A program made the translations under genes and the position numbers. The notes under the pieces were generated by a model. It had not been told where the DNA came from, made no database searches, and saw nothing but the letters and a program-made list of their open reading frames with translations. From Candidatus Poribacteria bacterium (GTDB lineage: Bacteria > Poribacteria > WGA-4E > WGA-3G): a stretch of DNA of 64,000 nt. Shown here piece after piece: positions 1 to 64,000 of the stretch. The number at the start of each line of letters is the position of its first letter. Within the stretch, counting starts at the first letter, position 1. Where the stretch lies: the NCBI GenBank assembly GCA_963663765.2, contig CAXXUA010000005.1, positions 448,001 through 512,000 of the forward strand, written 5' to 3'.

Positions 1-653
1 GCTAAAAAGTGTTCTTTTTTACTGAATGCGATGTCAAAGACATCTTGTATATCTGGCTTTAGGGTTTGGATGAGTTTACCTGTTTCAAGATTCCACAGTT
101 TGATGTTTCCATCTGCACCACCACCATTTGCAAGGATTCTACTATCAGAGCTGAAAGCAATACCGTCGATTTTGTCCGCATGTAGGATTCTTATAAGATG
201 ATCTGTGTTGGGTTTCCAGAGTCGAATTGTCCCGTCTGTGCTTGCGCTTGCAAGAAAACTTCCATCTGGACTAAATGCAACATCGGTGACTTTGTTTGGA
301 TGTGCTTTGAAGGTTCTCAATAGTCTTCCGGTATTTGGATTCCAAAGATTTATAACTTTTTCATCTGCACCTCCGCTTACGAGTATATTTCCATCAGGAC
401 TAAATACAATTCCTCTCTCTGAATTTGCTTGTAAGGTTCTCAAGAGTTGACCGGTATGAGGATTCCATAGGCGTATTGTTGAGTCAGCACTCTTAGTCGC
501 CAGCATATCACCATTGGGACTGAACTCCACAGATTTTACATAGTCCGTATGTCCTGTAAGTAATCTATCAGGGTCATCTGCAGCCATAGTTATCGATAGA
601 AGAGAGAGACTAACCAGAAAGATTATAGCGATAATAAAGGTATTGATTTTCAT
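1..653 (-). CDS. Secreted WD40-repeat protein; 3' end runs off the window start
   Basis: Not in the ORF track. Minus-strand translation from ATG 653: MKINTFIIAIIFLVSLSLLSITMAADDPDRLLTGHTDYVKSVEFSPNGDMLATKSADSTIRLWN..., with repeated FSPDG..LAS..DGTIRLW units. Confidence 0.9.
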   Translation of the reverse strand, partial: MKINTFIIAIIFLVSLSLLSITMAADDPDRLLTGHTDYVKSVEFSPNGDMLATKSADSTIRLWNPHTGQLLRTLQANSERGIVFSPDGNILVSGGADEKVINLWNPNTGRLLRTFKAHPNKVTDVAFSPDGSFLASASTDGTIRLWKPNTDHLIRILHADKIDGIAFSSDSRILANGGGADGNIKLWNLETGKLIQTLKPDIQDVFDIAFSKKEHFL

Positions 654-723
654 AAACAGTGTCTCCATGAGTCTATAGTTAACAAACTTAGAATACCACT
701 ATTCAGTTCAATATATGGAAGGA

Positions 724-797
<74 letters not shown>

Positions 798-810
798 AGT
801 TTGAAGAATT

Positions 811-885
811 TGGAGGTGGCGGTCGGAATCGAACCGACGAATAGGAGTTTTGCAGACTCCGGCCTTACCACTTGGCTACGCCACC
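811..885 (-). tRNA. tRNA-Cys(GCA), CCA encoded
   Basis: Reverse complement GGTGGCGTAGCCAAGTGGTAAGGCC-GGAGT-CT-GCA-AA-ACTCC-TATTCGTCGGTTCGATTCCGACCGCCACCTCCA. Confidence 0.95.
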
Positions 886-892
886 GAAAGAA

Positions 893-964
893 AGCGGGAG
901 ACGAGATTTGAACTCGCGACCTCCACCTTGGCAAGGTGGAGCTCTACCACTGAGCTACTCCCGC
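893..964 (-). tRNA. tRNA-Gly(GCC)
   Basis: Reverse complement GCGGGAGTAGCTCAGTGGTAGAGCT-CCACC-TT-GCC-AA-GGTGG-AGGTCGCGAGTTCAAATCTCGTCTCCCGCT. Confidence 0.95.
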
Positions 965-975
965 ATAGATATTTA

Positions 976-1276
976 CAGCGTATCTCATCAATACGATTTA
1001 TTTTCAAATTCACCGGATCACGTGTTGAGTAAATCGGGGTTAGAAACCCCTCCTACCATTTATGAGATAGGTTGTACAGCGTATCTCATAAATACGATTT
1101 ATTTTCAAATTCACCGGATCACGTGTTGAGTAAATCGGGGTTAGAAACCCCTCCTACCATTTATGAGATAGGTTGTACAGCGTATCTCATAAATACGATT
1201 TATTTTCAAATTCACCGGATCAATTGTTGAGCAAATCGGGGTTAGAAACCCCTCCTACCATTTATGAGATAGGTTG
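976..1276. repeat. Three tandem copies of a 99-bp MITE (family D) separated by TA
   Basis: Units 976-1074, 1077-1175 and 1178-1276, period 101. Ends are CAGCGTATCTCAT...ATGAGATAGGTTG, with internal hairpin GGGGTTAGAAACCCC. Confidence 0.9.
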
Positions 1277-1308
1277 TATTGTATAGAAACTCCAGTTAGA
1301 GCGTATGT

Positions 1309-1337
1309 ATTTTAACATGTATTTACAAGGATGTCAA
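1309..1337 (-). promoter_or_regulatory. Sigma70-type promoter of the tRNA operon
   Basis: Minus strand TTGACA-17 nt-TAAAAT pointing toward the tRNAs. Confidence 0.65.
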
Positions 1338-1353
1338 ATTAATTCTTTTTTAT

Positions 1354-1535
1354 GGGTGTGTAAAGTTTTTGTAGAAACCCAGATTTTAAAAGAAGTCCGT
1401 CCAGTTTCTATCAAAGCTTGCTTGACGTTAGGGAACTGTGGACATCGTAGGGGCGAGGTCTCCTCGCCCGCGTAAAACTTCTGTTCAGGCGGGGAGACCC
1501 GCCCCTACGCACAGTAACCAAAACTTTACACACCC
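1354..1535. mobile_element. MITE family B (TIR GGGTGTGTAAAGTTTT) carrying a pair of GTAG-type REP hairpins
   Basis: Terminal inverted repeats. Internal GTAGGGGCGAGGTCTCCTCGCCC and GGCGGGGAGACCCGCCCCTAC. Homologous copies at 56441-56623 (inverted) and ~30766-30897 (partial). Confidence 0.8.
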
Positions 1536-1661
1536 CCATTTCAATTAGACATTGAAATAATTATAGTTGCGTGGTATAATTCTGATGTTTAAATTAACAT
1601 TGAGAATCGCAAAATGAATTCTAATCCTTAAAAATAAAAGAGAGTTGAGGACTCTGATTCT

Positions 1662-2594
1662 ATGAAACGAGTAAAGATCACCGGAGTTGAGCAAGAGATA
1701 TCGCTGCTAATTCTGGGAACAATGATGTATTCACCCGCACAATATGAACATAGCACAAATATGCTTGATACGTTCTTTGATGCAGGTGGAAATGCTCTTG
1801 ACACAGCACACATCTATGGAGGAGGGAATAGTCAAAAGTTAATCGGTCTCTGGATGAAGGAACGTGATAATCGTACAGAGGTGTTTTTAATAGATAAAGG
1901 AGGTCATCCACAAGGTGGAATTCCAAATCGTGTATCCCCCGAATACATAAAACAAGACCTTGACGAAAACTTGAAACGTCTTGAAACTGATTATATTGAT
2001 CTTTATATGCTACATAGAGATGACATCAATATTTCTGTAAGTACTATAATTGATTATTTGAACGAAGAGATAGACTTAGGACGAATCCGGGCTATTGCAG
2101 CATCTAACTGGACACCCAAGCGTATTGTTGAAGCAAATACTTATGCAAAAGAAAACAAACTAAACGGTTTCGTTGCATGTAGTAACAACATAAGTCTTGC
2201 AGTTCCAATGGAACCTATGTGGGGAGGATGTGTTAACGTAGACGATGATGCAAGACGATGGCATATTGAAAGCCAATTTCCTCTTATGCCGTGGTCATCA
2301 CAAGCACGAGGTTTTTTCAGTGGTGCATTCACACCTGAAAAACGTGACAATGGAGATATGGTACGGGTCTATTACAATGACGACAACTTTGAGAGACTTT
2401 CACGTGCTAAAAAGATAGGCGAAAAATATGGATTCTCTCCTATACAAGTATCTCTGGCGTATAGTCTAAATCTTCCCTTTCCGATTTTCCCTATTGTTGG
2501 TCCAGCGAATTTAGATGAGATGAATTCTTCACTTGGTGCATTGAATCTTGAACTTTCAGTTGATGAAATGGCATGGTTAAACCTTGAAACATAA
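1662..2594 (+). CDS. Aldo/keto reductase
   Basis: LILGT, DTAHIYG, LETDYIDLYMLHRDD and PWSSQARG motifs. Confidence 0.9.
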   Translation: MKRVKITGVEQEISLLILGTMMYSPAQYEHSTNMLDTFFDAGGNALDTAHIYGGGNSQKLIGLWMKERDNRTEVFLIDKGGHPQGGIPNRVSPEYIKQDLDENLKRLETDYIDLYMLHRDDINISVSTIIDYLNEEIDLGRIRAIAASNWTPKRIVEANTYAKENKLNGFVACSNNISLAVPMEPMWGGCVNVDDDARRWHIESQFPLMPWSSQARGFFSGAFTPEKRDNGDMVRVYYNDDNFERLSRAKKIGEKYGFSPIQVSLAYSLNLPFPIFPIVGPANLDEMNSSLGALNLELSVDEMAWLNLET

Positions 2595-2630
2595 TAAAAT
2601 CATCCTTAAATCTAAAATTGCAGGTAATAA

Positions 2631-3740
2631 ATGAAAAACACATTTTTTGACATAAAACTATTTTTGCTACTTACGATACTAACCTTTAGTACTTTGCATT
2701 CAACTTTTGCACAAGAGAGTTGAGGAGCGTGAAGCAATCCCGCAATCCCTCGGAGCGGGATGGGTGAAGTCAGTTTGACTTCAGAAGATAAGAAATTTCA
2801 GACTTCTGTTAGTATGATGAGATGGTATGACGCGAAAGGCGGACACTTTGAAGATGAAGGTGTTTTCATTGATGGAAATGGAAACAGAACAATCGGTACA
2901 GTTCCAAATCACCGACATCATGTTACATTAAACGTTTATAGGATTGATGTCAGTTTAAAATACCAACTTGCTCCTCTATGGTCATTAGAAGCAAATCTCC
3001 CATTTGAGTCCAAAGTCCAAGAAGCCATTGTTGAGAAACTTGATGGTGTTGACTATGACGATAGACAATGGGCAGCGATTGTAGAGAATGGACGTATACA
3101 TCATCGTGATGATGCCTACACAGGTCTTACTGATTCAGAAGTTTTTCTTAGTCATTATAGACTGGGTGTTATCACAGAAAATGATTTCTTGATGGGACGA
3201 ATCGGTATGTCAATTCCTATTGGTAAAACTGAAGAAGATCCTTGGGAACTTGGCGAAGCCGGACTTGAACATCTACATTTACAATTTGGAACAGGTACTT
3301 TTAACCCTATCATAGATTTACACTACAATCTACCGATATATCAAGGAATAGCAGCGCACACCAGTCTTCGGACAAAACTACCGTTTTATGAGAATAGCAA
3401 AACATATCGGGGCTCCAGAGAACTTACATATACTGGGGGGTTGAACTATCGTTTAAATAAGTGGTTTGCTTTTCAAGCGGGTTATCTTGGTATATATCAG
3501 CCTTATGCGTATTGGGATGGTGAAATAGATAAGAATACAGGTTTGCTTTTTGGGATGGCATCTCTTGGGACGTCTATATCAACCCCATTTAACGTTCCCT
3601 TATCCGTTACGCTCATGCTTCCGCTTCATCAAAAAACGCTATATGATGATAGTGAGACTTTAGCTGATACCAATTATGAGGAAAGTGACGCATTTGAATT
3701 TGGTCCATTAGTCTCAATGACCGTCTTATATTCATTTTAG
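2631..3740 (+). CDS. Predicted selenoprotein (UxxU), outer-membrane beta-barrel/transporter-like, 369 aa
   Basis: ATG 2631 is in frame with ORF 2760-3740. It reads signal peptide MKNTFFDIKLFLLLTILTFSTLHSTFA, then QES-TGA(2721)-GA-TGA(2730)-SNPAIPRSG. Hairpin at 2737-2761. C-terminal ...VLYSF. His clusters. Confidence 0.8.
2737..2761 (+). promoter_or_regulatory. Putative bacterial SECIS element
   Basis: ATCCCGC/GCGGGAT stem, or ATCCC-TC-GGA-GC-GGGAT, immediately 3' of the two in-frame UGA codons. Confidence 0.65.
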
Positions 3741-3827
3741 GTTCTTACTTGTGAACCATCCGTTAGTTCCAGAGACTTAATCACAACTTTTCCAACACAA
3801 GCATTTGCGGACAACTATAAAGGTAAA

Positions 3828-4268
3828 ATGATAGCACAAAGCAGAGGAGTCCAAGTTTTTCAGGGAGTAATTAGTATAATTTTGGGTGCTGTCAGTGTTC
3901 TCTTAGCGGTTATGTTAAGTAGATCCGCTTACTCAACAGCGACACTTTTCACCTTTTTTGTAGTTGGATTGACACTCATTTTTTCTGGTGACTACCTTGT
4001 TAACCCTTTTGGTATGCCTGTAAATACTTTCAAGCAACAACTTCTCAGTGAGATGTGCCTGATCGCCTATGGCACATTTTACTTGAATATTGGTATATCC
4101 CGTCTTTTAAAGCCCTTGTTAATGTTCAACATTTCCCACTATTTACATCCTGTCTGGATTCGACGGGGGATAAGTACAATCGGTATATTGTTAATCATTG
4201 GAGGTGTTTACGGGATTTACCAATTAAGACGAACTGAAGGGATTGAATCCTCAGCGGAAGAATCATAG
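3828..4268 (+). CDS. Hypothetical membrane protein (~4 TM)
   Basis: Four hydrophobic segments. Confidence 0.65.
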   Translation: MIAQSRGVQVFQGVISIILGAVSVLLAVMLSRSAYSTATLFTFFVVGLTLIFSGDYLVNPFGMPVNTFKQQLLSEMCLIAYGTFYLNIGISRLLKPLLMFNISHYLHPVWIRRGISTIGILLIIGGVYGIYQLRRTEGIESSAEES

Positions 4269-4300
4269 TAAAAGAAAAATATCCAAAAATAGCAGGTGAT

Positions 4301-4606
4301 TCATCGTGCGATAATGACTGCATAACGAAGTGGTGTTTCTCCGATATTCTGTATACCGTGTAGTATCTGACAATCAACATGCACAGCCTCATTTGGACCT
4401 ATAAGGTGTGTCTGCTCACCGTATAGGACTTCTCCGTCACCAGAAAATACGTAGAAAATTTCTTGACCGTCATGTGTGTGTGGTGGATGTGCGCGTTGCC
4501 CCGGTCCAACTTCGGATATATGTAAACTAAGTTGTTCCCTGTTTGCACCCTCTTCAAGAATATACCTATCAATGCCTTTGATATCAGTTCTAACTTTATC
4601 TACCAT
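4301..4606 (-). CDS. Cupin domain protein
   Basis: HPPHTHDGQEIFYVFSG...HGIQN cupin metal motif. Confidence 0.9.
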   Translation of the reverse strand: MVDKVRTDIKGIDRYILEEGANREQLSLHISEVGPGQRAHPPHTHDGQEIFYVFSGDGEVLYGEQTHLIGPNEAVHVDCQILHGIQNIGETPLRYAVIIAR

Positions 4607-4628
4607 TGTAGTGCCTCCTGTATTTTAT

Positions 4629-4750
4629 CAGGACTTACGCACCCAACGGTAGGCGCGCTTTGTAAGCGCGCTGGAAACCTAAAAAATGCTGAAAATTACA
4701 CCATTTTCGTCATAATTCTTCATCAAATCATGAAAACTGCGTAAGTCCTG
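4629..4750. mobile_element. MITE family A (122 bp, TIR CAGGACTTACGCA, 5-bp TSD TTTAT)
   Basis: Perfect 13-bp TIR and TTTAT on both flanks. Confidence 0.9.
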
Positions 4751-4806
4751 TTTATAATACTATTACTTCCTTGAATTCATGTCAAGTATAAAGAAGAATA
4801 AAGTTC

Positions 4807-4964
4807 CAGGACTTACGCACCGAACGGTAGGCGGGGAATGCCTAAATGGCATTCATACCGTTGATTTGGTGCTTTGTAAGCGCGCTGGAAACCTAAAAAA
4901 TGCTGAAAATAACATCATTTTCGTCGTAATTCTTGACTAAAACATGAAAACTGCGTAAGTCCTG
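4807..4964. mobile_element. MITE family A with a 36-bp micro-element inserted at 4833-4868
   Basis: Same TIR, TSD AGTTC, length 158 = 122 + 36. Confidence 0.9.
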
Positions 4965-5001
4965 AGTTCTTTACTTTCATAGAAAGGAGAGTTATTCATT
5001 A

Positions 5002-5328
5002 ATGTCAGAAAGAGAAATTCCATACCAAGACATAACAGGTCAACTCATTCTACGTGACCACCTTGCAGCAGACAGAACAATTCTTGCTAATGAGCGAACC
5101 CCCCTTGCCTATATCCGTACCGCCTTAACGTTATTTGTGGCAGGATTGTCTTTCGTCCATTTTGATATTTTAAATAGACCTGTGTTAGATGGCATAATTG
5201 GAAGTTTATTCATGATGATTGGTGCCATAACATTTTTTCTTGGACTATATAGATATAACAAAATGAAATCTTTAATTCGCGAGATCAAGCAGAAAGAATC
5301 AGCGGAAGGAATCACTGATGAAATTTAG
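5002..5328 (+). CDS. DUF202/YidH family membrane protein
   Basis: RDHLAADRTILANERT.LAYIRT motif. Confidence 0.85.
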   Translation: MSEREIPYQDITGQLILRDHLAADRTILANERTPLAYIRTALTLFVAGLSFVHFDILNRPVLDGIIGSLFMMIGAITFFLGLYRYNKMKSLIREIKQKESAEGITDEI

Positions 5329-6343
5329 AGAGGTAGTTGTAACTGGACAAAATCAGGTTGAACTGCAAACCGGTGAATTTGATGATTCAAATCTTTCACC
5401 GAATGAAGTTCTTATAGATACAGAATATACATTTATTAGTAGTGGTACAGAATTAGCGAACTACACTGGAAAAGAACCGAAAGTAATTCAGAAAGGCACT
5501 TGGTGTGCGTATCCGTGGCGATCTGGGTATGCAAATGTAGGGATTGTCCGGGATGTAGGAATGAATGTAAACAGCGTTGTTCCTGGAGATCGTGTCTTTA
5601 CCTATGGACGGCACGCTTCAACCATCAGGTATTTCCAAGATAGGCTCATTGCTCCTGTTCCAAACACAATTGACCCTGCAGTCGTTGCTGCATCCCGCAT
5701 GGCTGGGGTTGCTATGACAGCAATTATCGTAGCAGAAATCAATATTAACCCGTGTGTTATTGTTTTTGGTTTAGGACTTGTTGGTAATTTGGCATCACAG
5801 ATGTTTCAAATTCAAGGGTGTCAAGTCATCGGAGTAGATCCTGTGAGAGAACGACGAGAATTGGCAGAACGATGCGGTATCACGGATACAGTCAGGGGTG
5901 ATGCTGATGAAGTGCAAGCACAAATTCAAGCACTTACAAATGGTGGACTTGGTAACATCACCGTTGATGCTGTTGGACATAGCAGTGTCGTCATGCAAGC
6001 ACTCCGTGCAACTGCAAACCATGGACAACTTGTGATACTCGGATCACCACGTGTTTCTGTTACTGATGATTTAACTACACTTCTCTCCGATATACATCTA
6101 CGTTGGATAACAATACGAGGTGCCTTGGAATGGTGTGTTCCTATGTATCCAGAGATTGGCAGCCGTCCCTCCCAATACAGCAAACAACAGACTATTTTCA
6201 ATTGGATTCAACGGGAACAATTGGATGTTGAATCTTTGATTTCGCATCGTCTTAAACCTGAGCAAATAAAAGAAGCCTATGATGGTCTTCTTAACGCACC
6301 CAATCTATATACTGGTGTAGTATTAGATTGGACAACACATTAA
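5318..6343 (+). CDS. Zinc-binding alcohol dehydrogenase (MDR) family oxidoreductase
   Basis: ISSGTE, GYANVG and GLGLVG Rossmann motif. Confidence 0.85.
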   Translation: MKFREVVVTGQNQVELQTGEFDDSNLSPNEVLIDTEYTFISSGTELANYTGKEPKVIQKGTWCAYPWRSGYANVGIVRDVGMNVNSVVPGDRVFTYGRHASTIRYFQDRLIAPVPNTIDPAVVAASRMAGVAMTAIIVAEININPCVIVFGLGLVGNLASQMFQIQGCQVIGVDPVRERRELAERCGITDTVRGDADEVQAQIQALTNGGLGNITVDAVGHSSVVMQALRATANHGQLVILGSPRVSVTDDLTTLLSDIHLRWITIRGALEWCVPMYPEIGSRPSQYSKQQTIFNWIQREQLDVESLISHRLKPEQIKEAYDGLLNAPNLYTGVVLDWTTH

Positions 6344-6359
6344 GGTATTAAGAACTTAT

Positions 6360-6481
6360 CAGGACTTACGCAAAAAAGGTAGGCGTGCTTTGTAAGCGCG
6401 CTGGAAACCCATAAAAACGCTGATAATTGCATCATTTTCAACATAATTTTTGATTAAATCAAGAAAACTGCGTAAGTTCTG
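6360..6481. mobile_element. MITE family A (TSD CTTAT)
   Basis: CAGGACTTACGCA...TGCGTAAGTTCTG, 122 bp, CTTAT on both flanks. Confidence 0.9.
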
Positions 6482-6545
6482 CTTATTATATGTGCATATA
6501 TGTGAAGTTGTAAAAGATGATAAGAAATCATCACAGGAAATTTTC

Positions 6546-6574
6546 TTGAAAATTGCTACAATCTATGATATAAT
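6546..6574 (+). promoter_or_regulatory. Sigma70 promoter of rpsO-pnp
   Basis: TTGAAA-17 nt-TATAAT upstream of a strong AAGGAGGT RBS. Confidence 0.6.
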
Positions 6575-6678
6575 TAGTCTTAATATATATTGTAAAAATC
6601 ATTGGTAGAACAAAAGTTAACTCCGTTGTGCTTTGTTTTATCTATAGCAATTCTAACAGAAAAAGGAGGTGAAGTAGA

Positions 6679-6969
6679 TTGGCAATTGATGCAGCAAAGA
6701 AGAAGGAATTGATTCAACAACATCAAATACATGATCGAGACACCGGTTCACCAGAAGCACAGGTCGCAGTATTTAATGCTCGTATTAAGGAACTGACAGA
6801 ACATTTTCAAACGCATAAAAAAGATCACCATTCACGATATGGACTTTTTCGATTGGTAGGGAAACAACGTCGTTTGTTACGTTATCTCTACAAGAAAGAT
6901 GTCCCACGGTATTATCGTTTAATTAATGAACTCGGAATTCGCGACACAATCGGTGTACAAAGAAGTTAA
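6679..6969 (+). CDS. rpsO: 30S ribosomal protein S15
   Basis: DTGSPEAQVA...HKKDHHSRYGL. Confidence 0.97.
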   Translation: MAIDAAKKKELIQQHQIHDRDTGSPEAQVAVFNARIKELTEHFQTHKKDHHSRYGLFRLVGKQRRLLRYLYKKDVPRYYRLINELGIRDTIGVQRS

Positions 6970-7009
6970 AAATCCGCCGTAAGCATTTAGGAAATGAGGA
7001 GGAAATTGA

Positions 7010-9349
7010 GTGAAAGTTGAAATGCAACTCGGAAGTGAAAAACTTTCAATAGAAATGGGTAAAGTTGCTAAACAAGCAGATGGTGCCGTTTGGGTACAAT
7101 ACGGTGGAACAGTTGTCTTGGTGACCGTAGTAGCAGATGATAAAGAAAATGATTTAGACTTTTTCCCTCTAACAGTAGATTACAGAGAAAGATCCTATGC
7201 CGCTGGACGCATACCTACAGTATATGGAAGACGTGAACCTCGACCTGGAACATCAGAACAATTGGTTGCACGTCTAATAGATCACTGTATACGTCCACTA
7301 TTCCCAAAGCAATTTAAAGCTGAAGTACAAGTTTTGTGCACCGTCTTATCATCAGATGGTGTTCACCCTGCAGATGTCCCCGCACTCATCGGCACATCTG
7401 CTGCGCTATCTGTTTCAGACATACCTTTTAGTGGTCCAGTAGCAGCAGTCACCATTGGGAAAAAAGATGGAAAATTAATTGTAAATCCAACCTATGAAGA
7501 ATTACATTCTTCTGAGATAGAACTATTTGTCAGTGGTACATCTAATGCTGTGATGTCTGTTGAAGGTGGTGGTCACGAGATACCAGACGACGAAGTAATT
7601 GACACAATCATTGCAGCACACGAAGAGATAAAAGAAATTATCAAACTACAAGAAGGAATTGTCGCTGTTTGTAGTCAGGACAAACGTGAATATGAATCAA
7701 AAACTGTTGAAGATACGTTAAACACTCGTATTAGAGACCTTGCCACCATACGTATACGAGAATCTATAGGGATGGCAGACAAACAAATACGTGAAGATTA
7801 CCTTGAACAGATTCAATCAGACATTCTATCGGAAATCCAAGAGGATACCCCCGAAGAAATTGATCCCAACGCTGAAAAAGACGCAAGGTCTATCCTAAGC
7901 GATATTGAAAAAGAGGAGATGCGGAAAGCTATCCTCAGTGAAGGAAAACGCGTTGATGGACGTGGTGTAAAAGATATTAGAACTATTTCAAGTGAAGTTG
8001 CTCTACTACCTCGTACACACGGTTCTGCGCTTTTTACTCGTGGTCAGACGCAGGCACTATGTGTAACGACACTAGGCACCTCTGGTGATGAAGATGTACA
8101 TCGTGGTTTGGATGGAGAACACCGAAATGCCTTCTTTTTACACTATAACTTCCCACCCTATAGTACTGGTGAAGTGAAACGCATGATGGGTCCGGGACGA
8201 AGAGAAATTGGACACGGTTCGCTCGCACAAAAGGCACTTGAACCTGTCATTCCAAATAAGGAAGAATTCAACTATACTATTCGGGTTGTCTCAGAAATAT
8301 TGGAGTCAAATGCTTCCTCTTCAATGGCTTCTGTGTGTGGTGCTACATTAGCACTTTTGGACGCAGGGGTGCCTTTAAAAAAACCTGTCGCAGGTATTGG
8401 TGTTGGTCTCATTAAAGAGGGTGAACAGGAAGTCATATTAACCGATATGCTCGGTACAGAAGATTTTCTCGGTGATATGGATTTCAAGGTCGCAGGAACA
8501 AAAGAAGGTGTGACAGCCGTACAAATGGACATAAAGATTGATGGCGTTACACCTGAGTTAATGCGGACAGCTATTCATCAAGCAAGGGAAGCACGTATCG
8601 CAGTTATTGAACAGATGAATTCTGTCATTAGTACTCCGCGCGAAGAGTTATCCCCCTACGCACCTCGTATCTACTCACTTCAGATAGCCACTCAAAAGAT
8701 AAAAGACCTGATTGGTCCTCGCGGTAAGACCGTTCAAGGTATTCAAGAAGAAACGAATACCACCATCAATATTGAAGATGATGGTAAAGTTGAAATCGCT
8801 TCAACCAGTGCCGAAGATGTCAAACGTGCTGAAGAAAAAATACGTGAAGTTACTGCAATGCCTGAAATCGGGAAAGAATATACTGGTAAAGTTGTCCGGA
8901 CAGCATCATTTGGTGCATTTGTTGAAATTCTCCCAGGTAAAGATGGATTGGTTCATATTTCACAAATGGGTGATGGTTATGTTCGTAAAGCTGAAGATGT
9001 AATGCAAGTTGGCGATGAAGTGACAGTGAAGATCTTGACAATTGACGATCAAGGTAGAATAGACCTGTCACTAATTGCTGCAAACGGTGTTCCACGAGAA
9101 GAACTTGAAACCAATTCTGAACCCGAGGATGGTTCAGGTGAAGGTGGTCAAGGTCAACGAGAACCCCGTGAACGCTCTAACTACAGAGATAATCGTCCTT
9201 ACCGTGATTCGCGTGACAATCGGGACAATCGGGACAATCGGGACAACCGGGACAACCGGGATAAACGCAACAACCGATATGGACAGAAAGATAACTATCA
9301 GGATTCAAAAAATAGAAGATCACCACGTATTCCTAAAGGTAGGTTTTAA
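7010..9349 (+). CDS. pnp: Polyribonucleotide nucleotidyltransferase with a low-complexity C-terminal extension
   Basis: FFPLTVDY, HGSALFTRGQTQ, RREIGHG, GDMDFKVAGT, KH and S1 domains; follows rpsO. Confidence 0.97.
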   Translation: MKVEMQLGSEKLSIEMGKVAKQADGAVWVQYGGTVVLVTVVADDKENDLDFFPLTVDYRERSYAAGRIPTVYGRREPRPGTSEQLVARLIDHCIRPLFPKQFKAEVQVLCTVLSSDGVHPADVPALIGTSAALSVSDIPFSGPVAAVTIGKKDGKLIVNPTYEELHSSEIELFVSGTSNAVMSVEGGGHEIPDDEVIDTIIAAHEEIKEIIKLQEGIVAVCSQDKREYESKTVEDTLNTRIRDLATIRIRESIGMADKQIREDYLEQIQSDILSEIQEDTPEEIDPNAEKDARSILSDIEKEEMRKAILSEGKRVDGRGVKDIRTISSEVALLPRTHGSALFTRGQTQALCVTTLGTSGDEDVHRGLDGEHRNAFFLHYNFPPYSTGEVKRMMGPGRREIGHGSLAQKALEPVIPNKEEFNYTIRVVSEILESNASSSMASVCGATLALLDAGVPLKKPVAGIGVGLIKEGEQEVILTDMLGTEDFLGDMDFKVAGTKEGVTAVQMDIKIDGVTPELMRTAIHQAREARIAVIEQMNSVISTPREELSPYAPRIYSLQIATQKIKDLIGPRGKTVQGIQEETNTTINIEDDGKVEIASTSAEDVKRAEEKIREVTAMPEIGKEYTGKVVRTASFGAFVEILPGKDGLVHISQMGDGYVRKAEDVMQVGDEVTVKILTIDDQGRIDLSLIAANGVPREELETNSEPEDGSGEGGQGQREPRERSNYRDNRPYRDSRDNRDNRDNRDNRDNRDKRNNRYGQKDNYQDSKNRRSPRIPKGRF

Positions 9350-9560
9350 TTTCTCCCTTGCGTTTATTTTTAATTGATTGAATCACTTCTACCTTATGAA
9401 GTATAAGAGTACAAGTTTTTGACGAAGTCCAGGACAAATAGAAAAACATCTACTTTGAATTGTAAGAGTGATGAGGACTTATCTCCAATGATGGGTGAAT
9501 TTTTTAGAAATGACTTCTTGATTCTATTGAAATTCACCCGTTTTATCTGCATATTCTTAG

Positions 9561-9875
9561 ATGGTGAGTATAATGAGAACACGGATCTCCAACGCAAAAA
9601 GAGAAGTAGAACACGCTAAAAGCGATATACTTGCTCAGAAATGGATGACCAATTTATTGGCTTTCATTTTAATTCTTCTAATCATTGTTTTTGTCATTCT
9701 ATCAATTCCAGCAGTGAAAAGGCAAATTGTACACCTAATACGCATCTTATTATATGGCAAAGAGCAGAAACCTGAACGACCTAAGGTCTCACCTGTTGGA
9801 CAATTAAATCCTCTCCTAAACCCATCATTTTCAATAAATGGAAATTGTAATGAATACCAATTGGTCTTACTATAG
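9561..9875 (+). CDS. Hypothetical single-TM protein
   Basis: One hydrophobic helix; overlaps the next ORF; start uncertain. Confidence 0.45.
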   Translation: MVSIMRTRISNAKREVEHAKSDILAQKWMTNLLAFILILLIIVFVILSIPAVKRQIVHLIRILLYGKEQKPERPKVSPVGQLNPLLNPSFSINGNCNEYQLVLL

Positions 9876-10470
9876 AAGCATCTTTTTACGGTATGTATAC
9901 TCACCTTTCAAAAATTTATATAAAAAAAGCATACCAAAACACGCTTGTAATTACTTAGCAATACTTCTGATTTTTGGTATTGGTTTTACAGCATTTGGTA
10001 TTATCAGCGGTTGCGGATATGTTTCTTCATCTTCGTATCTTGAACACATAGAAAGTATAAATATCCCACTTATAGATATTCAGGATGCCGATATTGCTTA
10101 CGACAATGTGTCACAACGACCCTTTGATGAAATCATTCAAGAAAAACTAATAGAACGATTCAACCGTAAATGGAAAGATGGGAGTGATTCTGAACTGACT
10201 ATCAGGATTCAAGACTACGATATAAGAGAACACGGTTTTGGTCCGAGTGGCAATGTAGAATTGTTAAGAATGAGTTTGCAGGTGGAATACCAATTCCTGG
10301 ATAAGGTTAGAGATAATCTCATCGCAAAGGCAGACAACTACCTACAAATACACGACTTCTATATTGTTGAAAATCGAGGGGAACCTCCTGAAACAGTCGA
10401 TCAAGCGAAGAATCTGATAGTTGAAGAACTCATAGATGACCTCTACAATCAGCTTGCAGAACAGTGGTAA
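9838..10470 (+). CDS. Lipoprotein, LptE-like (true start probably downstream)
   Basis: ISGCGY lipobox-like motif, HIESINIP, C-terminal ...DLYNQLAEQW typical of LptE-like proteins. Confidence 0.55.
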   Translation: MEIVMNTNWSYYRSIFLRYVYSPFKNLYKKSIPKHACNYLAILLIFGIGFTAFGIISGCGYVSSSSYLEHIESINIPLIDIQDADIAYDNVSQRPFDEIIQEKLIERFNRKWKDGSDSELTIRIQDYDIREHGFGPSGNVELLRMSLQVEYQFLDKVRDNLIAKADNYLQIHDFYIVENRGEPPETVDQAKNLIVEELIDDLYNQLAEQW

Positions 10471-11483
10471 CTATGAAATTCCAAGGCACAATAGTTCTCT
10501 GTATTCTGTTCTTGATGATATTTATATCATGTCAACAGCAGGAAAACTTGATTTCTGTCCAACAAGAGGGTATTTATATATTTGGTACATGGTATGCTCC
10601 TACCAATGAGAATGTAAAACATACAAGAACAGAGATACTGAACAGTATTAAGTTACACAATCAAATAAGAAAAAACTCACTTCCATTAATTACGGATGTT
10701 GCACCTGAAACACTTTTGCCTCAGAATGGTGAAATTAATGACTGGGTTCGTTCACGCAAACCCACAACCTATAATCCTAAAACACTCTACGTAGATAGAT
10801 TCATCCCATCTGAAGACGAAATTACAATATATAAAGAATTTGGATTTCAATCACAAGCAGAGGTGGAATTCCAAAGTCCAAAATACGAATCCCTCCCATT
10901 TATATTACTTGAGATATTTGATATGGGAACACCAGAAAACGCTTTCGGGATCTTCAGTGTCAACAATTATCCAAATCCAAAATTTGAGTGGATAGGATGT
11001 AAAGCGATAATTTCAGGAAAATACTTATGGTTTTGGAAGGGGAAATATTTCGTTCAAATTGAAGGCTATGGAATCGCAACCGGAATTCGTAACGGAATGA
11101 TCGAATTAGCAAAAGTAACAGCAAAAAAGATACAGGATAAGCCACAAAAAATTCCTTTGTTTGAGTTACTACCAAGTAATTATATACGAGGTAGTGAAAG
11201 ATTATGGTCAACCGATTGGACATTGCATCAAATTAATAAAACCTTACCCGATATTGTCCCTCAATTAGAGATCGGTGCAATGGGTGTATTTGCTAAATAC
11301 TTACCAAAGAAACCAAAGAATAATAGAAGGCACTATTATGTCTTTGTTATAAAGTATCCAAGTGTAGCAACTGCTGAAAAAGCTTACACACTTTATCAAA
11401 ATACCTTGGTGCAAGAAATGGTAAATTTTGAAATTCATCCGAATGCAGATTCAATACTTATTGAGCAACAGGTTGATTATTGA
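10464..11483 (+). CDS. Hypothetical lipoprotein (DUF6599-like)
   Basis: Lipobox FISC, EIFDMGTPENAFGIFS, FWKGKYFVQI. Confidence 0.65.
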   Translation: MVTMKFQGTIVLCILFLMIFISCQQQENLISVQQEGIYIFGTWYAPTNENVKHTRTEILNSIKLHNQIRKNSLPLITDVAPETLLPQNGEINDWVRSRKPTTYNPKTLYVDRFIPSEDEITIYKEFGFQSQAEVEFQSPKYESLPFILLEIFDMGTPENAFGIFSVNNYPNPKFEWIGCKAIISGKYLWFWKGKYFVQIEGYGIATGIRNGMIELAKVTAKKIQDKPQKIPLFELLPSNYIRGSERLWSTDWTLHQINKTLPDIVPQLEIGAMGVFAKYLPKKPKNNRRHYYVFVIKYPSVATAEKAYTLYQNTLVQEMVNFEIHPNADSILIEQQVDY

Positions 11484-11718
11484 AGTAAAATACTTGAATT
11501 GATGGTATGGATTGAGTTATATTTTGCTTTTAGTAAAATTGCAACCGGTCAATCACTTTGAATATCACGTCATTTATACAAAGGACGCTTTTCTCCAGGA
11601 AAAAATTGCCGAATTGCAGAAAATTCGCGAATGGATTTATAGGTACTAACCCATGCAGAAACAATGATGAAACAAACGTATTCATCTAAAATGAAGCACT
11701 TTACGGTGAGTAATCAGG

Positions 11719-11747
11719 TTGACAATTCGCTGTGAATGTCTTATAAT
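11719..11747 (+). promoter_or_regulatory. Consensus sigma70 promoter of the TA operon, flanked by direct repeat TAATCAGGTTGA
   Basis: TTGACA-17 nt-TATAAT; repeat at 11711 and 11748 is a possible operator. Confidence 0.65.
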
Positions 11748-11819
11748 TAATCAGGTTGATAATAAGATAATAGTACTTACCATAGCATTGATAACTACGA
11801 TTTGTATAGAGGTATATCA

Positions 11820-12038
11820 ATGACAACGCGCCTTGAACAAGTTTTTACAGAAGCATCAAAACTTTCACCGAAGGAACAAGATGCCCTGGCGGATTGGATG
11901 CTTGCTGAACTTCGCTCTGAGAAAAAATGGGATAGATTATTCGCCAATTCTCAAGAGGTATTATCTAAATTGGCTTCTGAAGCAATTGCCGAGTATCGTA
12001 GTGGTCAAACAAGAGAACTTAATCCAGACCAACTATGA
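11820..12038 (+). CDS. Putative type II antitoxin
   Basis: Small acidic helical protein (LSPKEQDALADWMLAEL...WD) overlapping the toxin start (ATGA). Confidence 0.75.
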   Translation: MTTRLEQVFTEASKLSPKEQDALADWMLAELRSEKKWDRLFANSQEVLSKLASEAIAEYRSGQTRELNPDQL

Positions 12039-12304
12039 ATTCAAGAACGACAAAACGCTTTCGCCAGATGCTTGTGAAATTACCAAGTAACATTCAACAA
12101 CAGGCTAAGGAGGCATACAAACTCTTCATTGAAAACACACACCATCCGAGTCTACGATTCAAGAAAGTCCACAATACAGCTTCAATTTACTCCGTACGTA
12201 TCAACATCAATTACCGAGCGGTTGGGGTTGTTGAGAATAGCGTAATTGTTTGGTTCTGGATCGGTCCACATACAGAATATGAGAAATTACTTGGCGAACT
12301 ATGA
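12035..12304 (+). CDS. RelE/ParE-superfamily toxin
   Basis: HPSLRFKKV..YSVRININYRAVG..WFWIGPHTEY. Confidence 0.85.
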   Translation: MNSRTTKRFRQMLVKLPSNIQQQAKEAYKLFIENTHHPSLRFKKVHNTASIYSVRININYRAVGVVENSVIVWFWIGPHTEYEKLLGEL

Positions 12305-12380
12305 GATTTAGGACTTACAAAATAATTGGGTTTGTGGTATCACGGTTTATAATGGCAAAAATAATTCACCAGGAATATAG

Positions 12381-12703
12381 ATGTCAAACTTCAACAATGC
12401 ACAACTCCTTCTAATGAATATCTTCTTAAAGACCTGACACAACCAGAATTTGCGAAAGGTTATCTTGAAGCTGCACTCCAAGATTTTGATAAAGATGGCA
12501 ATAATGAGATACTATTACTTGCAATGAAAGATATTGCAGAAGCATAAGGCGGAATTGAAGGACTGGTCACATGGACATATCTCAGTCCACAGGTTCTCAC
12601 CTATCTCCTTAGTCCCGAGCACCTGACACAATTGGATAAAGTGCTGGAGATTCTCTCTTGGTTAAAAGATACCCGCGACTCAGAACAAGCCGCCATGGAA
12701 TAA
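12381..12703 (+). pseudogene. Addiction-module antidote (HI1420-like HTH) pseudogene; start uncertain
   Basis: EYLLKDLTQPEFAKGYLEAALQD...LLAMKDIAEA-TAA-GGIEGL: premature stop. Confidence 0.65.
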
Positions 12704-12707
12704 TACA

Positions 12708-13029
12708 ATGAAAATCAAACCAGTTAAAGGTAGACCCATGCTGCACTGGGTAGGCAAACGTCCCTTTGACACGATCTATTTTGGCACGCATTGACATAGA
12801 CCGCACCATCTTTGAAGAGTAAATTGACGATTTTCGCGCACAAATTGATTGTGTGTTGATTGATACGGACTACACAGGGGAACATTTCAATATAGTTTTG
12901 AGCGATGTACCAGAGAAAAAGGACGATTATGTTGAGGGAGAATATAAGGTATTACTGCCACGTCCAAAGGCCCGCGTCGCTGTGAAGATTATTGATATGC
13001 TTGGTGAGGAAACGGTTTTTGCGAAATGA
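12708..13029 (+). pseudogene. Internally deleted site-specific DNA methyltransferase remnant
   Basis: N-terminus MKIKPVKGRPMLHWVGKRP joined out of frame to a C-terminus ...VLIDTDY.G..F...VAVKIIDMLGEE; internal TAA at 12820. Confidence 0.6.
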
Positions 13030-13127
13030 CATAAATTAATTCAAGGCACTTAAAAATATAATTTGCGTAATCAGAACATTTTCAGAGACGTTCATGTCTA
13101 TAAATACGCTATCATGAAACAAAACAG

Positions 13128-14198
13128 ATGAAAAGAACACCGCTTTATGAAGTACACAAGTCCCTATATGCAAAATTCACCGAATTTGGTGGGTGGGAAA
13201 TGCCTTTACAATATAGCAGTATTGTAAAGGAACACCTTGCCGTACGTGAAACTGCAGGCTTGTTTGACCTATCTCACATGGGAGAGATTGACATAAAAGG
13301 GAACGGTGCAAATGAATTAGTGCAAAAACTTACCACAAACGACACCAGTCGACTGGCTGATGGTCAGGTGCAATATACACTAATCTGTAATGAAAGTGGT
13401 GGTATAGTCGATGATATTTTGATTTATAGGTCTGAAGACAATAACTATACACTTGTTGTTAACGCTGCTAACATTGAAAAAGACTTTGATTGGATTAAAA
13501 CACATAATGATACAAAGGCTGAAGTGAAGGATGACAGTGATGATACAGCAATGATTGCACTACAAGGTCCAAGATCAATGGACATACTTGTGCGTTTCAC
13601 TCCCGAAGAACTTGCTTATGAAATCAAGTTCTTTCGGTTTGAAGTTAGTAGGGTTGCAGGAAAAAATACCGCAATTTCAAGAACCGGTTATACGGGTGAA
13701 ATCGGTTTTGAGTTATATCTTAAGTCAGAGGATGCCGAAGATGTGTGGAATGAACTCTATCCAGTTGTGATTGAGGAAGGAGGACTACCAGTCGGTCTTG
13801 GTGCGCGCGATACGTTAAGACTTGAAGCAGGATTACGCTTATACGGTATGGACATGGATGAAAACACAACACCTTATGAAGCAGGACTCGGACGTTTTGT
13901 TAAGTTAGACACAGACGATTTTATCGGTAAAGATGCTCTCCTTGTACAGAAGGACACTGGAGAATTAAAAAAGAAATTAGTTGGTTTTCAAATGTTGGAC
14001 CGTGCTGTTGCGCGTTGTGGGTATACCGTCTATCAGAACGACGAGGTTATCGGCAAAGTGACAAGCGGTGCACCTTCACCGAGTCTGAATTGCAATATTG
14101 GATTTGCATCCATCACAAAAAACTCAGGGAACAACATAGAAATTGAAATTAGAGACAAACTGTACCACGCGAAAATCGTGAAGGTGCCTTTTATTTAA
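13128..14198 (+). CDS. gcvT: Glycine cleavage system aminomethyltransferase T
   Basis: EFGGWEMP, FDLSHMG, RTGYTGE, GLGARDTLRLEAG. Confidence 0.97.
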   Translation: MKRTPLYEVHKSLYAKFTEFGGWEMPLQYSSIVKEHLAVRETAGLFDLSHMGEIDIKGNGANELVQKLTTNDTSRLADGQVQYTLICNESGGIVDDILIYRSEDNNYTLVVNAANIEKDFDWIKTHNDTKAEVKDDSDDTAMIALQGPRSMDILVRFTPEELAYEIKFFRFEVSRVAGKNTAISRTGYTGEIGFELYLKSEDAEDVWNELYPVVIEEGGLPVGLGARDTLRLEAGLRLYGMDMDENTTPYEAGLGRFVKLDTDDFIGKDALLVQKDTGELKKKLVGFQMLDRAVARCGYTVYQNDEVIGKVTSGAPSPSLNCNIGFASITKNSGNNIEIEIRDKLYHAKIVKVPFI

Positions 14199-14260
14199 TG
14201 AAATTACAACATGCTGTGGCAATATTATGGGCTTTTGCACAAAAATCCTATTATGTTTAT

Positions 14261-15681
14261 CAAGAATCACGACAAAACCCCTACCTTTAGGTAGTGGAAT
14301 GTAGTCGTGCTAAGTGCTTGTGTCAAGAAAAAACTTGATTTTGGTTTAAAACATGAGATACTCATTATACCAGTTCAGTGTAGGTGCTACTAACACCTAC
14401 ACACCTTTAGTAGAGGGAACTGACGTCTTCATAGGACTGGAATATGATCATGCTAAAAACACATAAGATTGCATTGAATCCAAATAACAATCAACGAAAA
14501 TGGTTTGCACAACAGTGTGGCTATGCGAGATTTGCATATAATCATGCATTAGCAGATTTCAAGTCTGCATTGGCAAATGATGAGTTCTTATCCGCTGCGA
14601 AGTTAAACACTCGATTTAATATTGCTAAGAAAGCACATGCTTGGACTAAAGATATGGATCAGGTTGTAGCCAATAAAAGCATATTTGGTAACTTGTCTGC
14701 TGCGCTTGCGAATTGGGTTGGTAAACGTGCGAAGTTTCCGAAGTTCAAGAAGCGTGGCAAAAAGGACGCATTCACCACAAATAATCAATCTGTAGAAGTT
14801 GAAGGTAAGCGTATCAAACTTCCTAAGATTGGTTGGATTAGAATGTTTGAATCATTGCGTTTTGTGGGTAAGATTATGAAAGTGACGATCTCAAGGACAG
14901 CACATCGTTGGTTTGTATCTATCACCATAGAAACAGAGGACACCGAAGCAGTTGATAACTCAACGCACCCTGTGATTGGTATAGATGTAGGCATAAACAC
15001 ACTTGCCACATTGAGTGATGGCACGAAATATGATAATCCAAGACCCCTGAAACGATATGAAAAGAAGTTAGCAAGAGAACAACGTAGATTAAGTAGAAAA
15101 GTTTTCAAGTCTAACAACTGGTTCAAACAAAAACACAAGTTAGAACGTATCTATTATCGTATCGCTTGTATCCGAAACGATGCACATCATAAAGCAACTA
15201 CAGAGATTGTCAACCTCACATCCGCGATCGGTATTGAGACACTCAAGGTTACTAATATGCTGAAGAACAGAAACCTCGCAAAAGCATTGTCAGATACAGC
15301 ATTAGGCGGTTTCCTGCTAAAACTCAAGACAAAAGCGGAAGTGCGCGGTATACCTGTCAAAGAAGCAGATATGTTCTTTGCAAGTAGTAAAACCTGTTCC
15401 GGTTGTGGACACAAAAAGAAAGACCTAACACTTTCAGAAAGAATGTATCACTGCAGTCAATGTGATATGTCTATAGATAGAGATGTCAACGCTGCAATAA
15501 ACTTGAAACCAACTACGGTGGGACACACCGAAGGTCACGCCTGTGGAGTGCAAATAAGACCCAACGCTGTTCAGAAAAGGGCACGAGACACGGAAGCAGG
15601 AAAAGTCGTTTGGAAACAACTCAAACCGTTTCCAATATAAGAACTAAGAACCCCAATGTTTTAGCTTGGGGAGTATGTCAG
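14261..15681 (+). mobile_element. IS200/IS605-family element, tnpB only
   Basis: Left-end hairpin CCCTACCTTTAGGTAGTGG (~14279-14297) preceded by TTTAT. Right-end hairpin CCCCAATGTTTTAGCTTGGGG followed by AGTATGTCA. No tnpA. Boundaries approximate. Confidence 0.8.
14444..15640 (+). CDS. tnpB: RNA-guided endonuclease TnpB
   Basis: N-terminal HTH, RuvC motifs GIDVG, IGIETL and DRDVNAAIN, zinc finger CSGC...CSQC. Confidence 0.93.
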   Translation: MIMLKTHKIALNPNNNQRKWFAQQCGYARFAYNHALADFKSALANDEFLSAAKLNTRFNIAKKAHAWTKDMDQVVANKSIFGNLSAALANWVGKRAKFPKFKKRGKKDAFTTNNQSVEVEGKRIKLPKIGWIRMFESLRFVGKIMKVTISRTAHRWFVSITIETEDTEAVDNSTHPVIGIDVGINTLATLSDGTKYDNPRPLKRYEKKLAREQRRLSRKVFKSNNWFKQKHKLERIYYRIACIRNDAHHKATTEIVNLTSAIGIETLKVTNMLKNRNLAKALSDTALGGFLLKLKTKAEVRGIPVKEADMFFASSKTCSGCGHKKKDLTLSERMYHCSQCDMSIDRDVNAAINLKPTTVGHTEGHACGVQIRPNAVQKRARDTEAGKVVWKQLKPFPI

Positions 15682-15780
15682 TCGTTCCAGTAGTATTATT
15701 TACAATCCCATGTTCACAGTTTATCTCAGATAATCCTACGGCAAAAGAAATATACCCAAATATTGGGAAATGAAACCTAT

Positions 15781-15911
15781 CAGATCCATTCAATTGTCCA
15801 AAATCATTCTTGTGGGAAGGGTTTGGAACCTTGAATTCAGATCCTCTGTAAAAAATTCGGAGTTATAAAAACATTCAAACAAAGAAATTTTATGACAAAT
15901 GAATGTCTCTG
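15781..15911. mobile_element. MITE (family C-related; TIR CAGA..CATTCAATTGTC) with 10-bp TSD
   Basis: TGAAACCTAT on both flanks; related copy at 56304-56433. Confidence 0.75.
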
Positions 15912-15963
15912 TGAAACCTATTGGATTATTTAACGACAACATAAAAACGTGAAGGAAACATAG

Positions 15964-16350
15964 ATGATTCCAAAGAATTTAAAATACAATGAAAGCCATG
16001 AATGGGTTAGACAAGAGGACGACATCGCTACTATAGGCATCACAGACTATGCACAATCCGAAATACAGGATATAGTCTTCGTTGAATTGCCAGATGTCGG
16101 AACACATATCACACAGAAGACAGAATTCGGAGTAATAGAATCTGTCAAAGCAGCCTTTGATCTATACGCACCTGTCAGTGGAGAAGTAATTGAAGTGAAC
16201 GAATCTCTACTTGATGCTCCAGAACAAATCAATGAATCTCCTTACGATGACGGTTGGTTTCTCAAAATCAAGATGACAGATTCCAATGAACTTGACGAAC
16301 TGCTTGATGCTAATGATTATCAAGCACATATTGAGGCGGAGCATGCTTGA
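15964..16350 (+). CDS. gcvH: Glycine cleavage system H protein
   Basis: [13 protein letters not shown] (lipoyl-Lys), APVSGEV. Confidence 0.97.
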
Positions 16351-19219
16351 AAAGGAAAAGTTTAACTTCGCTGATCGGCACATAGGTCCTTGGCCTGAGG
16401 ACGTTCAACAGATGCTGACAACACTCGGATATACTTCAATGGAAGCATTCATTGAGGATGTTGTCCCGTCAGATATACGTTTAACCTCCCCACAAAGTCT
16501 AAACATCGGTGAAAAAGCCAACTACTCTCAAGGTCTTTCAGAGGATGAAGTAGTTGAAGCATTAAAACACCTTGCGAGCCAGAATCAAGTTTACCGTTCC
16601 TATATCGGAATGGGTTACTATGACTGCTTCGTTCCCCCAGTCATCCAAAGAAACATCCTTGAAAATCCCGGTTGGTATACCCAATACACACCCTATCAAG
16701 CAGAAATTTCTCAAGGTCGTTTAGAAGCGTTGCTCAACTTCCAAACAATGGTGATAGATTTAACCGGACTGCCTGTCGCCAATGCTTCACTGCTTGATGA
16801 GGCTACTGCTGCAGCAGAAGCTATGGGAATGTGTTATGCAAATGTACCAAGTGAGATCAGTCGTATCTTTTTTGTATCAGAAACCTGCCATCCGCAAACA
16901 ATCGCTGTACTGCAGACACGTGCAGAACCCCTCGGCATTGAGTTAATTATCGGTAATCATTGGGATGTCAATTTTGACACACCAATATTAGGTGCAATCG
17001 TTCAGTATCCCGCAACGGACGGATCGATTTATGATTACCAACAATTCGCTGAACAGGTGCATGCAGCAGGTGGATTATTTGTTACTGCAACAGACCTTTT
17101 AGCACTCATGCTCTTGAAACCGCCAAGTGAATTCGGAGCAGACATTGCCATTGGCAACTCACAACGGTTTGGTGTTCCACTCGGATATGGGGGTCCGCAT
17201 GCAGCATTTCTCTCTACGCATGAAGAACTCAAACGCAGCATCCCTGGTCGGATTGCTGGTGTCTCACACGATGCAAACGGGAATCCTGCAATCCGTTTAG
17301 CACTCCAGACACGTGAACAACACATCCGACGCGAAAAGGCTACGAGCAACATCTGTACAGCACAAGTACTCCTTGCAGTGATGGCAGGTATGTATGCAGT
17401 TTATCATGGTCCTAAAGGACTTAGACAGATTGCTGACCGTGTCCATACGCTAACTTGTACTCTACGTAATGAACTTGATCAACTCGGTTTTCCTACTGGA
17501 GATACCCCCTGTTTTGATACACTCTATGTTAATGTTGGTACACAAAATATTAAAAAAATACTTAATACTGCTAAAGCAAAACAGGTCAATCTACGTGCAA
17601 TTGATTCATCACACATTGGTATTTCACTTGACGAAACTACGACACATGCTGATGTTGAAGACTTGATAAGACTCTTTCCAAATAATACTACTGAAAAACA
17701 AGACAACAAACCTATTGAAATTAATATCCCTAAAGAATTACGACGTACAACCCCATGTCTTACCCATCCTGTTTTCAATAGTTATCATTCTGAAACAGAG
17801 ATGCTCAGATATATCCATAGATTGCAAACGAAAGACCTTTCTCTCGTAAACGCAATGATACCACTCGGTTCTTGCACCATGAAACTCAACGCGACAACAG
17901 AAATGGTGCCTGTCACATGGCAAGAATTCGGGGGTTTGCATCCATTCGTTCCAAGTGAACAGGCACAAGGATATCATATCTTATTTGAACAGTTAGAAAC
18001 ATGGTTAGCAGAGATTACTGGTTATAGTGGTATTTCATTGCAACCAAATGCTGGCTCACAAGGGGAATATGCAGGATTGTTAGTCATCCGGAAATACCAT
18101 CAAAGTCGAAACGAAGACCATCGCGATGTGTGCCTTATACCAACATCAGCACACGGCACAAACCCCGCAAGTGCAGTTATGGCGGGTATGAAAGTTGTCG
18201 TCGTCGCATGTGATACAGAAGGTAACATTGATATAAATGATCTACAAGAAAAAGCTGAAGAAAATCAAGAAACACTTTCCGCAGCGATGATTACCTATCC
18301 TTCAACGCACGGTGTTTTTGAAGAGAATATCCATGAGATCTGTGCAATCGTTCATCAATACGGGGGTCAGGTATATATGGATGGTGCGAATCTCAATGCA
18401 CTTGTCGGATTGAGTCAACCTGCAGCCCTCGGTGCTGATGTCTGCCATCTCAATTTACACAAGACGTTCTGTATTCCACACGGAGGCGGCGGTCCAGGTA
18501 TGGGACCTATCGGTGTGAAGGCACATCTAACAAATTTCTTACCTAATCATCCTATCGTCAAAGTCGGGGGAACCCATGGAATTGGACCTGTGTCGGCAGC
18601 ACCCTGGGGAAGTCCAGGAATTCTACCTATCTCATGGACATACATTGCGATGATGGGAGCAGATGGACTTAAATATGCAACAGAAGTTGCTATCCTGAAT
18701 GCAAATTATATAGCCAAACAACTAGAAACACATTATCCTGTGCTTTACACAGGTAAAAATGGATTGGTTGCACATGAATGTATCATTGATTTACGCAACT
18801 ATAAGAAAACCGCAGGTATAGATGTAACGGATGTTGCAAAACGTCTCATGGATTACGGTTTCCACGCTCCTACAGTATCTTGGCCCGTTCTCGGTACAAT
18901 GATGATTGAGCCTACTGAAAGCGAATCTAAAGAAGAAATTGATCGTTTCTGTGATGCTCTTATTGCTATACGTGAAGAAATCGCAGAAATTGAAAATGGC
19001 AATGCAGACAGAGATGATAATGTCTTGATAAACGCTCCACATACTGTAGAATCAGTTACACAAACTGACTGGGATCATCCCTATTCACGTGAAAAAGCTG
19101 CATTTCCAAAACCTTGGGTACGACAAAGAAAATTTTGGTCTTCAGTTGCACGAATTAACGAAGTTCATGGAGACAGAAACCTTGTTTGTTCCTGTCCACC
19201 ACTCGCAGAATACGAATAA
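16343..19219 (+). CDS. gcvP: Glycine dehydrogenase (decarboxylating), single-chain
   Basis: [36 protein letters not shown]; start ATG 16343 overlaps the gcvH end. Confidence 0.97.
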
Positions 19220-19277
19220 ACATATATCACAAAAGGTAGAATGTTCTAACTAAGAACCTACAAGAAAAATACCAAAC

Positions 19278-20651
19278 ATGAAAGCAGTCATCATAGGTGC
19301 AGGTGAAGTCGGATTTCACACTGCCAAATTGCTAACAGCAGAAAAAAACGATGTCGTCTTGATAGACGAATCAGAAGAAGCCTGTCAACGCGTAAACGAG
19401 CAACTGGATTTGCAGACATTGTGCGGTTCTGGTGCATCCCCAGTATTGCTAAAAAAGGCTGGAATCAGTGATGCCGAACTTATCATTGCTGTTACGAACA
19501 GTGATGAAATCAATATGCTTGCATGCCAAATTGCTGAACGTTATCAAGTAGAAACAAAAATCGCACGTGTTTCAAATCCAGATTATTTTTCAGATGAAAG
19601 CGGGTTGACACCGCAAGATTTCGGTATTAACTTGCTTGTTAATCCTGAAAGACTCTGCGTTGAGGAGTTTATACGTCTCCTAAAAACACCTGAAGCTCGA
19701 GAAATTGTTGAATTTGAAGATGGAAGAATACAACTCGCGGCATTTCGCATAAGAGCGAAAAATCCATTTATTGGAAAATCTCTTATGGAATTAGATAAGG
19801 ATGGAGTGGTTTCTGATGTGCGTTTTGCAGCAATAAAAAGACGGGGTGAAAAAGATGTCATCATACCGAGAGGGAATGATGTACTCAGACAAGGAGATGA
19901 TGTTTTTGTCATTGGTAGTGCATTCGCAATTGAACAATTGTTCAGATTGTTCGGGATATTTTTCAACACACATCTGCATCGTGTTGTAATTGTTGGTGCA
20001 AGTACCATAGGAATTGAACTTGCACGTGAACTTGAAGGGAACGGTACTGATGTAAAACTGATTGAATCCGATGAGAAACTTGCCGAACTGGCTTCACAAA
20101 CCTTAAAAAGAACAACTGTTCTTCATGGTAATTACCTACAATTTCATTTGTTAGAGGAAGCTGGGATTGAAGAAGCAAATGGATTTGTTTCGGTTACAGG
20201 GGATGACGAAAATGATATTATGGCATGCATGACTGCAAAGGAGCACGGCGCACAACGCGCACTAGCTTTAATCCAACAACCGCGTTACCTTCCGCTGCTC
20301 AATCGTATACCACGTTTAGATGGTGCAGTCAGTAGACATCTGACCGTTGTTAGTAACCTTCTACGTCTCATCCGTCGTGGAAATATTGTCTCTGTTGCTT
20401 CACTTCACGAAATTGATGCCGAAGTAATTGAAATCATTACGGGTGTTAACGCGAAAATCGCGCATAAAGAAATCAGCACTTTGAGAAACAAACTACCAGA
20501 CAATGCATTTATTGGTGCAATACTCCGGCGCGAAAAACTCATTATTCCACATGGTGACACAGTGATCCAACCTGCCGATCGTGTTATTGTCTTCAGTATG
20601 CCGGACGCAATCGCTGTTGTTGAAGATATGTTCGCTACACGTAGGGTGTGA
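19278..20651 (+). CDS. trkA: Trk potassium uptake protein TrkA
   Basis: Two RCK_N/RCK_C pairs, GAGEVG motif, 457 aa. Confidence 0.92.
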   Translation: MKAVIIGAGEVGFHTAKLLTAEKNDVVLIDESEEACQRVNEQLDLQTLCGSGASPVLLKKAGISDAELIIAVTNSDEINMLACQIAERYQVETKIARVSNPDYFSDESGLTPQDFGINLLVNPERLCVEEFIRLLKTPEAREIVEFEDGRIQLAAFRIRAKNPFIGKSLMELDKDGVVSDVRFAAIKRRGEKDVIIPRGNDVLRQGDDVFVIGSAFAIEQLFRLFGIFFNTHLHRVVIVGASTIGIELARELEGNGTDVKLIESDEKLAELASQTLKRTTVLHGNYLQFHLLEEAGIEEANGFVSVTGDDENDIMACMTAKEHGAQRALALIQQPRYLPLLNRIPRLDGAVSRHLTVVSNLLRLIRRGNIVSVASLHEIDAEVIEIITGVNAKIAHKEISTLRNKLPDNAFIGAILRREKLIIPHGDTVIQPADRVIVFSMPDAIAVVEDMFATRRV

Positions 20652-20812
20652 TTGATAACTTCCAAATCCCATACTAAGTTAGTATATACAGATATATATT
20701 GTGAATTATATAGGAAGAATATACATCTAACAATTTGGATAGTTAATGAAACAGTTCTTATCTGGGACAGGGATAAATTCACAAAGAAAATGATGACTAA
20801 CAATATAGGAAA

Positions 20813-22807
20813 TTGATGATGAAAAAAAGTCTTTTACTTTATACCTTACTTCTACTGAATATATCTATATCCTCTATCAGTTATGCACAAGACAACACAC
20901 AGACAGGCTTACCTGAAGGTGCAATTGCACGCATTGGAAAAGGTGGAATCAATATCATGCGATTCTCAGCAGATGGCAAGTACCTTGCAGTGGGTACGGA
21001 TGTTGGTGTATGGATATATGATATTCATGAAGGTAATGAAACTGGTTTGTTCACAGGTAAACCCGGGCAAGTTAATGCACTGGCATTCTCAAAAGATGGT
21101 ACAGTTCTTGCAAGTAGTGGTTATGAAAGTCGGATAATTCAGATGTGGAACTTAGTCACTGGTGAAAAACGGAATCATATTGAGTTGGATAAAAGGTCAG
21201 ATTCAGTTTCGGCATTAGAGATCAAAGAAAAAATACTCATCAGCACTGATCGAATAGGCAAACTAACCTATTTCAATGTTGATTCAGGTCAAGTATTAAC
21301 AGAATCTAAGGATGTTGGTTTTCATGATTCGATTGCATTCTCTGAAGATGGTAACAATTTTGCATTAGGTGTACGCGGTGGTCGAATACATTATTGGGAT
21401 GTAACATCGGTCAAGAAAGAAAAAACACTATTAGGTCATGCGAACTTATTCAATAGAGGCGAAAATACAATTAATGCTTTGGCAATTTCCCCTGATGGGG
21501 GAATCATTGCAAGTGGAAGCGAAGACAAAACCGTGCAGCTTTGGGATACCCGGAATTATAAACTTCTCTCACGACTAAAAGGACATAGTGGATGGGTTAC
21601 CTCGCTTGCTTTTTCAAAAGATGGGAAACTACTTGCAAGTGGAGATGCTCAGAAGACAATAAAACTCTGGGACGTGGAATCCAAGAAGTTAACAGAAACT
21701 ATAATCGGGCATAATAACACCATAAATGCATTAGCTTTTGTACCTGAAGGAACGCATCAGTACAGTGGGTGTCTTGCAAGTGGGAGTGCTGATGGAACTA
21801 TCCGTTTTTGGAATCCGAATACTGGAGAAGAAATCACTATCTTTACGACAGGACATACAGAGTGGGTAAAAGCATTAGCCTTTTCTGAAAATGACACAAC
21901 CCTTGCAAGTGCTGTCTTCAATGGTACAGTAGAGTTGTGGAGTCTACAGACAATGCAAGAACTTACCACCTTTACTATGGGTCTTAGTGATGCAACTGAT
22001 AGTGTGAAGTTATCACCAAATGCTAAGTACTTTGTCTGTCGTGGAAGTACAGGAATGATTGCATTTAATTCTTTAGGATACGGGGTGCGTAGTAGTAGTA
22101 GAATGGATGACAAGTATAAAATATGGGAAATTGCATCTGGTAATGAATTGCAAATTCCGATTCAGCAGCGTTCTTTTGCACGTACACTCCCCACTTTTTC
22201 ACCAAATAGTGATATGATTGCCGCAAATGATCGTCAAGAAATTAGCATTTTACATTTTGAAACTGGTACTGAGTTGTTTCGTATGAAACCGCGTCAGTCA
22301 ATACATCGTGGACAACTTGTATTTTCACATGATGGGAAAAAATTTGCTGCAGTTAGGCATCATAACAGACCTCAGGTGTGGGATATTACCACGCAGAAGG
22401 AGATTACTCCTGCAGGTGTTGGTATATCAGAAAATCTTGCGTTTGCTCCAGATGGGAAAACATTCGCGTCTGCTAGTCCACAGAGTATTTCTCTATGGAA
22501 ATTTGAGGCAAACAATAAGAATTCTCACAGAAAACTAACTCAAACATTCTGGAGGATATCTGAAGCAATAACATTTTCTCCCGATGGAAAAGTCCTTCTT
22601 GGTACCGACAGAAAACGTATTAAGTTAGTAAGTGTAGAAACAGGAAAGTTCATCGGAAGTCTTACAGGTCATACGGAACCGATTGAGTCATTAGTGTTTT
22701 CACACAATGGTAAAACACTTGCAAGTGGAAGTCAAGATGGGACGGTAATGTTGTGGGATTGGGAAAAGATCATTAACGACGAATTATATAATCAACAATT
22801 GCGATAG
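20813..22807 (+). CDS. Secreted WD40-repeat protein
   Basis: Signal peptide, LPEGAIARIGKG, many GH..V..LAFS.DG..LASG.D..I.LW repeats. Confidence 0.92.
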   Translation: MMMKKSLLLYTLLLLNISISSISYAQDNTQTGLPEGAIARIGKGGINIMRFSADGKYLAVGTDVGVWIYDIHEGNETGLFTGKPGQVNALAFSKDGTVLASSGYESRIIQMWNLVTGEKRNHIELDKRSDSVSALEIKEKILISTDRIGKLTYFNVDSGQVLTESKDVGFHDSIAFSEDGNNFALGVRGGRIHYWDVTSVKKEKTLLGHANLFNRGENTINALAISPDGGIIASGSEDKTVQLWDTRNYKLLSRLKGHSGWVTSLAFSKDGKLLASGDAQKTIKLWDVESKKLTETIIGHNNTINALAFVPEGTHQYSGCLASGSADGTIRFWNPNTGEEITIFTTGHTEWVKALAFSENDTTLASAVFNGTVELWSLQTMQELTTFTMGLSDATDSVKLSPNAKYFVCRGSTGMIAFNSLGYGVRSSSRMDDKYKIWEIASGNELQIPIQQRSFARTLPTFSPNSDMIAANDRQEISILHFETGTELFRMKPRQSIHRGQLVFSHDGKKFAAVRHHNRPQVWDITTQKEITPAGVGISENLAFAPDGKTFASASPQSISLWKFEANNKNSHRKLTQTFWRISEAITFSPDGKVLLGTDRKRIKLVSVETGKFIGSLTGHTEPIESLVFSHNGKTLASGSQDGTVMLWDWEKIINDELYNQQLR

Positions 22808-22860
22808 TTTTTCTACAATTTAGTTTTTTGGTATCATTATATATTCATCATTTTATTCTG

Positions 22861-23103
22861 CTAATAGATGATGCATTGTCCATCAGTGCAAACGCTTCCT
22901 GCCTTTTGCGTAGCGTCGCCAGCCATATTTTCTTCCTCAGCAGATTCAAATTCCGAAATTAGAGATACAGATTCATTAGATGGTTCTGATATATTGAACT
23001 GTAGCGAATCGTTATCAGTGAAGGTTAATGAACATCCTGCTAATATGACAACAGCAACTATCACACAAGTTACTAATAGAAGGTTACTCCATTGAATTTT
23101 CAT
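22861..23103 (-). CDS. Small lipoprotein with C-terminal CTDGQC motif
   Basis: Lipobox LAGC; starts 4 bp after the DUF362 gene stop. Confidence 0.7.
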   Translation of the reverse strand: MKIQWSNLLLVTCVIVAVVILAGCSLTFTDNDSLQFNISEPSNESVSLISEFESAEEENMAGDATQKAGSVCTDGQCIIY

Positions 23104-23107
23104 AAGT

Positions 23108-24220
23108 CTATACCTCTATTTTCTGAAGATTCACTTGTTCCAGTGAATTCATTCCTAATCCAAGTCTTGCTGCCGAACTGATGTGGTTAGCAAATTTTGA
23201 CATTGAATTCAACCCCATTTCTTCACGTTTCTGATTGACAGTTTGTAGTATTAAGACATCAAGAATAACTGGATCTTGACTGACAAACATTCCTCCATAC
23301 TGCCATGTGCTTTCAGCGTGATATAAGGGGCCACGGTCATAAGATGCTACTAAACCATCAACGATGTTGAGGACGACCTTATCTTTTAGCACTATATTCT
23401 CAAAGATTTCTCCGATTGCAGGGTTACAGTAAAGTGGTTTCCCATGAAATCTGCGAGTGTTATCAACACTGCCGAAAGCTATGTTCTTTAGACATCCACT
23501 CACACCTGCCATATCATGATGTTTCAGCACAGGGACGTTTACTATAACATCTACCATTTCCGTTACAATCCGTGAATATCGGGAACGTGTGCTTTCATTT
23601 TCTCGTCTGGTAATGCTGTCCTTTTCAGTTTCATAATAGACATCATCATCGTAACCGATATCGGGTAGGTCAGATGAAAGCGTACGAACAGTTGCTTCAT
23701 CGGTCTTGATAGGATACCCCGCATTTAGCAGGTGTTTTTCAAAGCGGTCCCAAATAATAATCTGTTTTTTTAGAACGCCAGCATTGAATAGACCATCAAT
23801 GATTTTGTCAACGATAATGGCATGTGTGCTTAATTGTGGACCTGCGATTGGGTTAACTTTTATACCAACGACTTGGTCTGGTAGGACGATTTCTCGCCAT
23901 GCCTCTTTCGCGGATTCGCGATCGGTGAGTTTCATCAATGCTTGATCAACCATTTCACCGACAGCATCCTCATTGAGTTGGTCTTCTTCCCAGACATTTT
24001 TCCCGAGAACTTCCACAGCTGGTGTTAGATCTGTAGCTTTTGGTTGAATGACAGGTACTTTTCCACCAATCTGTGCGAAAGCAGGGAGTGTAGTCAGTGC
24101 TACCCCACCAATTGTACCAATTTGACCAAGGAATTGCCGTCTGTTGAATTTGTCTTGATTGCGAAATGTCTCTTCGCTATCTGTGAGAATATTTGCAATA
24201 ACTTTATCATCTGTTTTCAT
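23108..24220 (-). CDS. Tat-exported DUF362-domain protein
   Basis: RRQFL Tat motif, VGIKVN, NVPVLKHH..GVSGCLKN, DPVILD; ATG overlaps the upstream stop (TGATG). Confidence 0.85.
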   Translation of the reverse strand: MKTDDKVIANILTDSEETFRNQDKFNRRQFLGQIGTIGGVALTTLPAFAQIGGKVPVIQPKATDLTPAVEVLGKNVWEEDQLNEDAVGEMVDQALMKLTDRESAKEAWREIVLPDQVVGIKVNPIAGPQLSTHAIIVDKIIDGLFNAGVLKKQIIIWDRFEKHLLNAGYPIKTDEATVRTLSSDLPDIGYDDDVYYETEKDSITRRENESTRSRYSRIVTEMVDVIVNVPVLKHHDMAGVSGCLKNIAFGSVDNTRRFHGKPLYCNPAIGEIFENIVLKDKVVLNIVDGLVASYDRGPLYHAESTWQYGGMFVSQDPVILDVLILQTVNQKREEMGLNSMSKFANHISSAARLGLGMNSLEQVNLQKIEV

Positions 24221-24825
24221 CAGAGTTTACCTAATTCTGTGAGGATTGTTGCTGTTGGAACGCGTGTATTTTGTGAATCAATAGACTTCCAAGCGATCTT
24301 TCCATCCGTTGATATAATAAAGGCTGCAGGTCTTGCTATTGATGTGTCAGTTTGATCAAGCACATTATACGCATTTATAACATCTTTGTCTGCATCAGCA
24401 AGTACTGGAAAACTGAGACCGATTTTTTCTATTGTCCCTTTTGTTGTATCCACATCTTCAGAACTGATAGCGAATAATTCTGCATCGGCAGTTTGGATGT
24501 TCTCATAATTGTCTTGCAACTCGCCGAGTTGTGTCTGACAAATTCCTCATCCACCCGTGCGATAAAAAACGACGACCACTTTTTTGGTGCCGATATAGTC
24601 TTGTAGGTTGTGAGTTTCACCGTATCCATCAGGTAATTCAAATGTAGGAGCAGTAATACCTATGGGTAAACCATCACCAACTGGTAATTCCTCAGAGTCA
24701 TCACCCGAATCAATCAGCTCCATATTCTGTATTACTTCCTCAGTTACAGGATCGTCGGTTGAGGTACAACTAAATACTCCCATGAGTAATAATACAAATG
24801 AAAAATAAACTATAGTTTGTTTCAT
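24220..24825 (-). CDS. Selenocysteine-containing AhpC/TSA (peroxiredoxin-like) lipoprotein, UxxC, 201 aa
   Basis: ORFs 24547-24825 and 24220-24519 are in frame: FYRTGG-TGA-GICQTQLGEL. Hairpin CAACTC-GGC-GAGTTG follows. Lipobox VFSC. Confidence 0.92.
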
Positions 24826-24853
24826 AGTTACTCCTCATACTCATCTGTTATTA

Positions 24854-24961
24854 GAACCTATCTCATAAATAAGTATTTTAGATTCAACGGGCGGGGAAAC
24901 CCCACCCCTACAATGTTAACGATAGAGAACAATCCAATATTTGGATTTATGAGATACGCTT
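24854..24961. mobile_element. MITE family D (same ends as the 976-1276 units, different interior), TA flanks
   Basis: GAACCTATCTCATAAAT...ATTTATGAGATACGCTT with internal hairpin GGGCGGGGAAACCCCACCCCTAC. Confidence 0.8.
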
Positions 24962-24969
24962 TAGATATA

Positions 24970-26073
24970 TCAAAGTTTACCTAATTCTGTGAAAATATCC
25001 TGAATAGGCACTCTATGACTGGTACCTCCAAGGAATTTGGATACAATTGTTCCTTGTGGGTTTAATATATAGGTAGAAGGTCTGGCGATTCTGGTATTAC
25101 CTCTATCAACAACGTTATATGTCTTGATAACATCCAAACTACCGTCAGAAAGTACTGTGTAGTCAAGTCCTTCATTTTGTACAGTATTTTTAGTAGTTGA
25201 TATGTTATCAGAACTGATAACGATGAGTTCTCCACCTGCAGATTTAATTTCATTGTAGTTCTGTTGCAACTCAACGAGTTGCTCTACGCAAAACGGTCAC
25301 CAGCTACCTCTATAGAAGATCAGTACGACGTTATTGTCTGATGTATAGTCAGAGAGCGAATGTTGTGCACTGTTTCCATCAGGTAATTCAAAATCCGGTG
25401 CGATGCTTCCAACGACTAATCCTTCACCTGGACCGAGCGTAACAGGGTCAGGAATTTTTGTCAGTTGAATAGTCAAATCATAGATCTGATCCGCGCTGAG
25501 GGGTTGTATGACTATCTCACTATCTTCATAGTCTTCATGCGATATATTTAGTGTAATAATCTGATCGATAGGAAGATTTTCAAAAGAAAATACCCCTTCA
25601 TTATTTGTTAGTGCAGACATATTTTCTTCATCTTCCGTAGTAAGTTGCACAAGTATATTTGCCAGTGGATTGCCAGAGTCAATATCAGCTAATACTCCCG
25701 ATATATGAGATACTGGTTCTGTTAGTACTACAAGCACAGTCTGTACCAAAGATACAATTTCATCTGCGAAAACTGTTGCATTCAACTCTGTCATCTCATA
25801 CCCTTGTGCAGAAATTTGAATTGTATAATCTCCTTCCTCAAGCTCGGTAAATTCGTAAGTCGAATCCGTCTCAACTTGTCCTATAAGTTCTCCTGCTTTC
25901 AGTATACGGACCTGAATTGATGCACCGTCAATTGATTGTACTTCACCAGAAATGGATCCCGTTTGAATAAAGCTTTTGTCAATTACATCTTCATCAACGT
26001 CTTCTGTTGTTCCACATCCGTATGCAATTAGCATCAAGCATGTTAAAGCAAGAAGTGTAAGTGTTCGTTTCAT
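24970..26073 (-). CDS. Selenocysteine-containing lipoprotein: two carboxypeptidase-regulatory-like domains plus AhpC/TSA domain, UxxC, 367 aa
   Basis: ORFs 25297-26088 and 24970-25269 are in frame: FYRGSW-TGA-PFCVEQLVEL. Hairpin GCAACTC-GTT-GAGTTGC. ATG 26073 with GAGGA RBS. Lipobox AYGC. Confidence 0.92.
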
Positions 26074-26186
26074 GAGTATTATCCTCAATTATTTTTATAT
26101 ATGATTTTCATAAGTTCCACTTTTAACATTTTCTATTTTTTGTAAAATGGATATGTTTTTTGAACCAGGTTTTACAAGATTTTGAG

Positions 26187-26678
26187 TCAGGCGATAAAAT
26201 GCAAATTATCATCAGACACATTAATAGACCCATCAATTCTTGAATTTGTTTCGGCACTATTACGCAGATAGATAGATACTGTATTACCCGAGCCACCGTT
26301 CCAAATAAGATACCATGGTAATACTTGTGTTGTGTCTTCATAATTCTTACCTACAAGAGAACCACCGACTTTTGTCCCTTTGTAGTTGAGCGTAATAGAA
26401 AATGAAGTTCCAATAGGAAATCCAAGAGAGTCTGCATGGGGAACTTCAACCCAATCATCTGTTCCATCAAATTCCAATGCCTTCCCGAACACACCATCAA
26501 CCAACTTTGCGCCGTGGATAGTGCCATCATTACCGTTGTCGGATGAATCGGTTGCTACACCTGCCGAATCCCTATTAAACAACCACATCCCCATGATATT
26601 ATCTAAATCAATTGCTGCATAGGCTGGGAGTGTTATTACACAGATTGTTAAAAGCATTAGTATAGTCTTTTGTATCAA
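26187..26678 (-). pseudogene. Truncated LamG-like jellyroll secreted protein
   Basis: GMWLF..DSSDNGNDG..GVFGKALEFDG; ends mid-domain next to a TGAACCAGG-type repeat. Confidence 0.65.
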
Positions 26679-26762
26679 AATATTTTTCCCTCCAATTGAA
26701 ATTTGCTACCTTGATAGTATATCATAATACGTTTTATAAAGTCAAAAAATTTTCAACAAAAG

Positions 26763-27127
26763 CAGGGTTATTCAGTTTTTGGTATTTTTGGCAAATATGT
26801 TAACATACTTTAATATGTTTGTTTGTATATTGTCGGATTGATATTACCTTAGTCTGAACCAGGATTTAAAAATCAAGAAATCAACGGTATGAATGCTATA
26901 TAGCATTCCCCGGGTATGAATGCCTTATGGCATTCCCCGGGATTTACAGATTTTCAGGATTAGAGTTTTATGCCGTTGATTTCGATTGAAAAGATAGACT
27001 TTCCCTCAGCAGAAACGCTTGATGCGGTAAATCTTGGAAATCCGTAAATCCTGCTAATCCTGGTTCAGACAATCGGGGTTACAAACCCCTCCCACAAGAA
27101 TCCATTTCGGACAATTGAATAACCCTG
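26763..27127. mobile_element. MITE family C (TIR CAGGGTTATTCA) containing nested repeats and micro-elements
   Basis: CAGGGTTATTCAG...TTGAATAACCCTG; internal TCTGAACCAGGATT/AATCCTGGTTCAGA pair; doubled micro-element at ~26870-26938. Confidence 0.7.
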
Positions 27128-27517
27128 GGGTACGACAGAAAGATTTGACAAGTAATTGTTAGTGGTAATCTGTAAATCCTGCTAATCCTGGTTCAGACTA
27201 TCGGGGTTACAAACCCCTCCCACAAGAGAAACCCTCCAACACAGTCGGGGTTGAAAACCCCTCACACAAAAGAAAATACCAACACTTTTTTCTTAAATTG
27301 ACGCTCATGGTGAGGTTTCCTAACCGCACTGACCATCGTAAAAAAAGATAGATCCAGTTAATTTGGTATCACCTCAGGCATCGGTGCTATCCGTGTAATC
27401 TTGTATCTGTATTTTGTTAGATTTGCAGATTGTATGAATTGACGAAAAATAACTGTTTGACTGCAAGCAACAATTCATGCAATAATAGCACATACAATAA
27501 GACAATCAAGAAATAAT

Positions 27518-28648
27518 ATGGCAACTGTAAAACTGGAAAATGTTACAAAACGGTTCGGCGAACTCACTGCATTAGACGACATTACACTTGATGTAAAGGA
27601 TGAAGAGTTCTTTGTCCTACTTGGTCAGACTGGTGCTGGTAAAACAACTACACTAAGGTGTATTGCTGGATTGGATAAACCTGAAGAAGGAAACATCTAC
27701 TTGGACGGTGTTCGCGTCAACGACAATACACCTGCTGAACGTGATGTTGCCTTCGTATTTCAATCCCATATTCTTTATCCACACCTCTCCGTATATGAGA
27801 ACATGGCGTTTCCCCTACATCCACGCAAACTCTCCTCTGAAGAGATTGATCGGCGCGTCAGAGATATTGCCCAAATGTTACATATTGAACATCTACTCAT
27901 GCGCAATCCCAATCAGCTAAGTGGTGGTGAGACACAACGTGTGGGACTGGGTAGGGCAATGGTGCGAAGACCACAAGTATTCCTAATGGACGAACCAATC
28001 TCAAACCTTGACGCAAAACTTCGTTCAGAAATGCGGGTTGAAATCAGATGGAGACAACGCGAACTTGGTACGACTACATTCTATGTCACACATGATCAGG
28101 TGGAAGCAATGTCAATGGCAGACCGAATTGCTGTGCTTGATTCCGGTAGAATACAGCAGTTAGGTACACCAGCAGAAATATACAACCATCCAGCAAATCT
28201 GTTCGTTGCAAATTTCATTGGTAATCCAAGCATGAACTGTGTCCCGTGTGAAATCTCGTCAAACAATGGAAATCTACAACTAAGTCTTCCCCATAGTGAA
28301 AACGGAAAAAACATAATTGCAATACAGGATTCACGTATTACGAACAGATTAGGTGATTTAGATTTGAAACAGAACTTAATCTTTGGAGTACATCCTGAAG
28401 ATGTACTTGTTAGTCACCAATCGGTTCAAAATGCTTTTCAAGCTGAAGTTTATAGTTTTGAACCACTTGGTGCTGATACTATCGTTGAGATTACATTGGG
28501 AACAGATGCAAACGGTTCACATACAATTTTAAAATCACGTACTGTTCCCAGCTTTGAAGTTGAAATCGGTGAGAATATTTATGTATCGTTTGTTTCTGAA
28601 CGTATACATCTTTTTAATTCAGATACAGGTGACACTTTACTTTCCTAA
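27518..28648 (+). CDS. Sugar ABC transporter ATP-binding protein (MalK-like)
   Basis: GQTGAGKT, LSGGE, LMDEP, VTHDQ, C-terminal TOBE region. Confidence 0.92.
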   Translation: MATVKLENVTKRFGELTALDDITLDVKDEEFFVLLGQTGAGKTTTLRCIAGLDKPEEGNIYLDGVRVNDNTPAERDVAFVFQSHILYPHLSVYENMAFPLHPRKLSSEEIDRRVRDIAQMLHIEHLLMRNPNQLSGGETQRVGLGRAMVRRPQVFLMDEPISNLDAKLRSEMRVEIRWRQRELGTTTFYVTHDQVEAMSMADRIAVLDSGRIQQLGTPAEIYNHPANLFVANFIGNPSMNCVPCEISSNNGNLQLSLPHSENGKNIIAIQDSRITNRLGDLDLKQNLIFGVHPEDVLVSHQSVQNAFQAEVYSFEPLGADTIVEITLGTDANGSHTILKSRTVPSFEVEIGENIYVSFVSERIHLFNSDTGDTLLS

Positions 28649-28672
28649 TAGGTATTTCCTAAGGACACAACC

Positions 28673-28807
28673 ATGAGTTTGCAGCTCAAGTTATTTAACC
28701 TTCTTCCTAATATCATCAAAAAAATTGGATGCCAGTTTCTACGGAAAATTGGTCGTGATCCAGATGCTTGGTTGGAAGATTTCTTGAAAAAACACAAAGG
28801 AGAGTGA
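28673..28807 (+). CDS. Small hypothetical protein (44 aa)
   Basis: AAGGA RBS; MSLQLKLFNLLPNIIKKIGCQFLRKIGRDPDAWLEDFLKKHKGE fills the gap between two same-strand genes. Confidence 0.4.
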   Translation: MSLQLKLFNLLPNIIKKIGCQFLRKIGRDPDAWLEDFLKKHKGE

Positions 28808-28810
28808 TTT

Positions 28811-30445
28811 GTGACTGGTGGAGATATTCTCATTGAATGTTTGAAAGCACAAGGTGTTTCAACGATTTTTGGCATGCCCGGTACACAAAATATCAACATT
28901 TACGATTCGCTTCTCCGTCGCGGTAGTGGAGCAATAAATTCCTATCTGGTGCGGCACGAATACTCAGCCACGTTTATGGCAGATGGCTATGCTCGTGCGA
29001 CCGGTGAGGTCGGTGTTGCTATAACTGTCCCCGGTCCAGGGGCAAGCAATGCTTCTACAGGGATATTGGAAGCTTACACAGATTGTATTCCTGTCTTACT
29101 CATCACTGGACAGAGTCATTCCAATTTCTATAGCAGAGATCAAAGCAAAATGTTCCACGGTCTTGACCAAATGCGTTTTTTTGAGCCAATCACCAAGTAT
29201 TGTGCAATTGCTCATACGTTTGATGAGATTCCCATAGTTGTTGAAAACGCATTTAAAGCAATGCGTAACGGAAGACCTGGACCTACAGTATTGGAATTTC
29301 CGATGGATGTTCTAACTGCAGAGGGAGTAGTCAACATACCGCTTAACGTTGAGCGCGAAGATTCATCTTCACCAGACGAATCCACACTGAACAAAACTAT
29401 TGAAGAAATCTCCAATGCAGAATTCCCACTGATCCTCGCAGGTTCCGCTGTGATTCACACACATGCAAGAAACGAGTTAAGGTTATTAGCAGAGAAAATT
29501 AATGCACCAGTAATTGTCACTCGCTGTGCAAAAGGTGCATTGTCGGAAGACCACCCATTGGCACTACAGGCTTGCTATGGTTATTTGGGACAAGAGGTAT
29601 TAAAACGTTCTGATTGTTTAATTGGTATCGGACCCAGATTTACCTCCATTGATACACAAAGTTGGACATTAGAACCTCCCTCACCATTTATCCATATAGA
29701 TGAGGATGAAAACGAAATAGGAAGAGAGTATCCGTGTAATATTGGGTTGGTAGGGGATTTAAAACTCACCTTGCAAGCACTCATTGAAGATGTTAATGTT
29801 AAGCATAACGGATGGGAGAGTGTATTGCCACAACTTCGCGCTAAGTTCAACAAACAGTCACCATTACCAATTATTATCGACCTACAAAAGGTTCTTCCGC
29901 GAGACACCATATATTCAATAGATGTTCACTCTCTGGGATATGCATGTTTTACAGAGTTTCCAATTTATGATCCGCGTAACTTTCTTCACCCTAACATCGG
30001 TGTCGCATTAGGGTATTCTTATCCTGCAGCTATAGGTGCTAAAGTTGCGTATCCTGAACGTCCTGTTGTATGTTTTTGTGGGGATGGTGGTTTCTTAATG
30101 GGGGCAATGGAAATGGCAACTGCAATGAAATACGGCATCAACGTCATTGCAATTGTGATAAATGATGATGCGTTATCAGCCATAAAAGGTTCACAACGTC
30201 AAGCATTTGATGGACGCACGATTGACACTGAACTACACAATCCCGATTTTGTTGAATTTGCCGAATCTTTTGGTGCTTATGCGAGGAGGGTTGAAGAATT
30301 GGGGGATTTTCAACAGATATTACAAGATGCACTCAATGCTGGAAGACCTGCACTGATTGAGGTGATGATGCATGAATATCAAGACGAAATCATTGATTCT
30401 ATCGGTTGGTTAAATGAATATAGTCTTAGAAAAACATCTACTTAG
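28811..30445 (+). CDS. Thiamine pyrophosphate-binding protein (acetolactate synthase-like)
   Basis: FGMPG, VRHE, GPGASN, GDGGF...ND TPP motif. Confidence 0.92.
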   Translation: MTGGDILIECLKAQGVSTIFGMPGTQNINIYDSLLRRGSGAINSYLVRHEYSATFMADGYARATGEVGVAITVPGPGASNASTGILEAYTDCIPVLLITGQSHSNFYSRDQSKMFHGLDQMRFFEPITKYCAIAHTFDEIPIVVENAFKAMRNGRPGPTVLEFPMDVLTAEGVVNIPLNVEREDSSSPDESTLNKTIEEISNAEFPLILAGSAVIHTHARNELRLLAEKINAPVIVTRCAKGALSEDHPLALQACYGYLGQEVLKRSDCLIGIGPRFTSIDTQSWTLEPPSPFIHIDEDENEIGREYPCNIGLVGDLKLTLQALIEDVNVKHNGWESVLPQLRAKFNKQSPLPIIIDLQKVLPRDTIYSIDVHSLGYACFTEFPIYDPRNFLHPNIGVALGYSYPAAIGAKVAYPERPVVCFCGDGGFLMGAMEMATAMKYGINVIAIVINDDALSAIKGSQRQAFDGRTIDTELHNPDFVEFAESFGAYARRVEELGDFQQILQDALNAGRPALIEVMMHEYQDEIIDSIGWLNEYSLRKTST

Positions 30446-30905
30446 CAATCTGTGATGATAGCTAAGGAAAACCATGTGACTTACGTTTGACGAAAACATA
30501 ATCCTATCTCATAACACCAACCTATCACTTTCTTTGTATTCTGCAAACTTTTCAAGGAGCATAAGTTGTTCAGGCTGCTCAATAGGCTTTTCATGATGGG
30601 ATTTAGGTGCAAAATTCATTACTAACGCTTCAAGCATCGGTTTTCTATTTTCCTCTTTTGCACCGCCGTGATAAAAGTGCTCTTTGGTTAACATATAGAA
30701 TTCCGACCACAACGTCTCAAGAAATACATTTTTCCTGTGCTGATTGTTATGCCAGGTGGATAACGGACAGAAGTATTACGCGGGCAAGGTATCCTCGTCC
30801 CTACGATGTCTACAGTTTCCTAACATCATGTAAGCTTTGATAGAAACTGGACTGACTTCTTTTAATATCAGGATTTCTACAAAGACTTTACACACCCATC
30901 AAAAT

Positions 30906-31299
30906 CAGGGTTATTCAGTTTTAGGAGTTTTCTGTTATTGAGATTTACTGAAAGTTAATACCCAAATGAGGTTTCTTAACTGCACCTTATACATCAATTT
31001 TAGATTATTGAAACATGAACATCGCTCTTTAGTCCCGACAAATGCCACACGCGCATTTGGCGTTGATTTGGTAGGGACGATATGTTTATAGAAAACGAAT
31101 ACCCTCCCCAGATCTTTAGTCCCGTAGGGACGATATGTTTATTCTTCTATGCCGTTCCTACGGAACTCAAGAGAGTTAGATAACATTTTTCTATAAACAT
31201 ATCGTCTCTACGGGACTAAAGACACGGCCAAGATGGCAACACATAAAGTTAACGTCATAGCAAAAAATCATCAAAAATACCTAAAACTGAATATCCCTG
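30906..31299. mobile_element. MITE family C with 9-bp TSD, carrying TAGTCCCGTAGGGACG-type REP hairpins
   Basis: CATCAAAAT on both flanks (30897-30905 and 31300-31308). Confidence 0.85.
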
Positions 31300-31316
31300 C
31301 ATCAAAATATCGTCAC

Positions 31317-31345
31317 TTGACATAATTCACTGTTTAGGATATAAT
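31317..31345 (+). promoter_or_regulatory. Consensus sigma70 promoter of sulfatase 1
   Basis: TTGACA-17 nt-TATAAT. Confidence 0.7.
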
Positions 31346-31366
31346 CGCTTTTAAAAAGGAGTTAGC

Positions 31367-32971
31367 ATGAACTTATCATCCCATCCGAATATTCTTTGGC
31401 TTTCTATAGAAGACACCAGTCCCCGATTTGGTTGCTACGGTGATCCCATTGCGCGTACACCGAACATTGACCGACTTGCAGCTGGTGGCTGTCGGTTTCC
31501 AAATGCGTTTTGTACAGCAGGTGTATGTGCACCGAGTCGTTCTGCTATTATCACCGGTATGTATCAAACCTCTATCGGTACACACCACATGCGCACAACG
31601 CATAGAAACCGCAATACACCAAATATGCCGACACCCTATTCTGCTGTGTTACCCACTTATGTCAAAACCTTCACCGAATATCTACGAGCTGCAGGTTACT
31701 ATTGTACTAACAACAACAAGACCGATTATCAGTTCACACCGCCAATTACGGCTTGGGACGACAATAGCAATGAAGGACACTGGCGAAATCGTGCTGATGG
31801 ACAACCTTTCTTCTCAGTTTTTAATCCTACCGTTACACACGAAAGCGGTATGTGGGATCGGGATAATAGACCTTTGAAGACCAACCCAGATGACGTAGAA
31901 TTACCGCCGTATTTACCAGATACACCGAAAGCCCGCGCAGCGTTGGCTCGACATTATGATAACCTTGAGACTGCAGATGCGCGTGTAGGTAGATTATTGA
32001 CTCAATTGGAGGAAGACGGTCTCATGGATAATACGATCATTTTTCTCTGGAGCGATCACGGGGAAGGACTACCACGCGGTAAACGATGGCCCTATGACGC
32101 TGGCATTCGCATTCCTCTGATTGTGCGTTGGCACGGACATCTTGCCGAAGGAAGTGTAACGGATCAGTTGGTGAGTTTGATAGACCTTGGTCCCACCGTG
32201 CTATCATTGTGTGATGTGCAAGCACCAAAACACTTACAAGGACAACCCTTCTTGGGTCCCAATAAAATTGAACGCGAATATATATACGCAACGCGCGATA
32301 GATATGATGAATCTTATGATATGATGCGGGCTGTGCGCGATAAGAAGTATAAATACATCCGAAATTATTATCCTGAAAAGCCGTATCTGCTCTGGATTCC
32401 TTATCGCAATCGCCATCCTGTTATGCAAGAGATGTGGAGGCTTCATGCAGAAGGCAAGTTGGAAGGGGATCAATTGGTCATGTTCCAATCAAAACGTCCC
32501 GCGGAAGAACTCTATGATGTTGAAAACGACAAGTATGAACTCAATAACTTGGCTGAGGATGCTGCGCACGACACTGTGCTTGATCGGATGCGGAATGCTT
32601 TGACGCAATGGCAATCTGATTTCGGTGATATGGGAGAAATACCTGAAGATCAGATGGTTGCAAGATGGTACCCTGATGGCAAACAACCCAAGACCGCAGC
32701 ACCAATTTTTATTCCTATAAACGGATCTAATCCTGGAAGGGAACCTGCACAAGAAAATGGAGAATGGGAGGCACCACTGCTATTGCAACTGCACTGTTCT
32801 ACACAAGGCGCATCAATTGCCTATACATCAGAACAAGGAGAAGATGCACACTGGTTGTTATATTCCGAACCTTTGCGTATACCAAAAGGAAAGACCACCG
32901 TTCGCACAAAAGCAATTCGGATTGGGTATGAAGAAAGTGATGAGACGGTACTAACCCTCACAGTTTCTTGA
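31367..32971 (+). CDS. Sulfatase (Cys-type) with C-terminal FN3-associated/chitobiase-like domain
   Basis: CAPSRSAIITG formylglycine motif, SDHG. Confidence 0.93.
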   Translation: MNLSSHPNILWLSIEDTSPRFGCYGDPIARTPNIDRLAAGGCRFPNAFCTAGVCAPSRSAIITGMYQTSIGTHHMRTTHRNRNTPNMPTPYSAVLPTYVKTFTEYLRAAGYYCTNNNKTDYQFTPPITAWDDNSNEGHWRNRADGQPFFSVFNPTVTHESGMWDRDNRPLKTNPDDVELPPYLPDTPKARAALARHYDNLETADARVGRLLTQLEEDGLMDNTIIFLWSDHGEGLPRGKRWPYDAGIRIPLIVRWHGHLAEGSVTDQLVSLIDLGPTVLSLCDVQAPKHLQGQPFLGPNKIEREYIYATRDRYDESYDMMRAVRDKKYKYIRNYYPEKPYLLWIPYRNRHPVMQEMWRLHAEGKLEGDQLVMFQSKRPAEELYDVENDKYELNNLAEDAAHDTVLDRMRNALTQWQSDFGDMGEIPEDQMVARWYPDGKQPKTAAPIFIPINGSNPGREPAQENGEWEAPLLLQLHCSTQGASIAYTSEQGEDAHWLLYSEPLRIPKGKTTVRTKAIRIGYEESDETVLTLTVS

Positions 32972-33059
32972 CGAGTCTTAAAGGGTGAGTGCTTTTTCAA
33001 AGTTCTATAGAACCGATTTACATCAGATTTTAGCATTATTGTTGCCAAAGGAGGACTGT

Positions 33060-34124
33060 ATGTCATATGCCGTGCCGATAAACGGAGAAATTCTCCCCGA
33101 CATCAATAAGATGCTAATTATCCGGACTGATGGCATTGGAGATTTGCTGAACGCTACACCAGCAATAGCACTTTTACGACAGAACTATCCTTCTGCGGAA
33201 ATCACGGTGTTAGCACGTCCCCTTAACGCCCCGGTGCTGATAGGAAATCCAGATGTTGACAGAGTACTTGTGTTTGATCGTACGCTGGAACATCGGCAAT
33301 TATCACAGCAACTCCAATTCTATCACATACTAAGACAAGAAAAGTTTGACCTCGTAGTTGCGATGCAAACCGCCACGTTACCACATGTTATCGCATTTCT
33401 ATCAGGTGCACGATATCGCTTAGGTCGTTATCAGAAACGATTCCGTTCTACACTTACACATGCATGGCGTGGAAAATACCAAAAAGGCGTAACACACGAA
33501 GTAGATAGGAACTTGGAATTAGTGCGGTTAATCTGTCAAGGAGAAGGCAAGCGACAACTTGTACTTAACTTGTTACCTGATGAGATTGTGAATGCTAAAA
33601 CACTTCTCGCATCTTGGAATTTAGCTGAAGTTCCATTTCTTGTCGGAATTCATCCGGGTGGAAGTTCCTATGACAAAAGGTGGCCTGAGAAACAATATGC
33701 TGAATTTGCCGACAGACTTGTGCAGCATGACAACGCTAAAATTCTTCTATTACGTGGTCCTGACGAAGCGGAATTGACTCAGAACGTTCAGGATGCGATG
33801 CAGTCTGATGCGGTTGTTTACGCGCCGCAGACAATTCGCGAATTGTCTGCGATACTTTCACACTGCAACCTATTCGTGTGTAACGATTCTGGTCCGATGC
33901 ATCTTGCAGCAGCATTGAACGTAAAGACGGTAGCGATCTTCGGTCCTACTGACCACGTTGCATGGCGTCCGATGAGTGAAAACGCGACTATTGTGCGTCG
34001 CGATATGCCGTGTTGGCCGTGTAGCGCACACAAGTGCAAAATCGGATGGGAATGCACAAAAAAACTTCCTGTTGAAATGGTCTGGGATACAACAACTATG
34101 ACCATAGAAACGAGTCTAAAATGA
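33060..34124 (+). CDS. Glycosyltransferase family 9 (heptosyltransferase-like)
   Basis: GIGD, HPGGS..KRWP, CNDSGPMHLAAA; ATG 33060 after GAGG RBS. Confidence 0.92.
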   Translation: MSYAVPINGEILPDINKMLIIRTDGIGDLLNATPAIALLRQNYPSAEITVLARPLNAPVLIGNPDVDRVLVFDRTLEHRQLSQQLQFYHILRQEKFDLVVAMQTATLPHVIAFLSGARYRLGRYQKRFRSTLTHAWRGKYQKGVTHEVDRNLELVRLICQGEGKRQLVLNLLPDEIVNAKTLLASWNLAEVPFLVGIHPGGSSYDKRWPEKQYAEFADRLVQHDNAKILLLRGPDEAELTQNVQDAMQSDAVVYAPQTIRELSAILSHCNLFVCNDSGPMHLAAALNVKTVAIFGPTDHVAWRPMSENATIVRRDMPCWPCSAHKCKIGWECTKKLPVEMVWDTTTMTIETSLK

Positions 34125-35368
34125 AAATTGCAATCGCAGCATGGGGAACAACAGGAGATGTCTATCCATTATTAGCATTGGCTGAACGTCTGCTAAAGCA
34201 TAGACATAATGTACGTGTGTGCGCACCATCTATCTATAAAGACAAGATCCATGAGATTGGTGCAGATTTCTACGAAATTGGTGTGGTATTTGATTTAGCA
34301 GAATTCCATCAGACGATGGACTCAATGATAGCAATGCGTGACCCTATGGAATCGTTGTTGCTAATTGCCAAGGAAGGTGTTTTAAAAGGTGGAGAAAAGT
34401 GGTATAACGATTGTTTTGAAGCAATGAAAGGTTATGATTTAGTAATATGTCATTCCGTTGACATCCCTGCTCAGGAAGCAGCCATACACAACGATTTGCC
34501 GTGGATAACAGTGACATACTGCCCTGGTTTCATAAAAACATCTGACAATGCACCATATCCGTTTCCCAATTGGAATAGAACGTTCAACGCATTCGTTTGG
34601 AAGTTAGTAAGGTTAAGGCTCAAATATTCGGTTGATCCGCTTTTCAATCAGTTTATCATCTCTGTCGGTGGGAAACCGCGGGCATTTATGGCTTCTGATG
34701 AGATGTATTCCCCGTACCTTAACCTTATCGCTGCAACCCCTTCTCTCTGTTCATCAATAAGATTTGGACCGAAACATAAATTTACAGGTGTTTGGCATCT
34801 TGGAATACCGGATTTCGAACCACCTTCTGAACTCACAGAATTTCTGTCTGACGGTGCTCCACCAATCGTGATTACGTTTGGATCAATGGGAGGGAGTGAC
34901 GGGAAAGAGACAACGGAGATCTTAGTTGATGCCATCAAAAGCACGAATCAACGTGCTATTATCCAAGCGGGTTGGGGATTGTTAGGCACACAGGAGGTTG
35001 TTCCGAATATCTACTGTGCTGAGTATCTTCCGCATCAATGGTTGTTTCCACAAGCGCGTTGTGTAGTGCATCACGGTGGTGCGGGAACAACTGCTTCAGT
35101 TTGTCGTGCCAAAGTGCCATCAGTCGTTGTGCCACACATTGCAGATCAATTCTATTGGGGTAAGTTGCTCTATGACCTGGGAATTGCTCCGAAAAGTCTG
35201 CCTCGACGTAAACTTAATGCGAAACGGCTTGCAAAACGGATTCAACAGGTTTTAGATACACCTACCATGACTGAACACGCAGAGACCATAGGCACACAAA
35301 TGGAATCTGAGGATGGTTTGTCAACAGCGGTTGACCTTATAGAGTCCTTCCCTTTGTTAAAAAAATGA
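34121..35368 (+). CDS. GT1-like glycosyltransferase (sterol glucosyltransferase-like)
   Basis: GTTGDVYP, TFGSM, HHGGAGTT, DQFYW. Confidence 0.9.
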   Translation: MKIAIAAWGTTGDVYPLLALAERLLKHRHNVRVCAPSIYKDKIHEIGADFYEIGVVFDLAEFHQTMDSMIAMRDPMESLLLIAKEGVLKGGEKWYNDCFEAMKGYDLVICHSVDIPAQEAAIHNDLPWITVTYCPGFIKTSDNAPYPFPNWNRTFNAFVWKLVRLRLKYSVDPLFNQFIISVGGKPRAFMASDEMYSPYLNLIAATPSLCSSIRFGPKHKFTGVWHLGIPDFEPPSELTEFLSDGAPPIVITFGSMGGSDGKETTEILVDAIKSTNQRAIIQAGWGLLGTQEVVPNIYCAEYLPHQWLFPQARCVVHHGGAGTTASVCRAKVPSVVVPHIADQFYWGKLLYDLGIAPKSLPRRKLNAKRLAKRIQQVLDTPTMTEHAETIGTQMESEDGLSTAVDLIESFPLLKK

Positions 35369-36330
35369 AGAAGATCCTTGTATTCAGTTTCAGTTTTATC
35401 GGTGATGCAGTATTGTCAACCTGCGTGATCCGACCCCTGCGAGCACATTTCCAAAATTCCCATCTAACCTTTCTTGTTGGTCCCAGCGCGTCCAAAATCC
35501 TTGAAAACGACCTACAACTTGATACCGTCCTTGTCTACGCTAATAGAGGAGAACACGCGGGTTTGAAAGGTAGACTGAAACTCATACAGACATTACGGCG
35601 TGAAAAATATGATCTCGTGGTAAATTTGCGGGATAGTTTGGCTGCACGATGTATCGGCACGGAGCATTGGGGTTTGCTACGCGGAGATAGAGAACGACAT
35701 GCAGTTACCCGTTATCTGGAAGTGCTGAGCAACCAAGGTGTTGATACGACAGATGCACATCCCCATTTGCAGTTGACTGAATTTGAACACTCAACAGCAC
35801 ACAACTTTCTTACCGAAGCAGGTGCCACATCAGAAAGATTATTAATTGGGATTCACCCAGGCGGGAACTGGGAATACAAACTGTGGGACGCAAGGAAATA
35901 CGCACAATTGGCAAATGCTTTATCAACTAAAAAAAATGCATCTATTGTACTCTTTGCAGGTCCGAATGAACGCAAACTCCAAGCACAAGTTGCGGATATG
36001 ATGGAAACACCACCGATCCTCGTCAAAACGGATAATTTACGTAAAGTCACTGCATTGATTGCAGCGTGTGATGTCTACATCGGTAACGACACAGGTCCAA
36101 TGCACATTGCTGCTGCTGTCCGAACACCTGTGATCGCACTGTTCGGGTCAACAAACCACATTCGCAGCGGTCCTTTTGGTGAAAAGCATACAGTTGTGCA
36201 AAGTGGAATAGATTTAGGGTGCAATCCGTGTCATCCAGGACGAAATCCTGGTGGGTGTGGTGCTGGCAGCTGCGCCGTCATTGATGGGATTACGGTGCAA
36301 CAGGTGTTGGATGCTGTGAGTAGGTTATAA
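35365..36330 (+). CDS. Glycosyltransferase family 9
   Basis: IGDAVL, HPGG, GNDTGPMHIAAA. Confidence 0.92.
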   Translation: MKKILVFSFSFIGDAVLSTCVIRPLRAHFQNSHLTFLVGPSASKILENDLQLDTVLVYANRGEHAGLKGRLKLIQTLRREKYDLVVNLRDSLAARCIGTEHWGLLRGDRERHAVTRYLEVLSNQGVDTTDAHPHLQLTEFEHSTAHNFLTEAGATSERLLIGIHPGGNWEYKLWDARKYAQLANALSTKKNASIVLFAGPNERKLQAQVADMMETPPILVKTDNLRKVTALIAACDVYIGNDTGPMHIAAAVRTPVIALFGSTNHIRSGPFGEKHTVVQSGIDLGCNPCHPGRNPGGCGAGSCAVIDGITVQQVLDAVSRL

Positions 36331-36340
36331 ATCTTTACAC

Positions 36341-36618
36341 CATTAGCGTCAATTTATAGTGAAATATACAATTAAGTTTACACGTTTTCTGTAGAAGCGA
36401 TCTCCGAATCGCGACTAAACGCCTTGATAGTCGGGAATCGGAGTTCCCTCCTACACCTGAAAGTGTAAAAATAATTCTAAAATCCACTATAAGAAAATAG
36501 AGTTGGCATTTTCTCTTGTGGGAGGGGTTTTCAACCCCGATTTGAGAGTAAATGAATATAAAATCGGGGTTGAAAACCCCTCCCACAAGAGGTCAAAACC
36601 CTTAAATTGACACTAATG
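36341..36618. mobile_element. MITE family E (TIR CATTAGCGTCAATTTA) with REP cargo
   Basis: CATTAGCGTCAATTTA...TAAATTGACACTAATG, with degenerate long flanking direct repeats. Confidence 0.75.
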
Positions 36619-36688
36619 GTTAGAAAACTTTTGACACTTGACTTAACTCACTGTTTGGAATACCGTCGCTTGCAAAAAGGGAGTTAGA

Positions 36689-38293
36689 ATGAACTTATCA
36701 TCCCGTCCGAATATTCTCTGGATTTCTATAGAAGATACCAGTCCGCGATTTGGTTGCTACGGTGATACGATGGCGCGTACACCGAACATTGACCGACTTG
36801 CTGCTGAAGGTTGTCGGTTTCCTAATGCGTTTTGTACCGCAGGTGTATGTGCGCCGAGTCGCTCCGCTATCATCACAGGTATGTATCAAACCTCTATCGG
36901 GGCACACCACATGCGGACAGGACTTAGAAACCAAAATACACCGCACAACTTACCACCGTATGCCACTGTTCCACCTCCTTATGTCAAAACATTTACAGAA
37001 TACCTAAGAAGTGCTGGTTATTATTGTACCAACAACAGCAAAACTGACTATCAGTTTACACCGCCTGTTACTGCCTGGGATGACAATGGTAGTAAAGGAC
37101 ATTGGCGAAATCGTGGGGAAGGACAACCCTTCTTTTCTGTTTTTAACCCAACCGTTACTCACGAAAGCGGAATGTGGGAACGGAAAGATCGTCCATTGAC
37201 TACAAATCCAGACGATGTACAGTTACCACCCTATCTGCCTGATACACCGAAAGCCAGACGGGCGTTGGCTCGCCAGTATGATAACCTTGCCACTGCCGAT
37301 GCACGTGTGGGTGAGTTAATAGATCAGTTGGAAGAGGATGGATTTGCTGAAAATACAATTGTCTTTCTCTGGAGTGATCACGGTGAAGGACTTCCAAGAG
37401 GGAAACGTTGGCTCTATGATGCGGGTATTCGAATTCCATTGATTGTCCGTTGGCACGGCGAACTACGTCCAGGGAGTAAAAGTGATCAATTGGTTAGTTT
37501 GATAGATCTTGGTCCAACGGTGTTGTCGTTATGTGATGTGCAAGCCCCCCAGCATTTACAAGGACAACCCTTTCTCGGTATACAAACAGTTAAACGTGAT
37601 TATATCTTTGCAACGCGCGACCGAATTGGTTCATCCTATGACATGATCCGTGCTGTCCGCGATAAAAAGTATAAATACATTAGAAATTACTATCCAGAAA
37701 AGCCATATCTGCTCTGGAGTCCTTATCGCAACCGGCACCCCGTGATGCAAGAGATGTGGAGACTTTATGCCGAAGATAAGTTAGAAGGCAATCAATTGGT
37801 CATGTTCCAAACACCGCGCCCCACCGAAGAACTTTACGATGTTGAAAATGACAAGTATGAACTCAATAACTTGGCTGAGGATGCTGCGCACGCCACTGTG
37901 CTTGAACGGCTGCGGAAAGCATTGACGCAATGGCAATCTGATTTCGGTGACATGGGAGAAATTCCTGAAGACCAAATGATTGAAAGATGGCACCCTGATG
38001 GCAAACAACCCAAGACAGCATCACCAATTTTTATTCCCATTAACGTCTCTAATCCTGGAAGGGAACCCGCACAAGAAAATGGAGAATGGGATGCACCGCT
38101 GCTATTGCAACTCCACTGTTCTACACAAGGGGCATCAATTGCTTATACAACAGAACAAGGAGAAGATGCACACTGGCTATTATATTCCGAACCTTTACGT
38201 ATACCAAAGGGTAAGACTGCCATTCGGACAAAAGCGATTCGAATTGGATATGAAGAAAGTGATGAGACTTCACTAACCCTCACAGTTTCCTGA
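36689..38293 (+). CDS. Sulfatase, close paralog of 31367-32971
   Basis: Same length (534 aa), CAPSR motif, highly similar sequence. Confidence 0.93.
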   Translation: MNLSSRPNILWISIEDTSPRFGCYGDTMARTPNIDRLAAEGCRFPNAFCTAGVCAPSRSAIITGMYQTSIGAHHMRTGLRNQNTPHNLPPYATVPPPYVKTFTEYLRSAGYYCTNNSKTDYQFTPPVTAWDDNGSKGHWRNRGEGQPFFSVFNPTVTHESGMWERKDRPLTTNPDDVQLPPYLPDTPKARRALARQYDNLATADARVGELIDQLEEDGFAENTIVFLWSDHGEGLPRGKRWLYDAGIRIPLIVRWHGELRPGSKSDQLVSLIDLGPTVLSLCDVQAPQHLQGQPFLGIQTVKRDYIFATRDRIGSSYDMIRAVRDKKYKYIRNYYPEKPYLLWSPYRNRHPVMQEMWRLYAEDKLEGNQLVMFQTPRPTEELYDVENDKYELNNLAEDAAHATVLERLRKALTQWQSDFGDMGEIPEDQMIERWHPDGKQPKTASPIFIPINVSNPGREPAQENGEWDAPLLLQLHCSTQGASIAYTTEQGEDAHWLLYSEPLRIPKGKTAIRTKAIRIGYEESDETSLTLTVS

Positions 38294-38473
38294 CGAAGCA
38301 GTAGGTGATGCTGTGCTATCTCCGAGTCCTATAATAATGTTTGGCCACTCACGGGTATGAATCCGATATTTTTTTACAATGTCACTGCTACGGTGAAATG
38401 TATGCAATTTCACACTTATAAAAGTGCGATTCTTCCTAACATCAATAACCTTACCTCGCTTCTTACTTGGCAT

Positions 38474-40708
38474 TCAGTTTTTGTGCTTTAATCGCAAGCT
38501 ATTCAACACGACAGACACACTACTAAACGCCATCGCAAACGCCGCAAGCATCGGATGCAATTCACGCAGCATAGATGGCAAGAATTCAAGCGGAAATAAC
38601 ACCCCAGCAGCAACAGGAATCAACAACACATTATAGATAAATGCCCAAAACAGATTCTGTTTTATCGTACGCAGTGTGGACCGACTGAGCCTAATAGCAT
38701 CAGGAATAGCGCGAAGGTCACCGTGCATCAACGTCAGATCGGCTGTTTCCATAGCAATGTCTGTTCCCGTGCCGAGTGCCATCCCAACATCTGCTTGTGC
38801 TAACGCAGGCGCATCGTTGATACCGTCCCCCACCATCGCCACGAGACCTCTTGTTTCTTCTTGTGCTTTTTTTACAGCTTCAGCTTTATCTTCAGGCAGA
38901 AGTTCTGCCATCACATCGGTAATTCCAACACCTTTTGCAATAGCCTGTGCTGTGCCTTGGTTGTCTCCGGTCATCATTGTCAAATTGCATCCGAGTTGTC
39001 TGAGTTCAGTAACAGCAGTTTTCGCCTCAGTTTTCATCGTATCCGCAACAGCAAGAAGTCCGCTTACTTTTAAATCAATTGCAACCCACAATACTGTTTT
39101 AGCGTCTGCTTGTAGCCGTTCTGCGTCTGCATCAAAAGCATGTGTCCGAATGTTATGGTGTTGCATTAAGGACAAATTGCCTATGATGATATTTTTCTCA
39201 TCAAGTTGTGCTATAATACCATTACCAGCAACAGCACTGAATTCCGTAGGCATGATAGTCTCAATATCGCGTTCCGAAGCAGCAGACACAATTGCTTTAC
39301 CGATGGGGTGTTCACTACCACGTTCAGCAGAGGCAGCCATCTGAAGCAATTGATTCTTATCTCCATCGTCTGCAATAATGTCCGTAAGGGTAAGTCGTCC
39401 TTGTGTGAGTGTGCCGGTCTTATCAAGAACGACCTGCGATATTGCACCCACATGTTCTAACGCTTCACTATTCCGAAAGAGGATACCACGTTGTGCACCA
39501 AGTCCTGTGCTAACCATTATCGCTGTCGGTGTTGCAAGTCCTAATGCACATGGACACGCAATAACCAGTACTGCTACCAATCGGAGCATTGCATCTGTGA
39601 AGCCTTGAGCGGGAAGGAACCACCACACAAAGAAGGTCACTGCAGCGATAGCTAAGACAATAGGTACAAACACACTTGCAACAGCATCTGCGGTGCGTTG
39701 AATGGGTGCTTTGCTTTGCTGTGTTTGTTGCACTAATTGAACAAGTTTTGCCAGAGATGTATCTGTCCCAACATGTGTAGCCTCAATAGTCAACATGCCG
39801 CTCTGATTGATCGTAGCGCTGGCAACGGTATCACCTACAGTCTTATCAACAGGCATACTTTCACCAGTGAACAAACTTTCGTCAACGGCACTTGAACCTT
39901 CGCTCACGATGCCATCAACAGGCATGCTTTCGCCAGGACGCACAATAAGTATGTCACCAGCGACTACTTGTTCAATTGGTATGTGCTGTTCTTCACCATC
40001 TTTAAGTAGACATGCAGTTTTCGGTGAGAGTTGCATCAGTTTTTTGAGGGCCGCACTTGTCTGCCCTTTTGCACGCGCCTCCAAAAACTTGCCCAATTTT
40101 ATCAATGTGATGATAACAGCCGCAGTCTCAAAATAAACATGGTCTCCAAACCTCTCTGAATTTAGGGTTAAGGCAAACATGACGACTATACTATACAGAA
40201 ACGCAACAGAAGACCCCATTGCAACAAGCACATCCATATTTGCAGAACGATTGTTTAGTGATTTGTAACTACCGACATAGTAATCCCAACCGACATAAAC
40301 CTGCACGGGTAGTGCTAAAGCAAACATTATCCAGTTGACCCAAGGATCATGTGTCCATTCCCCAATCAATTCCATATCTCTACCCATGCTAAGTAGAAAT
40401 AACGGGAGTGTGAAAAGGATACCTACACTGAATTGATGCTTTTGTCGTTGTAGTTCTTCAGCACGTGCGGCAGCCTCTGAATCTGCGTCAATAACGTCAA
40501 ATCCAAGTGATCGGATTTTGTCAACAATCGTTTCCTCATTGAGTGAAGAAGGGTTATATGTGACTGCAGCCTGTTCCGTTGCGATGCTAACATTCGCTAT
40601 AAGAATGCCATCCATCTCTTGAAGACTATCGGTGATAGTTGACGCACAACCTTCACAATGCATCCCTGTGATAGGAAGTGAAATCTGTTGTTGCATGATT
40701 TTTCTCAA
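38474..40708 (-). CDS. copA: Copper-translocating P1B-type ATPase
   Basis: HMA domain CEGC, CPC, DKTGT, SEHP, GDGIND, YN and MAFSS Cu(I) motifs. Confidence 0.92.
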
Positions 40709-40725
40709 AGTTGTCTAACTCGCCG

Positions 40726-42456
40726 TTACGGTTCAGGAAGTAAAGGCTCCAGTTCGTTTGGTGTAGCCCTAAATATAAAAGCATCTCTTCCAGTAAAATA
40801 CTGATTGTAAACTGCTTCCCAATCGCTGTTTGTTAATCCCCATTGTGGTGCATTACCAAGTTTAAAATAAACAATATCTGCGTCTTCCAGACTCTTGAAC
40901 GGATATTCGCCAACCGGTGCGTCACGGCTACCGGGAATAAAGATAACAGCATTGTGGATTTCTGAATTCTTAACCAACGGGGGTAATTTCTGATATTCAT
41001 TACTCCATTTTTGATACGCTATACCAATACGGACATAAGTCCACACCGTGTTTTGAATAAGTAGCATTGAGCATAATCCAGCAACATAAAACATCACTGC
41101 GACATAACGAATTGCTGCAACACCCGTGCGTCTGTTTTCTGAGATCGGTTTCTTCAGTCGTTCAAAAAGGATAAACATGCCTTTCGCTGCAAGCGGAATG
41201 AAACCGAGAAATATCGCCTCTGTGTAGTAACGAGCATTGACAGGTGTAAATCCCCATGTTGATCCTTCAAAATAGAAGAAGGCGTAAAGCAACAGACTCC
41301 CAACAATCAATGAAATACTTAAGACATCGTATCTATTACGTGAGGCATGAAAAAATGGTAGAAGCACAAAAAACCAAGGTAGAAACAACGGCAAAAAGTC
41401 AATGAAAAAACCAAAAGTCAGTTTAGGTTCTGCAAGTAATCCCGGATGATAGTTGCCCCATCCGAATGCATTGAAACTGATACACGGAAGGATGTGTCGC
41501 CATGTTCTCTCGACTGCCCATTGTGGCTTAAATTCCCATCCACTATCAGGGTCAACATAGTATCCTTCTGTGCGTTTACCGAATCCAATTTTATCGTAAG
41601 GTTGCGCGGCGGTATGCGTAAAAGTGAACGGATCTCCAGTAAAATGGTGATTCCATGCCATACACAAGAACACCCATACAGCAAAAGGCATTAAGAAAAT
41701 CCCTAACCGAGATAATAATTGTTTTCGTGTAGGTAAATTGGTCTGTTTTTGTGCTTCCGTTTCATCAGACTTACTTGTCATATCGGGTTTATACAGATGA
41801 TAAAGCGCGAAACCTGCACCGACAACACCAAAGACAATTGCTGAGAGCGGACGTGTATTGAACGCATACCCTAATGCGCATCCTGAGAGAAGCGGATAAA
41901 GCACATTACCTGTACCGTTTAAGGTGCGAACCAATGCAAATAGATAGAGTGTCAAGTAAAATCGACTTACCGGTTCGCTGAACCAAGTTGATCCCATGCC
42001 TGCGGTTATCGGTGAAATCAGTGCAAACACTGCAGCGATGAGAGCAATGGGTTTCCCGTAAGTTTCTTTTACGAAGAGGAAAAGCAGAAACAGCGCACCA
42101 CCTGTTGCAAGCGCAGGAATCAGCCAAGGTGCGTTGACAAACACACCGAACATCAGCATCAACGCATTGCCGAATGGATATTTAGAATACCATTTATCGT
42201 TCAGCATGTTGATATGCGGTGAAGACGACAACCCATATTCGGGCATCGGTTTACCGTTTGGTTCCAGAGTCACCTCTCCATCTATCGTTTGCGGTGGAAC
42301 CGGTATTGATATTTTACCTTGCGCAAACAGTTTCGCCTGAAATAGATAAGAAGCAGTATCGGGTTCAAAGTAGGAAAAATTGAGGTAGATACCACTGAGA
42401 ATTATTGATAGCAGCACACCAAGTATGGAGATAATAAGAATAGTTTTGTTTTTCAT
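40726..42456 (-). CDS. Multi-pass membrane glycosyltransferase-like protein (GT-C/PMT-like)
   Basis: EPD..YLFQA, SKYPFG, multiple TM helices, ARYY. Confidence 0.7.
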   Translation of the reverse strand: MKNKTILIISILGVLLSIILSGIYLNFSYFEPDTASYLFQAKLFAQGKISIPVPPQTIDGEVTLEPNGKPMPEYGLSSSPHINMLNDKWYSKYPFGNALMLMFGVFVNAPWLIPALATGGALFLLFLFVKETYGKPIALIAAVFALISPITAGMGSTWFSEPVSRFYLTLYLFALVRTLNGTGNVLYPLLSGCALGYAFNTRPLSAIVFGVVGAGFALYHLYKPDMTSKSDETEAQKQTNLPTRKQLLSRLGIFLMPFAVWVFLCMAWNHHFTGDPFTFTHTAAQPYDKIGFGKRTEGYYVDPDSGWEFKPQWAVERTWRHILPCISFNAFGWGNYHPGLLAEPKLTFGFFIDFLPLFLPWFFVLLPFFHASRNRYDVLSISLIVGSLLLYAFFYFEGSTWGFTPVNARYYTEAIFLGFIPLAAKGMFILFERLKKPISENRRTGVAAIRYVAVMFYVAGLCSMLLIQNTVWTYVRIGIAYQKWSNEYQKLPPLVKNSEIHNAVIFIPGSRDAPVGEYPFKSLEDADIVYFKLGNAPQWGLTNSDWEAVYNQYFTGRDAFIFRATPNELEPLLPEP

Positions 42457-42652
42457 TTTATTACAATATCTTTCCTACTTGTAGACAGTCAAGTGTGCTA
42501 TCATTTCTTGGTTTCTAATTCTTTTGTATGTCTCTTGTTGTTTTGTCATAACTCAAGATTGACTTTTTCATTTGACACATGCATCAAATATGATACAATA
42601 CTATAGCAGATATAATAACACATGTTCACACAAAATGAAAGGATAACTAATC

Positions 42653-43936
42653 ATGGATTTAATACGTCAACCACCACGGAGACCTTCAAACCTGGGTGTA
42701 GCAGGAATTGTCGGTGCAGCACGCATGACAGACAAAGCACGCGCACACAACGAGGAGACACTCGGAGAATTTGTTTACGGAAGATATTCAGGTTTGGATC
42801 GACGGATTTTAGAATTTCTGGGAATTACAGCAGACGACTTTGCTGCTGCAGCTGATGAACACGATGATGCTAAACTCAGTGCCTGGATGCTGGAAAAGGG
42901 AAAAAAGACGGACGCAGAGATTGCTGCATTCAACAAATCGGAATTGGATAGACTACCTACTGACAAGAAACATCAACAACTTCTGGATGAACGACTCGCG
43001 AAGTTTGCACCAGATCGTACAGATATAAAAACAATACTACAATCCATTGAACTGGATGACTATGGTTGTTTCTGGCAGGTGGATCTCACTGCACGTCCGC
43101 CACGCAGTGCACGGTCAAGAGATGTTGCAGGTATCTGTGGTGTAGCACGCATGGCAGACAAAGCACGTGCGGAACGCGCCGGAAAAATCGGCGACTATAA
43201 ATTTGGTGATATTTCTGGACAAGATGTTCGCATATTGAAGTTCCTCGGTGTCTCTGCAGAAGATTTTCAAGAAGCTGCAGTTAACAACCCAAATGATATT
43301 GAACTTAGCGAATGGGTACAGAAAAACTGTAATAAAATACAAAATGAAATTGACGCATACAATCATGCTATGGTCAATCGCAGTCCCGATGAAACCACAC
43401 GAGAACGGTTTGAGTCGCGCCGAAACGACGTTGATCCTACAAGAACAGACATCACAACATGGGTTGCACTACAAGACTTGGATGATGAGTTGAGTTTTGG
43501 CATTGTTGACCTCAACCGACGCGCACCACGCAGCCCCTACAATACTGATGTCTATGGTATGGTGCAGCTTGCGCGATTGGTAGACAAAGGCAGAGCTCAT
43601 ATTGGCAATACGTTGGGTTCCTATTTTTACGGAGAGGAATCAGGGATTGATAGGATGACGCTTGGATTTTTAGGAGTATCCCCCACTGACTTTACAGAAG
43701 CGTTGAAGACATTACCAACAGATATTGACGTTGAAAGGTGGTTGCAGGAAAATTATCCAAAAAGTGAAGCAGACATCAATGTATTTAATGAAAAGATGAT
43801 ACATGCATCCCCTGAAACTGAACGGCATAAGGTGTTATGGGAAATGATGCTGAAAAAACTTGACGCTGACCCTTCGGTGATCAATACATGGTTTGCTATG
43901 TTGGACCTTGATGATGAAAAGACGTTTGCAATATAG
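42653..43936 (+). CDS. Triple DUF5069-like domain protein
   Basis: Three repeats of PR.....G....AR..DK.RA...G...G..SG.D...L.FLG. Confidence 0.8.
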   Translation: MDLIRQPPRRPSNLGVAGIVGAARMTDKARAHNEETLGEFVYGRYSGLDRRILEFLGITADDFAAAADEHDDAKLSAWMLEKGKKTDAEIAAFNKSELDRLPTDKKHQQLLDERLAKFAPDRTDIKTILQSIELDDYGCFWQVDLTARPPRSARSRDVAGICGVARMADKARAERAGKIGDYKFGDISGQDVRILKFLGVSAEDFQEAAVNNPNDIELSEWVQKNCNKIQNEIDAYNHAMVNRSPDETTRERFESRRNDVDPTRTDITTWVALQDLDDELSFGIVDLNRRAPRSPYNTDVYGMVQLARLVDKGRAHIGNTLGSYFYGEESGIDRMTLGFLGVSPTDFTEALKTLPTDIDVERWLQENYPKSEADINVFNEKMIHASPETERHKVLWEMMLKKLDADPSVINTWFAMLDLDDEKTFAI

Positions 43937-44009
43937 TTTACTATAGATGGTTTTCGTACTATGATAGATGTGACACGTTGATTGAGTCTTGTGATATGGG
44001 AGATAGGAA

Positions 44010-44432
44010 ATGAAGCAGTATTCAAGGTTAATTTCACTGGTAGGTGGTGTCATCTCTTTTTTTAGTTTTGCATTGCCCTGGGTGGAAGATTCCTCAGGAT
44101 TTAAACTCGCAAACATCTCTTCAAGCAACAGTAATGTAGGTTTTGTTGTGATAGTATTCATAGTTACTTTGATTATAATTGTCACGAGTTTAATACTGAA
44201 TAGACAAACATTTTTGAAAGTATTAATATCAAGAATAATAGTGATGATTTGTTGTGGTATTGGTCTATTCTGTCTTTCTTATCTGTTTTCCGGGCAAGTC
44301 AAAATCTATGGTAATTATGTTCGTGATATACAATATGGTGCGTATCTAAATACGATTGGATTTATCATTTCAATCGTAGGTATATGGAATCATCCGACAA
44401 CGAAAGATATACCACACTCCGAAGAAGAATAG
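44010..44432 (+). CDS. Hypothetical membrane protein
   Basis: ~4 TM helices, ALPW motif. Confidence 0.65.
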   Translation: MKQYSRLISLVGGVISFFSFALPWVEDSSGFKLANISSSNSNVGFVVIVFIVTLIIIVTSLILNRQTFLKVLISRIIVMICCGIGLFCLSYLFSGQVKIYGNYVRDIQYGAYLNTIGFIISIVGIWNHPTTKDIPHSEEE

Positions 44433-44469
44433 GGAAATGGAAACAACAATCGCTAACATTGAATATTAT

Positions 44470-44684
44470 CAGGACTTACGCACCCAACGGTAGGCGGGGA
44501 ATGCCAAAACGGCATTCATACCCGACGAATGCCATAGGCGCATTCGGCGTTGATTTGGGGGAATGCCTAAATGGCATTCATACCGTTGATTTCTTGATTT
44601 GGCGCCGGAAACCTAAAAAATGCTGAAAATTACATCGTTTTCGTCTTAATTCTTGATTGGATCATGAAAACTGCGTAAGTCCTG
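44470..44684. mobile_element. MITE family A (TSD ATTAT) with three nested micro-elements
   Basis: Same TIR; interior 44496-44601 is made of stacked GAATGC/GCATTC hairpin units. Confidence 0.88.
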
Positions 44685-44878
44685 ATTATTCAACATGAAG
44701 GTTTATGGTAGGTTTTAGAATTATTAGTTACATGATACGACTGTTTTCAATAGAAGTGACCTCCCAGACGCGACCGAGATGCTTTTGCAATAGAAGAAAA
44801 TACTCCAATAAACAATAATGGGAGGTACCATCAAGAAACAATGTTATGTCTGAAATGGTATAATATTTTTGTGGACTT

Positions 44879-45313
44879 ATGGAGAAACAAACAATGTATT
44901 TATATCACGGAAGCAAACAGTTGTTTCCCAAATTGAAAAAACGCAAAGCTCAAGCACCACCAGGGAGACCTCCCGAAGAAGCCTTAGAGGCAATCTATTT
45001 AACACCTGATTTTTTCTTTGCATTGGCTTGCGCAGCAAGACCCCCCGGAGTTTCTAATATAGATCTGACAAAACGAATCATTTGCTTTGAAAACCCTGAT
45101 CAGTTTGAGCCAAACGAGACGATTTACATCTATTTTGTAGATTCAACAAAAATACCAGAGGATAAGAAAATTGAAATTGATCCATGGCAGGTTGCTGTAA
45201 CTGAGAATGAGATAACTCCAGATAAAGTTGAAACCTATAAGTCTGGTGACTTGCTGAAACACTATCGCGTTACCGATAAATGGATTGACTCAGATGAAGG
45301 CAATTCAGGTTAA
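44879..45313 (+). CDS. Hypothetical protein, possibly ADP-ribosyltransferase-like fold
   Basis: LYHGS...AIYLTPD...A spacing resembles Arr-like enzymes. Confidence 0.55.
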   Translation: MEKQTMYLYHGSKQLFPKLKKRKAQAPPGRPPEEALEAIYLTPDFFFALACAARPPGVSNIDLTKRIICFENPDQFEPNETIYIYFVDSTKIPEDKKIEIDPWQVAVTENEITPDKVETYKSGDLLKHYRVTDKWIDSDEGNSG

Positions 45314-45348
45314 TAGAACACCTGCTACATAACAAAGGAGATTACATA

Positions 45349-46293
45349 ATGTTTTTTGCAACTAACAATGGTATCTATACAATTGAAGATAATGGGAATA
45401 AAGAACCTACACAAGTTTATGAAGGCACAGACCATCAGACAATGGTTTCATTGTCAAAGGGTCACACCGTAGCGGTAGCACTATCAGGTGGAACACTACT
45501 CATCTTGTCAGAGAAAGGTGAGAAATGCATACCAACAGGTATAGAGGATCCAATCGCTTCGTTGCTCGTTGTTCGTGAGGACCCGATAACACTACTTATC
45601 GGAACGGATGAGGGTGCTTATGTCTATCGGCTCGTTGATGAAGAAGGTCCTGCTGAACGGGTTAAGTCTTTTGATGAATTAGAATGTCGGAAAGATTGGT
45701 ATACGCCATGGGGCGGTCCACCAGCTGTCCGGACTCTTGCCAAAACCCAAGACGGATTTTGTTATGCAGATATCCACGTAGGAAGTATCATGCGTTCCAA
45801 CGATGAAGGTATTTCTTGGGAACCTGTCACACCGGACCTAAATAAAGATGTTCATCAGGTTGCTACGTGTCCTGCGGATGATCATCAAGTGTTTGCGAAC
45901 ACTGCTAACGGTGTCTATGTCAGTAAAGATCGAGGGCATTCCTGGGTGAATCGGCTTGAAGGGTTGCCGGTTCGCTACGGCACCTCTATTGCAGTAGATC
46001 CTGCCGACCCAAACTTGATGATCGCCACAGTCCAAAGAGGACCACGAGGCGGTGGTGCTTGGCTTTGTCGTTCAGACAATGGTGGTACGACGTGGACTCA
46101 ACTTAACGAAGATCTCAAAGAATCAGCAGATCGGATTCGCACAGGTAGTATTGCGTTTACATCTGATGGAACAGCTTGGGCTGTAATCGGAAAAACGCTT
46201 TATATCGGTAAGGATCGAGCCACAGATTGGAGTCCGTTCTGGACAGCACCCAATGTTGATAGCGAATACCCTATTCAAACCCTTGCTGGATAG
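45349..46293 (+). CDS. BNR/Asp-box beta-propeller protein
   Basis: RSNDEGISW, SKDRGHSW and RSDNGGTTW Asp-boxes. Confidence 0.85.
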   Translation: MFFATNNGIYTIEDNGNKEPTQVYEGTDHQTMVSLSKGHTVAVALSGGTLLILSEKGEKCIPTGIEDPIASLLVVREDPITLLIGTDEGAYVYRLVDEEGPAERVKSFDELECRKDWYTPWGGPPAVRTLAKTQDGFCYADIHVGSIMRSNDEGISWEPVTPDLNKDVHQVATCPADDHQVFANTANGVYVSKDRGHSWVNRLEGLPVRYGTSIAVDPADPNLMIATVQRGPRGGGAWLCRSDNGGTTWTQLNEDLKESADRIRTGSIAFTSDGTAWAVIGKTLYIGKDRATDWSPFWTAPNVDSEYPIQTLAG

Positions 46294-46470
46294 TAGTGCT
46301 TAGTCAAGTGTTTATTGACGGATCTAAAAAGTAGTCGGGAATCGGAGTTCCCTCCTACAATACACACAATACACAAGACTTCTGTAGGAGCGATCTCCGA
46401 ATCTCGACCTACAATAGTATGTTGACTCAACAGTAGTTTGTTGCAAGAGTAATTAGAGGAGTCTGTAGTT

Positions 46471-46836
46471 ATGAATGTATTAGGTATTGACTTTACTTTC
46501 TTTGCTGTGAGTGATATGCAGAGATCACTCACCTTTTATCGTGATACACTTGGCGTTCCACTGGCAGGTTTAGCACATGAAGGTAAATGGGCAGAATTTC
46601 AAATAAATCCAGGAACTTTAGCGTTAGGAGAAGGCGATTTCTTCACGGAACCCGGTGGTGGAATGGTCGCATTTGCTGTTGGGGACGCCAAAGCTGCTGT
46701 GGAAGAATTAGAACAAGCGGGGATTAAGCTTCAAACCCCATTGGGTGAATCTGCTGTATGTTTTTGGGCGGTTGTTGAAGACCCCGATGGAAATCGTGTT
46801 ATCATTCATCAGCGAAAGGATAAGACAGTTGGGTAG
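46471..46836 (+). CDS. VOC/glyoxalase family protein
   Basis: VSDMQRSLTFYRDTLG...DPDGN. Confidence 0.9.
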   Translation: MNVLGIDFTFFAVSDMQRSLTFYRDTLGVPLAGLAHEGKWAEFQINPGTLALGEGDFFTEPGGGMVAFAVGDAKAAVEELEQAGIKLQTPLGESAVCFWAVVEDPDGNRVIIHQRKDKTVG

Positions 46837-47300
46837 ATAACAATTTACGATCATAACGCGTTGTGCTAAATAACTATATGTTAATCATTGTTTCACATAA
46901 GCATGACGTTTTGCAGGTGTCCTTCATAGTTTGAAACGATCTTCAGTCCCGACAAATGCCATACACGCATTTGGCGTTGATTTGGTAGGGACGATATGTT
47001 TATAGAAAACGTCATAGTACATCCTCTTTAGTCCCGACAAATGCCATACGGGGAATGCCAAAAGGCATTCATACCGTTGATTTGGCGCATTTGGCGTTGA
47101 TTTGGTAGGGACGATATGTGTGCATTATAAACCTAATATATGTAAAAACTTTGAATACAATGGGTTAACTGGCACAAGTCGTGATCATAGATCATAGTTT
47201 TATCTAAACGAATGATAATATAAAGGTTACAATTCATAATAATTGTGGTATAATATAGCATGAGTTGGTATTGTAGAACTAATTTTGTGAGGTCGCGTAG

Positions 47301-47576
47301 ATGAACTACCGAGACATTATTACCATTGAACCTGGCAAACGTGGAGGGAAACCTTGTATTCGTGGTATGCGAATTACTGTTTACGATGTCTTAGACTATC
47401 TCGCATCAGGCATGACAGTAGTCGAAATTCTTGATGATTTTCCCTATTTAACCGAAACTGACATCCGGGCATGCCTTGCCTATGCAGCAGATCGCGAAAA
47501 AGCACAGATGGTTATTTACACAAATGAAACTTCTATTCGACCAGAATCTATCGCCTCAACTGGTGAAACGACTTGA
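47301..47576 (+). CDS. DUF433 family antitoxin
   Basis: GKRGGKPCIRGMRITVYDVL..LASG..EILDDFPYL...DIRACLAYA. Confidence 0.92.
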   Translation: MNYRDIITIEPGKRGGKPCIRGMRITVYDVLDYLASGMTVVEILDDFPYLTETDIRACLAYAADREKAQMVIYTNETSIRPESIASTGETT

Positions 47577-47855
47577 GGATTTGTTCCTAATTCTACCCAC
47601 GCACAGAATATTGGGTTAGATACCGCAGCGGATTCCGAATTGTGGAACTATGCAAGCGATAGCGACTATCTCATTGTGTCGAAGGATACAGATTTCGGTG
47701 ATAAAAGTGCAATTCATGGACATCCACCTAAAGTAATTTGGATTAAGCGAGGAAATTGTTCCACAAGAACAGTTGAAAAGATATTGACAGATCACTACTC
47801 GGATATACAATCCTTTGCAAGAAATCCAGATCAAGGATTACTGATCCTGTTATAA
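47524..47855 (+). pseudogene. DUF5615 PIN-like toxin, frameshifted
   Basis: MKLLFDQNLSPQLVKRLEDLF, then a 1-nt shift near 47586 to ..NSTHAQNIGL...IVSKDTDF...PPKVIWI..GN. Confidence 0.8.
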
Positions 47856-47921
47856 TTTCACTTTACCTTAAACCCCGCACTAATGTAATACTGTTGAAAA
47901 TACAAGGAAATTTACGTACTT

Positions 47922-48419
47922 ATGAAAACATTTTCAAGACTCAATCTTATATTTCTTATTTTTATTTTAGTAATCGGTATATCCAGTTGTGAACGGATAC
48001 CAAAAGTAATAGATTCTCAAACAGAAACACCACTGGCGGATCGCGACCATGTTTGGCCAGTTGATCAAAACGGTATTGAGGTGCCTATCCCAGGAACATG
48101 GGTATTAGTATCACATACGCACGAAAATTCGACATCTACAATTGGTGAAAATTTCACCTTACCTGCAGATCCCCAACCTATTCTTCAAACATCGGATGGC
48201 ACATATACAGATGATGAAGGTATACTCTGGACGAAAATAAGGCTTATAACCGCTGAAGGCGATAGGTGGCAGTTCCTTGAACGTGTAGATACAAGTGTTT
48301 CACCTCATCAACTCTACGCTGTTGTTACAGTAGATGAAAATGGAATCCCAATTCTTGAATATGGTGAATATCCATTTGATTTACCGAGGTACAACGTGCA
48401 AATTTGGGAGAAACAGTGA
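47922..48419 (+). CDS. Hypothetical lipoprotein
   Basis: Lipobox ISSC. Confidence 0.7.
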   Translation: MKTFSRLNLIFLIFILVIGISSCERIPKVIDSQTETPLADRDHVWPVDQNGIEVPIPGTWVLVSHTHENSTSTIGENFTLPADPQPILQTSDGTYTDDEGILWTKIRLITAEGDRWQFLERVDTSVSPHQLYAVVTVDENGIPILEYGEYPFDLPRYNVQIWEKQ

Positions 48420-48448
48420 GGAATCACATATAAATCAGGCGCATTCCC

Positions 48449-49684
48449 ATGCTATTCCGTTTTTCACTCTACGGCTTCCTAAAAAATCAACGCTACTATG
48501 ATCCGTTTATTGTATTAGCATTCCGTGAGAAAGGTCTATCCTTTTTACAAATCGGTCTCATTTTCGGATTTAGAGAGGTATGTACGAATATCTTTGAAAT
48601 TCCTTCTGGTGCTGTAGCAGATCTTTATGGTCGACGTCGTGCCATGATATTTTCGTTTTGTGCTTATATTGCCTCTTTCGCTACATTTGCATTAAGCAAT
48701 TCACTCCTGATGCTTTTTGGTGCTATGTTCTTCTTTGGCTTAGGCGATGCGTTTCGAACCGGTACACACAAGGCGATGATTTTCGACTGGTTACGTTTGC
48801 AGGGTAGATCAGATGAGAAGACAAAAATATACGGCTTTACACGTTCATGGTCACAGATGGGGTCTGCGGTTTCTGTTCTCATTGCAGGCACATTAGTTTT
48901 TCTCCTTGGCAATTACACAGCTATTTTCTGGTATTCAATTATTCCATACCTAATAAACATCATTAATTTCTTTGGTTATCCGAAGGAACTTGATGGCGAT
49001 AAACAGAGTGAGTTTTCACTCAAAGCGGTTGCAAGTTTGTTCTGGAGTGCGATCAAACAATCAGTGCAATTCCCTCCTTTACGCCGTTTAGTTTTTGAGG
49101 GTATGGGTTTTGAAGGTATGTATAAAGCAAGTAAAGATTATCTACAACCGGTACTTGAAAAGGCTGCCACCGTATTACCAATTCTGTTAACAGTTGATAG
49201 TTCAAAACGCACTGCGGTTCTCGTTACGGTTATCTATTTTCCACTCTATTTTTTATCATCATTTGCCTCTCGGAATTCCCATAGAGTTTCGGATTGGCGA
49301 GGTGGAGATGAAGGTGCTGCGCAAGTGATGTGGTGGACAAATTTATTATTTTTTGCCCTGTTGATTCCAGCTTTTTATTACAACTTACACCCTGCGATAA
49401 TCGCTCTATTCGTCATTTTAGCAATACTTCAGAATTTTTGGAGACCCGGTTTGATTAGTCGTTTCAATGTACAGTCTTCACCTGAGATGAGCGCGACAAT
49501 TTTATCCATAGAAGGACAATCGAAATCTTTAGCGACAGTAATCCTTGCTCCATTGCTCGGATGGTTAGTAGACAATGCTGGGAACTTTTACCCAGTAGGT
49601 ATTGTTGGTACTTGCATTGCAGTGGTAATTCTTATAGCATATCATAGTCAATTAGAAGTGAAACCCGAATATAGTGCGGAGTAG
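48449..49684 (+). CDS. MFS transporter
   Basis: EIPSGAVADLYGRRR motif, ~12 TM. Confidence 0.9.
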   Translation: MLFRFSLYGFLKNQRYYDPFIVLAFREKGLSFLQIGLIFGFREVCTNIFEIPSGAVADLYGRRRAMIFSFCAYIASFATFALSNSLLMLFGAMFFFGLGDAFRTGTHKAMIFDWLRLQGRSDEKTKIYGFTRSWSQMGSAVSVLIAGTLVFLLGNYTAIFWYSIIPYLINIINFFGYPKELDGDKQSEFSLKAVASLFWSAIKQSVQFPPLRRLVFEGMGFEGMYKASKDYLQPVLEKAATVLPILLTVDSSKRTAVLVTVIYFPLYFLSSFASRNSHRVSDWRGGDEGAAQVMWWTNLLFFALLIPAFYYNLHPAIIALFVILAILQNFWRPGLISRFNVQSSPEMSATILSIEGQSKSLATVILAPLLGWLVDNAGNFYPVGIVGTCIAVVILIAYHSQLEVKPEYSAE

Positions 49685-50327
49685 TCCTCTTATGGAACAG
49701 GTGTCTCTGTTTCCTCTTTTAGATAAACAAATTGCACAACCCCAACCGTTACCGACGAATCAGCATGCTGCTAAGGTTGTCACCGGATTAAAGTACATTG
49801 CTGATTATCTCACTGAAGTGCAACATGATTGGTTGATAAATCATATTGACAAACAACAATGGAATACTTTTTATCAACGACGTGTGCAAAATTATGGTCA
49901 CAGTTACAACTTCAATGGTCGGCAAGAAGAACAGGAAAAACCGATTGCTGCGTTTCCTGAGTGGGTGAACAGACTCTGTCAGAAATTGCAAAAAGATGGA
50001 CACATGCCTAAAGTCGCAAATCAGGTGCTTGTAAGTGAATATGAACCCGGACAAGGTATTGGAGATCATACGGATAAAGAGGCATGCTTCATGGATACCA
50101 TTGGTATTTTGAGTTTAAATTCATGTTGTGTGATGGATTTGACAAGTGTAAGTGATAAAACAAAAAAGTTTCCTATCTGGTTAGCACCAAGAAGTTTGAC
50201 TGTCTTAACTGGAGATGCAAAAAACAGATGGATGCACGGGATACCTTCCAGAAAGTCGGATATGTGGGAGGGACGAAAATATCCGCGACAGCGACGCATA
50301 TCCCTCAGTTTTAGGTGTTTGATGTAA
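49674..50327 (+). CDS. AlkB-like 2OG-Fe(II) dioxygenase
   Basis: RRVQNYG, EYEPGQGIGDHTD, WMHGI, RRISLSFR. Confidence 0.88.
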   Translation: MRSSPLMEQVSLFPLLDKQIAQPQPLPTNQHAAKVVTGLKYIADYLTEVQHDWLINHIDKQQWNTFYQRRVQNYGHSYNFNGRQEEQEKPIAAFPEWVNRLCQKLQKDGHMPKVANQVLVSEYEPGQGIGDHTDKEACFMDTIGILSLNSCCVMDLTSVSDKTKKFPIWLAPRSLTVLTGDAKNRWMHGIPSRKSDMWEGRKYPRQRRISLSFRCLM

Positions 50328-50350
50328 ATAGATGATTAGGAAAATGAAGC

Positions 50351-50686
50351 ATGAATGAATTAATATATCCATTTCTTATGAGCGTATTGCCCTCAGCGGA
50401 AGGTGGAGGCTATTTAATCGAATTTCCTGACTTACCAGGGTGTATGTCTGATGGGGAGACGATTGACGAGACAATAGAGAATGGAAAAGACGCTGTTTTT
50501 TGCTGGATAGAAACAGCAAAAGAGTTCGGTAACGAAATCCCTAAACCCGGTTCTGTCGATGTATTCAATGGACTGTGGGTTCAACAGATCCCTGAGTACA
50601 TCCACGTCCAAATTTTGCAACGAGCAGAGCAGAATGGTGTAAGTTTAAATACTCTGGTTACCGAAATGTTATCAGCGGAACAGTGA
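50351..50686 (+). CDS. hicB: HicB-family antitoxin (orphan)
   Basis: EFPDLPGCMSDGET.DE..EN..DA plus C-terminal RHH-like GVSLN. Confidence 0.85.
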   Translation: MNELIYPFLMSVLPSAEGGGYLIEFPDLPGCMSDGETIDETIENGKDAVFCWIETAKEFGNEIPKPGSVDVFNGLWVQQIPEYIHVQILQRAEQNGVSLNTLVTEMLSAEQ

Positions 50687-50960
50687 TTGTAGGATTATCT
50701 TGACAATGCATTAGCCGGAATTAGGTACAGTCGAAAGACCGTACCTAAATTACCTCAGAAAGTTAAATAGGTTAACAGGAGTTTTCATTGCTTAAGTTTA
50801 CCGCGACACCCCAGCAGATATGACACGCAAAACCTGTCATTTCCGTTTTAATGACATACAATGACCCTACCATAACGTGTCAAATGAAAGGAAATGAACC
50901 TACCAGATCGCAGCAGCGCGTTTGTCAAATGAAAGGCATGAACAGCCACCAAAACCTATC

Positions 50961-51380
50961 AATGAAAGGAAATGAAACATGTCAAAACTCTCCATCACAG
51001 AAGCCGTCAAAATCATTCCAGTATCAGAATCGACACTCAGGCGAGACCAAAAAGTGGTAAGGTATCCTTTGAAAAAGACCAGAAAGGACGCAAGCAGATT
51101 GATGTTTCAGAACTACAACGCGTCTACGAGCAGCTAAAAACACAGAACGGATCACAACCACCAACAGACGACTCCGCAGACCCATCAGAACTTGTCAATG
51201 AATGGGAATGACAGCGAAAAAGTTATTGAATTATTGGAGGGTCAAGTGCAGGATCTGAAAGAAAGACTGGAGAAAGATGACGGAGAAAAATCCCGCTTGC
51301 TTGAGTTAGCATACAACCTGCAAAAACAGAACGAGCTCCTCATGCTCCCTAGCACAAAGAAAAAACCCGGCTTCTGGTGA
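50961..51380 (+). pseudogene. Fragmented plasmid-type DNA-binding/coiled-coil protein; boundaries approximate
   Basis: KSGKVSFEKDQKGRKQIDVSELQRVY, then a frameshifted coiled coil ending KKPGFW. Confidence 0.55.
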
Positions 51381-51522
51381 TACTTCCGCCTCAAAAGATA
51401 ATACCCAGAAGGAAACATCGGAATGCCGATTATTCATTTTTCTAAATGAAAACGACGGGGCAATAATTGCAATCGCCACGCTTGTTCTTGCAGGTATAAC
51501 CCTTTGGTACGTCATTGAGACA

Positions 51523-51978
51523 ATGCGAATGAGACGAGTTACCCTGGAAATGCTACGTGTTTCCAACACGCCAGAAATTCAAGTGCCACTATATAGAATC
51601 CGGAGTTGGAGAGAACATACACTCAACCTCAATATACAAAACATAGGGACAGGTTTTGCCTATAATGTAAATTTTGATGGTAATCTTTCCACTGTAGAAA
51701 TCAGTTATAATACGCTTGCTGATAATGAAATAATGAAAAACGGCATAAACTGTTTAGGTCCTGGAAAGCGGTATCAAATACCGCTATTTCGGCAATATGA
51801 TCAGCATGATTTGCCAACAACCCTTCTTAACATGGATGTTACTTATATGGATTCAGCAAATACCCCTCATGATAAAACATTCCAACTTGATTTTACAAAT
51901 GTTGAAGGTTATACGCAAATAGGGGATCCCTCTCTTTATAGTATTGCTGAATCGTTGAGACGCATTGCAAATAGGTAA
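51523..51978 (+). CDS. Hypothetical protein; an upstream in-frame TM segment lacks a start, so possibly degenerate
   Basis: Frame is open from ~51310 and includes AIIAIATLVLAGITLWYV; NIGTGFAYNV motif. Confidence 0.5.
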   Translation: MRMRRVTLEMLRVSNTPEIQVPLYRIRSWREHTLNLNIQNIGTGFAYNVNFDGNLSTVEISYNTLADNEIMKNGINCLGPGKRYQIPLFRQYDQHDLPTTLLNMDVTYMDSANTPHDKTFQLDFTNVEGYTQIGDPSLYSIAESLRRIANR

Positions 51979-53185
51979 AGTTGATAATCATATGGGTCGG
52001 TGTGGCGGTGTTTGTGTGCTGTGCTGGAGGCTTGCGCTATGTGCCACAGGCTTCGCTGCGTTCGCTCCGCTACGCTTCGGGCGGTGATATTCGCTACGCT
52101 CCACCGTCCACCCTTCGCTGCTCCACTTCACTTTACTACGCCAGAGGCACAGGCGGGGAATGCCTAAATGGCATTCATACCGTTGATTTGGCGGTGCCTG
52201 TTACGGGCTTGTGTGCGAGAATACGCACCGCGCCCTTGCACCAGCAGGTACACAGTCCAGTGATGCATTTGCTTTGCCGCGCCCTGACTGTAGCCCTGCT
52301 GCCATTCTCATTGAACAGAGATTTTCCCGTATAAAAAACTTTTCTTGCTCCCCGTCTTTCGCCGCAATTTCTCAATTTTACTTACAATCCAAAATCGCAC
52401 GGAATATAAGCAGCACTGCAGTTTATCCGAATTCTATAAATATATATGTCCAGATGAAAAGTGTAAGCGAATCCCAATTCACCGAAGCCGTGTATAGGAA
52501 CTATCACGGCGAGCCGTTGACGTCTATTGCCAAAGATTTTGGTATCGGACAATCCACTTTGTCGCAACTCAAACCCGCCGCGCGGACAACTGGGAACGGA
52601 TACATCAGCAGATCGTTGCGACTGAAATCGTGCGTCTGGTTTTCGCAAACACTCCCCACCACTTCCTGTCGAGAGGACGATCCCCCAATAAACTCGATAT
52701 AACGTGAAAAAAAGTTGTTAACAGAAAAATACGAAAGTTGTATAATTCCAATATCAACTAAGATAAGCCCGAAAAATACGGGCACCTCATCTCAAAAACA
52801 AATATTTAGGTCTTAGCTTAGTCGCTGGGGTGCCGCACATTTTTTGATTAAATGGGAAATCCAGCGACTAAGCTATTGGTGTATCCACTCATGTGCAAGT
52901 GGTGTTTTATTATATTTTACGGGTATTTTCGGGTGTGAGATCAGGTGTAGTGTTCTGACTATTCTTGAAAGCACCTTATCGTTAATACTAATCTATAATC
53001 AATATCCATAATAGGAGGAAGGAAAACATGAAATTTCAATTTATGGCAAAAAACATTGACAGTTTGTTTATTGATGTCTGCTGTCGTCAGTTGAATAACA
53101 ATCACCGCCGTGTCAAAAGTCCCTCTGTCCGAACGCGGAGAGATGCGGGACACAAGCGGATAATTACCATATAGGAGATAGACTC

Positions 53186-54094
53186 ATGAGTATTTATCGT
53201 TTTTTTTTCAAGCCAAGTATGCAATTCTCTTTTTTCCAGTTAGTTGGAATGCTTACAGTCGTTTCTGGGGTGATTCTTTTCTCTATTCTCCACCTGGACG
53301 GTGAACAAGACAGTGCCAGAGAGGCACGGCTGATGCAACGTCTTGATGATGCCCGCGCCGAAGTTCTGTCCCTAAAAAAAGCGGCGGAAACCAAACGAAA
53401 CGGTACCCCCCGCTCCGCCTCTGCGTCGCTAAAGGTCTCCTCCGAGACGGAGACCGAGACACCCGCTGTGCACGCGGCCGACGACAGCGATGTTTCCATA
53501 TCCGACGACAGCGATGTTTCCATATCCGACGACACGTTGGAAGTTGTGCATACAGGGCCTCTCAAAGGTCTACCGCTGGATCTCGCCAAGAAAATCCATA
53601 AAGAATATACCGCTGCGTCCCTTGCGCGTGCAAAGCGGTATCACGAATGGGATCTTCGGAGAAAGGACTTTAAAGAAAGGGAGGGGGCATTGTTTGAAAA
53701 AGAATTAGCCCATAAGGATGTCCTAATCGCTAATTCAAAGAAGCGTGCCGAGATAATCTTAACGATTTATGCGCGTATGTCCCCCGAACAACTCGAGTCC
53801 GCGCGGGAAGAGGCATTGAAAACGCAGCCCGCCGAGGTTGTCGATAGTTTTTTTAAGCAAATCGCGGTGTCCCGCACCGACAAGTCCCCTGAGGAGATAA
53901 ACCAGGCGATGCAGGACGTCGAGAAAACTCACGAAGCTCTGGGGATAGAGCAGCAGAAATTGGTAGCGGAGCGGGAACAAATCACGCGCGAGGAGAAAGA
54001 ACTTCAGGACACAAAGCCCCTCCCACCGAATTTAGGTTTGGACGAGTTTTACACAGAATGGAAAAAACGTAATAGTCCAAAGCCCGCACCATAG
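53186..54094 (+). CDS. Hypothetical membrane-anchored coiled-coil protein
   Basis: GGAG RBS, N-terminal TM, internal DDSDVSIS duplication, higher GC than flanks. Confidence 0.7.
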   Translation: MSIYRFFFKPSMQFSFFQLVGMLTVVSGVILFSILHLDGEQDSAREARLMQRLDDARAEVLSLKKAAETKRNGTPRSASASLKVSSETETETPAVHAADDSDVSISDDSDVSISDDTLEVVHTGPLKGLPLDLAKKIHKEYTAASLARAKRYHEWDLRRKDFKEREGALFEKELAHKDVLIANSKKRAEIILTIYARMSPEQLESAREEALKTQPAEVVDSFFKQIAVSRTDKSPEEINQAMQDVEKTHEALGIEQQKLVAEREQITREEKELQDTKPLPPNLGLDEFYTEWKKRNSPKPAP

Positions 54095-54127
54095 TGGGCT
54101 TTGGGCATAAACCTCAATGGAGTGTTT

Positions 54128-54793
54128 TTATTGATTCGACTTCACAGATGCCCATTGCGTTGTCAATTTGTCTTTCGCATCAACAGGAAGTACTACTTCA
54201 ACGGTCATATCATCTTCCGGTTCACCTTGAAAGTAACGGAAGTTATCAAGCCAGAAATCAACATCCGATTGTGCGATAGCTAAACCGACCCACATCTGTC
54301 TGTCAACATCTGCTATTGAAGCAAAAGTGTAAGAATATTCCACCCATTCTGTTGTTAGATTGAAGGTTTTACCTTGACCGTGAAAGTTTGTCCAAGGATC
54401 CGCTTGTAGTTGAACGCTTATACTCACATCTCTCGGTTCTTCAGCGCGTGCCCAGAAAATTATCGTATAATCTTCCCCGCTTTTCATTGAAACACTCTGT
54501 TGATTAATCTTTGCATGCCAATCAATCCCAGTCGCAATGTGACCGACAATTTTTAGACATTGATCCCCATGTTGCGGGTCATCATCATCAATTTCCCACG
54601 TATATTGTGCCCCTCTCTCACAACACGTGCCATCCTCTAAGCTCCACGCTGCTAAGTCATCTTCAAAACTGTAGTTTTCAAGGAGGAGTTCTCCCTTTAC
54701 CCATTTTCCTAAATCTTGAGTTGTTCCTGCAAAAGCACTAAATCCTACAAATATAGCCATAATACCAACAATAATAATACGTATGCTATTCAC
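54128..54793 (-). CDS. Secreted carbohydrate-binding (CBM4/9-like) protein
   Basis: NYSFE, YTIIFWARA, LTTEWVEYSYTF, FWLDNFR; C-terminal VDAKDKLTTQWASVK. Confidence 0.8.
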   Translation of the reverse strand: MNSIRIIIVGIMAIFVGFSAFAGTTQDLGKWVKGELLLENYSFEDDLAAWSLEDGTCCERGAQYTWEIDDDDPQHGDQCLKIVGHIATGIDWHAKINQQSVSMKSGEDYTIIFWARAEEPRDVSISVQLQADPWTNFHGQGKTFNLTTEWVEYSYTFASIADVDRQMWVGLAIAQSDVDFWLDNFRYFQGEPEDDMTVEVVLPVDAKDKLTTQWASVKSNQ

Positions 54794-54968
54794 CTAATTT
54801 CTCCTTTTTCTCACTTTCTTATATGCACGTTAAAAAAACTATATTCTTATAAGCATAGACTGACATCAGACCATGAATGTATAACTGTATGAATTATGGA
54901 CAATAATACACAAATACCATTTTTCTGTCAACAACAAATTAACCTATGGGTGTGTAAAATTTTTGCTC

Positions 54969-55612
54969 CATAGGTGTCAATTTAAGAACAGGAATTACGC
55001 ACCCAACGGTAGGCGTGCTTTGTAAGCGCACCCCCCAACTGCAGGCGTGCTTTGTAAGCGCGCTCCCTAACTGCAGGCGTGCTTTGTAAGCGCACCCCAA
55101 TGGTAGGCGTGCTTTGTAAGCGCACCCCCTAACAGCACTCCCCTGCAGGCGTGCTTTGTAAGCGCACCCCCCAACTGCAGACGTGCTTTGTAAGCGCACC
55201 CCCCAACTGCAGGCGTGCTTTGTAAGCGCGCACCCCAACTGCAGGCGTGCTTTGTAAGCGCACCCCAACTGCAGGCGTGCTTTGTAAGCGCACCCCGATG
55301 GTAGGCGTGCTTTGTAAGCGCACCCCGATGGTAGGCGTGCTTTGTAAGCGCACCCCAACTGCAGGCGTGCTTTGTAAGCGCACCCAGATGGTAGGCGTGC
55401 TTTGTAAGCGCGCTGGCACATCACGTCTCAACAGCGCGCTTACAAAGCACGCCTACCGTGTGAGAAAATTTATTACCGAATTTAATAAATTAATCATCAT
55501 AAAGTTTGATGCTCAAATTGTCCAAATAATTATATGTTTTAGTATAATCGGGGTTGAAAACCCCTCCCACAAGAGAAAATACCAACACTTTTTTCTTAAA
55601 TTGACGCTTATG
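54969..55612. mobile_element. MITE family E with 19-bp flanking direct repeat, containing the REP array
   Basis: TIR CATAGGTGTCAATTTAAG / CTTAAATTGACGCTTATG; GTGTGTAAAATTTTTGCTC at 54950-54968 and 55613-55631. Confidence 0.82.
55008..55460. repeat. Tandem array of 13 ~30-bp REP-like units plus one inverted unit
   Basis: GGCGTGCTTTGTAAGCGC repeated with C-run + AACTGCA or (A/G)ATGGTA linkers; inverted copy at ~55435-55458. Confidence 0.92.
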
Positions 55613-56104
55613 GTGTGTAAAATTTTTGCTCAAACTACTCATTCTTCATTGTAGGGCGGGGCTCTGTGCCCGCCCCAACTGATTAAATGAGAGATTGCGG
55701 GGCACAGAACCCTAATGAGTTTTGACGTTCAAGTTGTGTATTCGTAGGGGCGTGGTTGCCACGCCCAATCTACGCAAACTTAAAAACCAAACGGGTTGGG
55801 GAACCCAACCCCTACGAATTCAACTACCGATTTGATTGTCAAACTTCATTAGGTGTCAATATAAGGAAATATTGTTAATATCAACCATACGCTTCAGTCC
55901 CGTAGGGACGATATGTTTATAGAAATACATATCCTCACGTCTTTTTTAGTCCCGGAGGGACGATATGTTTAACCTTCTATGTCGTTCCTACGGAACTCAA
56001 GAGAGGGGTGATCGTCTTTTTATAAACATTGCGTCCCTACGGGACTAAAGAGAACAAAAGTGTGTACCTCTGTGCAAAATCTTTACACACCCTTTACCTA
56101 TGAC

Positions 56105-56294
56105 CAGGGTGATTCAGTTTTACCCATTTTACCTGTTTCTTGAGAAAATCGCGACTGGCAAATCAAGAAATCAACGGTATGAATGCGCGTATAGCATTCC
56201 CCGGGTACGAATGCCTTTTGGCATTCCACGGGTCGCCCCTACCGCGGAGTTTCTTTTTCAAAAAATCCAAAAATTAGGAAACTGAATAACCCTG
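56105..56294. mobile_element. MITE family C with a doubled micro-element
   Basis: CAGGGTGATTCAGTTT...AAACTGAATAACCCTG; flanks ACCTATGAC / ATCTATGAC. Confidence 0.78.
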
Positions 56295-56440
56295 AATCTA
56301 TGACAGAGGCATTCAATTGTCCGAATTGACTATTGTGGGAGGGGTTTGTAACCCCGATTTCAGAGACAAGCATAACAAATCGGGGTTACAAATCCCTCCT
56401 ACAAAGATGTATTGTGACAATTGAATGTCTCTGAACCTAA

Positions 56441-56623
56441 GGTGTATGTAAAGTCTTGGTTACTGTGCGTAGGGACCGGGTCTCCCCGTCCGAACAGAAA
56501 CTTTATACAGGCGGGAAACCTCGTCCCTACGATGTCCACAGTTCCCTAACGTCATACAAACTTTGATAGAAACTGGACGGACTTCTTCTAATATCAGGGT
56601 TTCAACAAAAACTTTACTCACTC
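56441..56623. mobile_element. MITE family B, inverted relative to 1354-1535
   Basis: Reverse complement aligns with 1354-1535 along its length. Confidence 0.78.
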
Positions 56624-56743
56624 ATCAGTCACACGGATGTTTTTGTTGAAAATATTTTGCTATATATGCTAAAATGGTTTAACTTAATTACGGCATAGTT
56701 TGACCTATTCCGTGTGGTGAGAAAAGGAGAATACTCTAATAAA

Positions 56744-58819
56744 ATGAGACAATTTAGAACAGAAGCAATTAGGAATATTGGCATAATTGCTCATTCAGGG
56801 GCTGGTAAAACATCCCTGATTGAAGCGATGCTATATAATGGTGGTGCGATTGAGCGAATGGGTGCTGTGGATGATGGAAACACGGTAGCAGACTATGCCT
56901 CAGATGAGATAGACCGTAAGACATCACTTAGTTGTTCCGTGTGTATAGCGGAATGGGGTGATCACAAGTTGAATTTAATTGATACGCCGGGTGCGGAGGA
57001 TTTTTATGGTGATCTTCACAGTGTACTTCGGGTTGTGGATGCGGTTATTGTAGTCGTTGATGCAACGACTGGGGTGGAAGGCGGTACCGAAAAGGTATGG
57101 GAAGTGGCGAACAAGTACGAATTACCGCGGTTGATCTTTATCAACAAAATGGATAAAGAGAATGCGAGTTTTGAAAATGCACTTGCGAGTATTTCAGATA
57201 TATTGGAGATCCGTGCTGTCCCGGTGCAAATCCCAATTGGAAAAGAGGATGAATTCACAGGTATTGTAGATGTGATTCAGGATGGTGCGTTTCTTGAACC
57301 GAATGGAAACACACCAGTTGCGAAAACAGATGTTCCTGAGGAATTGACAGGAGCAGCAGAGGAATCTCGTGAAGCCCTTGTTGAAGTGGCTGCCGAGAGT
57401 GATGATGAGTTGATAGAAAAATTTTTTGAAGGTGAACTTTCTGAACAGGAGATTCAGAATGGTCTTCAAACCGGTATTCTTGAAACTCAGTTTGTGCCTG
57501 TGTTGTGTGGGGCTGCGTTGAAGAACATCGGCGTTCAGCAGTTGATGGATATGATTGTTAGTTGGTGTCCGTCTCCAGTTCAGGCGGGTGCAGTGCAAGA
57601 TGCTGAAGATGAATCCAAGACTCGCGAACCTTCACCTGACGAACCGTTATCTGCTGTTGTCTTCAAGACAATTGCGGACCCGTTTTCTGGTCAACTTAGT
57701 CTTTTCCGTGTGTATTCTGGGACATTGACAGGAGACATTCAAGCAAGGAATACGACTCGAGGACAAGTGGAACGTATTGGTAAACCCACATTCATGAATG
57801 GCAAAATTGCGATTAACACCGACAAGATTTCTGCTGGCGATATTGGTGCCCTTACCAAACTTGCTAACACACGTACTGGTGATACTTTGTCAGACACGGA
57901 TACTCCAATTAAACTTCCCGGTATTGAGTTTCCAAACACAGTAATCTCATTTGCTATTTCTCCTGCGCGCGAGGGTGATGATGAGAAATTGATTACTGGT
58001 TTGACACGTATAAGTGAAGAAGATCCATCGTTTCAGATTGACCGGAATGATGTAACGAAGCAGCTGCTTGTCTCCGGTTTAGGTGAGCTTCATATCACTG
58101 TCAATCGTGCAAGGATTGCTGAAAAATTTGGTGTTGAAACGAAAGTTGTCACTCCAAAAGTGCCTTATCGTGAGACAGTTCGTAGACCCGTAAAAGGAGT
58201 GCAAGAGAGGCACAAGAAGCAGTCTGGTGGTAAGGGTCAATTCGGTGATGTTACTATCAATCTTTCACCTTTGGAACGTGGAACTGGTTTTGAGTTTATT
58301 AACAATATCAAGGGTGGTGTAATTCCTCAAAATTATATCCCCGCCGTAGAGAAGGGCATCCGTCAAAGGATGGATCGGGGTGTACTTGTTGGTTATCCGT
58401 TAGTTGATATCCAAATTGACCTTTATGATGGCAAGTATCATCAGGTGGATTCATCGGATATGGCGTTCCAAATTGCGGGTTCTATGGCATTTTCGACAGC
58501 GGTGCAGCAAGCAGATCCTTGTCTTCTTGAACCGATCATGAAGGTATCAATATCCGTTCCTGATCAGTATATGGGTAATATCATAGGCGATCTGAATGGT
58601 CGTCGTGGTCAAGTGCTGGGTGTTGATCAGATGGGTAAACGTCAGGTTATACAAGCGATGGTGCCGCAATCAGAGATGCTTCGTTATTCTATTGATTTGA
58701 AGTCTATGACGAGTGCACGTGGGAATTTCACGATGGAATTTGAGCGCTATGACATCGTTCCTGATGACGTTGCTCAGAAGGTAATTGCTGCATCTAAAAC
58801 GGAAGAGGAAGAGGCATAA
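56744..58819 (+). CDS. Elongation factor G paralog (EF-G2-like)
   Basis: AHSGAGKT, DTPG, NKMD, GLGELH, YRET, HKKQSGGKGQFG, VDSSDMAF; not in an str operon; ATG 56744 after AAGGAG. Confidence 0.92.
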   Translation: MRQFRTEAIRNIGIIAHSGAGKTSLIEAMLYNGGAIERMGAVDDGNTVADYASDEIDRKTSLSCSVCIAEWGDHKLNLIDTPGAEDFYGDLHSVLRVVDAVIVVVDATTGVEGGTEKVWEVANKYELPRLIFINKMDKENASFENALASISDILEIRAVPVQIPIGKEDEFTGIVDVIQDGAFLEPNGNTPVAKTDVPEELTGAAEESREALVEVAAESDDELIEKFFEGELSEQEIQNGLQTGILETQFVPVLCGAALKNIGVQQLMDMIVSWCPSPVQAGAVQDAEDESKTREPSPDEPLSAVVFKTIADPFSGQLSLFRVYSGTLTGDIQARNTTRGQVERIGKPTFMNGKIAINTDKISAGDIGALTKLANTRTGDTLSDTDTPIKLPGIEFPNTVISFAISPAREGDDEKLITGLTRISEEDPSFQIDRNDVTKQLLVSGLGELHITVNRARIAEKFGVETKVVTPKVPYRETVRRPVKGVQERHKKQSGGKGQFGDVTINLSPLERGTGFEFINNIKGGVIPQNYIPAVEKGIRQRMDRGVLVGYPLVDIQIDLYDGKYHQVDSSDMAFQIAGSMAFSTAVQQADPCLLEPIMKVSISVPDQYMGNIIGDLNGRRGQVLGVDQMGKRQVIQAMVPQSEMLRYSIDLKSMTSARGNFTMEFERYDIVPDDVAQKVIAASKTEEEEA

Positions 58820-59011
58820 TTTTTCTGTGTGTTATTATAGATGATAGTTTTTCTCCTTTTATGTAGGTGCATTCTTTTCGGATAGGATGCACCTATTGCT
58901 TGTAATACCCAATTCACGTGAACTGTATTGCTAATTGTGCGGTTAGGAAACCGCACCTACCATCGGAAAAAGATAAATCCCGTCAATTTGGTATTAGTTA
59001 GGTAATTAAAC

Positions 59012-59512
59012 GTGTTTGAAGAAAAAAAACATTTACATCGCTACTTCCTTATCTGCTGCTGTATGCTTGTGTTGGTTGGTTGTGGTTCTGGTGAAATCCA
59101 GAATTTTGAGGGGATTCAGGCACTTATGGATCCGCGTACGGATCGGTTGGAAATTAGGATTTATCTGCTTGATAGACACGGAAATGCATTAATCTGGAAT
59201 CAGAGTATCCTGAGTCCGAGTGTTGGTGTAAGTACGATTTCGGAAGCGGATTTTATTACACATGCCGAGGTTTACTCAATGCGCGATGGTAAGAGACATA
59301 AAAAAGTGTATGATGGTAGATTGGTTGATGTGCGTTGGTCACAAGAACCGAATAGCCTTGAAAGACTCTTGAGTGCTGAGATTCCACGTGCGCTTATTGA
59401 GGAAGACCTTGAACGTGATACGCATTTGGGAGTGATTGTAGTTGAAGTCAAGACAGATAAACAGGGGCCTTTTACGGATACGATTGATGAGACATCGATA
59501 TATCGGGATTAG
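59012..59512 (+). CDS. Hypothetical lipoprotein
   Basis: Lipobox LVGC. Confidence 0.7.
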   Translation: MFEEKKHLHRYFLICCCMLVLVGCGSGEIQNFEGIQALMDPRTDRLEIRIYLLDRHGNALIWNQSILSPSVGVSTISEADFITHAEVYSMRDGKRHKKVYDGRLVDVRWSQEPNSLERLLSAEIPRALIEEDLERDTHLGVIVVEVKTDKQGPFTDTIDETSIYRD

Positions 59513-59514
59513 TT

Positions 59515-60375
59515 ATGCCAATACACACGCAGGACTATAGACATTGGGAAGGTACACTGAACCCGCGTATGCGGACACGTTGGTGGATAATTGCTAAAGC
59601 GGAGTTAAAGCTGCTTGCTAAGCGTAAGATTGTGCGCCTAATTGTTGCTATTCCGCCTGTAATCTATGTTTTGGTGCATGGTATATTGATATATGTGATG
59701 AATGTCATTCCTGAGGATGCTGTTTGGTTTGATATTGACACCAGTTTTTTTCAGGGATTTGTATTTAGGATGCTGCCGTTTCCAACGGCATTTTTGCTTG
59801 CCTTAGTTGTAATATTTGGAGGTGCGGGGTTAATTGCGGATGATCTTAAGCATAATTCTCTTTCACTTTATCTGTCTAAACCGATTTCTTGGATAGATTA
59901 CGTCATCGGTAAGTTTGCGGTGATTGGTATTTTACTTTTGTGTATGACCTTAGTTCCTGGTTTGCTGTTGTTTTTGGAACAATCATTGTTGACTGATGAA
60001 CCTTTCATTCAAAAACATTTTTGGTTGCCTTTTTCAATTATCATTTATTCGGTAATCATAACAGTTATCTCAGGTTTGTTGATGTTGGTGTTCTCATCAC
60101 TTACGACCAATTTGCGTTATGCTACGATAGGATTTTGTGCGGTGTGGTTCGGTCTTCCCGTAGTGCATTTAATTTTGAAAGAAGTATTTCGTACAAGTTC
60201 AGTTGGTATTGTATCTATTTGGGCAAATTTTGATCGTTTGGGGTCAACCCTATTTGGTGTGAGTAGTAATTATGATATACATTGGTCAATGTCGTTACTG
60301 TTTTTGGCTGCGTTGGGTGTGGGTTGTATTTTGGTTTTACGCCATCGGATTCGTGCTGTGGAGATAGTGAAATAG
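59515..60375 (+). CDS. ABC-2 type transporter permease
   Basis: GAGLIADD....LSLYLSKPIS..DYVIGK. Confidence 0.88.
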   Translation: MPIHTQDYRHWEGTLNPRMRTRWWIIAKAELKLLAKRKIVRLIVAIPPVIYVLVHGILIYVMNVIPEDAVWFDIDTSFFQGFVFRMLPFPTAFLLALVVIFGGAGLIADDLKHNSLSLYLSKPISWIDYVIGKFAVIGILLLCMTLVPGLLLFLEQSLLTDEPFIQKHFWLPFSIIIYSVIITVISGLLMLVFSSLTTNLRYATIGFCAVWFGLPVVHLILKEVFRTSSVGIVSIWANFDRLGSTLFGVSSNYDIHWSMSLLFLAALGVGCILVLRHRIRAVEIVK

Positions 60376-60384
60376 GCTGGTTCT

Positions 60385-61245
60385 TTACAATAATCTTGCG
60401 CCGTTTGCGTCCCACATTTCCTCCTCAGTATATTCCTGTGGGGGATTTATTTTTGTTAGAGTTGGTTGCCAATTGGGTTTGAATTGATGTATCAGTCGTA
60501 CAGCATTTCTATAAGAAATATCTTTTTTCGTGTTATCATCAAGATTAGTGGATTCTAGCTGTGATTGGACAAGTCGAAAGTCGTAGTAGGGTAGGTCACT
60601 GCCGAACATGAGCCTGTTAGCTGCAAGGTTTTCTACGAGATGTACGATGTCCCAACTTTCATCTGCGCCTTCAGGTTTCTGTGCGATGTCATACCAGATA
60701 TTTTCCTGATTACTACAATGTACAATTGCATCCATGTGTCCTGCTTTGTTCATTGAGACATGCCCGATGATGAAGGTAATTGTGGGAAACTTTTGTGCAT
60801 ACGCAGCGATGTTCTGTGTTGATCCAGCTTGATGTAGCAGACATAATCCGTTGTGTTTTGCCACGACCTCAAGAAAGGCATATAATTCCCCACCAAGAGA
60901 ATGTCCGGATAAAGCTGGATGACATGCGAATCCAACCAGTCCATCTTCAGACATAGTTCTATCCAGTTCATCCACACCTGCCTGCTCATGTCGGACTTCT
61001 ACAATGGCGAGTCCTATAGGAAAACGTTGCGGATACATGTGGCATGCGTTTGCGATAACCTTGTTCTGTTCGCGTGTGTCTAAGACACCCCGTGCCTGTG
61101 GTCCTCCTGCTGTGGGACATGGTATTGCAGCGATCACTCCTGCGCACGCCATCCGTGCCAGACACTTGTCCACGTTTTGTCCTACCACGGGAGCGCGTGA
61201 CACTGTCATTCCGATGTGGCAATGCACGTCAATATAGGAACGCAT
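60385..61245 (-). CDS. Amidohydrolase family 2 protein
   Basis: IDVHCH, IIGH, RLMFGSDLPY, NA. Confidence 0.88.
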   Translation of the reverse strand: MRSYIDVHCHIGMTVSRAPVVGQNVDKCLARMACAGVIAAIPCPTAGGPQARGVLDTREQNKVIANACHMYPQRFPIGLAIVEVRHEQAGVDELDRTMSEDGLVGFACHPALSGHSLGGELYAFLEVVAKHNGLCLLHQAGSTQNIAAYAQKFPTITFIIGHVSMNKAGHMDAIVHCSNQENIWYDIAQKPEGADESWDIVHLVENLAANRLMFGSDLPYYDFRLVQSQLESTNLDDNTKKDISYRNAVRLIHQFKPNWQPTLTKINPPQEYTEEEMWDANGARLL

Positions 61246-61439
61246 AGGTTTACCTTTATGTATATTTAACGACCTGTTTTAGTTAACTTAATGTTTGTAT
61301 TATTATCACACCTATTAAGCTTGTGTTATTAACATATCGTCCCTACCAAATCAACGCCAAATGCGCGTTTGGCATTTGGCGGGACTAAAGATAGGGTATT
61401 CAACGTTTTTCTATAAAAATATCGTCCCTACGGGACTAA

Positions 61440-62653
61440 ATGGTTCACTCTTTAAGTCTTTGCGATATTTCTTCAATTGAAGTTCCATAGGGTTCTAACT
61501 TGTATCTCGGTTGCTCTTGTGGGTCTTTCTTCCAATGGTAAGGGTGTTTATGGACATTCCACCAACACACCGCGCACTCAATGGATTCGATGAGTTCATC
61601 TTGTGTCTCAAACTTTCTCCCTTTCAATGCCAGTGATCTGAGTTGTTTCCACCAAGGTTCTATCAGGTTTAACCAACACGCATATTTCGGAATAAACTGA
61701 ACTCCTACCTCCGGCCACACCAATAATGCGGTTTTTACATCACGACTATGGTGAGTAGAAAGATTGTCTTCAATCAAAAGCCGCTTGTCTGATGGAAACT
61801 TCTCTATGATTTTCTCAAGCAATGCTATATGACTTGCACTATCCCTCCTCTGAAATCACTATTTCCTCTTGACCCGTCGCACGTTCAAACACATCATGAA
61901 CCCATACTTTACCACGACGACCATAGTCCAGTTCAAAGGTCACACGACCCACACCGCGTTGCCAAACTTCACCGGATATGTTTTAGCTTCTATCGGTCCC
62001 ATCTCATCAATACAGACAACACAAGTATTAGGCGGCGGGGAACGATACGCCGCTATAACAGTCCCCTTTTTTCTACAACTCTTTGTCTTGCTTCTCCGCT
62101 TCACGAAACCAACTTTGTTGACGCTTCAAACGCAATCCCTCTTCATTTAGCCACTCCCAGATTGTTGAATCAGAAAGATGAATACCTGTTCTTTCTTTAA
62201 ATGCCGTTTGCAACCGTATCAATGTCCACAACTCAAATGGATAACCGAGACTACGCGGATTTTGCATTGCTAAATCTATGAGTTTCCCTCGCACCTCTGT
62301 TGAATGCACACGCGGTTTCCCACTTTTCGGCTTATCTGTGAGCCCTGGGATACCCGCTTCATTGAACCTTTTGACCCAACAGGGACCAGAGTTATCCGAC
62401 TTGAAACCCACATTTATTCCTGCTTGAGTAGCTGTCAGTGTCTCGTCATCAAGCATGCTAACAATCAATTTCGCACGCTGCACCATCCGATAGGAATGTG
62501 TGCGTGAACTCGCAAGTCTCCTCAATTCAACGTTTTCTTCCTCATTAACCTCACGAATGTGATGTATTCGTTTTCCCATCTCAATTCTCCTCTCCATTTT
62601 TTGAATTTAATAGATAGAAGAATTATACCAAAATATCTTGGCGAGTCAACCAC
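61440..62653 (-). mobile_element. IS630-family element with a multiply frameshifted transposase
   Basis: Imperfect TIR ATGGTTCACTC / GTGGTTGACTC; TAA on both flanks; HTH ORF 62073-62597; DDE fragments IDEMGP, EDNLSTH, WLNLIE. Confidence 0.88.
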
Positions 62654-62749
62654 TAAATAAGAAATCAACTCTTGAAAAAACTAAGAAAGCGTCTGCAATT
62701 GTGAAGCACTACATTACAAATAGTTATTTAGCACAACTCGTATATTTAT

Positions 62750-63517
62750 TTAGAATTTTGGTAATGGTTGGTATGTATTAAAACCTTTTGTTTTGTCTTT
62801 GCCTTGCAAGAGATATATTTTGTGTGATGAACGCACTTCTGCACCGGGAAAACGGACATTTGCTGGCATATATCGCATTGTGTAGCCACATCGTCTTTTT
62901 TGTGATACATTGGGACTGGAATTGTGTATTGTCCATGCATCGTGAAAATGGCACTCACCGACTTCTAACTCCAAATCTACTGCTGTTGATTCATCAATGT
63001 CTGCTGAGACGACTTCTCTGCCAAAGAGATTGTTATTGCGATTGACCGATTCATACCGACGATCACGCAAAGTATGACTTCCAGGGATGACTCGCATGCA
63101 TCCATTTTCAATTTTTGATTCATCCACTGCTAACCACATTGTGATGACGTTCATGGGGTCAAGAGATTTTCCCCAATATACCCCGTCTTGGTGCCAGGGT
63201 ACTTCCATTCCATCGTGTTTGCGTTTGCTAATGAAATGACTTGACCAGAGAACAATATCCTGACCGATGAACCTTTCAATCACTTTCAGCACACGTGGGT
63301 GAGTTAGGTATTTGAATAGAAACGGATGTGTGAAGTGAGGTACGTCCATCTGTTCTGGACGTTTACCTTCAGGTAAGTTCTCAATCATTTCGGCTACATA
63401 ATCCCGCAGTTCGTTTAACTCGGATTCTGTAAAGATGCGACCGTAAGTGAGATACCCATTTTCTTTGTAGAAACTTACTTGTTCGTCGGATACTGTTGTT
63501 TGTATTTGCCAATTCAT
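62750..63517 (-). CDS. Phytanoyl-CoA dioxygenase (PhyH) family protein
   Basis: PWHQD, WLAVD...NGCMRVIPGSH, HNSSPN...R. Confidence 0.92.
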   Translation of the reverse strand: MNWQIQTTVSDEQVSFYKENGYLTYGRIFTESELNELRDYVAEMIENLPEGKRPEQMDVPHFTHPFLFKYLTHPRVLKVIERFIGQDIVLWSSHFISKRKHDGMEVPWHQDGVYWGKSLDPMNVITMWLAVDESKIENGCMRVIPGSHTLRDRRYESVNRNNNLFGREVVSADIDESTAVDLELEVGECHFHDAWTIHNSSPNVSQKRRCGYTMRYMPANVRFPGAEVRSSHKIYLLQGKDKTKGFNTYQPLPKF

Positions 63518-63686
63518 TTTTTTACCTGTTTTTGTGCAATGTCCGTAGTTGCTATCTACAAGAATTATTGGATATAAGTACTGTTTTCAGTATAGTTTTT
63601 CTTCAAACTTGATGGTTCTGAATTACAGGTTGATTTCTTAATATGTTTTCAAATGAAAACATATTTCGCTTTTTTGAAAACATTTT

Positions 63687-63731
63687 AAATTGCCTATAAA
63701 CCCAGTCTTTGTGTGGGTTTATAGGCAATTT
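63687..63731. repeat. Perfect 18-bp inverted repeat (terminator- or operator-like)
   Basis: AAATTGCCTATAAACCCA-9 nt-TGGGTTTATAGGCAATTT. Confidence 0.7.
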
Positions 63732-64000
63732 TGTTGATTTAAAAAATAATTTTGCTCATGTGTAACGTTTTTGTTTTTTGTCTGAACCATGATTTTCAGG
63801 ATTTCCAGATTTTCAGGATTGATTTCTGCACAGTAAGTTTTTTTAAAGGACAACAAGCTTTGACAGGATCAAGATTTATAGATCTACGTCTATAATGTAA
63901 TGTGAAATGTATTATAACATACTAAATTAGCATTTGTCAAGTAAGAATATACAAAATTTACAATTTTTGTGATTTTGTAGAAAATTTTAATTTATACACG

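Follow-up and report, generated by a model that had tools for sequence, protein, structure and literature searches.

A family of very short repeats was characterised in a window of 64,000 nucleotides (the whole stretch of DNA that was analysed) and in the Poribacteria genome to which it belongs (labelled G000 in the comparisons; 6.35 Mb, 97.8% complete). The units are probably non-autonomous insertion modules of 34-36 nt that form a lineage-restricted family and are mobilised in trans. They follow a C and sit in hairpin loops of palindromic repeats or at the hairpin foot, in a single fixed orientation, and homologous sites of paralogous repeats occur in empty, filled and doubly filled states. 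The core of the preliminary description was borne out: the units are very small and non-autonomous, share a hairpin and a tail, lack terminal inverted repeats (TIRs) and target-site duplications (TSDs), and are seen in filled, empty and nested states.

Architecture of the unit

Each unit is a 34-36-nt module in which a hairpin of 7-9 bp precedes the tail GTTGATTT(G). This tail (8-9 nt, 3' of the hairpin) is invariant among units; the hairpin sequence varies among subtypes A-D, its pairing being preserved through compensatory changes. The stems read CAAATGC/GCATTTG (type B), CGAATGC/GCATTCG (type C) and CAGAAGC/GCTTCTG (type D), and the type A stem variant AATAC/GTATT is represented by 18 copies, with one-sided intermediates in 9 and 7. 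The hairpin is single, and there is no 5' end separate from it. The ends of the unit (GGGG... and ...GATTTG) form neither TIRs nor a TSD, and when the filled and empty copies in the window were compared, the filled site exceeded the empty one by the unit alone, with 0 nt of TSD. A GTAG or CGTC tag beside the palindrome is absent from the unit; the conserved flank is GTTGATTT(G). On the opposite strand of type A, GTAT precedes the stem, and types B-D are without anything similar. Tail-less hairpin units were considered as an autonomous form of copy and were rejected, the 42 cases being mostly opposite-strand palindromic type B or truncated copies.

The unit was not matched in IMG/VR, and searches of phage and plasmid collections gave nothing relevant (one 25-nt chance match). 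The unit motifs did not occur in the literature texts searched.

Copies in the window

The following features were located (position 1 is the first letter of the window; ^ marks the point of insertion):

4629-4750, + strand: empty MITE1 copy of 122 nt, target GGTAGGCG/CGCTTTGTAAGCGC intact, with GGTAGGCG and CGCTTTGTAAGCGC meeting at the junction
4833-4868, + strand: type A unit, hairpin GGGGAATGCC-TAAAT-GGCATTC, linker ATACC, tail GTTGATTTG(G); site GGTAGGC^G in MITE1 copy 4807-4964 (158 nt); DNA fold -7.0 kcal/mol, z -2.66
26870-26938, - strand: two-hairpin, two-tail composite, hairpins 26913-26938 and 26886-26911, tails 26870-26885; follows AAATCCC; fold z -6.4
31037-31070, + strand: type B unit, GACAAATGC-CACACGC-GCATTTGGC-GTTGATTTG, inside hairpin AGTCCC^GTAGGGAC
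31114-31142, + strand: empty hairpin target CTTTAGTCCCGTAGGGACGATATG, family D9
44496-44601, + strand: composite in site 1 of MITE1 copy 44470-44684, made up of A hairpin 44496-44522, type C unit 44524-44557, A hairpin 44558-44584, and tails GTTGATTT and CTTGATTT at 44585-44600
46951-46984, + strand: type B unit in the first hairpin (AGTCCC^GTAGGGAC) of MITE-2 copy 46853-47183 (about 330 nt)
47036-47104, + strand: second MITE-2 hairpin, holding a type B unit whose loop CCATAC^GCGC is interrupted by a type A unit
47050-47084, + strand: type A unit nested within the loop of type B unit 47036-47104
52155-52190, + strand: type A unit interrupting the loop of a local hairpin AGGCAC...GTGCCT, each flank single-copy in the genome; probably intergenic, between ORFs ending at 51978 and starting at 52211
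54989-55416, + strand: tandem array of 30-32-nt units, every one with an empty preferred target G(T/C)AGGC^GTGCTTTGTAAGCGC
55892-55920, + strand: empty hairpin target, family D9; another at 55944-55972
56159-56229, - strand: two-hairpin, two-tail composite within the loop of a REP1-like hairpin GGTAGGGGCGACC...GCCAGTCGCGA
61347-61380, - strand: type B unit with a perfect 9-bp stem GCCAAATGC/GCATTTGGC, in hairpin AGTCCC^GTAGGGAC

Every place at which the preliminary description had reported a copy holds one. The contrast it drew between a filled MITE (4807-4964, 158 nt) and an empty one (4629-4750, 122 nt) was reproduced, and the empty type B hairpins that it had put near 31118 and 55896 were found at 31114-31142 and 55892-55920. 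Hairpin units are present at 44496-44601 as it had claimed; they do not form a single copy but three hairpins (A, C, A) with two tails. The copies at 26870-26938 and 56159-56229 lie on the minus strand, as described, and are composites rather than simple units.

Genome-wide counts and junctions

About 470 units were counted over G000 (473 by a regular expression). Across the 6.35-Mb genome, 406 matches to the 19-mer GCATTCATACCGTTGATTT were counted, as opposed to 0 for the reversed sequence used as a control; in the window, the tail 10-mer (at most 1 mismatch) was found 20 times against 7.0 expected, a number that 0 of 100 shuffles reached. Chance is excluded by these two results together. The HIP1 sequence, counted in the same genome, is present in 58 copies and is unenriched.

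That insertion falls mostly between C and G, as had been proposed, agrees with the junctions of the regex-defined units. The base 5' of the unit is C in 423/473, and GTTGATTT is followed by G in 295/473 (GG 279, GC 8, GA 5, GT 3) or by C in 164/473 (CT 146, in stacked tails; CG 15, CA 2, CC 1). Left flanks end in GGC, AGC, CCC, TAC or TTG, the final C alone being common. The commonest site of type A, which accounts for 196 of 505 hairpins, follows G(T/C)AG(G/A)C and lies between tag and palindrome; simple copies of type B stand directly after AGTCCC in 63 of 66 cases, after variants in 2 and elsewhere in 1. Orientation relative to the target was counted at 253:1, 133:1, 66:2 and 24:4.

Units stack as direct nested or tandem series. 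One hairpin is combined with two tails in 52 clusters, and a deletion between two tails is visible. Unequal numbers of hairpins and tails are the expected result of slippage, which in composites may operate between 27-nt hairpin units and 8-nt tail units.

A structural motif under selection (a protein-binding or RNA element), arranged in mosaic clusters like enterobacterial BIMEs and not itself mobile, would be expected to have a compensated hairpin and an invariant tail, and about 90% of type A copies do lie outside crude ORF calls (38/398 inside). Such a motif is nevertheless a highly improbable explanation: the units break other hairpins and each other at single phosphodiester positions, their direction is unrelated to that of flanking genes (125 to 112), their copy number within one genus varies from 0-3 to 566, and a search of Rfam left the unit unmatched (two sub-threshold miRNA hits lay elsewhere).

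Host repeats and fill states

The hosts in G000 comprise two MITE families, one of 122 nt with an internal REP-like hairpin as the target and one of 330 nt with its hairpins as targets, and at least three classes of GTAG-tagged REPs; the unit also sits within its own kind, in the loop and where hairpin and tail join, and one further host hairpin is unique. Many more palindromic hosts were met in other species among 71 units read in other Poribacteria MAGs. Confinement to one site of one parent repeat, which the preliminary description had held against mobility, is not seen for type A, which occupies at least nine context classes in G000 (one with unique flanks); type B comes close to it.

Fill states are graded. 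Among 272 MITE1 copies, 133 have a length of 121-123 nt and 35 a length of 157-159 nt; of the 251 copies that could be parsed, 88 have site 1 filled and 42 have site 2 filled. The first hairpin of MITE-2 (30 copies) is empty in 10, carries B in 7, B+A in 8 plus 2 damaged, and B+2A in 2, with no anchor in 1. Host-repeat trees were built with FastTree from about 122 aligned bases. On the MITE1 tree the fill state of site 1 requires 68 changes, against 68.9 (58-77) with shuffled labels; that of site 2 requires 23, against 39.2 (35-42), and is clustered, from which it follows that the tree has resolution. Fill of the small hairpin is likewise clustered on its host tree (51 changes versus 70.4). 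The pairwise difference was 0.024 for inserts; for the backbones of their 25 hosts it was 0.104, and for the 35 bases of host sequence next to the site 0.072. The inserts are thus about fourfold more uniform than the repeats that carry them, a low diversity for which purifying selection or gene conversion could be an alternative cause.

The fill of site 1, which ignores the MITE1 tree, fits together with the uniform inserts a history of repeated late insertion, to which hitch-hiking and slippage were added. A structure-specific enzyme acting in trans would excise or copy a module with precise ends, C^G...GATTT(G)^, and would place it into hairpins that are extruded or single-stranded. Its copy number would then grow by new insertions, by riding on host MITEs and REPs, and by slippage.

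A passive history, in which a few ancient founding insertions were followed by amplification of the hosts, gene conversion and slippage, with no activity at present, has several observations in its favour. Junctions are constant per host and odd in some hosts: the empty REP1 loop reads CT^CCCG and the filled one CC[unit]GCCG, the TCTGTAGGAGCGATC repeat is joined imperfectly as TCTGTAGGC[unit]CGATC, and a unit inside a unit invariably gives ACC-C[unit]C-TTGATTT where ACC[unit]G-GTTGATTT is expected. Imperfect junctions that stay constant fit rare founding events and subsequent copying. Certain loops are private to a host (CAATAG in 11/13 copies of one repeat, CTTAATG in 40/60 B-loop copies), and these, taken with the clustering of site 2, indicate that hitch-hiking contributes a large share of the copy number. 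The clustering of the small hairpin, the slippage visible both in the unequal hairpin and tail numbers and in the deletion between two tails, and the retention of about 60-210 copies in genomes without Y1 genes also accord with passive spread.

We nonetheless consider a largely passive history unlikely. Dozens of unrelated hosts in different species share the same unit ends, give or take 1 nt, and many precise founding events would therefore be needed. Units are found inside REP1, which is abundant solely in G000 (489 copies) and G016 (197 copies), the two genomes in which it has expanded; REP1 is seen as inverted doublets, and its loops carry 24 units in forward and 4 in reverse orientation, with diverse unit loops. 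The independence of site-1 fill from the MITE1 tree and the roughly fourfold lower diversity of the inserts stand against it as well, as does the insert in the unique hairpin, which has no homologous conversion partner.

Comparison of orthologous loci was bounded by the material and yielded no pair of filled and empty sites. Relatives are about 71-88% identical, and their loci that match window positions 43500-48500 are without the host MITEs. For the site in unique context (window 51400-52900) one partial match in the genus was obtained, which stops short of the site, and no orthologue was found. Public runs (6 holders, with contigs that break at repeats) contained 'skips' of 35, 63 and 110 nt; these were rejected as polymorphism, the matching sides being 28 nt or shorter and assignable to other copies of the repeats.

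Distribution among genomes

Type A (at most 2 mismatches) was detected in 39/39 other genomes of the genus and in 58/65 genomes of the sister genus, its copy number ranging from 0 to 566 over the two genera; none of the other genomes of a 176-genome sample of the phylum had more than 2 type A hits. Every one of the 40 genus genomes is enriched in the tail 11-mer (13-519 copies versus 0-10 for controls). A collection scan returned at least 92 stretches; among the 80 loci listed, 78 are titled as Candidatus or uncultured Poribacteria, 2 as 'uncultured bacterium' and none as Nostocaceae.

Candidate enzymes

Insertion that is directed by structure, locked in orientation and free of TSD, with REPs as preferred targets, makes HUH-type single-strand DNA enzymes the most natural known class. 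Such an enzyme is the first candidate for the mobilisation in trans, though a doubtful one. The specific proposal of the preliminary description, a HUH/Y1 transposase, would take the form of a RAYT or an IS200/IS605 TnpA that acts in trans and cleaves at the foot of the hairpin and after the tail; we regard it as possible only in a tentative sense. It accounts for the lack of TIRs and TSDs, the subterminal hairpin and the orientation-locked insertion. The preferred targets are GTAG-tagged REPs, which are RAYT substrates, the commonest site being GGTAGGC^G-stem; GTAG-tagged true REPs and RAYT genes coexist with the units in the genus, where REP-flanked RAYT genes are present, and Y1 hits were obtained in 36/40 genus genomes.

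The distribution of these genes argues the other way. None of the 6 Y1_Tnp loci of G000 carries the unit at its ends. Four genomes (G010, G024, G001 and G042, two of them assembled in 1 and 4 contigs) contain 156, 211, 157 and 60 type A copies and 0 Y1 hits, and over the genus copy number shows no correlation with the count of Y1 hits (Spearman 0.013, p 0.93, n=40). The 1.75-kb IS200/IS605 copies have ends that fold as CTGCC-TAAA-GGCAG plus a second hairpin, both unlike the unit, and in place of the 4-5-nt conserved target that IS200/IS605-type elements have 5' of the insertion, which is absent here, a single C is conserved. At the four RAYT loci examined, out of 36 genomes with Y1 hits, the unit was a flank in 0 cases and each gene has REPs of its own: the RAYT-like gene of G000, at C4:621661, has CATTCTGTAGGAGGGAACTCCGATTCCCGA arrays on its flanks, those of G017, with a product of 163 aa, and G002 are flanked by GGTAGGTTCGGTTTGTAACCGAACC, and that of G016 by REP1. 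Near the G017 and G002 genes GTTGATTT occurs at chance level. Pairing between linker and target of the kind known from IS608, when sought by eye, amounted solely to a 5/6 match (CATACC versus the complement of GGTAGG) in one target class. The HUH/Y1 proposal thus found support in none of the tests run (no unit-flanked Y1 or RAYT gene; rho 0.01 with Y1 count) and is weakened rather than refuted.

Strand polarity bears on the same proposal. All repeat families, the unit included, show a strong regional orientation polarity over at least 100 kb, which replication-coupled single-strand transposition would yield; 212 units share the polarity of REP1, against 47 that do not. This polarity can be inherited from the hosts, regional polarity being common to the host repeats, and fill differs weakly with host orientation (MITE1 site 1: 42/119 versus 6/31, p 0.13; small hairpin: 59/263 versus 18/121, p 0.10). 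GC skew is weak and patchy, so that leading and lagging strands cannot be assigned from it. A bias against the G-rich strand was also recorded (86 to 140 for type A); it is present for REP1 too.

Spread via reverse transcription of an RNA intermediate, which has reportedly been proposed for cyanobacterial small dispersed repeats, would suit the small size and the hairpin alone. It is scarcely credible here: an RVT_1 search gave 0 matches in the 97.8%-complete G000, and the same search matched 3/14 control genomes. A search of G000 for IS110 also returned 0 matches. Genes between neighbouring units, named from reading of the sequence alone, include those of WD40 lipoproteins and oxidoreductase-like proteins, and none looks recombinase-like. 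The Y2/IS91 profiles (PF04986, NF033538) gave no match in G000 nor in any control genome, the controls thus being silent.

A more speculative reading, which we rate as rather doubtful, is that the units form a class of mobile DNA in their own right and live as hyperparasites on REPs and MITEs. A hairpin and an 8-nt tail would then be the only requirement in cis, and integration into extruded or single-stranded hairpins would be carried out by an enzyme that cannot be recognised as a Y1, Y2, IS110 or RT protein. If so, they would be among the smallest self-defined mobile elements known, and would offer an independent second case for the puzzle of the cyanobacterial small dispersed repeats (SDRs), with about 100 genomes and 0 to about 570 copies.

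Relation to known repeats

The closest precedent, likened by description only, is SDR1-8 of the Nostocaceae, very short dispersed repeats that are regarded as mobile. Elhai et al. (2008) are said to have described SDRs as 21-27 nt long, with a common hairpin that has compensatory changes and with an unidentified mover, and as lying within one another as well as within MITEs and heptamer repeats. The units here are similarly very short hairpin repeats placed precisely inside other repeats and inside themselves; they differ in their occurrence in Poribacteria, their length of 34-36 nt, the invariant 8-9-nt tail and the REP and MITE hairpin targets after C. Restriction to one lineage is reported for SDRs (PMC5861425).

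REPs and REPINs, which are associated with RAYTs, are described as imperfect palindromes of 20-40 nt, one end of which bears a conserved tag, forming lineage-specific families of hundreds of extragenic copies that are often clustered (PMC3733652, PMC3116915, PMC2817692). The units resemble them as imperfect palindromes in the 20-40-nt range with hundreds of mostly extragenic copies. They differ in their tag, which is GTTGATTT on the 3' side of the hairpin instead of GTAG or CGTC, in that no unit-flanked RAYT was found at the four loci examined, in that they insert inside REPs, and in that they form direct stacks in contrast to the inverted doublets of REP1.

IS200/IS605 elements and the gene-less PATEs have neither TIRs nor TSDs, carry subterminal hairpins, use one target orientation and show orientation bias on the scale of the chromosome. 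The lack of TIRs and TSDs, the subterminal hairpin and the single target orientation recur in the units, and their regional polarity, which the host repeats share, resembles such a bias; the units have one hairpin in place of a left-end and right-end pair and one conserved 5' base. IS91 elements and Helitrons possess a 3' subterminal hairpin and a short conserved tail, insert at a dinucleotide and lack TIRs and TSDs; the likeness is again by description only, and the units measure 35 nt and lack a separate 5' end outside the hairpin. From DDE-type MITEs they differ in having neither TIRs nor TSDs.

How the smallest bacterial dispersed repeats (REPs and SDRs) move is, to our knowledge, still largely unsettled. 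The present family should make such movement easier to study, since it combines sharp ends, a clear target logic and graded fill states with a comparative panel of two genera (104 other genomes searched) that hold from none to hundreds of copies. Sponge symbionts are noted for genomes heavily loaded with mobile DNA, and in the symbionts studied here repeats parasitise repeats. For annotation it follows that length classes of MITEs and REPs in Poribacteria MAGs arise from modules of 35, 27 and 8 nt.

Unit architecture and copy number

The source genome (6.35 Mb in 15 contigs, 41% GC) carries four types of a hairpin-plus-tail unit, which differ in the hairpin. Type A, the basic unit, reads GGGGAATGC-(6–7 nt)-GCATTCATACC-GTTGATTTG; folded as a single DNA strand, it gives a 7-bp hairpin followed by an unpaired linker and tail of 13–15 nt (fold −7.0 kcal/mol, z −2.66). 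Type B, GACAAATGC-CAYACGC-GCATTTGGC-GTTGATTTG, occupies the C/G junction of AGTCCC^GTAGGGAC (^ marks the insertion point). The fourth type, D, is GACAGAAGC-CAAACGC-GCTTCTGAC-GTTGATTTG (about 19 copies among the matches listed) and adjoins the 3' foot of a different hairpin, GGGGTTTTCAACCCC^GATTT. Paired changes distinguish the stems of types B, C and D (CAAATGC/GCATTTG, CGAATGC/GCATTCG and CAGAAGC/GCTTCTG, respectively), and the double variant AATAC/GTATT of the type A stem (n=18) outnumbers either one-sided intermediate (9 and 7); the conserved features are therefore hairpin shape and tail sequence. The unit matched no Rfam family.

The genome-wide count that the preliminary description had proposed as a check returned 406 copies of the type A 19-mer, 126 of the type B 17-mer and 473 units by a hairpin-plus-tail regular expression, the linkers of the latter being CATACC (376), TGGC (66) and CGGC (12). 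The tail 10-mer was observed 20 times in the window against 7.0 expected, a count reached in 0 of 100 shuffles.

Units and host repeats in the window

4629–4750: MITE1 copy, empty
4807–4964: MITE1 copy with a type A unit, 36 nt between GGTAGGC and G(C/T)GCTTTGTAAGCGC
6359–6481: MITE1 copy
26870–26938, minus strand: composite, 2 hairpins and 2 tails
31114–31142: empty AGTCCC hairpin (type B host)
44470–44684: MITE1 copy
44496–44601: composite of A hairpin, type C unit, A hairpin and two tails
46853–47183: MITE-2 copy
52155: type A in the loop of a small local hairpin, each of the two flanks single-copy in the genome
55892–55920: empty AGTCCC hairpin (type B host)
~56130–56250, minus strand: REP1-like copy
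56159–56229, minus strand: composite, 2 hairpins and 2 tails

The original observation was confirmed and enlarged. Every place named in the preliminary description contains what was described, with the qualification that at 44496–44601, 26870–26938 and 56159–56229 unit sequence is present as a composite and not as a single copy. Clean insertion into MITE copy 4807–4964 is borne out by comparison with the empty copy 4629–4750, from which it differs solely by base substitutions and the 36 nt; the outer flanks of MITE1 at 4807–4964, judged by eye, suggest a 5-bp duplication, AGTTC.

Insertion sites and host repeats

The left flanks of 505 type A hairpins of the source genome were classified.

Left-flank classes of type A hairpins

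G(T/C)AG(G/A)C^: 196 (MITE1 site 1, 30–32-nt tandem arrays such as 54989–55416, site 2 variant)
Immediately 3' of another type A hairpin: 102
Type B-like loop CCATAC^GCGC: 60
Immediately 3' of another tail: 33
AATCCC^: 18
GAGACC^: 16
REP1 loop: 16
GTAAGC^ (MITE1 site 2): 7
Other: 57, chiefly mutated forms of the named classes

Confinement to one parent repeat at one site, which the preliminary description had regarded as contrary to its reading, does not apply to type A, given these many classes and the single-copy flanks at 52155. Type B is almost restricted to one host: 63 of 66 simple copies come right after exact AGTCCC, 2 after variants of it and 1 is placed elsewhere. Other Poribacteria species carry type A in additional, species-specific palindromes with base-identical unit ends (71 units, 80 loci), for example GCTGGCGAGGC[unit]CTTCCTAACCTCGCC, GTAGGAGGGAACTCC[unit]GGATTCCCGAC, GAGTTCC[unit]GGTAGGAAC and GGTAGGC[unit]GGCGTTTTGTAAACGCGCC. 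Units face one way in their hosts almost without exception, the ratios being 253:1 for G(T/C)AGGC sites, 133:1 for the small hairpin, 66:2 for B loops and 24:4 for REP1 loops, so the target exceeds a palindromic CpG alone.

MITE1 (122 nt, 272 genome copies) is bounded by the terminal inverted repeat CAGGACTTACGCA...TGCGTAAGTCCTG and encloses a REP-like unit, GGTAGGC-GCGCTT-TGT-AAGCGC. MITE-2 (~330 nt, ~30 copies) has ACGAGTTGTGC and GCACAAGTCGT at its ends, and its ~85-nt hairpin units vary in number. REP1, GGTAGGAGCGACC-TCCC-GGTCGC (also written GGTAGGAGCGACCTCC(C/T)GGTCGC), has 489 exact copies, frequently in inverted doublets with a 2-nt overlap (REPIN-like). It is young, being abundant only in the source genome and G016 (197 copies), with 4 copies in G015, 3 in G014, 1 in G002 and none in the other 35 genomes of the genus. 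The RAYT-like gene of G016 is flanked by REP1; the only such gene of the source genome (225 aa, HxH and Y motifs) is flanked by CATTCTGTAGGAGGGAACTCCGATTCCCGA arrays, not REP1, and those of G017 and G002 by GGTAGGTTCGGTTTGTAACCGAACC, whose tag-stem-TGTAA-stem design recurs in the MITE1 target GGTAGGC^GCGCTTTGTAAGCGC. The hosts are thus for the most part REPs, and units have entered three or more RAYT-type REP classes, usually either where GTAG tag and palindrome meet or within the loop.

Two further repeats were noted. The tandem array 54989–55416 comprises ~14 units of 30–32 nt (..CCCCAACTGCAGGCGTGCTTTGTAAGCGC..), each a REP-like hairpin with an empty preferred target; similar arrays at other places do contain units. 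A palindromic family, ATCGGGGTT-GAAA/ACAA-AACCCC TCCCACAAGA, occurs at 27035–27312, 36508–36579, 55548–55615 and 56325–56396 and hosts type D units at other loci of the genome.

Probable repeated insertion

Of the 272 MITE1 copies, 133 measure 121–123 nt and 35 measure 157–159 nt, and additional length classes are consistent with added modules of 8, 27 and 35 nt. Of 251 copies that could be parsed, 88 carry an insert at site 1 and 42 at site 2. A tree built from the backbones of 245 copies served to count changes of fill state, which were compared with shuffled labels: site 1 gave 68 changes (shuffled mean 68.9, range 58–77) and site 2 gave 23 (39.2, 35–42). As site 2 falls below the shuffles and site 1 does not, the tree carries signal, and site 2 filling is partly inherited with the MITE whereas site 1 filling is not. 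Among 25 copies with a simple site-1 insert, inserts differed pairwise by a mean of 0.024, against 0.072 for the 35 host bases surrounding the site and 0.104 for backbones. Of 30 MITE-2 copies, 10 have an empty first hairpin, 7 have B there, 8 have B+A (2 more are damaged), 2 have B+A+A and 1 gave no anchor. Young as REP1 is, units occupy 24 forward and 4 reverse REP1 loops and themselves show at least 6 distinct loops. The small hairpin (76 of 469 filled) gave 51 changes against 70.4 (64–76) on a flank tree, which is weak evidence because the flanks are only partly homologous.

Length classes, trees, diversity, the MITE-2 series and REP1 support repeated insertion rather than one ancestral event. 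The units are probably tiny non-autonomous insertion modules; that earlier reading draws support from the filled and empty classes, the tree test and the uniformity of the insert.

There is evidence that hitch-hiking, conversion and slippage contribute besides insertion. Certain hosts have unit loops of their own: CAATAG accounts for 11 of the 13 copies in one repeat, CTTAATG for 40 of 60 B-loop copies and CATAAG for 10 of 18 AATCCC copies. The REP1 junction is constant and unclean (empty CT|CCCG, filled CC[unit]GCCG), as is TCTGTAGGAGCGATC, which becomes TCTGTAGGC[unit]CGATC once filled. Simple C^G insertion would predict CATACC-[unit]G-GTTGATTT at unit-in-unit junctions, but these invariably read CATACC-C-[unit]-C-TTGATTT, in other species too; of the uninterrupted variant, CATACCCTTGATTT, there are just 4 copies. 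Hairpin and tail counts are often unequal, with 52 clusters of 1 hairpin and 2 tails and some of 3 hairpins and 2 tails, and one between-tails deletion is visible. Nested insertions may have been rare, their products later moving or being copied whole, and composites could lengthen or shorten via slippage between 27-nt hairpin units and 8-nt CTTGATTT units. A palindrome, CCCGGG (ACC-C-GGGG), is created at the unit-in-unit and several host junctions, e.g. 26905–26915 (minus strand), and in the predicted fold lengthens the lower stem of the outer hairpin.

Mobilising enzyme and orientation polarity

The preliminary description attributed movement to a hairpin-recognising HUH/Y1 transposase, which now seems less likely than not. 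The six Y1_Tnp matches of the source genome comprise three 1.75-kb IS200/IS605 copies (tnpA plus a 370-aa ORF), one fragment thereof, the RAYT-like gene and, where a contig ends, a truncated match. Neither tail nor type A arm was found within 1.5 kb of these loci, save one unit, MITE-like in its surroundings, that lies ~600 nt away from the truncated match; within 4 kb only ordinary repeat copies were present, and the IS200/IS605 ends form hairpins unrelated to the unit. The expected Y1/RAYT gene flanked by the same stem and tail was thus not found at these loci, the RAYT-like genes adjoining other REPs. Y1 matches occur in 36 of 40 genomes of the genus, yet Y1-less G010, G024 (1 contig), G001 (4 contigs) and G042 (73% complete) carry 156, 211, 157 and 60 type A copies, and Y1 matches did not correlate with type A copies across the 40 genomes (Spearman rho 0.013, p 0.93), which leaves the proposal unsupported. 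The source genome gave no match to reverse transcriptase or IS110 domains. Y2 and IS91 models likewise drew no match there, but they drew none in the control genomes either and so carry no information.

A single-strand mechanism nevertheless retains its appeal in view of long-range co-orientation: one orientation polarity is common to REP1, MITE1, the unit and the small hairpin across hundreds of kb (contigs C3, C4, C5 and C6). Among pairs 20–50 kb apart, which are non-independent, the same orientation was found in 790 of 1054 for type A, 872 of 1183 for REP1 and 106 of 160 for MITE1. Polarity domains are of contig scale, with switches near C4:0.9–1.0 Mb, C3:0.3 Mb and C6:0.25 Mb, and type A runs with REP1 polarity in 212 cases and against it in 47. 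As the unit is locked to host orientation, its polarity may come from the hosts. Fill is slightly higher in majority-orientation hosts for MITE1 site 1 (42/119 vs 6/31, p 0.13) and the small hairpin (59/263 vs 18/121, p 0.10). Unit orientation showed no relation to the direction of adjacent genes (125 to 112). GC skew, too patchy for strand assignment, does not mirror repeat polarity.

Distribution and comparison with known systems

With up to 2 mismatches allowed in a phylum sample (n=176), type A was present in all 39 other genomes of the genus (3–462 copies each; source genome 566) and, for one sister genus, in 58 of its 65 genomes (0–209); each of the 71 remaining genomes gave at most 2 hits (control counts 0–1). 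The tail 11-mer was enriched in 40 of 40 genus genomes (13–519 vs 0–10 for the reversed control) and close to background in the sister genus; type A is nearly absent from G003, yet its tail 11-mer count is 42 against 4. A 19-mer scan of one genome per species gave at least 92 stretches; of the 80 loci with known titles, 78 are Candidatus or uncultured Poribacteria and 2 'uncultured bacterium', among the matches listed. IMG/VR and phage records held no match to the unit, and a single 25-nt match in plasmid records was ascribed to chance.

Comparison with relatives yielded no orthologous filled/empty pair for the unit itself. Species representatives show 71–88% identity among the matches listed, the host repeats being absent at the compared loci, and site 52155 has no orthologue in the genus. 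In the six public sequencing runs holding the region the contigs end at repeats, so that short 'skips' derive from other repeat copies. A contig of one run, from a near-identical strain, joins 46848 straight to 47183; the whole MITE-2 copy is therefore missing from that strain, as it is at the syntenic loci of relatives, and the join has no bearing on the unit.

Going by the descriptions in PMC4390886, PMC5861425 and PMC3116915, the phenomenon matches the small dispersed repeats (SDRs) of Nostocaceae; phylum, unit and targets differ. A reading of the genome as a Nostoc-like cyanobacterium, with the units as those SDRs (Elhai et al. 2008), was rejected, the listed 19-mer loci being almost all Poribacteria. 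HIP1 is not enriched in the source genome (58 copies). REPs (tag plus palindrome) and single-strand transposon ends resemble the unit in design, but, when tested, features that define each were absent from it. Literature searches on these motifs, or on Poribacteria and repeats, gave no description of these repeats among the best 12–15 of many matches, which does not prove absence.

Neighbouring units have ordinary genes between them. Eight or more paralogous ORFs resembling WD40-repeat lipoproteins (~360–380 aa, named from sequence reading), with repeat clusters between them, were noted at C6:34–50 kb, C4:1.160 Mb, C7:105 kb and C15:313 kb. The window also holds a 101-nt unit in 3 tandem copies (974–1276, 96–100% identity) and, at 31353–31931 and 36675–37253, two direct repeats (268 and 300 nt) spaced by 5322 nt with 79–89% identity.
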